Assembly: GCA_041306665.1 (NCBI GenBank)
Contig: JBFZEW010000400.1
Location: forward strand, 1-24,902
DNA length: 24,902 bases
Origin: Spirochaetota bacterium
GTDB taxonomy: Bacteria > Spirochaetota > UBA4802 > JAFGJZ01
Direction of reading: 5' to 3'
In this document: in pieces, positions 1 through 24,902 of the stretch
How the letters are laid out: each line of letters starts with the position of its first letter
Numbering within the stretch: position 1 is the stretch's first letter
The notes under the pieces: model-generated
Databases searched by the model: none
The model's input: the letters and a program-made list of their open reading frames with translations, nothing else
What the model was told of the DNA's origin: nothing
Position numbers and translations under genes: made by a program

Positions 1-1380
1 GCCTGATGTAAAAGCGTGATTCATTGAATTATTCACGCATTCATAAATAATCTGCGAACATTGTATTGCGGTATTAACCGGAATAAAAATTCCATCAATT
101 TTGTTATTTATTTTTATTTCCGATGAATTTTTTTTCGATTCTGAACGGATTAAGCTGATAAGTTCATCAACCGAGTCATGAAAATTTATGCTCGCGTAGT
201 CTTTTTTCTGATAAAGAAACTCATGAATAACGGCCATCGCGGAAATTCTTTTTTGAAGATTATCGAGAATTGAGATGTCGGCTTTTTCAACAGCATCATT
301 TACCTGGAGACGCATGAGGCTGGAAATAATCTGAAGATTGTTTTTAACACGGTGATGAAGTTCCTGAATGATGAAATGCTTCTCGTTCAGCGATGCCGAC
401 AAAGTTTTTTCGGATAAAACACGGGATGTTACGTCCTGAATGAAAAGTATGATTTCATTTTTCGGACTGCTGAACCCGTGAAATGAATACCATTTTGAAA
501 GTTTTTCTGAAAAAAGCGTAAATCTGTTGTCAATGCGCGACTTTGAAATTTCAGCCAGGAATGACAGCCACGGGAAATCAGAAATTACAATTCTCGAAAG
601 AACCGAGGAAAAAGTTGAACCTGTTAAATCGCTTCCAACCGGAAAGTAAAAAAATTTTTTAAACGCGGGGTTCGCTTCCAACACGATTAAATCATCGGCC
701 TTGCCGTCCGTTTCATGAATTCGAAGTACAGCGAACCCGTCCTGCAGATTATTGAACATGGACGCGTACTTCCCAGATTGTGATTTGTAAATATGCTTAT
801 TAAGCTTCATTCCCAAAAACGAAATTAAAAAAGAAACGATGATTAATATCACTGCAATAACAATGACATTTATATCATACTCTCGTTTATCGTAAATTAC
901 GCCTCGGCTGTATATCGCATAAGCGTGAAGAAAAACCGTTATAATTTCAAGAAAAAAATATATCACAACCTGCCGCAGCTTCATTCCGAAAAGAATGATA
1001 AAAAGCGAACCGCAGGTTAAAATTGAAATGGTTATGAATATTTTTTCATAAGAAGGATTTGAACTGTCCAAATAATCAAATACAATGTGATGAAAAAATA
1101 TTATCGGAAAAATCACGTAAATAACGTTTGACGCTGCAAAAAATTTCCGCTTAACCGTCAGTAACATCCCTATGAAAACTGTAACTATGACAAGAACATC
1201 CGCAGTCAATAAATATGTTGTATATAAACTTAATATTCTTCGAATAAATACCAGGTTATACAGAAAAAACACTATAATGAAAAAGAGAAGCAGAAACCTC
1301 CCTCTCATCGCTGTATCTTCAGTTTCATTTTGAAAAGGTAAGTTCAGCAAATTCTGCATTTTTTTTAATAAATTATTCAT
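1..1380 (-). CDS. Membrane sensor histidine kinase, HisKA_2 type with PAS-like domain (3' end runs off the window)
   Basis: Absent from the ORF track. My manual translation is open from ATG 1380 to the window edge (460 codons, MNNLLKKMQNLL...HAFTSG). It has about 6 hydrophobic segments, a PAS-like region (MFNNLQDGFAVL...LEANPAF...FIQDVTSR), the H-box ELHHRVKNNLQIISSL, the AMAVIHEFLY motif and the N-box YECVNNSMNHAF. Alternative starts are 1359 and 1308. Confidence 0.9.
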   Translation of the reverse strand, partial: MNNLLKKMQNLLNLPFQNETEDTAMRGRFLLLFFIIVFFLYNLVFIRRILSLYTTYLLTADVLVIVTVFIGMLLTVKRKFFAASNVIYVIFPIIFFHHIVFDYLDSSNPSYEKIFITISILTCGSLFIILFGMKLRQVVIYFFLEIITVFLHAYAIYSRGVIYDKREYDINVIVIAVILIIVSFLISFLGMKLNKHIYKSQSGKYASMFNNLQDGFAVLRIHETDGKADDLIVLEANPAFKKFFYFPVGSDLTGSTFSSVLSRIVISDFPWLSFLAEISKSRIDNRFTLFSEKLSKWYSFHGFSSPKNEIILFIQDVTSRVLSEKTLSASLNEKHFIIQELHHRVKNNLQIISSLMRLQVNDAVEKADISILDNLQKRISAMAVIHEFLYQKKDYASINFHDSVDELISLIRSESKKNSSEIKINNKIDGIFIPVNTAIQCSQIIYECVNNSMNHAFTSG

Positions 1381-1442
1381 ATCAGGAAAATAATTCGCTG
1401 TAATAATTATAAATTTCGAGACTGTTAAGCGAAAAGACAGTT

Positions 1443-1784
1443 TTAACCAACATTCCACTCTCTCATTAACGCGCCTATAAGCGTCACTTCATCTTCATGC
1501 ATAACATTATCTGCATCAATAAGTTTCATCATGAATTTTAAAATATACTTTTTTTCATTTACATCAAGAGAGTTCAATTCATTAACCGCGCGTTTAAAAT
1601 TACTTTCAATTTTTTCCGCGCTGAAATAGCAAAGATCAGCAAAATACTGCTTGGACTTTATTGAAAAATTATATTTCATTTTATCGAGTATTTCATTAAC
1701 CGCGAGAAGTTCAGCTTTGTCAATTTTACCGTCAACAGTAATTGTCATTGCGAAAATATCTAAAATATTTTTTTCAATATCCAT
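1443..1784 (-). CDS. TerB-like (tellurite-resistance-family) protein
   Basis: 113 aa with two TerB-type acidic motifs, TVDGKIDKAE and LIDADNVMHEDE, in a helical protein. Confidence 0.7.
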   Translation of the reverse strand: MDIEKNILDIFAMTITVDGKIDKAELLAVNEILDKMKYNFSIKSKQYFADLCYFSAEKIESNFKRAVNELNSLDVNEKKYILKFMMKLIDADNVMHEDEVTLIGALMREWNVG

Positions 1785-1934
1785 CCGTAATTATCCCTAT
1801 ATATACTGCATTTAATATAATTGTCAGATGAATTAATATCAATAAAAAAATTCTAAATTTTACGTGCTTCTAAAAGCGCGGATATTACTAATAATTGGAA
1901 AATATTTTATTGCGAAGGGAATAATGTGGAAAAC

Positions 1935-3578
1935 TTAATGATGAAATCTCTGCGCCACTGGAATTCTGCGCCCGGTACCAAAAGCCTTTCCCGTGATTTT
2001 AAGACCTGTCGCCGCCTGACGGCGTTTATACTCACTTCGATCGACAGTTTTGAGCACGAAAGAAACAATTTCTTTTTCAAAACCCTGTTCAACAATCTCG
2101 CTCAATGACAGGCGTTTTGAAATGTATAACTCCAAAATCGCGTCGAGAACATCGTATGGCGGAAGTGAATCTTCATCTTTTTGATTTTCGCGAAGCTCCG
2201 CCGAAGGAGGTTTATTTATCGTATTCCATGGAATAATTTCTTTTTCCGCATTTATATGCTTCGAAAGGCTAAAAACAAGCGTTTTCGGCAAATCAGAAAT
2301 AACAGCGAGGCCGCCTGACATGTCCCCATATAAAGTACAGTATCCCATTGACAGCTCCGATTTATTTCCAGTAGTCAGCAGAAGCGCTCCGGTTTTATTG
2401 CTTATCGCCATTAGAAGATTTCCCCGTACGCGCGCCTGAATGTTTTCTTCCGTGACGTCGCGCTTCGCACCGTGAAAAACAGAAGACAAGTCTTTTTCAA
2501 ACTGGCAGCACAATTCCTTGATTGAAATTGTTTCAAATTTAATACCAAGATTTTCTGCCAGCAATCTGGAATCATCAACGCTTCCAGAAGAAGAAAAAAC
2601 TGAAGGCATTGTAACACCTGTTACATTCTCGGCACCAATTGCTTCAGCTGCAATTACGGCTGTTAACGCGGAATCAATTCCTCCAGAAAGTCCAAGCACG
2701 GCCTTTTTAAAACCGCATTTCGCCATATAATCCTTCACTCCGAGAACAAGCGCGCTTTTAACGTCCTCCATGTCATTATCAGCAGCCGCTTTAACCGGAA
2801 GATCTTTTCCGAAATCGCAAACTGTCATGTCTTCACTGAAGCCGGAACATGCTTTTACAATTTCACCTTTTTTATTTACAGCAAAACTGTTTCCGTCAAA
2901 AATTAAAGAATCATTTCCGCCAATCTGATTAACATAAACGAATGGAATGTTATATTTCACGGCGATTTTACGGATGTGGGTTTTTTTAATGATGTTCTTG
3001 CCCATGACATAGGGAGAAGCTGAAAGATTCAGGATATACTCAGCTCCCATATCCGCGAGTTTTTTCACAGGATCCGTGCAATATTGCCTGCCTTCTATGT
3101 AACCGGAAAGAAGATCTTTATCATTCCAGATATCTTCGCATATCGTGATTCCAAAATTTATTCCGTTTATAACAGCCATGCTGATTTCATTGCCTGACGA
3201 AAAATATCTCTGCTCATCAAAAACATCATAGGTCGGCAGCAGAGTCTTATGATGCCTGGAAATTATTTTCCCGTTCTGAATCACAGCGGCAGAATTTAAA
3301 AGCCGCGGAGACCTTTTTTCGTCTCTGTCAACATAACCGCAGATTACGGTAATGCCTTTGCAGTTTTCCTGTATTCTTTTCAGAGCGGTGATATTATCAT
3401 CAATTAGTTTTGGATTTTCAAGAAGATCCATTGGAGGATATCCCGTAGTAGACAATTCAGGAAACACGATAATTTCAGCGCCTGATTTAATTGCTTTTTC
3501 GGAAAAGGAAATAATTTTCCCAACGTTATAATCGATATCGGCGATTACCGGATTAATCTGGGCTAATGCGATTTTCAT
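1935..3578 (-). CDS. nadE: Glutamine-dependent NAD+ synthetase
   Basis: N-terminal nitrilase/CN-hydrolase domain with the E-K-C triad (FPELS, HHKTLLP, TICEDIW). C-terminal NAD synthase domain with SGGIDS, ENIQARVRG, TTGNKSE, GYCTLYGD and KPPSAEL. Confidence 0.97.
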   Translation of the reverse strand: MKIALAQINPVIADIDYNVGKIISFSEKAIKSGAEIIVFPELSTTGYPPMDLLENPKLIDDNITALKRIQENCKGITVICGYVDRDEKRSPRLLNSAAVIQNGKIISRHHKTLLPTYDVFDEQRYFSSGNEISMAVINGINFGITICEDIWNDKDLLSGYIEGRQYCTDPVKKLADMGAEYILNLSASPYVMGKNIIKKTHIRKIAVKYNIPFVYVNQIGGNDSLIFDGNSFAVNKKGEIVKACSGFSEDMTVCDFGKDLPVKAAADNDMEDVKSALVLGVKDYMAKCGFKKAVLGLSGGIDSALTAVIAAEAIGAENVTGVTMPSVFSSSGSVDDSRLLAENLGIKFETISIKELCCQFEKDLSSVFHGAKRDVTEENIQARVRGNLLMAISNKTGALLLTTGNKSELSMGYCTLYGDMSGGLAVISDLPKTLVFSLSKHINAEKEIIPWNTINKPPSAELRENQKDEDSLPPYDVLDAILELYISKRLSLSEIVEQGFEKEIVSFVLKTVDRSEYKRRQAATGLKITGKAFGTGRRIPVAQRFHH

Positions 3579-3588
3579 TGTAATACCA

Positions 3589-4968
3589 TTAATTTAATTT
3601 TTGAATGCATGTATTTAAAATTTTCTTCATTATAATATTTTTTTCTTTCAGCAGCATGTCATTCAGGTCAGGCAGAATATTCTTATTCTTCATGCTCTGC
3701 AGAGAATATACGGCGGCTGTTCGGACGTATAAATTATTATCATTTCTCACAAGTTCAATTAAACAATTCACTGTATCTTTACTTTTAAAATCAGACAGCG
3801 CGGCGGCAGCCTCGGCCCGGACTCTGAAATCAGCATCTGCGCAAGCCAGCATTAAAAGAGACTCAGCCGACTGACCGCCGATTACGCCCAGAATATACGC
3901 GGTTTTTATGCGTAAATAGGAATTCGGTTCGGATTCAATAATTTTTTGCAGCCCTTTAAATCCGCCGCCATTTTTAATTTTCAAATGAATATCAATTAAA
4001 ATATTCTTAACTTCATCATCTGTTTCCATTTCAAGTTGTTTTGCTACCGCATAAATTCCGTTTGTATAGCTGAAAAACAATATCCCCTCAGCCGCGGCTT
4101 GTCTAACCTCTATTGATTCATCTGCCAGATTTTTTGTAAAAACGTACATTGCCGTATTATTTTTTGTCGCAATCATCGTGCGCATCGCTTCAGCCATAAC
4201 TTCAGAGTTTTCATCATTCTGAGCAGCTTCCTTTACAAACCCGTAACTATTCTCAATGGTGAATTTACGTATTATCCGTAAAGTATAAAGTCTGACGGAT
4301 TTATTTTTATCTTTCATCATGTCTCCGATAACGGAAACAAACCGTGAATCGTACAGATAAAAAAGCGCCTGCGACGCATAAAGTCTTTTCACCGGATTTT
4401 CCGATAAAGCCATGGCAAATACTTTCGAAAAAGTTCTGTCATTGCGTATTTTTTCAAGTTCAACGCAGGCTGCTTCACGAACGGAAAAATGCGGGCTTTC
4501 TATTTTTTCAGAAAGCAGATATATAATGTCTCTGCTTTCGAATGTACTATATTTACGGATTACTTTAATTTGAAAATCGGCGGGACCATCTGTAATCATT
4601 AAATCATCCCAGTATTTCCGGGATTTTTCGAAAGGATATTTATATGCAATTTCTAATAAATTTTCAAAAACGAGCTCTTCTTTTTCTATTTTAATCCGCT
4701 GAAATAGAGCAGGCAGCAAAACTTCCGGTGTATTCGTGAGAATATAAATTTCAGCTTTTCGGGCAACCTCTGTTTCTTTTCCAAATAAAAGTTCAAAAGC
4801 GTTTTCATCCGTAATAATTATTTCTTTTTTTGCGGAAGACGCTTTTTCAGCCTGAGTTTCAATGGTTGTCATATCAGTCTGCTGATCTGCTTCAGATGAA
4901 CAAAAACCGGCGGCGGGAATAATGAAAAACGTAAAAATTACCAATCTGTAAAAAATTTTTTTCAGCAT
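3589..4968 (-). CDS. HEAT-repeat protein with N-terminal signal peptide
   Basis: Basic/hydrophobic leader MLKKIFYRLVIFTFFIIPAAG. Repeated HEAT motifs (D/N..VR..A..AL), e.g. PHFSVREAACVEL, DESIEVRQAAAEGI, DADFRVRAEAAAAL, NNLYVRTAAVYSL. Ends 10 bp before the nadE start. Confidence 0.85.
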   Translation of the reverse strand: MLKKIFYRLVIFTFFIIPAAGFCSSEADQQTDMTTIETQAEKASSAKKEIIITDENAFELLFGKETEVARKAEIYILTNTPEVLLPALFQRIKIEKEELVFENLLEIAYKYPFEKSRKYWDDLMITDGPADFQIKVIRKYSTFESRDIIYLLSEKIESPHFSVREAACVELEKIRNDRTFSKVFAMALSENPVKRLYASQALFYLYDSRFVSVIGDMMKDKNKSVRLYTLRIIRKFTIENSYGFVKEAAQNDENSEVMAEAMRTMIATKNNTAMYVFTKNLADESIEVRQAAAEGILFFSYTNGIYAVAKQLEMETDDEVKNILIDIHLKIKNGGGFKGLQKIIESEPNSYLRIKTAYILGVIGGQSAESLLMLACADADFRVRAEAAAALSDFKSKDTVNCLIELVRNDNNLYVRTAAVYSLQSMKNKNILPDLNDMLLKEKNIIMKKILNTCIQKLN

Positions 4969-4990
4969 TATATCTTCCGGAAATAAAAAT

Positions 4991-5013
4991 AAAAGTCCGT
5001 CTACCGGACTTTT
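4991..5013 (-). terminator. Intrinsic terminator downstream of the TetR gene
   Basis: Perfect 9-bp inverted repeat AAAAGTCCG (4991-4999) / CGGACTTTT (5005-5013) with a 5-nt loop. On the minus strand it is followed by a T-rich tract. Confidence 0.7.
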
Positions 5014-5081
5014 ACATGATATATAAATGTATTATATTTACAACTGTTTTTTAATACGGGATTTCTATTTAGAAATGAATT

Positions 5082-5690
5082 TTAATTCAGCATTCCATTC
5101 ATGTAGGAATCAACAACATCTTCGATAATTTTCGGAGAACTGACGTCAGTTTTGGTTTTCGAGTATTCATGAACAAGCATCAGAACTCCGCCGATAATTA
5201 TCAACGAACTGATGCGCGAATTATTCGCAGTTTTATAATATCCATGTTTTTTTAAATCGTCAATATCGCGTGAAATAACTTTTGAAACGTAATCAGTAAA
5301 CTTTGAAACTCTTTCAATAACTTCATCATCAATGCCGACGATTTCCTTAAACATCAGCTTAATTACAATGGGCTCGGAAATGAGTGTCTTAACACAGCGG
5401 GAAACGCGTTTATTTAAATAGACGATTACATCTTCCTTGGTGGATCCATCATTAATGAACTCGGCTAAATCATCGCGATCGAAAATATCATCAAGTTCTT
5501 CTTCAACACCTTCGAGTATCGCAAAAAGAATTTCTCTTTTGTTGCCGAAATATTGATAAACAGTCCCGCGCGCGATATCAAGTTCCGTACAAACCTCGCC
5601 GATATGCGTGCTCTGATAACCGCGCTCAATGAACATTTTTTTTGAAACATTGATTATTTCATCTTTACGCTTCTGGCCTTTTGCCGGCAT
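5082..5690 (-). CDS. TetR/AcrR family transcriptional regulator
   Basis: N-terminal HTH FIERGYQSTHIGEVCTELDIARGTVYQYFGNKREI; GGAG SD 7 nt upstream of the ATG. Confidence 0.92.
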   Translation of the reverse strand: MPAKGQKRKDEIINVSKKMFIERGYQSTHIGEVCTELDIARGTVYQYFGNKREILFAILEGVEEELDDIFDRDDLAEFINDGSTKEDVIVYLNKRVSRCVKTLISEPIVIKLMFKEIVGIDDEVIERVSKFTDYVSKVISRDIDDLKKHGYYKTANNSRISSLIIIGGVLMLVHEYSKTKTDVSSPKIIEDVVDSYMNGMLN

Positions 5691-5709
5691 TATTGATCTC
5701 CAGAGAAAG

Positions 5710-5841
5710 CTAAATAATTCTGTTATCTTTTTCCGATGAACGCACAGATTTTAACCGCTTTATCTCATCTGAAAGCGGAACAAGAAGTTCTTTCAGTTCT
5801 TTGATTAAAACATCTGCTTTTTCTCTTAGTTCAACACTCAT
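5710..5841 (-). CDS. Putative 43-aa small protein directly upstream of tetR
   Basis: Manual translation MSVELREKADVLIKELKELLVPLSDEIKRLKSVRSSEKDNRII*. Amphipathic-helix-like; fills the gap between the promoter and tetR. No clear SD. Confidence 0.4.
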   Translation of the reverse strand: MSVELREKADVLIKELKELLVPLSDEIKRLKSVRSSEKDNRII

Positions 5842-5852
5842 GTTTAAATAGA

Positions 5853-5917
5853 AAATAGACAATTGATTATTTATATTTACTTGTTTAATAATATTTTTTT
5901 AATCACATTATAGTCAA
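5853..5917 (-). promoter_or_regulatory. Candidate sigma70 promoter and palindromic operator for the small ORF-tetR unit
   Basis: Minus strand TTGACT (5917-5912)-N18-TATTAT (5893-5888). An imperfect palindrome AAATAgaCAATTGatTATTT (5853-5872, 16/20 symmetric) lies just downstream. Confidence 0.4.
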
Positions 5918-6003
5918 TAACTTTTTTTTATGAATAAAAAAATGATTATGTATTTTAATTTATTACTATGAAAATTATAAGGTAAGATTTACGAAATAAT
6001 CAA

Positions 6004-6276
6004 TTAAGCCCAGATTTCGCTCCTTTTTTCATATCCAAATTCATTTTTTGGCACATATTCTATGCCGGCAAGCATGTAAAAAAATCTTTTAATCGCTTCG
6101 AGATCCATTACAGCATCATCAATATTGTATTCTTTTTCATGTTTAGTTTTTTCCAAAGATATGTCTTCAGTTTTTTTAATTGTAGAAGAATTCATAATAT
6201 CAGTTTTCTGAATATTCCCGACACTGCTTTGGTTAATCTGGGGGATGAGTTCATTGATGTTAAGTTTGCTTTCCAT
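6004..6276 (-). CDS. Hypothetical 90-aa protein
   Basis: Strong SD (AAGGAGG) just upstream of the ATG. No family recognised. Confidence 0.75.
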   Translation of the reverse strand: MESKLNINELIPQINQSSVGNIQKTDIMNSSTIKKTEDISLEKTKHEKEYNIDDAVMDLEAIKRFFYMLAGIEYVPKNEFGYEKRSEIWA

Positions 6277-6307
6277 GACATACCTCCTTGTATGTTATCT
6301 ATTTATA

Positions 6308-6334
6308 TTATCGGTACAATATTAAAAGATTTAA
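6308..6334 (-). promoter_or_regulatory. Sigma28 (FliA)-like promoter
   Basis: Minus strand TTAA-N15-ACCGATAA (or TAAA-N14) versus the consensus TAAA-N15-GCCGATAA. The -10 box matches 7/8 and lies about 30 nt upstream of the ATG at 6276. Confidence 0.55.
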
Positions 6335-6519
6335 TGATTTTTTTTAAAAAAACATGATATTTTTGTACGCTACTTTCAGATAAAACCTAATAAACCTGCA
6401 TTTTATCAGATTACTTCAATTATAATTTAAACCGCAAAAAACTATAGCAATACAATCTTAACAATATATTTACATTTTAAACAGCATTTCAGCTTGAAAA
6501 AAATCTGCTTATATTTTAA

Positions 6520-7560
6520 ATGATAAGTATGAATAAAAAGAAAAAAATTGCGCTTCTCACAGCGGGCGGGGACTGCCCTGGATTAAATGCAGCTCTTAGA
6601 GGAGTCGGCAAAGCAGCCATACTGCAATATGACATGGAAGTAATCGGAATCAGAGACGGCTTTTCCGGACTCATCAATATGGACTTCTGCGAATTAAACG
6701 AGCAGGATTTATCAGGAATTCTTACTCTTGGCGGAACAATTCTAGGAACTTCACGGGAAAAACCGTTTAAAAATGCCAAAGCAAATGATTTTATAAAAAG
6801 CAAACCGGAAATAATTAAAGAAAACTATGAAAAGCTCGGCCTTGACTGTATAGTCTGTCTCGGCGGCAATGGAACAATGAAAACTGCTGAAAAACTTTCA
6901 CAGCTTGGACTGAATATAATCGGAATGCCGAAAACAATAGACAATGACGTCTGGGCGACTGACTTATCATTCGGATTTGATTCAGCATTGAACATTGCAA
7001 CCGAGGCTATTGACCGTATTCATACCACTGCAAATTCACACCGCAGAATAATGGTTGTTGAAGTTATGGGGCACCATGCCGGGTGGCTAACACTTTACAG
7101 CGGTATTGCCGGAGGCGGTGATTTAATTTTAATTCCGGAAATTGAATATGACAGCAAATCTATCTCCAGATATCTGACAAAAAGAGCAGAAAACGGAAAA
7201 CCATATTCTATAGTTGTTGTCGCAGAGGGAATAAAAAAGCCAAATAAAAAAAAGGCAGCTACTCATATTGCTGAAATTATCAACGAAGAAACCGGACTTG
7301 AAGCAAGAGAAACAATACTGGGTTACATTCAAAGAGGCGGATCTCCATCACCTTTCGACCGCGTACTTGCAACCCGGCTGGGTGCTGCAGCTGCTGAATC
7401 CATAAAAGATAATCATTTCGGCATAATGGTTGCGCTTCAGAATAATCATATTGTTCGTGTACCATTGAATGAAGTTTCAGGAAAAGTCAAAACAATTCCG
7501 GAAGATTTTAAACTTATTGAGCGCGCCCGCCAGATCGGTACCAGCTTTGGCGATGAATAA
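6520..7560 (+). CDS. pfkA: 6-phosphofructokinase, group III, probably ATP-dependent
   Basis: Motifs TAGGDCPGLNA, GGTILGTSR, GGNGT (Gly at the E. coli 104-equivalent), PKTIDND (Lys at 124), EVMGH and LGYIQRGG. The start could be the ATG at 6529. Confidence 0.95.
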   Translation: MISMNKKKKIALLTAGGDCPGLNAALRGVGKAAILQYDMEVIGIRDGFSGLINMDFCELNEQDLSGILTLGGTILGTSREKPFKNAKANDFIKSKPEIIKENYEKLGLDCIVCLGGNGTMKTAEKLSQLGLNIIGMPKTIDNDVWATDLSFGFDSALNIATEAIDRIHTTANSHRRIMVVEVMGHHAGWLTLYSGIAGGGDLILIPEIEYDSKSISRYLTKRAENGKPYSIVVVAEGIKKPNKKKAATHIAEIINEETGLEARETILGYIQRGGSPSPFDRVLATRLGAAAAESIKDNHFGIMVALQNNHIVRVPLNEVSGKVKTIPEDFKLIERARQIGTSFGDE

Positions 7561-7582
7561 CATTTATGACGGAGACTGATTT

Positions 7583-8299
7583 ATGAAATTCGTATGTCTG
7601 GTTAGACACGCCAAAGCAGAGAAAATCAAATCAGATGATTTCAGACGCAAACTCACAAACGAAGGAATACTTGAGGCTGAACTTCTGGGAAAAAGTCTGA
7701 AAAATGACGATTTTTTATGTGATCTGGTTATTTCAAGTAATGCTTCAAGAGCTCTTGAAACAGCTGTAATCATTGCAGAAACTCAAAATATAAAACAAAG
7801 GAAAATCCGGGTTGAAAATTCTCTTTATCAGGGAACAGGCATTGACACTTATTACAGACTGCTTAAAGAACTTGATAATTCCATCAATACTGTACTCATT
7901 TCAGGACATAACACGACATTAGACGCAGCAGCAAAAGACATGTGTCAGGAATATGACCGGCGATTAACTACAGCTGCCGCTTTCTGCATTGCGTTTAATA
8001 TTAGCAACTGGAATGAAATAACATCAGGAACAGGCACTGCATGTTTTTATAAATTCAATAAAAATAAAAACAAACTCGCAGACGATGAAAAGCGTTTCAT
8101 AGAAAATTTAAAAAACGAAACAACACTAAAAATTGAGAATATTTTCACGGACATAAATAAAACAATAATGTTTAACGACAGGAAAAACACAATAAATTCA
8201 ATTTTTAAAAGTACTGAGGAAATTTTTAAAAATTCTACAATAGTCACAATTCAGGATTTAACAATATTAAGAAATAATACGGGCATAAAAAATGAATAA
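7583..8299 (+). CDS. sixA: SixA-type phosphohistidine phosphatase with C-terminal extension
   Basis: Histidine-phosphatase motifs LVRHAKA, SSNASRALET and SGHN, plus about 75 extra C-terminal residues. Overlaps the ppk1 start by 8 bp. Confidence 0.82.
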   Translation: MKFVCLVRHAKAEKIKSDDFRRKLTNEGILEAELLGKSLKNDDFLCDLVISSNASRALETAVIIAETQNIKQRKIRVENSLYQGTGIDTYYRLLKELDNSINTVLISGHNTTLDAAAKDMCQEYDRRLTTAAAFCIAFNISNWNEITSGTGTACFYKFNKNKNKLADDEKRFIENLKNETTLKIENIFTDINKTIMFNDRKNTINSIFKSTEEIFKNSTIVTIQDLTILRNNTGIKNE

Positions 8300-10346
8300 T
8301 CATTTTATACCAAAAGAAATCAGCTGGCTGACTTTCAATGAAAGACTCCTCCAGGAAATGGAAGACAAAACAGTACCATTGATAAATAGAATTAAATTCA
8401 TGGGGATTTATTCCAGCAATCTTGATGAATTTTTTGAAGTACGGGTAGCTACTTTAAAAAGACTCGCGCTTCTCGGAAAAAAATCCGCTAAATTCATCAC
8501 TTATGATCCCAAAATAGTTCTTTCTGAAATCAATAAAATTGTTTTGAATCAGCATAAACGGTATGACAAATCATATGACACCCTGCTGAAAGAACTCGCG
8601 AAAAAAAACATTCACATAATAAATGAAAAAATGCTGAAAGGCAGTCACGAGGAATTTGTAAAAGAATATTTCAACTCCATTGTCCGGGCCCGGCTGTTCC
8701 CGGTTATTGTTGATAACCGTTTCAAATTACCTGCGCTTGATGACAGAGCAATTTACCTTCTGGTTCAAATGTATAAAAGCTGCAAACCGAATATGAAAAA
8801 ATACAGTCTAATTGAAATTCCTTCAGGCCAGCTGAACCGTTTTGTTATACTCCCGAAAATCAACCGCAAACAATATATCATTTTCCTTGATGATATTATC
8901 AGATATGGTTTGTCAAAAATTTACTCTTCTACAGGATTCGATTGTTTTGAAGCATGGGACATAAAAATTACCCGCGATGCTGAACTTGACATAAGTGATG
9001 ATTTTTCTGTAAGCTACATCCATAAAATCACAAAAAGTCTGAAAAAAAGGAAAGCTGGAAATCCGGTCAGATTGGGCTATGACGCCTCAATGCCGAAAGA
9101 AATGCTTTCGTTCCTTTTACGGAAAATAAAACTCACCGGCGAAGATACTGTCATAGCGGGCGGCCGTTATCACAATTTCAGGGACTTTATCGATTTTCCT
9201 GATCTTCTCCCTGAGAAAACAGACAAACCGAAACCGCCAATAAGACATAGAGACCTTTGTAACGCATCAAGCATAATAAATGTAATTGCAAAAAAGGATG
9301 TTCTGCTGAGCCTGCCATACCAGCCGTTCGATTATATTATTGATTTATTACGGGAAGCTTCTATCGATCCGAAAGTAAAATGCATAAAGATAACTTTATA
9401 CCGGATTGCAAAAATTTCTAATGTCGTAAATGCGCTGATCAACGCGGTCAGAAACAGAAAAGAGGTCATTGTTCTTTTAGAGCTTCAAGCCCGCTTCGAT
9501 GAAAAAAATAACATTCACTGGGCAAATGTTCTTCAGGAAGAAGGCGCAACCGTAATTTTCGGCATTGCAGGACTGAAAGTTCATTCAAAGCTCTGCATCA
9601 TTTCACGGGAAGAAAAAAATGACTCCATAAAACATTACTGTATTATCGGAACAGGAAATTTCAATGCAATAACCGCAAAAGTTTATACTGATCATTTTCT
9701 TCTTACATCTGACGAACGTATAACAAATGAAGTTCATCATATTTTTGAATTTTTCGAGAAAAACTATAAAGTTTTCAAATACAGGCATCTTCTGGTTTCT
9801 CCATTCACTGCCCGTGAAAAAATTTCATCCATGATTGATGCTGAAATGGAAAATGCATCAAACGGAAAACCTGCTTATATTGACTGGAAAATCAATAATT
9901 TTTCGGACATTGATATTATACATCAGCTTTACAAGGCAAGCAGAGCTGGCGTGAAAATCCGTCTAATAGTAAGGGGAATGTTTTCTCTTATTCCTGAAGT
10001 AGACGGTATGAGTGAAAATATCTCGGCACGCGGAGTAATAGACAAATATCTTGAACATTCAAGAGTTCTGTTTTTCTGCAACAATGGGAATGAATTATGC
10101 TACATTACATCTGCTGATATTCTTCCGCGCAATTTAAACTCCAGAATTGAAGTTGCATGCCCGATTTACAGCAAAGAAATCAAAAAAGAATTGCGCGATA
10201 TTTTCGAAATTCAATGGGCGGATAACGTCAAAGCCAGGGTTCATGATAAAGAGCAGAGTAACAATTATATTAAAGATGGAAACGTAAAAGTCCGATCACA
10301 AGAGGAAGTATATAACTACTTAAAAATTACGCATGAAGGAAAATGA
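8292..10346 (+). CDS. ppk1: Polyphosphate kinase 1
   Basis: Motifs KEISWLTFNERLLQE, SNLDEFFEVRVA, ELQARFDEKNNI, LKVHSKL (phospho-His), GTGNFN, YLEHSRV and SADILPRNLNSRIE. Confidence 0.97.
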   Translation: MNNHFIPKEISWLTFNERLLQEMEDKTVPLINRIKFMGIYSSNLDEFFEVRVATLKRLALLGKKSAKFITYDPKIVLSEINKIVLNQHKRYDKSYDTLLKELAKKNIHIINEKMLKGSHEEFVKEYFNSIVRARLFPVIVDNRFKLPALDDRAIYLLVQMYKSCKPNMKKYSLIEIPSGQLNRFVILPKINRKQYIIFLDDIIRYGLSKIYSSTGFDCFEAWDIKITRDAELDISDDFSVSYIHKITKSLKKRKAGNPVRLGYDASMPKEMLSFLLRKIKLTGEDTVIAGGRYHNFRDFIDFPDLLPEKTDKPKPPIRHRDLCNASSIINVIAKKDVLLSLPYQPFDYIIDLLREASIDPKVKCIKITLYRIAKISNVVNALINAVRNRKEVIVLLELQARFDEKNNIHWANVLQEEGATVIFGIAGLKVHSKLCIISREEKNDSIKHYCIIGTGNFNAITAKVYTDHFLLTSDERITNEVHHIFEFFEKNYKVFKYRHLLVSPFTAREKISSMIDAEMENASNGKPAYIDWKINNFSDIDIIHQLYKASRAGVKIRLIVRGMFSLIPEVDGMSENISARGVIDKYLEHSRVLFFCNNGNELCYITSADILPRNLNSRIEVACPIYSKEIKKELRDIFEIQWADNVKARVHDKEQSNNYIKDGNVKVRSQEEVYNYLKITHEGK

Positions 10347-10812
10347 AATGCTGAAAGAAACATCAAATCTACTTTTACAAACAGTAAAGTCGCATTTCGC
10401 TAAATATTCCGATATTTCCGATGATATAGCTTCTGTTATACTTTCTGAAGACAAGTGGTCTCTTAAAGAAATTATAGGGCATTTAATTGATTCAGCATCA
10501 AATAATCATCAGAGAATTATGAGATTGCAGACTGAACAGATTCTCAAATTTCCTGGCTACCATTACAGCTGGACTAAAACCGGAAAAATCAATTCAATGA
10601 AATATTCTGATTTAATGGATTTATGGAAAAATTACAATACGCTGCTTGCTCATCTTATCTATGTAACTGATGAAAGCTGCTTGAATAATATCTGGGATAA
10701 CGGAGAAGAACAATATACTTTGATAAAACTAATTACCTGGTATGTTTCTCATATGCAGGATCATCTTAAACAATTCGAAGAAAGACTGAGTGAAATTAAA
10801 AATTTAAAATGA
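10333..10812 (+). CDS. DinB-family (DinB_2) protein
   Basis: KWSLKEIIGHLIDSASNN and YVSHMQDHLKQ supply the His triad of the DinB/thiol-transferase fold. Confidence 0.85.
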   Translation: MKENEMLKETSNLLLQTVKSHFAKYSDISDDIASVILSEDKWSLKEIIGHLIDSASNNHQRIMRLQTEQILKFPGYHYSWTKTGKINSMKYSDLMDLWKNYNTLLAHLIYVTDESCLNNIWDNGEEQYTLIKLITWYVSHMQDHLKQFEERLSEIKNLK

Positions 10813-10841
10813 ATTTAGAAATCTTCGCAGGAGGATAATTT

Positions 10842-11204
10842 ATGAAATATTCATGGCTCGATGAATACTGCCTAAAGAAAAAAGGCGTTGTTAAAGACTT
10901 TAAAGCTGAATGGAACGCTCATAGATTCATGATTGCTGAAAAGATGTTTTTAATGCTCGGCGGTGATAAAGAAAAAAAACCGATTATTACAGTAAAATGT
11001 GAACCGGAGTATGGACTCCAGCTACGTGAAAAATACAAAGACATTATTCCCGGATATTACATGAACAAGCTTCACTGGAATTCAATTTATATAGACGGAA
11101 AAGTGCCGGATGATGTTGTTAAAAAAATGATTGATATGTCTTACAATTTAATTCTTTCATCGCTGAGTAAAAAACTTCAGGATGACATCAATAATCACAA
11201 ATAG
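10842..11204 (+). CDS. MmcQ/YjbR family DNA-binding protein
   Basis: KCEPE...LREKYKDIIPGYYMNKLHWNSIYIDG...MIDMSYNLI signature; AGGAGG SD upstream. Confidence 0.9.
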   Translation: MKYSWLDEYCLKKKGVVKDFKAEWNAHRFMIAEKMFLMLGGDKEKKPIITVKCEPEYGLQLREKYKDIIPGYYMNKLHWNSIYIDGKVPDDVVKKMIDMSYNLILSSLSKKLQDDINNHK

Positions 11205-11239
11205 ATTCTCTCTGTAAAAAAAGACAAAATACGTATTGT

Positions 11240-11280
11240 CGCCTGTCATGACGCCTGTCATGACGCCTGACATGACGCCT
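11240..11280. repeat. 12-bp tandem repeat (about 3.4 copies)
   Basis: CGCCTGTCATGA x2 (11240-11263), CGCCTGACATGA (11264-11275) and CGCCT (11276-11280). Confidence 0.92.
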
Positions 11281-11281
11281 T

Positions 11282-11328
11282 ACTCTCGTCTGACTCTCGT
11301 CTGACGGCCAGTCAGACGAGAGTCAGAC
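11282..11328. repeat. 11-bp tandem repeat embedded in a perfect 18-bp inverted repeat (possible terminator)
   Basis: ACTCTCGTCTG x2 (11282-11303). Stem GTCTGACTCTCGTCTGAC (11288-11305) / GTCAGACGAGAGTCAGAC (11311-11328) with loop GGCCA, followed by an A/T tract. Confidence 0.9.
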
Positions 11329-11369
11329 AATAATTATTTTCGAATAAAGGCTATTTTTAAAAAATTTAC

Positions 11370-11424
11370 TTGAAAAAAACATATATGTTAGTATATTTGT
11401 CCATAAGTGCAAATATACTAACAT
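11370..11424 (+). promoter_or_regulatory. ars promoter with ArsR operator
   Basis: TTGAAA (11370-11375)-N16-TATATT (11392-11397). A perfect 15-10-15 inverted repeat ATGTTAGTATATTTG (11385-11399) / CAAATATACTAACAT (11410-11424) covers the -10 box and the likely start site. Confidence 0.75.
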
Positions 11425-11450
11425 TATAAACGCTTTGCAAAGAGGAAAAA

Positions 11451-11816
11451 ATGGATTTCTACTTGAAACTGTTAAAATGCCTTGGAGATCAAACAAGGAT
11501 CAGAATTCTCAGATTATTGATGGAATCAAAACTTGAACTCTGCGTTTGTGAAATCGTGGATTCACTTCAGATTCCATTTTACAGCATTTCAAAGCACATT
11601 AAAGAATTAAAAAACACAGGGATTTTGTCTGAATCCAGAAACGGAACATTCATCATGTACTCCATTGCCAAGGATGAAAATGAATTTATTACTAAAATCA
11701 TCGAGTTGATAAAAACCATTCCCGATGAAAACTTTTCTAGTGACATTACTTTACTCAAAAAAAGATTGGCAATCAGGGAAAACGGAAAATGCACAATAGG
11801 TCTCATTAAAAAATAA
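11451..11816 (+). CDS. arsR: ArsR/SmtB family repressor
   Basis: LGDQTRIRIL, the alpha3 As(III)-type site ELCVCEI, HTH SISKHIKEL and a further C-terminal Cys; first gene of the ars cluster. Confidence 0.92.
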   Translation: MDFYLKLLKCLGDQTRIRILRLLMESKLELCVCEIVDSLQIPFYSISKHIKELKNTGILSESRNGTFIMYSIAKDENEFITKIIELIKTIPDENFSSDITLLKKRLAIRENGKCTIGLIKK

Positions 11817-11839
11817 ATACCTGCGTTCATGGAGATAAA

Positions 11840-13014
11840 ATGAATAATATTAAAAAATTTTTTGTTATAACCTCAGTATTTGCCGGATTTTTTTTCATTC
11901 CTTTTAATTCAATGCGCATAAGTAACGCGGTAATGGAAGCTTTATTCATGACTCAAGAATACGCTCGTGACCATATATTGCTATGTCTGCTTCCCGCTTT
12001 TTTCATCGCCGGCGCAATCGGAAATTTCATCAGTCAGGGAGCGGTAATCAAATTTCTTGGCGCAAAAGCAAATAAGTTTGTCTCCTACGGAGTTGCTTCA
12101 GTTTCAGGATCAATTCTCGCGGTCTGCTCATGTACAGTTCTTCCTCTATTCGGCGGAATTTACAAACGCGGTGCGGGTCTGGGTCCGGCGATTTCTTTTT
12201 TATATTCAGGTCCCGCAATTAATGTTCTGGCTATAATAATGACCGCCAGAATTCTTGGACTTGAACTCGGAATCGCGAGAGCAATATCAGCAGTAATCTT
12301 TTCAATTGTAATCGGAATTATGATGCATTTCATTTTCATCAAAGAAGAAAATGCCCGCAACAAAGAACTTGAAATGATGATTCCTGAAGATGAAAATTCT
12401 AGTGGAAGAAAACTTTGGCAGACCGCCCTGAACATTGCCGCGATGATCGGCATCCTCGTTTTCGTTAACTGGGGCAAGGATGAATCCATGCGGTTCTGGA
12501 ATGTAATCTATAATTTTAAATATCATATAACTGCAGTTTTCGCCGTTCTGCTAGCGGTATCATTTATCCTGTGGTTCAGAAAAGATGAAATGAAATCATG
12601 GGTAAAAACAAGTTTCGAATTTTCATTGCAGATTATGCCGCTGCTGTTCGCAGGCGTCCTTATTGCCGGATTTTTACTTGGCCGCCCCGGACATGAAGGA
12701 ATCATTCCATCCCAATGGATTTCTTGCTTGTCGGAGGCAACAGCCTTTTTTCTAATTTGTTCGCTTCAATCGCGGGAGCATTCATGTACTTCGCAACGCT
12801 TACGGAAGTTCCGATTCTGCAGGGATTGATCGGCAGCGGAATGGGCAAAGGCCCGGCGCTCGCGCTTCTATTGGCCGGTCCGGCATTGTCGCTGCCAAGC
12901 ATGCTGGCAATTCGGAGTATGATTGGAAATAAAAAAACTTTCGTCTATGTATCGCTTGTGATTGTCATGTCGACAATTACCGGAATGACATATGGCGCGC
13001 TATTCGGAGCATAA
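11840..13014 (+). pseudogene. arsP: ArsP-like (DUF318/COG0701) permease split by a 1-nt frameshift near 12724
   Basis: The N-terminal part has AVCSCTVLPLF and FLYSGPAINV. The C-terminal part (LVGGNSLFSNLFASIAGAFMYFATLTEVPILQGL..GMGKGPALALLLAGPALSLPS) is in the -1 frame. Adding one T at TCT-TG-CTT restores a 391-aa ORF. May be a sequencing error. Confidence 0.8.
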
Positions 13015-13015
13015 C

Positions 13016-13504
13016 ATGTCATCTGTTATAATTCTTGCCGCATTTACATTTATCTGCCTGATAATTTCATTTTTTTCAGACAGGGAGAAAACCGGTATTG
13101 CATTAAAACGCGCAGCTACAATGCTTTTAAATCTGCTGCCGCCTTTTTTTACAATACTGATTCTCATAAGTCTGATTTTATATTTAGTGCCTCAGAGTTA
13201 CATGATTAAAATTTTCGGAAAAGAATCAGGCATAACAGGCATGATCCTTGCTGCAGCTGTAGGTTCAATATCACTAATACCCGGATTTATTGCATATCCG
13301 CTAAGCAGTATATTAATCAAAAACGGCGTAAGTTATTCCGTAATTGCTGTTTTCATCACAACACTCATGATGGTAGGTATAGTTACAATACCGATTGAAA
13401 GAAAATTTTTCGGAATTAAAATTACATTGATGCGTAATGGTTTAAGTTTCGCAGGAGCTTTGCTCATTGGCCTAACAATGGCAGTCCTGTGGAGTGTTAT
13501 ATGA
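13016..13504 (+). CDS. Half-size DUF318-like permease subunit A
   Basis: 162 aa from ATG 13016 (GGAG at 13006-13009, a better start than the track's 12992). Multi-TM with the motifs GSISLIPGFIAYPL and TIPIERKFFGIK. Confidence 0.8.
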   Translation: MSSVIILAAFTFICLIISFFSDREKTGIALKRAATMLLNLLPPFFTILILISLILYLVPQSYMIKIFGKESGITGMILAAAVGSISLIPGFIAYPLSSILIKNGVSYSVIAVFITTLMMVGIVTIPIERKFFGIKITLMRNGLSFAGALLIGLTMAVLWSVI

Positions 13505-14061
13505 AACAGTTTATTAAAAAAAATAAATTCGATTTAATGCTGCTTTTTTCGTTTATCACTTTCATCATATATTCACATTTAGTAAGTCACGCAGCCGGGA
13601 TCGAAATTGGAAATAATTTCGGAAAATTTTTCGTTGAAATGATAACATTTATTCCACTGATCTTCATTTTAATCGGGTTATTCGATGTATGGATTTCAAA
13701 GGAAAAAATTCAAAAACATATCGGGTATAATTCCGGAATTAAAGGCTCATTCTGGGTAATACTTCTTGCAATGCTTCAGGCCGGTCCGCTGTACAGCTCC
13801 TTTCCAGTCGCATATATCTTATGGAAAAAAGGAGCAAGCATCAGGAATATATTTATTTACCTTGGAGCATTTTCGACATTAAAAATTCCCATGCTTGCTT
13901 TTGAAATTACCTATCTCGGCCTCAAATTTTCACTACTGCGGACATTTATAACATTACCCGTTTTTATAATTATCGCACTAATAATGGAAAAAATATTAGT
14001 TATTACAGATTTCCGGGTTACAGATCCGGGGAAACAGGAGAAAAATAATGAACAAAATTAA
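13501..14061 (+). CDS. Half-size DUF318-like permease subunit B
   Basis: 186 aa from ATG 13501 (ATGA overlap with the previous stop, GGAG just upstream). Multi-TM with the motifs [11 protein letters not shown] and [13 protein letters not shown]. Confidence 0.8.
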
Positions 14062-14479
14062 AGTTTTATTCGTTTGTATTCACAATTCAGCGAGAAGCCA
14101 AATGGCGGAAAAATTTTTAAATGAACTTGGCGGAGAGAAATTCGCAGCTGAAAGCGCGGGCATCGAGCCGGGAGTTTTAAATCAAACTGTTGTTAAAGCA
14201 ATGATGGAGGCAGGATACGACATATCCGGTAACGCGACTAAATCTGTTTTTGATGTTTTTAAATCAGGAAAAACTTATGACTATGTTGTTACAGTGTGCG
14301 ATCCTGAAGCTGCAGAAAAATGTCCGCTCTTCCCCGGAATTGTTAAACGTGAACATTGGGGATTCAAAGATCCATCTTCATTCAAAGGCACAGATGAAGA
14401 AAAACTGAACTTTACAATAAAAATCCGCGATGAAATTAAAAGCAAAATTCAAGAATTTATTAAAAATACTGAGGAATAA
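14048..14479 (+). CDS. arsC: Thioredoxin-coupled (LMW-PTP-fold) arsenate reductase
   Basis: P-loop [14 protein letters not shown], resolving Cys pair [13 protein letters not shown] and HWGFKDP. Confidence 0.93.
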
Positions 14480-14481
14480 AA

Positions 14482-15546
14482 ATGGCAAAAGGAATTTCAT
14501 TTTTTGAAAAATACTTAACAGTCTGGGTCATGCTCTGCGTCGCGGCTGGGACATCTTTAGGAATATTTCTTCCGCAGATTCCCGTCTTTCTCAGCAAAAT
14601 GGAATACGCGCATGTTTCCATTCCGGTCGCGATTCTAATATGGCTTATGATTTATCCAATGATGCTTAAAATTGATTTTACTAGCATTGTGAAATCCATA
14701 AAACAACCAAAAGGACTTGCCATTACATTAACGACAAACTGGCTGATTAAGCCGTTCACAATGTTTGGTATTGCCTGGCTGTTTTTTTTCATAATCTTCA
14801 AACCATTTATATTGCCGGAAAACGCGAAGCAGTATCTCGCGGGAGCAGTGCTGCTCGGAGCCGCGCCGTGCACGGCAATGGTATTTGTATGGAGCTATCT
14901 GACAAAAGGAAACGCGGCATACACACTTGTTCAAGTCGCGGTAAATGATTTAGTTATTCTAATCGCGTTTGCACCCATTGTCGCTTTTCTGCTCGGATTA
15001 AGCGATATTATTATTCCTTTCGACACATTACTCCTATCCGTTCTGCTTTTCGTGGTTATTCCGCTGACTTTAGGATATTTAACGCGAATATGCATTATTA
15101 AAATGAAAGGCGAGGAATTTTACAACAACAGGTTTGTGCCGAAATTCAACGGAATTACGATAGCTGGATTGCTTGCAACGCTTATCATAATTTTTTCTTT
15201 TCAGGGCGAAACAATACTTAACAATCCTTTAGCAATTATTCTTATTTCAGTTCCATTAATAATACAAACATTCTTTATTTTCTACATGGCTTTTTTATGG
15301 GCGCGATTCTGGAAACTTCCTCATAGTATTGCCAGTCCAGCAGCAATGATCGGTGCCAGCAATTTCTTTGAACTTGCTGTTGCAGTAGCAATTTCATTGT
15401 TCGGATTAAATTCAGGCGCAACTCTTGCAACTGTTGTCGGTGTACTTGTCGAAGTCCCGGTGATGCTCACTCTAGTAAAAATTTCTAACAACTCAAAACA
15501 TTGGTTCAGTAAAGAAGTACTCGAAATGGCTGGAATTGATAATTAA
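14482..15546 (+). CDS. acr3: Acr3 family arsenite efflux transporter
   Basis: Motifs FFEKYLTVWV, GAAPCTAMVFVWS, GASNFFELAVAVA and VLVEVPVML. Confidence 0.95.
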   Translation: MAKGISFFEKYLTVWVMLCVAAGTSLGIFLPQIPVFLSKMEYAHVSIPVAILIWLMIYPMMLKIDFTSIVKSIKQPKGLAITLTTNWLIKPFTMFGIAWLFFFIIFKPFILPENAKQYLAGAVLLGAAPCTAMVFVWSYLTKGNAAYTLVQVAVNDLVILIAFAPIVAFLLGLSDIIIPFDTLLLSVLLFVVIPLTLGYLTRICIIKMKGEEFYNNRFVPKFNGITIAGLLATLIIIFSFQGETILNNPLAIILISVPLIIQTFFIFYMAFLWARFWKLPHSIASPAAMIGASNFFELAVAVAISLFGLNSGATLATVVGVLVEVPVMLTLVKISNNSKHWFSKEVLEMAGIDN

Positions 15547-15590
15547 ATATTTCAACAGCCAGATACATTACACAAAAAAGAGGAATTATT

Positions 15591-15821
15591 ATGATAATTA
15601 AAATTTTAGGAAGCGGATGTCCGAAATGCAAACAGCTTCAGGCGAACACAGAAAAAGCCGTACAAACTGCCGGCATTAATGCGACTATCGAAAAAGTAAC
15701 AGATATGAAGAAAATAATGGATTACGGAGTAATGATGACTCCCGCTCTTGTTATTGATGAAGTTGTAAAATCATCCGGTAAACTGCTGACAGCTGATGAA
15801 ATTCAGAATTTTTTAAAATAA
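15591..15821 (+). CDS. Small thioredoxin-like protein (TM0996/MTH895 type)
   Basis: IKILGSGCPKC CxxC motif and YGVMMTPALVIDE; 76 aa; GAGG SD. Confidence 0.9.
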   Translation: MIIKILGSGCPKCKQLQANTEKAVQTAGINATIEKVTDMKKIMDYGVMMTPALVIDEVVKSSGKLLTADEIQNFLK

Positions 15822-15835
15822 GACTTAATGATTTC

Positions 15836-15982
15836 TCATTTCCCCGTTAAAGTGTCATTTTGAAATTTTTCAATAAAAAGATTAAGTTCGTCATGACATT
15901 TCGGGTCAACTTCATTCTGAATTTTTTTCTGAATTTTTTTATCATTCAGATTGATTACTTTTTGATTTTCTTTTTTATTCAT
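15836..15982 (-). CDS. Putative 48-aa small protein
   Basis: Manual translation MNKKENQKVINLNDKKIQKKIQNEVDPKCHDELNLFIEKFQNDTLTGK*. SD AGGTGGAG ends 4 nt before the ATG. Convergent with the ars operon. Confidence 0.55.
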   Translation of the reverse strand: MNKKENQKVINLNDKKIQKKIQNEVDPKCHDELNLFIEKFQNDTLTGK

Positions 15983-16261
15983 ATAACTCCACCTGCAATC
16001 AATATCTGAAAGCATAGCAAAAACATTACTTTATTTATGGGCACTTCCAAAAACAAGCATTTACATTTTTTATAAAATCGTAAACACTAATTTTATAAGC
16101 ATTTGTACCGACAAGGGAACATCAAAAATTTAACTTTTACAAGTTCTCATATAATTTACCTTCGATTGTATTATATTTGACAAATAAATATAATTCATAA
16201 AAATTATTACATTAGAATAACGCTGTAAAGTAAAATTTTACCAAATATCCGCGAAACATCT

Positions 16262-16549
16262 ATGAGGGAAATTTTGAATAAACGAAAGGACATGGAATGC
16301 AGAGTTGGATGCGGAGCATGCTGCATTGCTCTTTCTATCAGTTCGCCATTACCGGGAATGCCAAACGGAAAAAAGGCAGGGGAAAGATGTATTAATCTGA
16401 AGAATGATTCAACCTGCAGTGTTCATGGAACTGATTTTTATCCCGAGGTCTGCAGAAATTTAACACCGCAAAAAGAAATGTGCGGTAGAAGTTTTGAAGA
16501 AGCTATGAATTATCTGAGCATACTGGAAAAGCTGACAAAACCTGATTGA
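16262..16549 (+). CDS. YkgJ/UPF0153 family Cys-cluster (CxxxCxxCC) protein
   Basis: CRVGCGACCIALSISSPLPGMPNGKKAGERC...C...C...C. The ATG at 16292 (MECRVGC) is an alternative start. Confidence 0.88.
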   Translation: MREILNKRKDMECRVGCGACCIALSISSPLPGMPNGKKAGERCINLKNDSTCSVHGTDFYPEVCRNLTPQKEMCGRSFEEAMNYLSILEKLTKPD

Positions 16550-16576
16550 CTCTTCCCTGGCCGGAGACTGTAAATT
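16546..16576 (+). promoter_or_regulatory. MerR-type long-spacer promoter
   Basis: TTGACT (16546-16551)-exactly 19 nt-TAAATT (16571-16576). The spacer CTTCCCTGGCCGGAGACTG is GC-rich with a weak TCC-N6-GGA dyad. It lies 30 nt upstream of a MerR-family gene. Confidence 0.8.
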
Positions 16577-16605
16577 TTCATTATACCATCAAGGAGAAAA
16601 CCTAA

Positions 16606-17409
16606 ATGTATTCAATTGGTGAATTTTCTTTAATTACAAAGCTTTCTGTTAAAACTCTCAGACACTACCATACTGAGAATATTCTTGATCCTGATTACAT
16701 CGATGAAGATTCAGGCTACAGGTATTACCGTGAAGCATCAATTCAAAAAGCTGAAATGATAAAAATGCTTCGCGACCTGGAATTTTCCATAAGTGATATC
16801 AGAGAAATTACCGAAAAATTTACCGACGACTCCGAGATTCTTCCGTATCTTAATTCACAGAAAGAAAAAATCAGAATGAAACTCGAAGAGTATGAAAAAA
16901 TTAATTTTTCCCTTGAAAGTATAATTAAAAACGCAGAGGAGAGAAAAATGAAAAAATCCTATTCAGACAAAGTTGTTGATAAAAATATCGGCGATTTTAT
17001 TTTTGCCGGCTACCGCTTCAAAGGCAGATACGATGAAGTCGGAAAAGCATTTTCAAAAATCGGGAAAGCCGCCGGCCGCTTTATAAACGGCAAAGCAATG
17101 TCGCTTTACTATGATGGAGAATACAGAGAAAGCGACGCGGATATTGAAGGCGGATTCCCTCTTAAAAAGGAAATCAGCAATCCGGAAATAAATTGCCGTG
17201 TTCTGAAAGGCGGTAAAGCGGCAACAATCATACATTCCGGTTCATATGACACATTAAGCGAGTCCTATAAAAAACTGTTTAATTATATTGAACAGAATAA
17301 AATTAAAACAGATCTTCCGGCACGGGAAATTTACATTAAAGGTCCGGGAATGATTTTCCGCGGCAATCCGGAAAAATATGTTACTGAAATTCAGATAATG
17401 TTTAAATAA
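16606..17409 (+). CDS. MerR family regulator with C-terminal GyrI-like ligand-binding domain (BmrR/EcmrR type)
   Basis: N-terminal YSIGEFS..LSVKTLRHYH...DSGYRYY, a coiled-coil linker, then a GyrI-like domain (ATIIHSGSYDTLSESYKKL, AREIY, YVTEIQI). Confidence 0.93.
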   Translation: MYSIGEFSLITKLSVKTLRHYHTENILDPDYIDEDSGYRYYREASIQKAEMIKMLRDLEFSISDIREITEKFTDDSEILPYLNSQKEKIRMKLEEYEKINFSLESIIKNAEERKMKKSYSDKVVDKNIGDFIFAGYRFKGRYDEVGKAFSKIGKAAGRFINGKAMSLYYDGEYRESDADIEGGFPLKKEISNPEINCRVLKGGKAATIIHSGSYDTLSESYKKLFNYIEQNKIKTDLPAREIYIKGPGMIFRGNPEKYVTEIQIMFK

Positions 17410-17416
17410 AACGGAA

Positions 17417-17452
17417 AAAGAAAAAGACGCTTTTCAAAGTGTCTTTTTCTTT
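17417..17452. terminator. Bidirectional intrinsic terminator between the MerR gene and the convergent membrane-protein gene
   Basis: AAAGAAAAAGACGC (17417-17430) pairs with GTGTCTTTTTCTTT (17439-17452), with one G-U pair and A/T tracts on both sides. Confidence 0.75.
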
Positions 17453-18141
17453 ATAATATAAATCCATATTGAAAATAAAAATCCAAAGCAAATAAGCTGT
17501 GACATCAAAACAGTCCACGAGTAATTAAAATATTTTGCTTCACCTAATGTATGAAACATCATTGACACGAAAAAGAAAAACCACATTATGTAAAATGATT
17601 TAATTAAAACATAACCAACACCGTAAAATAGACCCATGATAAACATTATCACAAACATTTCTACACCGAATTTTTTATCGATAAAAAATGATAATCCGCA
17701 GGCAGCTCCTGAACTGAACACAGGAACGATTATTTTCAAAATTTTTCCTGGCATCATTTCATCAAAAATCGATGGAATTAAATAAAAACAATACATTGTT
17801 ACACCAAATGACATTGGAACAAACAAAATCAGATATTTGATTATCTCTTCCAAGCCCGGTCTGTTTTTTATCACAAGTTCCAGATTGTTTTCGGAAAATA
17901 TTCCCGCCGTCGTAAAAAGAATTAAATATATTATACCGGCACTATATAATAATAATTTCACCGGATATTTCATTTTAATTCCAAACTTCCATACAATAAC
18001 TAATGGAATAAATACGCATGATAACATCAGATATAAGAATGTAAAAATTACGTTCCCTGCAATGCCTCCTGTAAAGACTGCGAGACCCCAGAAAAAAAGG
18101 TATGCTGTAAAACCTGAAAAAACTGCATAATTTTTATTCAT
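17434..18141 (-). CDS. Uncharacterised multi-pass membrane protein
   Basis: 235 aa with about 7-8 hydrophobic segments; overlaps the PadR stop by 8 bp. Faint resemblance to CPBP proteins (SMMFHT) but no EExxxR motif. Confidence 0.8.
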   Translation of the reverse strand: MNKNYAVFSGFTAYLFFWGLAVFTGGIAGNVIFTFLYLMLSCVFIPLVIVWKFGIKMKYPVKLLLYSAGIIYLILFTTAGIFSENNLELVIKNRPGLEEIIKYLILFVPMSFGVTMYCFYLIPSIFDEMMPGKILKIIVPVFSSGAACGLSFFIDKKFGVEMFVIMFIMGLFYGVGYVLIKSFYIMWFFFFVSMMFHTLGEAKYFNYSWTVLMSQLICFGFLFSIWIYIIKKKTL

Positions 18142-18679
18142 TTTTCTCTCCTTGAAATAATTTAATTACTTCATTGCACCATTTAATTTCAGCTTCTGTG
18201 TGAATTATTGAATGTCTAAATACAGCATCCGCTGTTTTTCTGTAATTTTCCGGAAGATACTTTAAAGTCAGTTTTCGGTGGTTTAAAATATATTTATGTT
18301 TATAATTTTCATTTTCCAGTTTTTTATTGAAATATTGAATCAGCCGGTTTTCCGAGTATTCATCTGCGAAAAATAAAATCACATCATCTTTATAAAAAAT
18401 ATTTTCATCCTGAATAAGAAGTTTTTCTAAAAGCTCATGAAACAAAGAAAGACCTCTTTTATTTATTGAAAAAACAATTATCTCTTTTTTTACCGGAGAT
18501 ATATCCTTTTCTGACTCGAGATACCCTTCTTCATGCAATTTTTCCAGATGATAATAAACATTTGAAAGTTTCACATTCACAAAATCAGAAACTTCGTTTG
18601 CTATTTTTTCTTTCAGTTCATACCCGTGCAATGGTCCGAAACGTTTCAGGAAACCCAGAATTACCAGTTTTAGTTCCAT
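18134..18679 (-). CDS. PadR family transcriptional regulator
   Basis: MELKLVILGFLKRFGPLHGYELKE...VYYHLEKLHEEGYL...FSINKRG winged HTH with a long C-terminal helical domain. ATG 18679 preferred over TTG 18685. Confidence 0.9.
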   Translation of the reverse strand: MELKLVILGFLKRFGPLHGYELKEKIANEVSDFVNVKLSNVYYHLEKLHEEGYLESEKDISPVKKEIIVFSINKRGLSLFHELLEKLLIQDENIFYKDDVILFFADEYSENRLIQYFNKKLENENYKHKYILNHRKLTLKYLPENYRKTADAVFRHSIIHTEAEIKWCNEVIKLFQGEKNE

Positions 18680-18691
18680 TTTCAACCTGCC

Positions 18692-18737
18692 ATAGTCAGT
18701 ACTGAATAAAATATAGTCAGGACTGAATATATGTCAA
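18692..18737 (-). promoter_or_regulatory. padR promoter with two tandem palindromic operators
   Basis: Minus strand TTGACA (18737-18732)-N16-TATATT (18715-18710). Two 17-bp copies, ATAGTCAG[T/G]ACTGAATA at 18692-18708 and 18713-18729, each with a TCAG-N2-CTGA core. Confidence 0.75.
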
Positions 18738-18872
18738 CTATTTATTATTTTTTTTAATCAAATTTATTTTACCGTACTATTGTATTATTTCGACTTGATA
18801 AGGTTTTGTATTTAATTTCTTTCAGGCTGTGCTTTCCTGCAATATTTACTGTTCATTATTCATTATTAATTA

Positions 18873-19562
18873 TTAATTGTTCATTGCCTCCCCATGTTTA
18901 TCCTGAACACTGCTTATGATACTTAGGAATAGAACCCAGAAACATACAATAACATTGAAAACAGGAATCTGAAGAGAAGCAGGAAAACAATAAATTATCG
19001 AAACTGACGGGATCCAGACCATCCATGTTGAAACAAGCAAAGAAGGTATTCTGAAATAAAAAAGCGATTTATTCATTTTAGTCTTAAGCTTTGTAAATGA
19101 GAAATCAGAATCCTTCCAAAGGTATATAATCATTATTGTCGGCGATGCCCATAGCGGATTATATACAAACTGGTCAAATATTACTTTTTTCGCAACAACA
19201 GAAACAACCTGCTCATTACCGAAAAAGAAACTTTGAAGTCTATACAACAGATCAACTTCAATGCCCCGATAGGTCCAGAAAAAAACGTAGAATAAAAATT
19301 CTTTCATTCTTTTACCCTGCGGAATTTTACCGGTAAATCTCAGATATAAAAATGGAATTATTCCTGCGAAAATTACCGTCGCGACTCCTGAATAAATAAA
19401 GCCATATCTGTCTTTCAATTCTGCTGCTTTATTAAAAATAATCGCGGCGGGAGGAACGAAATAGTATGCAGCAACAATAAAAATTCCTACGCAAATAAGA
19501 ACAACTCCAGGCAGAAGATTCGTTTTTACTCCATCAATAGTCACGCGGACAAATTTATTCAT
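18873..19562 (-). CDS. Mpv17/PMP22-family-like membrane protein
   Basis: The C-terminal half follows the family pattern: KKVIFDQFVYNPLW...STWMVWIP..IIYCFPASLQIPVFNVIVCFWVLFLS (KxxxDQxxxxP; WxxWxP; PxxxxxxxxNxxxxxWxxxLS). Confidence 0.75.
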   Translation of the reverse strand: MNKFVRVTIDGVKTNLLPGVVLICVGIFIVAAYYFVPPAAIIFNKAAELKDRYGFIYSGVATVIFAGIIPFLYLRFTGKIPQGKRMKEFLFYVFFWTYRGIEVDLLYRLQSFFFGNEQVVSVVAKKVIFDQFVYNPLWASPTIMIIYLWKDSDFSFTKLKTKMNKSLFYFRIPSLLVSTWMVWIPSVSIIYCFPASLQIPVFNVIVCFWVLFLSIISSVQDKHGEAMNN

Positions 19563-19599
19563 TTATCTTTCCAAATACTGTTTATTATTTTTATAAAGC

Positions 19600-19680
19600 T
19601 CAAGCTGACAATTCCGCATGAATAGAAAATGAAACCGCCGTAAAAACCATAAATGCGGCTGTTAATGATAATTTTTTCAT
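19600..19680 (-). CDS. 26-aa ORF consisting almost only of a Sec signal peptide (micropeptide or gene remnant)
   Basis: MKKLSLTAAFMVFTAVSFSIHAELSA*; AGGAG SD 7 nt upstream. Confidence 0.5.
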   Translation of the reverse strand: MKKLSLTAAFMVFTAVSFSIHAELSA

Positions 19681-19712
19681 ATTCATTCTCCTGTAATTTT
19701 TAAAAGCTGAAT

Positions 19713-20663
19713 TTAGAAAATGAGATAAGTCAAATAACCGCAATACGTCAGCAGTAAAAACACTCCTTCAGCACGGTTGATGCGAAAGCCTGAACGCATT
19801 ACTGGAAGAATTAAAACCGCTGTTCCAATCAGCACCAGCATGTCAACAATTCCGATTCCTGAAAACGTAATCGGGGTTAAAAGTCCCGTAAATCCAAGTA
19901 TTGCAAAAATGTTGAAAATGTTCGAACCGATAACATTTCCAATAGCAATATCTTCTTCGCGGCGGAAAGCCGCCAAGACGGAAGTTGCCAGCTCCGGAAG
20001 ACTTGTTCCTGCCGACACAATAGTAAGTCCGATTATTGTCTCAGATATGTTTAAAATATGAGCAATATCAACTGCTCCTTTTACAAAAAGCTTCGATCCG
20101 GCCACCAATAGAATTAATCCGCCGAAAATAAACGCGGCATTAAGCAGCATGCTTAACCAGTCTTTTCCCGGATTTTTTGCTTTTGAAGGAATTAAAACAT
20201 CATTATTTTCATTATTGTTATTTTTTCTTCCGAAATAAATCGAAAACACAACATAACAAATTATTCCCGCGAAAAGAAAAGCTCCCTCCATTCTGCTCAA
20301 TGTGCCGTCTAACAGCACCAGGCACACAATAAGAGTAGCTGCCATCATAATAGGTGCATCTATTCGAAGCACTTGTATGTTTACTTTCAATGGAGATATA
20401 ATTGCCGCGATTCCAAGAATTACGGCAATATTAAAAATATTCGATCCGACAACATTTCCTATGGCGATTCCTCCGATTCCTTTTAAACCCGAGGAAACAC
20501 TTACAACCATTTCAGGCGCGCTTGTTCCGAATGCGACAACTGTCAAACCGACGATAAGCGATGGAATTCCCATTGCTAGGGCCAGACGCGAACTTCCTTT
20601 TACGAGCCATTCAGCTCCAAAATAAAGAAAAATAATTCCCGCGATTATATAGATTATGTACAT
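19713..20663 (-). CDS. Calcium/sodium antiporter (CaCA, YrbG type)
   Basis: Two alpha-repeats, AFGTSAPE...GNVVGSNIFNI and SAGTSLPE...GNVIGSNIFNI. Confidence 0.95.
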   Translation of the reverse strand: MYIIYIIAGIIFLYFGAEWLVKGSSRLALAMGIPSLIVGLTVVAFGTSAPEMVVSVSSGLKGIGGIAIGNVVGSNIFNIAVILGIAAIISPLKVNIQVLRIDAPIMMAATLIVCLVLLDGTLSRMEGAFLFAGIICYVVFSIYFGRKNNNNENNDVLIPSKAKNPGKDWLSMLLNAAFIFGGLILLVAGSKLFVKGAVDIAHILNISETIIGLTIVSAGTSLPELATSVLAAFRREEDIAIGNVIGSNIFNIFAILGFTGLLTPITFSGIGIVDMLVLIGTAVLILPVMRSGFRINRAEGVFLLLTYCGYLTYLIF

Positions 20664-20858
20664 TTAAAAACTCCATGATATTTTTATACCGTATTTAATC
20701 GGATATTTTTATTTAGTCAAATCTTTTAACATTGGAAAAACAAATTAGTAAGCGCTGCACTTGCCAAACGATGTATAGATTTTAAAACATTGAAACTATG
20801 TCACGGTAATGCTCCCGCTCTGCCGAAGACAGGACGACAAAAGACGGAAAAGCTGAGA

Positions 20859-21971
20859 TCAGGAAAAAATTTTGTCAACGGAGTAATATTCAAGACCGAA
20901 CGCCGATGCCACATCTGGATAAGTGCATTTGCCGTCATAAAGATTTAATCCCTTTGCTATCGCGGTATTTTCCCTGCACGCTAAAATTGCTCCTTTATCA
21001 GCAATCTGCAGTCCATATCGCAAAGTTGTGCTCGTCAGCGCGTAAGTTGAAGTCAGCGCGACCGCTCCCGGCATGTTCGCTACGCAATAATGAACAATTC
21101 CTTCTTCAATGTATGTAGGATTATCATGCGTTGTCGGACGGGTTGTTTCAAAACATCCTCCCTGATCTACCGCGACATCGACCAATACTGTACCTTTTTT
21201 CATCAGTGCCAGATGTGACTTTTTAATCAATTTCGGCGCTTTTGCTCCAGGAATCAGAACAGCTCCGATTATCAGATCACTTTCCCTGCAGATGCGCTCA
21301 ATGTTGCTTTCAGTGCTGTAAAGCCCGGTAATTCGCGAGCCAAAAACATCATCAAGATAGGCGAGCCGAGCCGAACTGACATCGAGAACAGTAACTTCTG
21401 CTCCCATACCGGTCGCGATTTTACACGCGTTTGTTCCGACTACACCTGCTCCGAGAATCGCGACTTTTCCGCGGGCAACACCCGGCACGCCTCCCAGAAG
21501 AACTCCTCTTCCGCCGAATGTTTTTTCAAGATACTTCGCTCCTTCCTGAACAGCCAGACGGCCTGCGATTTCACTCATTGGAGTCAGACACGGAAGAGAT
21601 CTGCCCTCCATAATTGTTTCATATGCAATTGCGCAGATTTTTTTATCAAGCAGCTCACGGGTAAGTTTCTCATCAGCAGCAAGATGCAGATATGTATAGA
21701 GTATATGATTCTTTTTAAAATATGAATATTCCGAAGGCTGTGGTTCTTTTACTTTAATTATCATTTCACATTTATCAAATATTTCAGCAGCAGAGTTTAA
21801 AATTACAGCTCCAGATTTTTCATAATCACTGTCAGAAAATCCGGTTCCTTCACCTGCATTTTTTTCAACATATATTTCGTGCCCATGCGATACATAACTT
21901 TTTACGCAATCCGGCGTAAGCCCGACCCGGTATTCATGAGTTTTAATTTCTTTAACTGTACCGATTTTCAT
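20859..21971 (-). CDS. ald: Alanine dehydrogenase
   Basis: Motifs KEIKTHEYRVGLTP, IKVKEP, YLHLAA, MSEIAGR, GAGVVG, DVAVDQGGC and HYCVANMPGAV; GGAGG SD. Confidence 0.97.
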   Translation of the reverse strand: MKIGTVKEIKTHEYRVGLTPDCVKSYVSHGHEIYVEKNAGEGTGFSDSDYEKSGAVILNSAAEIFDKCEMIIKVKEPQPSEYSYFKKNHILYTYLHLAADEKLTRELLDKKICAIAYETIMEGRSLPCLTPMSEIAGRLAVQEGAKYLEKTFGGRGVLLGGVPGVARGKVAILGAGVVGTNACKIATGMGAEVTVLDVSSARLAYLDDVFGSRITGLYSTESNIERICRESDLIIGAVLIPGAKAPKLIKKSHLALMKKGTVLVDVAVDQGGCFETTRPTTHDNPTYIEEGIVHYCVANMPGAVALTSTYALTSTTLRYGLQIADKGAILACRENTAIAKGLNLYDGKCTYPDVASAFGLEYYSVDKIFS

Positions 21972-22167
21972 TATGCCTCCGCTTTAATTTCAAACTTATT
22001 ATATGAATGTATTTTGCAAATTTCAATAGAAATTTTAATCAATATTATATTTAAATTCTTTAATCAATAAATTTTCATGAATAACATTTCGCAATTGACT
22101 TTCCACTTAACTTATTTTTATGTTAAATTTCAAATGTTCAATAATTTTAATCAGTAGGACTTTATAA

Positions 22168-23925
22168 ATGAATAATAAAATTCTTAAATTTTTTATGCCT
22201 TACATTCCCAAATTATTTCCGATTTTTCTTATAAACGCCATTGCGGCATCGGCAATGGCGTTACTGATTCCATGGATAATGAAAATAATGATTGATGAAG
22301 TCTTTCCGCAGAAAAACATTCAATTATTATTCCGGCTTATAATTACTCTTACTATTACAAGACTCATATCCGCAGTTCTTTTATCAGTAACATTATTATT
22401 AAGAGAAGCATTAATATTAAAAATAACTAATATACTTCGGGGGAACATCACCAATAAATTAAACTCTCTTTCTTTATCCGTATTGAACAAAGAAAAAACC
22501 GGTAATATAATGAATACCATTTCTGATGATTGTCCATCTTTTGTTGCAATTATCAGTATTATTCAGGATTTATTTTTCATTTTTATACTTTTCATATCTC
22601 AAATTGCTGTAGTATCAATAATTGCACCTAAATTACTTTTTATTGCTATCCCGATTCTTTTCTTATTTCCTGTTCTGAATCTTTTTACATCCCGTAAATT
22701 CCGGGATCTTGAATATAATTATCGCAACTCATACGGCAGACTTAACAACTTCATTCATGAAATAATCGGTGGTATAAAAGAAATTAAGAGTTTCAACCGG
22801 CAGTCATGGCAGAATGCTGTATTACATAATTATTTTACTCAACTGGAGAATATATATTTAAAATATTTTAAATCTTTCACAATTTCCTTTTTCAGTAACG
22901 ATTTACTTAGACTTCTCACCGACATACTAATATACTCTGCTGCCGGACTTCTTGTAATAAAAAGCAACTATACTGCAGGTTCCGCTATTGCAGCAGCAAC
23001 ATATATCAATAGCCTGATTACTCCAGTCAGCTCGTTCGGAGAAAGCATTGGAGCAATAAGAAGCAAACTTGCAGCATGGGACAGAGTAAATGCTGTTTTA
23101 GAACTTCCTTCGGATGAATACGAAAATAAAGGAGATAATCAATTTCCTTCTGTTTTTGAAAAACTCGAATTTAAAGATGTACTTTTTTCATATACTGAAT
23201 CTGAAAGTGTGCTGAAAAATATAACTCTTGAAATTAAAAAAAACAGCTTCATTTCAATAGCAGGATTAAGCGGCTGCGGGAAGAGTACAATTATAAACCT
23301 GATTTTAAAACTCCTTAAACCCGACAAAGGGCAGATACTTATAAACAATGAAAGCATTAGCGAAATAAAAACAATTTCTCTACGCGATAACATCGCAGTT
23401 GTTTTTCAGGATCCGTTTTTATTTGATGATACTATTATTGAAAATCTCAAATTCGGAAATCCGGATGCATCTTTGGATGATATTATAAGCTGTGCAAAGA
23501 AAGCGCATATTCATGAATTTATTTCTTCACTTTCCGACAAATATGAAACAACAATCGGCGAACGGGGAGTATTCCTGTCGGGCGGACAGAAGCAGCGGCT
23601 CGGGATTGCACGAGCTCTGATTAAAAATCCTCAAATACTCATACTTGATGAAGCAACTTCATGGCTTGATTTCAAACTGGAAGACAGCATGATTGATCTT
23701 ATCACGGAGCTGAAACAAAGTATGACAATCATCTGTGTTTCTCACAGAATCAATTCAGTCAAACAATCAGATACAATTATATTTCTCAATGAGGGAAAAA
23801 TTGAAAAATGCGGAACACACGAAGAACTTTTGAGTTCAAGCACTCTTTACAACGAACTTGTTTATAATAAACTTGCAGAAGTGCAGTCCGGAAAAATACA
23901 GGATTGTACTTCATTGAACTCTTAG
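22168..23925 (+). CDS. ABC exporter (fused TMD + NBD, type IV)
   Basis: Six-TM N-terminal domain, Walker A GLSGCGKST, Q-loop VFQD, signature LSGGQ, Walker B ILILDEATS and H-loop VSHR. No C39 peptidase domain. Confidence 0.93.
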   Translation: MNNKILKFFMPYIPKLFPIFLINAIAASAMALLIPWIMKIMIDEVFPQKNIQLLFRLIITLTITRLISAVLLSVTLLLREALILKITNILRGNITNKLNSLSLSVLNKEKTGNIMNTISDDCPSFVAIISIIQDLFFIFILFISQIAVVSIIAPKLLFIAIPILFLFPVLNLFTSRKFRDLEYNYRNSYGRLNNFIHEIIGGIKEIKSFNRQSWQNAVLHNYFTQLENIYLKYFKSFTISFFSNDLLRLLTDILIYSAAGLLVIKSNYTAGSAIAAATYINSLITPVSSFGESIGAIRSKLAAWDRVNAVLELPSDEYENKGDNQFPSVFEKLEFKDVLFSYTESESVLKNITLEIKKNSFISIAGLSGCGKSTIINLILKLLKPDKGQILINNESISEIKTISLRDNIAVVFQDPFLFDDTIIENLKFGNPDASLDDIISCAKKAHIHEFISSLSDKYETTIGERGVFLSGGQKQRLGIARALIKNPQILILDEATSWLDFKLEDSMIDLITELKQSMTIICVSHRINSVKQSDTIIFLNEGKIEKCGTHEELLSSSTLYNELVYNKLAEVQSGKIQDCTSLNS

Positions 23926-24202
23926 TTTCTTAACGCACAATCAATTTCCCGGAATTCTGTTTTTTCTAATCTGTCATTAAACAACGGATAATACTGTATG
24001 AGATGAAATATCTGCCTGAGTATAAAAATTAGTTTAACTGCTATTGTGCACAAACATATGGATAAAAATATATTAATTTATAATTAAAATTTAATATTAA
24101 AATTTAAAATTTTGCTTGACAGCTATAAAATTTACACATTTACTGAATAAGAACTTACAAATCATTCTTCTCGCTTAACATCATTCTCAACTTTTTCTAT
24201 CT

Positions 24203-24284
24203 GAGGAACATTAAATTCACAAAGTTTACCCGTCCGAAAAGGAGGAACATTACAGTCATAAAGTTTACTCGTCTTAAAAGGAGG
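24203..24284 (+). repeat. 39-bp degenerate tandem repeat in the 5' leader of the stress-protein cluster
   Basis: Units 24203-24241 and 24242-24280 are identical at 33/39 positions. A third GAGG (24281-24284) is the SD of the ORF at 24290. Confidence 0.85.
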
Positions 24285-24289
24285 CCGCA

Positions 24290-24601
24290 ATGATTGATAA
24301 AAAATTATACAATCAACGCTTTAAAGCACAACTTGACGTCTGGAAGGCCGGCATTGCCGGAATGAAAGCTGAAGCATTACTTTCAAGCGCAGATGCACAA
24401 ATCAGCTTACATAAAAAAATCGATGCCTTAGAATCAGAAGTTGATAAAGGATACATAAAATTCAACGAGATAAACTCCGCAAATGATGAGGCATGGGACG
24501 CATTGATAAAAGGCGCTGAATCCGCCTGGAGTTCACTTAAAACTTCATTTCATGAAGCATCACTGAAATATAAAAAAATTAAAAAGGATAATATATGTTA
24601 G
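24290..24601 (+). CDS. Small coiled-coil stress protein (sll1863-like)
   Basis: Pattern Y...KAQLDVWKA.I..MKA...A...DEAWDALIKGAESAWSSLKTSF; strong SD AAGGAGG. Confidence 0.75.
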   Translation: MIDKKLYNQRFKAQLDVWKAGIAGMKAEALLSSADAQISLHKKIDALESEVDKGYIKFNEINSANDEAWDALIKGAESAWSSLKTSFHEASLKYKKIKKDNIC

Positions 24602-24741
24602 AAATTATTGCCGTTGTTTTAATTGTGCTTTGGGCACTTGGACTCGTTACATCATACACACTTGGCGGATTTATTCACATTCTGCTGGTAATTGCAGTTG
24701 TAGTTATCCTCCTGCGGATAATCCGCGGACGGAAATTATAA
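24595..24741 (+). CDS. lmo0937-family (DUF5670) small membrane protein
   Basis: Absent from the ORF track. MLEIIAVVLIVLWALGLVTSYTLGGFIHILLVIAVVVILLRIIRGRKL* (48 aa) has the family LW.LG......GG.IH.LLV.A motif; AGGA SD; overlaps the previous stop. Confidence 0.9.
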   Translation: MLEIIAVVLIVLWALGLVTSYTLGGFIHILLVIAVVVILLRIIRGRKL

Positions 24742-24785
24742 TTCAAAACTCACAAAATTTCTAAAATAGAATCACAAGGAAAAGC

Positions 24786-24902
24786 ATGAAAATATTTAAA
24801 ATTGCGGGAATTGCTTTGATTATACTCGGAATTGCTGCTTTTACATATCAGGGTATAACATACACAAAACGTGATAAAGTTGCAGATATCGGATCTTTGG
24901 AA
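24786..24902 (+). CDS. DUF3185-like small membrane protein (partial, runs off the window)
   Basis: MKIFKIAGIALIILGIAAFTYQGITYTKRDKVADIGSLE...; AAGGA SD upstream. Confidence 0.75.
   Translation, partial: MKIFKIAGIALIILGIAAFTYQGITYTKRDKVADIGSLE

Follow-up and report, generated by a model that had tools for sequence, protein, structure and literature searches.

Two half-size ArsP-superfamily proteins encoded in an ars operon of a Spirochaetota bacterium as a probable two-subunit permease

ArsB, Acr3, ArsP, ArsJ, ArsK, ArsG and AqpS, the transporters of ars operons, have mostly been worked out in aerobic and facultative organisms. Closest to the two half-size proteins described here (PermA and PermB, of families A and B) is ArsP, the methylarsenite/roxarsone(III) efflux permease of Campylobacter jejuni (TC 2.A.119), which is encoded in ars operons by acr3 and arsC and has the Pfam family and the helix-bundle repeat in common with A and B. 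The SO_0444 Cu/Zn efflux and SaoE (CD2367) branches are distant homologs from metal or metalloid efflux contexts; they are full length and defined by a CSC (sometimes USC) motif. Half-size membrane proteins with fused counterparts are familiar from Chr3N/Chr3C versus long-chain ChrA, the SMR pair EbrAB and SemiSWEET versus SWEET. The genes of such half-size pairs are adjacent, both products are needed and together have the two-repeat fold of the fused relative; some serve in the efflux of oxyanions or toxic compounds. These families are unrelated to A and B, and the likeness is one of analogy only. The literature on the ArsP/PF03773 family yielded no description of a pair of this kind; the only trace was a table footnote mentioning single-repeat (4-TMS) members (PMC7176098). 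Likewise, the searched text of the reports on ars-operon determinants (PMC2963123) and on operon C of P. mercurii ND132 (10.1101/2022.10.17.512643) does not mention a half-size pair.

The window, i.e. the whole analyzed stretch of 24,902 nucleotides, contains the following features at the locus:
11288..11328, + strand: terminator-like hairpin after the upstream YjbR-family gene (perfect 18-bp stem, 10 G-C, loop of 5)
11370..11397, + strand: candidate sigma-70-like promoter, TTGAAA-16-TATATT (10/12 matches; 54 nt 5' of arsR)
11451..11816, + strand: arsR, ArsR/SmtB metalloregulator (HTH_5; NF033788, 71.4 bits, cut-off 55)
11840..12724, + strand: arsP, N-terminal part, 295 codons (ArsP_1, 150.9 bits, profile positions 6-202; 71% identity to the ArsP of locus L001)
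12716..12730, + strand: arsP -1 frameshift site, ..TGGATTTCTT^GCTTGTCGGA.. (from ORFs, profile positions and tblastn)
12727..13014, + strand: arsP, C-terminal part, 95 codons in the -1 frame, second repeat, MYFATLTEVPILQGL... (ArsP_1, 85.8 bits, profile positions 204-293; 88% identity to the ArsP of L001)
13016..13504, + strand: permA, single-repeat, Cys-poor ArsP-superfamily half-protein of 162 aa (profile, database protein, conservation, model)
13501..14061, + strand: permB, single-repeat, Cys-free paralog of permA, 186 aa (profile, conservation, model)
14048..14479, + strand: arsC, predicted arsenate reductase of the low-molecular-weight-phosphatase (thioredoxin-coupled) type (LMWPc, 62.3 bits, cut-off 23.2)
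14482..15546, + strand: acr3, predicted arsenite efflux permease (TIGR00832, 382.6 bits, cut-off 282.8)
15591..15821, + strand: trx, small thioredoxin-like protein of the MTH895/ArsE family (Thioredoxin_3, PF13192, 99.8 bits)

In the ORF list of the window, seven tightly packed genes follow one another on the same strand in the order arsR-arsP-permA-permB-arsC-acr3-trx, with intergenic distances between -14 and +44 nt; arsC starts 14 nt before the end of permB. The overlapping or near-abutting order given in a preliminary description of this DNA is thus borne out by the ORF coordinates and the profile-based family assignments. The hairpin is the upstream boundary of the operon, beyond which lie DinB_2 and YjbR genes; the flanks of the window further comprise NAD synthase, PFK, polyphosphate kinase and MerR/GyrI-like genes, and no signs of mobile elements were found in the window. 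The polyphosphate kinase shares only 53-56% identity with those of Bacteroidales/Rikenellaceae MAGs, and a placement of the host with these is tentative. The promoter is a candidate only, since promoter-like sites in the region are not more numerous than expected from shuffled sequence. The arsR product carries an ELCVCEI motif, read from the sequence, where regulators of the R773 type have their As(III) site. In the arsC product, a CX5R loop and two further cysteines are visible; its score with TIGR02691, the equivalog model of the pI258 type, is 117.8 bits and lies below the cut-off of 174.3. Acr3 exceeds the equivalog cut-off of its model. The thioredoxin-like protein passes TIGR00412 (110.3 bits, cut-off 62) with its CXXC present as CPKC, and belongs to the MTH895/ArsE family.

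The arsP gene encodes a full-length type permease of ArsP cluster 1, with the motifs DHILLCLLPAFFIAG and LAVCSC and a PF03773 match across both repeats (profile positions 6-293). The N-terminal motif of this cluster has been defined as H-x-(L/I)-x-C-x-x-P-A-x-F-I-A-G (PMC4435449). The CSC motif claimed in the preliminary description is present as AVCSCTV, but the gene is not the single intact ORF that had been described: profile positions 6-202 and 204-293 are encoded in different frames, and 11840-13014 is interrupted by a -1 frameshift in the assembly. The frame of the N-terminal part continues as nonsense to 12829 (ORF 11840-12829), and the C-terminal part lies one frame back in ORF 12715-13014. 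A tblastn comparison with the 389-aa ArsP of L001 places the shift between ..PSQWIS and LVGGNS.., near 12722-12727, where TCTTTG appears to be short of one T. Five metagenome runs from soil and sediment contain the locus at a word depth of 2-4, and no contig of the public runs covers 12491-12742, even at 80% likeness; the frameshift may be a real mutation or an assembly error. It also casts doubt, for this assembly, on the earlier picture of a single ArsR governing three export routes.

The start of permA most likely lies at 13016, one base past the arsP stop, which gives a protein of 162 aa as in the database; a start at 12992 was rejected. The permA stop and the permB start overlap at 13501-13504, which agrees with the ATGA coupling noted earlier. 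Checked one by one against PF03773, PermB scores 47.7 bits, whereas PermA with 29.6 bits remains just under the cut-off of 32.3; the PermA match has an E value of 5e-7, its database homologs carry precomputed PF03773, and both proteins are members of the family. In the database, A and B proteins are labeled only 'permease'. Each matches only about positions 9-138 of the 294-position profile, and neither contains two 4-TMS repeats (4+4 or 4+N+4) in one polypeptide. In contrast to ArsP, A and B thus comprise one repeat each, are encoded by two genes and lack both the C(S/T)C motif and any conserved cysteine. As previously read, CSC is absent from the pair: PermA has LIPGFIAYP and one cysteine, PermB no cysteine. 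Among 78 sequences of the A family there is no conserved Cys column, and the sole column with Cys in at least 30% of the 82 B sequences (30/82) lies outside the CSC position, whereas the full-length ArsP neighbors keep the three conserved cysteines C49, C96 and C98. Therefore, the pair cannot bind its substrate through a vicinal-thiol CSC site of the kind that characterizes ArsP, SaoE and SO_0444. No NCBIfam model matches A or B, including those for SO_0444 and SaoE, both of which are matched weakly by the full-length ArsP of the window.

The structure models of B (pLDDT 84) and A (pLDDT 74) each show one unit of five long helices. The predicted helices are interrupted precisely where the invariant QAGP and K-I-P motifs lie, and in the model of B conserved polar positions are located at helix breaks (E46, Q93-G-P-L-Y, K110, N116, K128-x-P, E135 and R147). 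No relative of solved structure was detected by sequence, and the best Foldseek match in the PDB had an E value of 3.8. The positive loops, judged by K+R bias, differ between A and B, but the pattern is not self-consistent and does not discriminate between a parallel and an antiparallel arrangement.

The treatment of the two proteins as a unit is well founded in other genomes. In all 80 fetched GTDB loci, A immediately precedes B in the same orientation; in 77 of them a start codon of the B frame overlaps the A stop by 4 nt, as in the window, and no locus with A only or B only occurs among the 80. A natural A-B fusion (P0292, 332 aa) is A-like at residues 10-160 (E 2e-27) and B-like at residues 196-318 (E 2e-33). 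Defined operationally by co-occurrence, fixed order, coupling and fusion, A and B are an obligate half-transporter pair, a classification based on the 80/80 loci, the 77/80 four-nucleotide overlaps and one fusion. Long 'fused' B ORFs of 257-383 aa were rejected as over-extended starts overlapping A. Half-size transporters such as SemiSWEET can homodimerize, and by analogy A and B might be independent homodimers; they might also be accessory subunits of full-length ArsP, associating with it and not with one another, given that such an ArsP is encoded close by in 63% of loci and immediately precedes the pair in 17. Either arrangement is very unlikely in view of the conserved order and coupling, the lack of solitary A or B genes among the 80 loci and the natural fusion; moreover, 37% of the loci, L026 included, have no full-length ArsP nearby.

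A further reading takes permA and permB for the decaying pieces of a full-length permease gene that has broken up, since the adjoining arsP is frameshifted and each ORF is about half the size of full-length ArsP. It is effectively refuted by the conservation data. Both ORFs are intact, share 55-70% identity with homologs across phyla and domains, and have dozens of invariant residues; the two-gene format is found in 80/80 loci, and both halves resemble the same, N-terminal repeat. In a profile-profile comparison with hhalign, A and B have each other as nearest match (E 9.5e-14), and each resembles the N-terminal ArsP repeat more than the C-terminal one (A versus N-terminal repeat, E 1e-11). 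The two ArsP repeats are likewise closest to each other (4.4e-16). These profile comparisons thus set the pair apart as an old lineage of its own and not a fission product of the CSC-type ArsP. Hence the adjacent arsP makes a weak partner for the split-versus-fused comparison proposed earlier; the A+B form against the natural fusion P0292 is the better one.

The preliminary description regarded the pair as more AT-rich than arsP and as a separately acquired third exporter, working alongside functional ArsP and Acr3, of pentavalent, thiolated or other organometalloid species. A GC contrast does exist, but permA (0.360) and permB (0.330) are close to the window mean (0.357), and it is arsP that is GC-rich (N-terminal part 0.409, C-terminal part 0.497). 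The same pattern, with arsP above A and B, recurs in nearly all of 17 examined loci whatever the GC content of the genome, and the arsR-arsP-A-B block is collinear in other genomes at about 69% nucleotide identity. Horizontal acquisition of A and B, judged from GC content, was accordingly rejected: both have background values, the gene that stands out is arsP, and the pattern is intrinsic to the family. Collinearity, background GC and the recurrent pattern together contradict separate acquisition. In favor of a third exporter, the family-wide absence of the thiol-binding CSC site would fit a substrate other than a trivalent thiophile, and A/B genes occur in association with ars genes. Anoxic sulfidic environments give rise to thioarsenicals. 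The host here is an uncultured soil anaerobe, and ND132 made putative thioarsenicals, according to the searched text of that report (10.1101/2022.10.17.512643). No datum, however, favors any particular substrate, and with arsP frameshifted here as well, a third exporter in this original form is improbable.

The expected enrichment of A/B homologs beside arsenic genes is supported by neighborhood counts (+-6 genes) in 46 loci with at least 4 kb of flanks. Full-length CSC ArsP is found near A/B in 63% of these loci, ArsR in 52%, Acr3 in 30%, ArsC in 24% and an ArsM-like methyltransferase in 13%, any of the last three in 50%. L001, L013 and L014 have a near-identical layout (ArsR-ArsP-A-B), as has L026 (ArsR-A-B-ArsC-Acr3). 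DsbD_TM (46%), Thioredoxin_3 (35%) and DGC (28%) are frequent as well, and the thiol-redox set as a whole (CcdA/DsbD_TM, Thioredoxin_3, DGC and a 150-aa thioredoxin-like protein) occurs in 70% of the loci and is thus commoner than the true arsenic genes (50%). Nine of the 46 loci have no ars or redox neighbor at all, and some other A/B loci are positioned behind an ABC-FtsX-LolA-like system. The same vocabulary is known from the ArsR-ArsP-ArsE(Thioredoxin_3)-DGC clusters of anaerobes, such as operon C of ND132, which is arsenic-induced according to the text searched (10.1101/2022.10.17.512643), and from the CcdA, thioredoxin and redox-disulfide-2 determinants.

These neighbors raise the question whether the pair, instead of exporting arsenicals, serves as a membrane module linked to redox chemistry, with a CcdA/DsbD-type conduit, thioredoxins, DGC or ferredoxin-like proteins as partners. 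Its cargo might be, for example, a thiol or some other small redox-active molecule, or its transport might be coupled to reduction, and the pair would occur in ars operons because the ArsR regulons of anaerobes also cover thiol stress. Besides the 70% versus 50% (Acr3, ArsC or methyltransferase) in well-flanked loci, in 21 of the best 150 B-like representatives the C terminus bears an Fe-S domain (Fer4_13 or PF04060), and a B-Fer4 protein with an A-like partner (4-nt overlap) adjoins a Crp/Fnr regulator and no ars genes; the fusion P0292 and the Fe-S-fused relatives stand in non-ars contexts. On the other side, PermB of the window has neither an Fe-S domain nor a cysteine, and its operon, of the redox set of the ArsR-ArsP-ArsE-DGC clusters, has just the ArsE-like member: CcdA and DGC are missing, while arsC and acr3 lie directly downstream of the pair. 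We regard a redox module as rather unlikely, though clearly less so than a separately acquired exporter. The redox reading and the arsenic reading are not independent, as CcdA, thioredoxin and redox-disulfide-2 genes are themselves recognized ars-operon determinants, noted in 2010 in the text searched (PMC2963123).

Taken together, permA and permB probably encode an obligate two-subunit permease of the ArsP superfamily within a conserved ArsR-ArsP-A-B module. They would be the two subunits of a heteromeric, most simply heterodimeric, permease (PF03773, TC 2.A.119), each providing one copy of the helix bundle that is present twice in ArsP, so that together they would rebuild the two-repeat architecture. 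The two genes are coupled in translation, and the one ArsR-controlled promoter from which they would be transcribed would also drive arsR, arsP, arsC, acr3 and the gene of the ArsE-like thioredoxin. In anaerobes, the module of ArsR, CSC-type ArsP, A and B keeps company with genes of arsenic detoxification and thiol redox chemistry, and we infer that the solute of the pair is linked to arsenic or thiol stress, is most likely moved outward and differs from the substrate of the CSC-type ArsP.

Such pairs occur in hundreds of anaerobic bacteria and archaea. B-like genes were found in at least 585 GTDB species, and the database clusters number 1257 for A and 2121 for B. Matches with 55-70% identity come from Spirochaetota, Bacteroidota, Elusimicrobia, Chloroflexota, Syntrophales and Methanosarcina; carriage on plasmids was rejected, as 72,556 plasmid records held just five distant matches (35-46% identity). 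Judged by these matches, A and B are under strong purifying selection and widely spread across anaerobic bacteria and archaea. It is possible, and we propose it tentatively, that they represent a widespread undescribed class of Cys-free two-subunit ArsP-superfamily transporters of these organisms, which in ArsR regulons would handle species outside the range of the known ars transporters, such as thioarsenates or some other arsenic or sulfur compound that does not bind thiols; the Fe-S-fused relatives would then point to redox-coupled transport. A and B recur in the ars and thiol-redox clusters of anaerobes, with methanogens among the species that have B-like genes, and they lend themselves well to the study of how a transporter fold of two repeats arises from two genes. 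Should the pair transport an arsenic species typical of anoxic and sulfidic environments, it would supply a missing piece of anaerobic arsenic cycling in paddy soils, sediments and digesters.

The ars operon of the window comprises seven same-strand genes at 11451-15821, among them the two half-size ArsP-like permease genes permA (A) and permB (B), with intergenic gaps of -14 to +44 nt. Genes were assigned with Pfam and NCBIfam.

11288-11328, between the YjbR-family gene and arsR: perfect 18-bp hairpin with a 5-nt loop (GTCTGACTCTCGTCTGAC GGCCA GTCAGACGAGAGTCAGAC)
11370-11397, upstream of arsR: promoter-like site
11451-11816, + strand: arsR
from 11840, + strand: arsP, full-length type
13016-13504, + strand: permA
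13501-14061, + strand: permB
14048-14479, + strand: arsC, LMWP type (LMWPc domain)
14482-15546, + strand: acr3
15591-15821, + strand: thioredoxin-like gene of 76 aa (MTH895/ArsE family)

Acr3 scored above its NCBIfam equivalog cut-off (382.6 versus 282.8 bits), as did the small thioredoxin in the MTH895/ArsE family (110.3 bits, cut-off 62); ArsC possesses the LMWPc domain and scored below the pI258 equivalog cut-off. The motif ELCVCEI was read in ArsR where the classical As(III) site falls. The start of permA at 13016, 1 base past the arsP stop, agrees with a database protein of 162 aa, and its stop overlaps the permB start as ATGA, the coupling already noted in the preliminary description. 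The operon is flanked by ordinary chromosomal genes (NAD synthase, PFK, polyphosphate kinase, DinB_2, YjbR and a MerR/GyrI-like regulator), with no integrase or transposase among them, and the locus is contained in soil metagenome runs. The inverted repeat at 11288-11328 is terminator-like, yet unusual in its length and perfection. Just 3' of the operon, 16262-17409 encodes a putative metal-chelating protein of 95 aa (CxxCxxCC, PF03692) and a MerR-type regulator with a GyrI-like ligand-binding domain.

The arsP gene had been described as fused. It is of the full-length type and encodes the CSC motif (AVCSCTV), but it is not one open reading frame, a -1 frameshift having been overlooked: PF03773, the ArsP family profile, matches with positions 6-202 in the frame 11840-12829 and with positions 204-293 in the frame 12715-13014, one frame back. 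Aligned with the intact ArsP of locus L001 (389 aa), the gene changes frame after PSQWIS and before LVGGNS, around 12722-12727; at 12716-12730 a single T is probably missing from TCTTTG. The C-terminal part (95 codons) is otherwise undamaged and 88% identical to the L001 homologue. Among the public contigs of the source study (word depth 2-4), none covers 12491-12742, so the shift may be either a real mutation or an assembly error; 12743-13226 is supported by independent, near-identical contigs. Contigs of other arsP genes align by the dozen, at 80% likeness, with the highly conserved, GC-rich stretch 12776-12900; at this likeness its depth in the same soil metagenomes is 30-50, versus 2-4 for the locus itself, and it is a spot where a metagenome assembler might fuse different genomes.

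The pairing of A and B proved nearly invariant. In all 80 fetched loci permA lies immediately 5' of permB on the same strand, and in 77 of them the A stop and a start codon in frame with B form an overlap of exactly 4 nt. The 332-aa protein P0292 is a natural A-B fusion, in which residues 10-160 are A-like (38% identity to permA, E 2e-27) and residues 196-318 B-like (41% identity to permB, E 2e-33); its gene (L118, 6001-6999) was found on three contigs. Fixed order, near-universal translational coupling and this Rosetta-stone fusion together make a strong genomic case for A and B functioning as one unit, in line with the heterodimer proposed at the outset, and the formation of an A-B complex is probable. 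Database clusters at E <= 1e-3 numbered 1257 for permA and 2121 for permB, essentially all of 150-200 aa and from uncultured anaerobes, and 1055 B-like proteins (79 at E <= 1e-30), nearly all half-size, were recovered when 1.84 billion cluster representatives were searched by profile. Scanning the permB alignment against one genome per GTDB species gave at least 585 confirmed relatives; those among the matches listed share 55-70% identity and belong to Spirochaetota, Bacteroidales, Ignavibacteria, Elusimicrobia, Syntrophales, Dehalococcoidia, Clostridia and Methanosarcina.

Searched separately with PF03773, a profile of two repeats, both halves matched, and each match was confined to the first half of the profile. 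In profile-profile comparisons A and B were closest to each other (E 9.5e-14); A matched the N and C repeats of ArsP with E 1e-11 and 2e-6, B with E 5e-8 and 3e-3, and the two ArsP repeats matched each other with E 4.4e-16. On these values A and B did not arise by fission of a CSC-type ArsP; the pair is a separate lineage, duplicated at the gene level. The adjacent ArsP is hence a weak fused comparator for the split pair, and P0292 is the proper one.

The CSC motif is the hallmark of the ArsP family (PMC4435449; 10.1101/2022.07.06.499078), and ArsP proper is an exporter of MAs(III) and Rox(III), not of As(III) or pentavalent species (PMC6205960). The motif's reported absence from the halves extends to their relatives. 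The window's permA reads LIPGFIAYP and has one Cys, permB is Cys-free, a conserved Cys column is lacking in the alignment of 78 A sequences and, at the CSC position, in that of 82 B sequences, with a mean of 0.79 (A) and 0.74 (B) Cys per protein, whereas co-located full-length ArsP proteins retain three (C49, C96 and C98). In the literature searched on the ArsP family no mention of the half-size pair was found, its sole trace being a table footnote on 4-TMS topologies (PMC7176098).

A separate acquisition of the pair, proposed from its AT-richness, was not upheld. The contrast in GC content is real, but the outlier is arsP (N part 0.41, C part 0.50), not permA (0.360) or permB (0.330), which lie near the window mean of 0.357. 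In the 17 genomes examined that have arsP just 5' of the pair, its GC was higher than that of A and B nearly everywhere, most strongly in its C-terminal part; the proteins themselves thus account for the difference, which is no sign of separate acquisition. The arsP-A-B block is moreover collinear with Spirochaetota MAGs (about 69% nucleotide and 64-70% protein identity). Polyphosphate kinase (8292-10346) shares 53-56% identity with Bacteroidales MAGs, which points to a probable host among Bacteroidota-like anaerobes of soil, while arsP-A-B (11840-14061) is nearest to Spirochaetota MAGs; this mismatch may reflect an inter-phylum transfer of the whole block.

Neighbours within ±6 genes were clustered, the clusters named by Pfam, and frequencies taken from the 46 loci whose flanks measure at least 4 kb each. 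Full-length ArsP occurred in 63%, ArsR in 52%, DsbD_TM (CcdA-like) in 46%, a 150-aa thioredoxin-like protein in 41%, Thioredoxin_3 (ArsE-like) in 35%, Acr3 in 30%, DGC in 28%, ArsC in 24% and an ArsM-like methyltransferase in 13%. One of Acr3, ArsC or the methyltransferase was present in half of the loci, which bears out the suggested metalloid context; nine loci had none of these ars or redox neighbours. The order ArsR-ArsP-A-B is repeated in L001, L013, L014 and L016, A-B-ArsC in L025, L059 and L083, and ArsR-A-B-ArsC-Acr3, with ArsP absent, in L026. The literature agrees that such neighbours are arsenic-regulon members: CcdA, thioredoxin and redox-disulfide-2 genes were recorded as ars determinants in 2010 (PMC2963123), and an ArsR-ArsP-ArsE-DGC operon of P. 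mercurii ND132 is induced by arsenic (10.1101/2022.10.17.512643).

Two further neighbours recur. A cupin-like protein of about 103 aa with a conserved IPPCKM..DVLFY..GEG motif, absent from the window and without significant Pfam match, adjoins A/B in 13 of 83 loci (e.g. L056, 9215-9526; L016, 10496-10807). In L015, L023, L062 and L074 an ABC ATPase, an FtsX/MacB-like permease, a LolA-like protein and a 424-430-aa protein without Pfam match lie directly 5' of A/B; none of these four loci has Acr3, ArsC or an ArsM-like gene within ±6 genes, and full-length ArsP, DGC and DsbD_TM are nearby in L015, ArsR and DsbD_TM in L062.

The redox set accompanies A/B in 70% of the 46 loci, and the main rival explanation is a redox-linked membrane module in place of an arsenical exporter. 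In its favour, Fe-S domains occur at the C-terminus of 21 proteins among the 150 best B-like representatives (10 with Fer4_13, 11 with PF04060), a hint of redox coupling and of a C-terminus of B that lies in the cytoplasm. This sister group, with 4Fe-4S ferredoxin or PF04060 domains, includes P0287, P0297, P0298, P0301, P0309, P0339 and P0340. P0309 (loci L119-L121), the only one whose context was examined, has an A-like gene just 5' of it that overlaps by 4 nt, and adjoins a Crp/Fnr regulator, with no ars genes found nearby; the P0292 fusion lies among MerR and MarR regulators, again with no ars genes. Taken more widely, the two-gene family thus extends beyond arsenic, and some of its members are linked to redox chemistry. 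The window's permB, however, lacks both an Fe-S domain and Cys, and we consider a redox-linked function of A/B unlikely.

AlphaFold models (pLDDT 84 for B, 74 for A) contain five long helices, broken at the invariant QAGP and K-x-P of B and at SLIPG of A, as might be expected for the substrate site of a secondary transporter. No related solved structure was found by sequence or by Foldseek. Homologues that pair in antiparallel fashion typically show opposite K+R bias. Between A (78 aligned sequences) and B (82) the loop bias differed, peaking in A at the TM0-TM1 loop (5.1) and in B at the N-terminus and the TM1-TM2 and TM2-TM3 loops, in a pattern that lacks self-consistency.

The best-supported reading of these sequences is that A and B form an obligate two-subunit permease of the ArsP superfamily. 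It would be co-expressed with, and evolutionarily attached to, CSC-type ArsP under ArsR, and would transport a solute that A/B could not bind through vicinal thiols. A role in arsenic or thiol stress appears somewhat more probable than otherwise, and any specific substrate is a guess. The A/B family is widespread, well conserved and unstudied, and the pair is readily testable.

Follow-up and report, generated by a model that had tools for sequence, protein, structure and literature searches.

A MerR-GyrI regulator gene with a conserved internal start: a candidate autoinduced one-gene, two-protein drug sponge

Introduction

One-gene combinations of a drug sensor and a drug sponge are so far known only for the regulators TipA and AlbA, whose drug-binding domain is unrelated to the one described here. 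In Streptomyces, TipAL and TipAS arise from two in-frame starts, and the lone ligand-binding domain sequesters the drug (PMC7762955). [quoted passage not shown] According to the same preprint, short isoforms are peculiar to AlbA and TipA, and EcmrR, BmrR and BrlR are merely drug sensors (10.64898/2026.09.21.753095).

EcmrR of Enterobacterales (PDB 6XL5, 6WL5), BmrR of Bacillus subtilis and BrlR of Pseudomonas aeruginosa all join a MerR part to a GyrI-like domain. BrlR is reported to activate its own promoter; it also activates mex efflux operons and binds c-di-GMP and pyocyanin; we know of no short isoform of this protein. For BmrR and EcmrR, untwisting of the promoter spacer has been solved as the mechanism of activation. 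The target of BmrR is the bmr efflux pump gene (PMC7722741). Two GyrI-like proteins, CtaZ (closthioamide-binding protein; PMC9545259) and the drug sponge formed by the ligand-binding domain of STM3175 (STM3175/YgiV; PMC10414762), give resistance by trapping the antibiotic. A literature search on isoforms or internal starts in BmrR, EcmrR and GyrI-like MerR proteins returned nothing relevant, including for a short isoform of BmrR. Here we compare with these systems a gene from a Spirochaetota bacterium.

Results

The gene and its protein

The window is the whole stretch of 24,902 nucleotides that was analysed. The features of the locus are as follows.

16262-16549, + strand: upstream open reading frame with a CxxCxxCC domain; TGA stop at 16547-16549
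16546-16551, + strand: -35 hexamer TTGACT, overlapping the TGA stop of the upstream frame
16552-16570, + strand: 19-bp spacer with a putative MerR-type operator, CTTCCCTGGCCGGAGACTG, from sequence comparison
16571-16576, + strand: -10 hexamer TAAATT, directly after the spacer
16591-16596, + strand: Shine-Dalgarno (SD) sequence AAGGAG of the full-length protein, 9 nt before ATG 16606; duplex -8.5 kcal/mol
16606-17409, + strand: full-length gene, 267 aa, 31.1 kDa; MerR helix-turn-helix, coiled-coil helix and GyrI-like domain
16936-16941, + strand: internal SD GAGGAG, made of two rare GAG glutamate codons, 6 nt before ATG 16948
16948-17409, + strand: predicted internal open reading frame for a short isoform, Met115-Lys267; 153 aa, 17.4 kDa, pI 9.3; GyrI-like domain alone
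17417-17452, bidirectional: intrinsic terminator hairpin of 16 bp with A-tract and T-tract flanks

Pfam places MerR_1 (PF13411) at residues 2-70 of the protein (E 1e-14), with PF00376 also matching the N-terminus (E 1.7e-8), and a GyrI-like domain (PF06445), the SHS2-duplicate type of ligand-binding domain, at residues 129-266 (E 1.5e-13), which on the AlphaFold model spans approximately residues 124-266. The N-terminal winged helix-turn-helix aligns with the N-terminal domains of EcmrR, BmrR and MtaN. On the AlphaFold model one continuous helix, residues 75-116, runs between both domains and has the appearance of the coiled-coil dimerisation helix of MerR proteins. The closest solved structure, and the closest solved full-length relative, is EcmrR (E 8e-44 by sequence; Foldseek rank 1), with which the protein shares the three-part architecture at about 26% identity; NCBIfam has no specific model for it. 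The protein is a MerR and GyrI-like regulator of the EcmrR/BmrR type. A TipAS domain (PF07739) was not found by Pfam, and the protein, being GyrI-like, is therefore not TipA-class by homology; the likeness is one of mechanism.

The helix ends at residue 116, overlapping a low-confidence linker (residues 114-118), and the GyrI-like domain opens with a strand at residue 124. Met115, which lies inside this linker (pLDDT < 50), is thus at the boundary between coiled coil and GyrI-like domain, where an earlier note on this DNA had placed it. The terminator that the same note had read straight after the gene is also there: the hairpin, common to this gene and a convergent gene (17434-18141), folds with a dG of -18.6 kcal/mol (z = -7.25), and 0 of 200 shuffled sequences fold equally well. 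A simple terminator scan missed this hairpin, and folding then confirmed it.

The gene's own promoter and operator

A putative pseudo-palindromic operator within a 19-bp-spacer promoter is present at 16546-16576, with its -35 hexamer over the upstream stop and aimed at the merR gene itself, as had been claimed. The window operator departs slightly from the family consensus CTCCCCTTgcgGGAGgccn; 19 of the 22 strongly conserved positions agree. The consensus was built from 70 sites, and over the target promoter it reads CTTGACTCTCCCCTTgcgGGAGgccnTAtanT. Among 81 family loci, about 70 have this bmr-like arrangement (TTGACT-CTCCCCTT…GGAG-19 bp-TAnnnT) before their own transcription unit, with TTGACT at the same position, and TAnnnT lies 19 bp past the -35 in 52. 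The self-targeting promoter is thus conserved family-wide. The operator dyad occurs once in the whole window, and no second copy was found in the ±4-kb flanks of 80 loci.

The resemblance to the B. subtilis bmr promoter, which the earlier note had pointed out, was verified for the -35 hexamer and the left half-site: bmr reads ...CCGTTGACTCTCCCC (primer in PMC7722741), the equivalent stretch of the window reads TTGACTCTTCCC, and the -35 and left half-site of bmr, TTGACTCTCCCC, are the same as in the family consensus (PMC7722741). A simple promoter scan handles spacers of 16-18 bp, and the 19-bp promoter is therefore invisible to it. A count of complementary pairs about the geometric centre of the spacer gave few pairs. 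This count is uninformative because the dyad CTCCC...GGGAG has its own centre some 2 bp further upstream, as is the case in the bmr operator, and we therefore relied on conservation instead. Judged by this conservation, the gene appears to be transcribed from its own MerR-type promoter and hence to be autoregulated.

The internal start in the window

The SD upstream of Met115 has a duplex energy of -9.1 kcal/mol and ranks first among the 161 internal in-frame ATGs in the 25 open reading frames of the window. It is stronger than the SD of the gene's own annotated start (-8.5) and than those of 22 of the 25 annotated starts. Both of its glutamate codons are GAG, the minor codon in the window (75 GAG vs. 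340 GAA). The hexamer, the 6-nt spacing, the in-frame ATG and the 153-aa product all agree with the earlier reading. In a synonymous-null test on the window gene alone, p = 0.086; taken by itself, the window sequence is only suggestive of an internal start, and significance comes from comparing the family.

The internal start across the family

The family sample comprised 80 homologous loci from at least 5 phyla, and counts were made over 81 genes. These sequences are related, and correction for kinship was limited to a per-clade analysis. An ATG occurs within a few residues of the boundary in 71 of the 81 genes, in an otherwise variable linker. Upstream of it the SD duplex averages -7.8 kcal/mol, compared with -4.6 for synonymous recodings; at 398 further internal Met codons in these genes, used as a control, there was no excess (-3.0 vs. 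-3.05 for the null). The null itself is lower at the boundary than elsewhere (-4.6 vs. -3.0) because the E-[KR]-E motif that precedes the Met tends by itself to be encoded by SD-like sequence.

A gene-wide scan of SD energy peaks at reference positions 115-117 (-6.6 to -7.2); the annotated start reaches -5.7, and the mean over the gene is -2.6 ± 1.4. These three positions exceed the synonymous null by -2.0, -3.05, and -2.83, against a gene-wide 0.00 ± 0.46, which makes them the sole outlier of such size in the gene. At another SD-like site, driven by the amino acids KGGK (205-207), codon choice has weakened the signal (+0.7 to +0.9). Of the boundary Met codons, 76% have a GGAG/GAGG-type core 3-14 nt before them; the share is 8% among control Met codons and 43% among annotated starts. 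Within ±20 nt of the boundary site the mRNA folds more weakly than the synonymous null, by +1.4 kcal/mol (gene-wide -0.46 ± 0.67), and local structure there appears to be kept selectively weak.

The SD sequences differ between clades: AAGGAG in Ignavibacteria-like genes, GGGAGG/GAGGC in Planctomycetota, and GAGGAG/AAGGAG/AGGGAG in Spirochaetota, with an excess of -3 to -5 in each of the three. The spacing between SD and ATG is 11 nt in about 19 genes, mostly from Planctomycetota, which is at the long end of the workable range. Strong SDs were found in 62% of genes with a boundary Met and in 20% of those without it (Fisher p = 0.017). The clade without a boundary Met also has no SD at its annotated start, and the joint absence could therefore partly reflect lineage-specific SD use. 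In the 10 of 81 genes without a boundary Met, Leu, Ile or Val stands near that position, so a hydrophobic residue may also have a structural role there.

Conservation of SD and Met beyond amino-acid constraint, which the earlier note had proposed as a check at nucleotide level, was thus clearly positive in Spirochaetota, Ignavibacteriota-like, Planctomycetota and other lineages. We conclude from these comparisons that the SD and boundary ATG are under codon-level selection across phyla. A conserved second ribosome-binding site and start in mid-gene make it probable that the gene also makes its GyrI-like drug-binding half alone, as a sponge.

The same arrangement is present at native EcmrR loci and in two Clostridium plasmid paralogues. 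As a tblastn search for EcmrR itself in plasmids gave only relatives of < 60% identity, native EcmrR DNA was taken from metagenome contigs. At these loci a TTGACT-19 bp-TAAGGT promoter precedes the gene, and an AAGGAA is followed, after 7 nt, by an in-frame ATG (Met112) at this boundary too; this internal SD is weaker than that of the window gene (-5.6 kcal/mol). The EcmrR study used a codon-optimised gene with a borrowed bmr spacer, and the native promoter, the targets and any isoform of EcmrR were therefore never examined there.

The short product and its relatives

[quoted passage not shown] CtaZ aligns with it end to end (E 1e-28, rmsd 2.0 Å) and shares the motif KGPGMIxKGNPxKYITE. Among the best 150 representatives, about 23 are stand-alone GyrI-like proteins with a length of 144-165 aa. 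The crystallised EcmrR CTD construct (residues 112-269) begins at Met112, the counterpart of Met115; it stays in solution and binds ligand, unlike full-length EcmrR, which precipitates (PMC8113463). By analogy with such relatives, the 153-aa product should be viable by itself. Analogy with CtaZ, the STM3175 ligand-binding domain and the EcmrR CTD further suggests that it would neutralise the inducing drug.

Neighbouring genes

Neither an efflux pump gene nor any other partner is a conserved neighbour of family members in the ±4-kb flanks of 80 loci, and clustering of about 300 neighbouring open reading frames gave no cluster larger than 6. The small clusters are a stand-alone GyrI-like protein, a small membrane protein and an OmdA/YdeI protein. 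Downstream genes are convergent in 33 of 73 cases. The transcription unit of the window gene holds no pump; the terminator and a convergent gene follow. Control of an efflux pump was accordingly not found among cis-linked genes in the window and in the flanks of the 80 homologues, and the claim that no pump stands beside the gene holds for the neighbours of these homologues. As a side observation, a separate GyrI-like gene in the operon accompanies 2 of the 10 genes that lack the boundary Met and 3 of the 71 that have it, a link too weak to use.

An ABC exporter gene (22168-23925) lies 4.7 kb downstream in the window, behind a promoter that matches the left operator half alone. This promoter, TTGACTtTCCaCTT, agrees with 6 of the 8 left half-site positions; matches with two mismatches are expected 2.3 times by chance. 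The match at 22095, the only other TTGACT..CC in the window, was considered as a second operator and rejected, as it has no GGAG right half and fits an 18-bp spacer; we regard it as an ordinary promoter.

Discussion

We think it fairly probable, from the comparative sequence evidence, that this gene is an autoinduced one-gene, two-protein module that senses and sequesters a drug in the style of TipA and AlbA, built on a GyrI-like domain. The interpretation put forward in the earlier note is, taken as a whole, supported by the family-wide conservation of SD and Met, by the conserved own promoter and by the lack of a conserved partner gene. The full-length 267-aa protein would bind, as a dimer, the bmr-like operator in the 19-bp spacer of its own promoter. 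A small molecule, probably lipophilic or aromatic, would fill the GyrI-like pocket, upon which the protein would untwist the spacer and raise transcription of a monocistronic mRNA; such ligand-dependent activation we infer for the window regulator. On this mRNA two starts would be used, AAGGAG with ATG 16606 for the regulator and GAGGAG with ATG 16948, at Met115, for the 153-aa GyrI-like domain. The short form, having no DNA-binding or dimerisation part, may then accumulate and bind the ligand, so that the cell is protected; by analogy, sequestration would be its function. Ligand capture would also drain the inducer and so add a negative feedback to the positive loop. TipAL/TipAS and AlbA/AlbAS work in this way.

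Four other explanations were weighed. In one, which we consider unlikely but deserving of real weight, the protein is chiefly a conventional activator of the BmrR type that acts above all on efflux or detoxification genes in other parts of the genome, its own site serving simple autoregulation and any short isoform mere tuning. BrlR activates mex pump operons and is reported to act on its own promoter too. BmrR likewise activates a pump gene (PMC7722741), the search covered 25 kb of the genome, and the exporter at 22168-23925 stands behind a promoter with 6 of 8 left half-site positions. Against this, that promoter has no GGAG right half, fits an 18-bp spacer and is within a chance expectation of 2.3; the flanks of 80 loci contain no second operator, no pump gene is a conserved neighbour, and the promoter of the gene itself is the one feature conserved everywhere. 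It is distinctly unlikely, in our judgement, that the full-length protein alone is made, with Met and E-[KR]-E being structural and the purine-rich codons reflecting another constraint such as a ribosome pause for domain folding. The Leu, Ile or Val of Met-less genes, a null already at -4.6 from the amino-acid motif and the p = 0.086 of the window gene would fit that account, but structure cannot explain synonymous choice with an excess of -3 kcal/mol, the unique outlier of the gene, and the weakening of the KGGK site by codon choice is left unexplained. Nor does this account predict weak mRNA structure, initiation-type spacing or an SD mostly where the ATG is; Met115 lies in a low-confidence linker, and a pause site needs no ATG. 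SD-induced ribosome pausing is itself disputed.

That internal initiation is real but the short GyrI-like protein is an enzyme, hydrolysing a toxin as YtkR7, C10R6 and Lin2189 do instead of binding it stoichiometrically, seems to us very unlikely. The GyrI-like superfamily does include cyclopropanoid hydrolases (PMC9545259), two acidic residues, E181 and E261, are invariant in the family, and Lin2189 is among the fold matches (rank 27). It is so at TM 0.56 and 14% identity, however, and is absent from the sequence-level PDB matches; in both sequence and fold the protein resembles the binders CtaZ, CTR107 and EcmrR CTD far more, and the motif KGPGMIFxGNPxKYxTE is common to the family and CtaZ, which is without the hydrolase residues (PMC9545259). 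Finally, the internal SD and ATG could be a decaying, functionless leftover from a time when a MerR-type gene became fused to a stand-alone GyrI-like gene. Stand-alone genes with their start at the equivalent residue are found often, and some adjoin family members, but different SD sequences are maintained in different clades and control sites in the same genes have no excess; because the proteins are 40-60% identical across several phyla, neutral synonymous sites should have been randomised, and we give this origin hardly any credence.

Compared with the described systems, the sense-and-sequester module proposed here has a predicted logic identical to that of TipAL/TipAS, with the same MerR-type N-terminal domain and coiled coil and a gene behind its own MerR-type promoter. 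The drug-binding domains are of unrelated folds, TipAS (PF07739) there and GyrI-like (PF06445) here, and the isoforms of TipA were shown experimentally whereas those of the window gene are inferred from comparative sequence. AlbA/AlbAS is similar in being a self-upregulating MerR sensor with a short drug-binding product, here predicted; it differs in that its ligand-binding domain is an all-helical tandem TipAS-like repeat. BmrR has the same MerR helix-turn-helix, coiled coil and GyrI-like multidrug pocket and also activates a 19-bp-spacer promoter through DNA distortion, but its sequence match to the window protein covers the N-terminal half only and its operator drives the bmr pump gene, while the window gene has no linked pump. 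The match to BrlR is distant, at 18% identity in the fold comparison. CtaZ is encoded by a separate gene adjoining a biosynthetic cluster. STM3175 carries a DNA-binding domain of the AraC type and becomes more potent when its gene is amplified. Neither of the two comes from an internal start of a MerR gene.

The earlier note knew of no such loop described for BmrR-type proteins. This stands for the combination with a conserved internal start and falls for its parts. A MerR-GyrI regulator that controls its own gene has a precedent, as BrlR is reported to activate its own promoter. GyrI-like sponges are likewise known (CtaZ, PMC9545259; STM3175, PMC10414762). What is new is the combination of both with a conserved internal start, for which we found no paper.

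The EcmrR-type branch comprises > 1,000 database proteins from Spirochaetota, Ignavibacteriota, Planctomycetota, Acidobacteriota, Bacillota and Enterobacterales, and plasmid-borne and enterobacterial members are among the family. Its MerR-GyrI proteins may as a whole be stand-alone, autoinduced one-gene, two-protein resistance modules and not primarily pump regulators, with the short isoform as main product and effector; we put this forward tentatively and lean slightly against it. If it is true, the strategy of TipA and AlbA arose independently on an unrelated fold, and in EcmrR, a model of cryo-EM work, both a native promoter and a second product have been overlooked. Should the short isoform be produced, a large family of wide phylogenetic range, at present annotated simply "MerR family transcriptional regulator", would turn out to be a compact means of resistance in which one promoter and one mRNA give both sensor and sponge, and the pairing of autoinduction with an internal start would emerge as a general way to titrate toxic small molecules. 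EcmrR, a structural model with no known physiological target, would gain a native function and promoter, and a clear case would be added to the small list of conserved bacterial internal starts. The family would also flag sequestration-type resistance that pump-centred annotation misses.

The merR-GyrI gene and its signals

The promoter, terminator and internal start signal described in the earlier note were all present in the window, at the following positions together with the other features of the gene.

16546-16551, + strand: -35 TTGACT, overlapping the TGA stop of the upstream CxxCxxCC-domain ORF
16571-16576, + strand: -10 TAAATT, separated from TTGACT by exactly 19 bp
Before the annotated ATG, + strand: Shine-Dalgarno (SD) sequence AAGGAG, spacing 9 nt (sequence)
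16606-17409, + strand: full-length ORF, 267 aa, predicted 31.1 kDa
Residues 2-70: MerR helix-turn-helix (domain search)
Residues 129-266: GyrI-like domain (domain search)
16936-16941, + strand: internal SD GAGGAG, 6 nt 5' of the in-frame ATG at 16948 (Met115)
17417-17452: 16-bp terminator hairpin directly 3' of the stop codon (dG -18.6 kcal/mol, z = -7.25)

In the AlphaFold model of the 267-aa protein (mean pLDDT 87), residues 75-116 form a single long helix, confidence is low in the linker at 114-118, and residue 124 marks the first GyrI-like strand. Met115 therefore sits at the domain boundary. The product from the internal start has a predicted size of 17.4 kDa. The gene after the hairpin is convergent. 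It belongs to a unit on the minus strand (17434-18685) of two genes with an 8-nt overlap, one for a 235-aa multi-pass membrane protein that matches nothing in Pfam or NCBIfam and one for a PadR-family regulator; this pair is syntenic in L001, the closest relative.

SD strength was calculated as pairing energy against the 16S 3' end. At -9.1 kcal/mol, the SD of Met115 was the strongest among the 161 internal in-frame ATG codons of the 25 window ORFs, and exceeded that of the gene's own start (-8.5) and of 22 of the 25 annotated starts. GAGGAG consists of two GAG codons (codon counts: GAA 340, GAG 75). The synonymous-recoding test on this gene alone gave p = 0.086, and the window sequence taken singly is thus suggestive, not conclusive, evidence for an internal start.

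Conservation of the candidate internal start

More than 1,100 database relatives have a length of about 267 aa. An alignment of 41 sequences showed Met as the majority residue at the boundary position, in an otherwise unconserved linker. We analyzed the DNA of 80 homologous loci from Spirochaetota, Ignavibacteriota-like, Planctomycetota, Verrucomicrobiota-like, Acidobacteriota and other lineages, and 71 of 81 genes had an ATG no more than a few residues from the boundary. The mean SD energy 5' of these ATGs was -7.8 kcal/mol vs. -4.6 in synonymous recodings drawn from the codon usage of each locus; 398 control Met codons elsewhere inside these genes gave an observed -3.0 against a null of -3.05. 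Scanned codon by codon, the SD signal was maximal at reference positions 115-117 (-6.6 to -7.2), above that of the annotated start (-5.7) and the gene mean (-2.6 ± 1.4). The excess over the synonymous null at these three positions (-2.0, -3.05 and -2.83; gene-wide 0.00 ± 0.46) was the sole outlier of such size in the gene. Of the boundary Met codons, 76% had a GGAG/GAGG-type core 3-14 nt 5' of the ATG, with spacing modes of 6, 8 and 11 nt; the core was present at 8% of control Met codons and at 43% of annotated starts. Relative to synonymous recodings, the mRNA within ±20 nt of the boundary site was 1.4 kcal/mol less structured (gene-wide -0.46 ± 0.67), a property that is independent of the SD and typical of initiation regions.

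The amino-acid motif E-[KR]-E 5' of the boundary itself favors SD-like sequence. Conservation of SD and Met beyond amino-acid constraint, the check suggested in the earlier note, was seen as the excess over synonymous recodings. Kinship among the sequences was taken into account by per-clade analysis alone: each clade had an excess of -3 to -5 kcal/mol despite differing nucleotide motifs (GAA AAG GAG in Ignavibacteria-like genes, CGG GAG GC or AGG GAG GC in Planctomycetota, and GAGGAG, AAGGAG or AGGGAG in Spirochaetota). The gene's one other SD-like stretch is a GGNGG forced by the conserved residues KGGK (positions 205-207; window ~17200-17226). Family-wide, codon choice weakens it by 0.7 to 0.9 kcal/mol relative to synonymous expectation, which on codon usage makes it a clean example of internal SD avoidance. 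Codon choice therefore avoids SD-like sequence where there is no start behind it and strengthens it where there is one.

A strong SD was found in 20% of the ten genes without the boundary Met, compared to 62% of genes with it (Fisher p = 0.017). Part of this joint loss may be a lineage effect, since the Met-less clade also lacks an SD at the annotated start. Leu, Ile or Val replaces the boundary Met in one clade. In a Verrucomicrobiota-like subclade (loci L014, L018, L021, L032, L033, L035 and L056) both Met and SD are absent, and the rare Leu codon TTG lies one residue past the equivalent position in 5 of 6. Annotated starts in this subclade have no SD (mean -2.2), and in several genes the -10 nearly touches the ATG, which suggests leaderless mRNAs.

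Beyond the 80 loci, native EcmrR loci from metagenomes (L082-L089) carry AAGGAA 7 nt 5' of Met112. Two Clostridium estertheticum plasmid paralogues have AAGGAG-9 nt-ATG and a purine-rich motif 5' of the ATG. They lie convergently, tail to tail, on the 270-kb plasmid pCF016-270 (L081, 2498-4234), each with its own 19-bp-spacer promoter and internal SD plus ATG.

Promoter and gene neighborhood

The family's conserved element is CTTGACT-CTCCCCTTgcgGGAGgccn-TAtanT, with 19 bp in the spacer. It precedes the gene in 64 loci, the window among them; of the 22 strongly conserved positions, the window's operator has 19. Several other loci carry the element 230-770 bp upstream, and in some of these it is followed by a small co-oriented gene that abuts the merR gene. 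Counting all positions, about 70 of 81 loci have the element, and operator scans found no further copy in the ±4-kb flanks or elsewhere in the window; the self-directed promoter that the earlier note had seen in one gene is thus family-wide. The likeness to the Bacillus subtilis bmr promoter suggested in the earlier note holds for the -35 and left half-site, which are identical to those of the family (PMC7722741). Clustering of about 300 flanking ORFs yielded no conserved neighbor genes (largest cluster, 6 members). In line with the earlier note, no efflux pump is conserved beside the gene: none occurred among the annotated recurrent neighbor clusters, and downstream genes are convergent in 33 of 73 cases. 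Because the operator precedes the gene itself, has no further copy in the flanks and has unconserved neighbors, autoregulation of a mostly monocistronic unit is a predicted family trait.

In L002 (3436-4000), L003 (3444-4000) and L068 (2106-2830) the operator-promoter precedes a gene whose 165-196-aa product is a multi-pass membrane protein without a Pfam match, so that the predicted regulon there has one extra cistron; the same arrangement is probable in L004. The distance from its end to the merR gene is 2-3 nt in L002-L004 and 138 nt in L068. In some other loci the merR-GyrI gene is directly adjoined by a separate, stand-alone GyrI-like gene (~200 aa; PF06445, E 1.6e-8) at gaps of -4 to 64 nt, downstream in L017, L029 and L070 and upstream in L041 and L054; in L041 the operator-promoter stands before this stand-alone gene. 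The natural ecmrR gene (L082-L089) has its own promoter directly upstream, TTGACT-ctcctgtaaggtaagactg-TAAGGT with a 19-bp spacer. The published structural work relied on a bmr-derived spacer and a codon-optimised gene, so that this native promoter appears unstudied.

The window has a single candidate second target, TTGACTtTCCaCTT (22095-22130), which matches 6 of 8 positions of the operator's left half and stands about 70 nt 5' of an ABC exporter gene (22168-23925; ABC_membrane and ABC_tran). It is probably an ordinary promoter, as it has no GGAG right half, its best -10 gives an 18-bp spacer, and about 2.3 matches as good are expected by chance. Some 0.8 kb separate the merR promoter from the end of an arsenic-resistance-like cluster farther upstream (11451-15821). 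This cluster comprises an ArsR-type regulator, an LMW-phosphatase-type ArsC, an ACR3/SBF-type carrier, a small thioredoxin-like protein and the following ORFs.

11840-12829: ArsP-like permease
12992-13504 and 13489-14061: two overlapping half-size ArsP-like ORFs

Predicted short product and proposed mechanism

CtaZ, a stand-alone GyrI-like protein that provides self-resistance by confining closthioamide (PMC9545259), aligns end to end with the C-terminal 153 aa (E 1e-28; fold match TM 0.90, rmsd 2.0 Å). [quoted passage not shown] Stand-alone proteins of 144-165 aa made up about 23 of the best 150 representatives for the CTD. The EcmrR CTD construct (residues 112-269) begins at the residue equivalent to Met115, and is soluble and was crystallised with ligand, whereas full-length EcmrR precipitates (PMC8113463). 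The GyrI-like domain of STM3175 by itself confers albicidin resistance (PMC10414762).

By homology the protein belongs to the MerR-GyrI regulators of EcmrR/BmrR type. The domain search found no TipAS domain, which places the protein outside the TipA class; its proposed mechanism resembles those of TipA and AlbA. Literature searches yielded no description of an isoform or internal start for any GyrI-type MerR regulator, in line with the earlier note, which was aware of no such loop in BmrR-type proteins, and a preprint of September 2026 still regards short isoforms as a feature specific to AlbA and TipA (10.64898/2026.09.21.753095).

The sequence features, their conservation and their selection are shown by the comparisons above; from them we infer the following mechanism, the logic of which is that of TipAL/TipAS and AlbA/AlbAS (PMC7762955; 10.64898/2026.09.21.753095). 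The full-length dimer with ligand would untwist the 19-bp-spacer promoter of its own gene, by the mechanism solved for BmrR and EcmrR. One mRNA with two starts would then yield the regulator from the first and, by initiation at Met115, the GyrI-like domain from the second. By sequestering the ligand, the short form would both protect the cell and damp induction.

Follow-up and report, generated by a model that had tools for sequence, protein, structure and literature searches.

Profile comparison points to a six-helix bacterial membrane protein as a very distant relative of the Mpv17/PMP22 family

Defects in MPV17 lead to mitochondrial DNA depletion, and the function of the protein itself is disputed, with its transported substrate, gating, and structure unsettled. 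Channel activity in bilayers has been found for every superfamily member so tested, namely PXMP2, Sym1, MPV17, and dMpv17 (PMC6767901; PMC10558772); the activity of the Mpv17 relatives has been reviewed (PMC6767901), with dMpv17 described in a separate report (PMC10558772). Among these relatives, documentation of a wide pore with weak selectivity is best for PXMP2 (PMC6767901). MPV17 is proposed to be composed of five helices, with its C-terminus in the matrix (bioRxiv 10.1101/2024.04.12.589178). Other eukaryotic members have non-channel roles, including Wsc and Pex37 in tethering and fission and MPV17L2 in ribosome assembly. Literature searches on bacterial Mpv17 homologues turned up nothing, in agreement with the statement in a first-pass annotation of the present locus that no functional characterization of bacterial members was known.

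The gene described here (hereafter the target) lies in a window of 24,902 nucleotides, the whole stretch of Spirochaetota DNA that was analyzed. The features of the locus are as follows.

18873 to 19562, minus strand: target gene, encoding a 229-aa six-helix protein assigned to the inner membrane (ORF call, homologues, hhalign, and AF2 model).
19440 to 19562, minus strand: residues 1-41 of the target, positively charged N-terminus and extra helix TM0 (start of the hhalign register, AF2 helix 2-35, conservation, and K+R counts).
18903 to 19439, minus strand: residues 42-220, five-helix core aligning with MPV17 residues 3-175 (hhalign and AF2 models).
18921 to 19046, minus strand: residues 173-214, the sole stretch matched by Pfam PF04117, with a sub-threshold score, at positions 20-62 of the 62-position profile.
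19584 to 19611, minus strand: sigma-70-like promoter match (TTGTCA, 16 nt, AATAAT; 10 of 12), a consensus match only.
19600 to 19680, minus strand: putative 26-aa small ORF with its stop codon, MKKLSLTAAFMVFTAVSFSIHAELSA, signal-peptide-like, with AGGAG 7 nt upstream.
19713 to 20663, minus strand: YrbG-type Ca2+/Na+ antiporter (CaCA) of 316 aa, its alpha-repeats carrying GTSAPE and GTSLPE (PF01699, TIGR00367).

The 229-aa ORF is a real gene, found on the minus strand where the first-pass annotation had placed a membrane protein, and 41 homologues were recovered at E ≤ 1e-34. At E ≤ 1e-3, the family comprises 1303 representative clusters (clustering at 50% identity), 475 of which remain at E ≤ 1e-30. 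It was found in 196 species genomes and occurs in at least 196 bacterial species from at least nine phyla, including the cultured Cellvibrio sp. OA-2007, Agaribacterium haliotis, Desulfopila sp. IMCC35008, and Desulfosediminicola flagellatus. The sole label carried by these proteins in the source databases is "hypothetical protein," a search of NCBIfam with the target gave no match, and an exact search for the target protein in the assembly index returned no record. The family alignment contains 16 invariant columns. Long members were checked for domain fusions and none was informative, with no fused enzymatic or soluble domain among them. The protein was suggested at first pass to be a prokaryotic homologue useful for tracing the origin of Mpv17, but the clade also contains eukaryotic members (Paulinella and contigs bearing eukaryotic genes) and therefore cannot simply stand as "the prokaryotic homologue" in origin tracing.

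By Pfam alone, the resemblance of the target to Mpv17/PMP22 is not above chance. The PF04117 profile search that had been proposed as a check gave 14.7 bits and an E-value of 0.033 over residues 173-214; the gathering cut-off of 27 bits was not reached, so the target fails Pfam's own membership test. The same weak match was obtained for 37 of 40 family members (E 1.1e-4 for the best of them), and PF04117 was the only Pfam family that these 37 matched. Precomputed PF04117 annotation was present in none of the 41 relatives. Profile-profile comparison gave a different picture. With hhalign, the target alignment (A1) matched 65 Mpv17/Sym1 sequences at 96.1% probability and E 3.2e-9 over 172 columns, in a register that pairs target residues 47-227 with MPV17 residues 8-176 and thus covers nearly all of MPV17. 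Larger sets of 155 family and 187 Mpv17/Sym1 sequences gave 97.1% probability, E 5e-11, and a score of 77.5. The homology claimed at first pass is therefore upheld at the superfamily level but not as Pfam membership, and these alignments identify the target as a real yet very distant relative of Mpv17/PMP22.

Compared to MPV17 and Sym1, the target shares a collinear profile alignment across the whole of MPV17 and the motifs DQxxxxP, WxxW(x)P, PxxxQ/R, and NxxxxxWxxxLS. The motifs quoted in the first-pass annotation are present at residues 126-214, as K126-x3-D130-Q131-x4-P136, W180-x2-W183-x-P185, and N203-x5-W209-x3-L213-S214, the last with spacing identical to that of yeast Sym1 (N-VVAIF-W-NTY-LS). 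The signature set was scored in MPV17 numbering as G30-D31, R50, D92-Q93, P98, N134, W138-P139, Q142, N145, P150, W165-N166, and L169-S170. Of this set, the target keeps D130-Q131, P136, W183-(I)-P185, P194, W209, and L213-S214, together with a basic residue (K84/R85) near the position of R50. The common motif positions include Q93, P98, and S170, residues affected in human disease. The differences are also substantial. Identity to MPV17 is only 12-18%, and several residues invariant in Mpv17/Sym1 are lost, namely G30-D31 (I69-P70 in the target) with the helix-1 GD(V/I)xxQ motif, N134 (T179), Q142, N145, and N166 (V210). The target family in turn has invariants that MPV17/Sym1 lack, including a signature of its own, EVDxxYRxQ, as well as K126, Q198-x-P200, and C207; its invariant core residues are G100, Y107, R108, Q110, K126, D130, Q131, W183, P185, Q198, P200, and C207. 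MPV17 and Sym1 are organellar, whereas the target is assigned to a bacterial cytoplasmic membrane. PXMP2/PMP22, Wsc, and Pex37, compared here by description only, belong to the same superfamily, from which the same fold would follow; unlike the target, they are peroxisomal, have four or five helices, and are found only in eukaryotes.

The AF2 models of the target (pLDDT 92.7, pTM 0.87; helices 2-35, 37-76, 82-114, 120-151, 156-190, and 195-228) and of MPV17 (pLDDT 92.7; helices 2-13, 15-38, 48-76, 82-111, 116-148, and 151-174) share five helices, one for one, under the hhalign register, and the target has one more at its N-terminus. This helix (TM0, residues about 1-41) is without counterpart in MPV17, as the hhalign register begins at residue 42-47, and P18, G19, L22, and Y33 within it are conserved across the family. 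The "extra N-terminal helices" of the first-pass annotation are thus a single transmembrane segment. Mean K+R counts were 3.5 for the N-terminus, 3.0 for loop 1-2, 3.9 for loop 3-4, and 2.0 for the C-terminus, against 0.2 and 0.0 for loops 2-3 and 4-5. The six-helix protein is predicted to have both ends in the cytoplasm. In this arrangement, the core would, owing to the extra helix, begin on the periplasmic side and end with a cytoplasmic C-terminus, which would correspond to the matrix-side C-terminus of MPV17 and to its proposed orientation in the inner membrane of mitochondria.

Foldseek searches of BFVD returned the same best-TM match, M1I2L4, for both models, with a TM of 0.73 (probability 1.0) for MPV17 and 0.59 for the target, the latter non-significant (E 2.7). 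M1I2L4 was the sole BFVD entry with a target-normalized TM above 0.5 for the 229-aa protein, and the MPV17 model also matched a named viral Mpv17/PMP22 protein. The structural connection of the target to the family, running through this entry, is an indirect one. These viral proteins (M1I2L4 and A0A2P0VP22 of Tetraselmis virus 1) differ from the target in being 144-147 aa in length and in coming from algal viruses. A text match to "Mpv17" in an algal-virus paper did not refer to the protein but to the virus MpV1, with a citation number run on to its name. Foldseek against PDB gave a best E of 0.6 with TM below 0.25, leaving the target without a solved counterpart, and no chain was found in PDB sequence searches with the single target protein or with profiles of the target family and of Mpv17/Sym1.

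We consider it moderately probable, as a joint explanation, that the target is a six-helix protein of the cytoplasmic membrane on a distant branch of Mpv17/PMP22, encoded by a stand-alone gene and most likely forming an oligomeric gated pore. By analogy with MPV17, Sym1, dMpv17, and PXMP2, its likeliest function would be that of a gated channel in the inner membrane, in which an oligomer would let small solutes or ions through a pore of weak selectivity. The polar invariants E102, D104, R108, Q110, K126, D130, Q131, and Q198 are predicted to lie in the half of helices 2, 3, and 5 that faces the periplasm, where they may contribute to the lining of the pore or to a binding site. The protein may have a role in ion, osmotic, or membrane-potential homeostasis. 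A wide pore in an energized bacterial membrane would require tight gating.

The upstream neighbor of the target is a CaCA exchanger, as described at first pass. It matches PF01699 in two stretches (E 1.1e-63) and TIGR00367 with 261.7 bits, above the curated cut-off of 179.65, and it resembles YrbG-type members in its two Na_Ca_ex repeats, its GTSxPE motifs, and its length of 316 aa. It differs from E. coli YrbG in falling under the equivalog cut-off for that protein (229 vs 432 bits). The antiporter is co-oriented with the target and separated from it by 150 nt. The "micropeptide" noted between the two genes is in place, within a region at 19600-19743, and is best read as 26 aa, a 47-aa version with a TTG start being less likely. 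A tblastn search of 151 related loci with the 26-aa peptide gave no match, a result to which the shortness of the peptide lends little weight. The RNA record across the gap consists of one short metatranscriptome contig (19629-19877), which covers part of the small ORF. No terminator was predicted in the 150-nt gap, folding of the two flanking intergenic regions gave z-scores of 0.40 and 0.77 and hence no RNA structure, and scanning the window for Rfam families and tRNAs returned nothing. Sigma-70-like sites in the region number 16, no more than in shuffled sequences (14.6).

Three other explanations were weighed against this reading. That hydrophobic helices resemble those of Mpv17/PMP22 only by chance or through their composition, and that the family is an unrelated fold, would agree with the PF04117 match below threshold, with the non-significant Foldseek E-values, and with the 23.5% probability that hhalign gave against a narrow vertebrate-only MPV17 alignment, which became significant only after fungal Sym1 diversity was added. 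The controls, however, place the profile-profile resemblance far above chance, as the score of 77.5 compares with 15.7 for the reversed alignment, at most 21.4 for 20 column shuffles, and 15.3 and 20.9 for two unrelated polytopic families, CaCA and TauE. The alignments are moreover collinear over 168-172 columns spanning all five helices, reciprocal hmmsearch reached all 187 sequences of one set and 153 of the 155 of the other, with scores of up to 35-40 bits, and the shared motifs (DQ, P, W-P, W, and LS) coincide with residues that are invariant in each of the two families, all of which makes a chance likeness exceedingly improbable. A homologue that forms no pore and acts instead as a specific secondary carrier, a membrane-bound enzyme, or an organizer of membrane complexes is unlikely. 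The intrahelical invariants E102, D104, R108, K126, D130, Q131, Q198, and C207 equally resemble a binding or catalytic site, the known roles of Wsc, Pex37, and MPV17L2 offer eukaryotic precedents, and wide pores endanger an energized bacterial membrane. Against it stand the channel activities of PXMP2, Sym1, MPV17, and dMpv17 in bilayers (PMC6767901; PMC10558772), the lack of enzymatic or soluble domain fusions among the longer family members, and the lack of a conserved partner gene.

The third explanation, in which the target and the antiporter, perhaps with the 26-aa peptide, form one unit of transcription and function for cation homeostasis (the target could, for example, serve as a leak or shunt pathway balancing antiporter fluxes), corresponds to the "apparent unit" of the first-pass annotation. 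It draws on the co-orientation, the 150-nt gap without predicted terminator or significant RNA structure, the metatranscriptome contig that reaches from the 3′ end of the CaCA gene 84 nt into the gap, and one preprint tying MPV17 to mitochondrial calcium handling. Co-oriented ion exporters also lie at times upstream of family members elsewhere: two Desulfobulbales have MntP there, one spirochaete has a heavy-metal P-type ATPase, and nine Cellvibrionaceae have TauE. Against the joint unit, transporter neighbors number four in about 19 independent contexts, which exceeds chance marginally at most. The same contig ends at 19629, short of the start codon at 19562, and a promoter-like site precedes the target. 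Neighborhood analysis of the bacterial homologues, also proposed at first pass, did not bear out the antiporter link, as a CaCA gene was present in 0 of 84 target-family loci (up to 8 kb on each side) and the target family in 0 of 67 loci of CaCA homologues (up to 4 kb on each side). The gene upstream of the closest homologue (54% identity), although it also encodes 316 aa, is unrelated to CaCA and was rejected as conserved synteny. No gene cluster recurred in more than 10 of the 84 loci; TauE, TypA, and ferrochelatase were recurrent in Cellvibrionaceae only, and most immediate neighbors were unrelated (sulfatases, Dus, DHFR, PfkB, ThuA, and an esterase). A joint unit is therefore quite improbable. 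The target is probably a stand-alone gene, and its place beside the antiporter and the small ORF is probably incidental and peculiar to this genome.

A more far-reaching proposal, which we regard as doubtful, is that the Mpv17/PMP22 channels of eukaryotic organelles have in the six-helix clade their prokaryotic sister group, or the source from which they came, and that this clade acts in the bacterial inner membrane as a large pore gated by voltage or stress, in loose cooperation with cation exporters (CaCA here; MntP, P-type ATPase, and TauE elsewhere). If true, this clade would provide the first bacterial model, open to genetics and structure determination, for a disease-linked family whose function is disputed and whose structure is unsolved.

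The 62-residue PF04117 model of Pfam overlooks a whole branch of more than 1300 clusters, all of them labeled hypothetical at present. A clade common to bacteria and protists adds a further data point on the origin of organellar channels. Furthermore, the presence of a conserved homologous family in cultured bacteria should allow easy expression, genetics, and possibly structure determination.

All of the Mpv17/PMP22 motifs quoted in the first-pass annotation, which had proposed a bacterial channel of that type, were found in the 229-amino-acid protein encoded in the window. In the hmmscan check suggested there, PF04117 matched the protein with 14.7 bits (E 0.033) over residues 173-214 only, below the gathering threshold of 27, and the protein is formally not a member of this curated family. 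The weak match is systematic: PF04117 was found at E<=1 in 37 of 40 relatives (best E 1.1e-4), and a Pfam scan of these 40 gave no other recurring family. In profile-profile comparison, the family gave a marginal result against a vertebrate-only MPV17 alignment (E 8.6e-4, probability 23.5%) and a probability of 96.1% (E 3.2e-9, 172 columns) against a diverse alignment of 65 Mpv17/Sym1 sequences, which pairs residues 47-227 of the window protein with residues 8-176 of MPV17. Comparison of 155 family members with 187 Mpv17/Sym1 sequences reached a probability of 97.1% (E 5e-11, score 77.5); the controls scored 15.7 (Mpv17 alignment reversed), at most 21.4 (20 column shuffles), and 15.3 and 20.9 (CaCA and TauE, unrelated polytopic families from the same data). 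The family HMM matched 187 of 187 Mpv17/Sym1 sequences at up to 35 bits, and the Mpv17/Sym1 HMM matched 153 of 155 family members at up to 40 bits. The human MPV17 and yeast Sym1 queries were both confirmed by database matches named Mpv17/SYM1 and carrying PF04117. By these sequence profiles and their controls, the proposed relationship is established at the superfamily level, although it falls short of the Pfam threshold; the window protein is almost certainly homologous to Mpv17/PMP22. This kinship is remote, and within the known superfamily the protein sits in a six-helix branch that carries no annotation.

An AlphaFold2 model of the window protein, built with the family alignment as input (pLDDT 92.7, pTM 0.87), has helices at 2-35, 37-76, 82-114, 120-151, 156-162/165-190 and 195-228. 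MPV17, modelled likewise (pLDDT 92.7), has helices at 2-13, 15-38, 48-76, 82-111, 116-148 and 151-174, and in the hhalign register the modelled helices pair one for one. The extra N-terminal helices described earlier reduce to one, the first helix (residues 1-41), which has no MPV17 counterpart. Family-wide, lysine and arginine cluster at the N-terminus (mean K+R 3.5), in loop 1-2 (3.0), in loop 3-4 (3.9) and at the C-terminus (2.0), and are almost absent from loops 2-3 and 4-5; under the well-established positive-inside rule, this distribution predicts six helices with both termini cytoplasmic. In bacterial terms, the predicted topology matches the orientation that has been proposed for MPV17, and the helix correspondence agrees with a preprint that gives MPV17 five helices, with the N-terminus facing the intermembrane space and the C-terminus facing the matrix (10.1101/2024.04.12.589178).

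Foldseek of the model against the PDB returned nothing (best E 0.6, TM <0.25), and PDB chains searched with the family profile and the Mpv17/Sym1 profile matched neither, so there is no experimental structure for comparison. In the viral model library BFVD, the only match of the window protein with TM >0.5 was M1I2L4 (target-normalised TM 0.59, rmsd 5.2, E 2.7). The MPV17 model matched M1I2L4 and a "putative Mpv17/PMP22 family protein" of Tetraselmis virus 1, both with TM 0.73 and probability 1.0. This modelled link through M1I2L4 is indirect and statistically weak, and fits the sequence result. Algal giant viruses encode short Mpv17/PMP22-like proteins of 144-147 amino acids (BFVD A0A2P0VP22 and M1I2L4), one of which is the best structural match common to the MPV17 model and the window protein.

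Family members bear only the name "hypothetical" or none in the source databases. By exhaustive profile search, the family numbers 1303 representative clusters at E<=1e-3, of which 829 remain at E<=1e-10 and 475 at E<=1e-30, and a relative is encoded in 196 genomes of a one-per-species set. The distribution is broad yet sparse: carriers include Verrucomicrobiota, Spirochaetota, Myxococcota, Cellvibrionaceae, Planctomycetota, Fibrobacterota, Cytophagales, Desulfobulbales and one Solirubrobacteraceae genome, with Cellvibrio sp. OA-2007, Agaribacterium haliotis, Desulfopila sp. IMCC35008 and Desulfosediminicola flagellatus as the cultured carriers. Furthermore, the six-helix clade is not purely bacterial. 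One member, P0124, comes from Paulinella micropora, and two long members lie on contigs (L152, 8001-9254; L153, 6001-8061) whose neighbouring genes are plainly eukaryotic (a PH-kinase-PTEN protein, type IB topoisomerase, tectonic); all three have long disordered tails or loop insertions and appear as single uninterrupted open reading frames. Long members in general carry Ser/Pro/Thr-rich tails or loop insertions and tend to match each other best (~36-52% identity), while still sharing ~40% identity with bacterial members.

The first-pass annotation had also placed the gene in an apparent unit with a Ca/Na antiporter. Its observation was confirmed and its interpretation supported in part: the Mpv17/PMP22 relationship stands, and the operon link is not supported. 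The open reading frames are co-oriented on the minus strand as follows, in transcription order:

20859-21971, minus strand: alanine dehydrogenase, the first gene
19713-20663, minus strand: CaCA exchanger, 316 amino acids (PF01699 and TIGR00367)
19680-19600, minus strand: small open reading frame, most plausibly of 26 amino acids (MKKLSLTAAFMVFTAVSFSIHAELSA), with AGGAG 7 nt upstream
18873-19562, minus strand: the 229-amino-acid protein, downstream of the small open reading frame
18134-18685, minus strand: PadR regulator, after a 187-nt gap that holds a strong promoter-like site
17434-18141, minus strand: 235-amino-acid membrane protein without a family match, overlapping the PadR gene by 8 nt

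By sequence, the CaCA assignment is unambiguous: PF01699 matches twice (E 1e-63), the TIGR00367 "calcium/sodium antiporter" model gives 262 bits where its cut-off is 180, and the sequence contains the GTSAPE and GTSLPE repeats. The 26-amino-acid product looks like a bare signal peptide; a search for comparative support for it found none.

Synteny fails in both directions. Homologues of CaCA, PadR and alanine dehydrogenase occur in none of 84 family loci (<=8 kb each side), and all 67 CaCA-homologue loci (<=56% identity; <=4 kb each side) lack the family. In the closest homologue (54% identity) the upstream gene also encodes 316 amino acids, yet is unrelated to CaCA. No neighbour family recurs in more than 10 of the 84 loci, and immediate co-oriented neighbours are mixed (sulfatases, Dus, DHFR, PfkB kinase, ThuA, esterase). 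Some of these neighbours are ion exporters: in nine Cellvibrionaceae (loci L026, L040, L043, L045, L053-L055, L061 and L065; about 7160-7965 in L053) a TauE/SafE-type permease precedes the family gene at a gap of 0-45 nt, two Desulfobulbales have the Mn2+ exporter MntP in front of it, and one spirochaete has a heavy-metal P-type ATPase there (loci L072, 7342-7923; L079; L008, 1055-3325). With the window's CaCA, transporters account for 4 of roughly 19 independent contexts, which may reflect a loose association with ion exporters or chance, and is a lead rather than evidence.

The 150-nt gap between CaCA and the 229-amino-acid gene contains no predicted terminator and no significant RNA structure (z 0.40); a promoter-like site lies at 19611-19584, and such sites are no commoner in the region than in shuffles. 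The window originates from a soil or wetland metagenome. The sole matching metatranscriptome contig (from sequencing run X5; 19629-19877, ~96% identity) spans the CaCA 3' end and most of the small open reading frame, and ends 67 nt ahead of the start codon of the 229-amino-acid gene. Its nine differences from the window all fall within the 54 nt of 19708-19761, which include the CaCA stop codon, and the flanks of 79 and 116 nt are identical; the antiporter C-terminus is thus locally variable. Overall, the 229-amino-acid gene probably stands alone.

Past its stop codon, A/T-rich short repeats (AATAATTAATAATGAATAATGAA) occupy 18846-18889, a strain-variable or assembly-unstable spot where contigs of soil metagenome run X1 break or diverge (several loose ends, one odd joint). 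A near-consensus promoter (TTGACA, 16 nt, TATATT; 11/12) precedes the PadR gene and is followed by two copies of ATTCAGTNCTGACTAT 21 nt apart (18728-18713 and 18707-18692; site 18692-18737), the second containing the palindrome CAGTACTG; the site resembles a putative PadR operator. Converging on the PadR unit from the plus strand (16262-17409) are a 95-amino-acid CxxCxxCC-type putative metal-binding protein, just under the Pfam threshold, and, following it, a MerR-family regulator that carries a GyrI-like ligand-binding domain. An arsenic-resistance-like cluster at 11451-15546 comprises an ArsR-type HTH protein, an ArsP_1 permease, an ArsC-like low-molecular-weight phosphatase and an SBF/ACR3-type carrier; ArsP_1 matches extend over four overlapping or adjacent open reading frames (11840-12829, 12715-13014, 12992-13504 and 13489-14061), which suggests frameshifts or a permease duplicated and split. 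Housekeeping genes at 1935-10346 encode glutamine-dependent NAD synthetase, a HEAT-repeat protein, a TetR regulator, phosphofructokinase, a histidine phosphatase and polyphosphate kinase 1. Neither tRNA genes nor Rfam matches were found anywhere in the window.

Taken together, the analysis showed that the window encodes a conserved membrane protein of six helices, with homology to MPV17/Sym1 extending along the entire core. Recombinant PXMP2, Sym1, MPV17 and dMpv17 form pores with a width of ~1.4-1.8 nm, which shut at high voltage (PMC6767901; PMC10558772). By analogy, the window protein could form an oligomeric, gated, weakly selective pore; in a bacterial membrane that is energised, such a pore could not do without gating. 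The family-invariant residues are G100, Y107, R108, Q110, F114, G115, K126, D130, Q131, W183, P185, Y191, L197, Q198, P200 and C207; the polar ones, in the predicted periplasm-facing halves of helices 2, 3 and 5, are candidates for lining a pore or a binding site. A role as carrier, enzyme or organiser competes seriously with this reading, given that the family's charged signature EVDxxYRxQ is absent from canonical Mpv17. The pore reading is best held tentatively, at a little under an even chance.

The relationship is a distant one, and none of these results bears directly on function. Within these limits, to a disease-linked family with no solved structure and a disputed function, the six-helix branch brings bacterial and protist handles.
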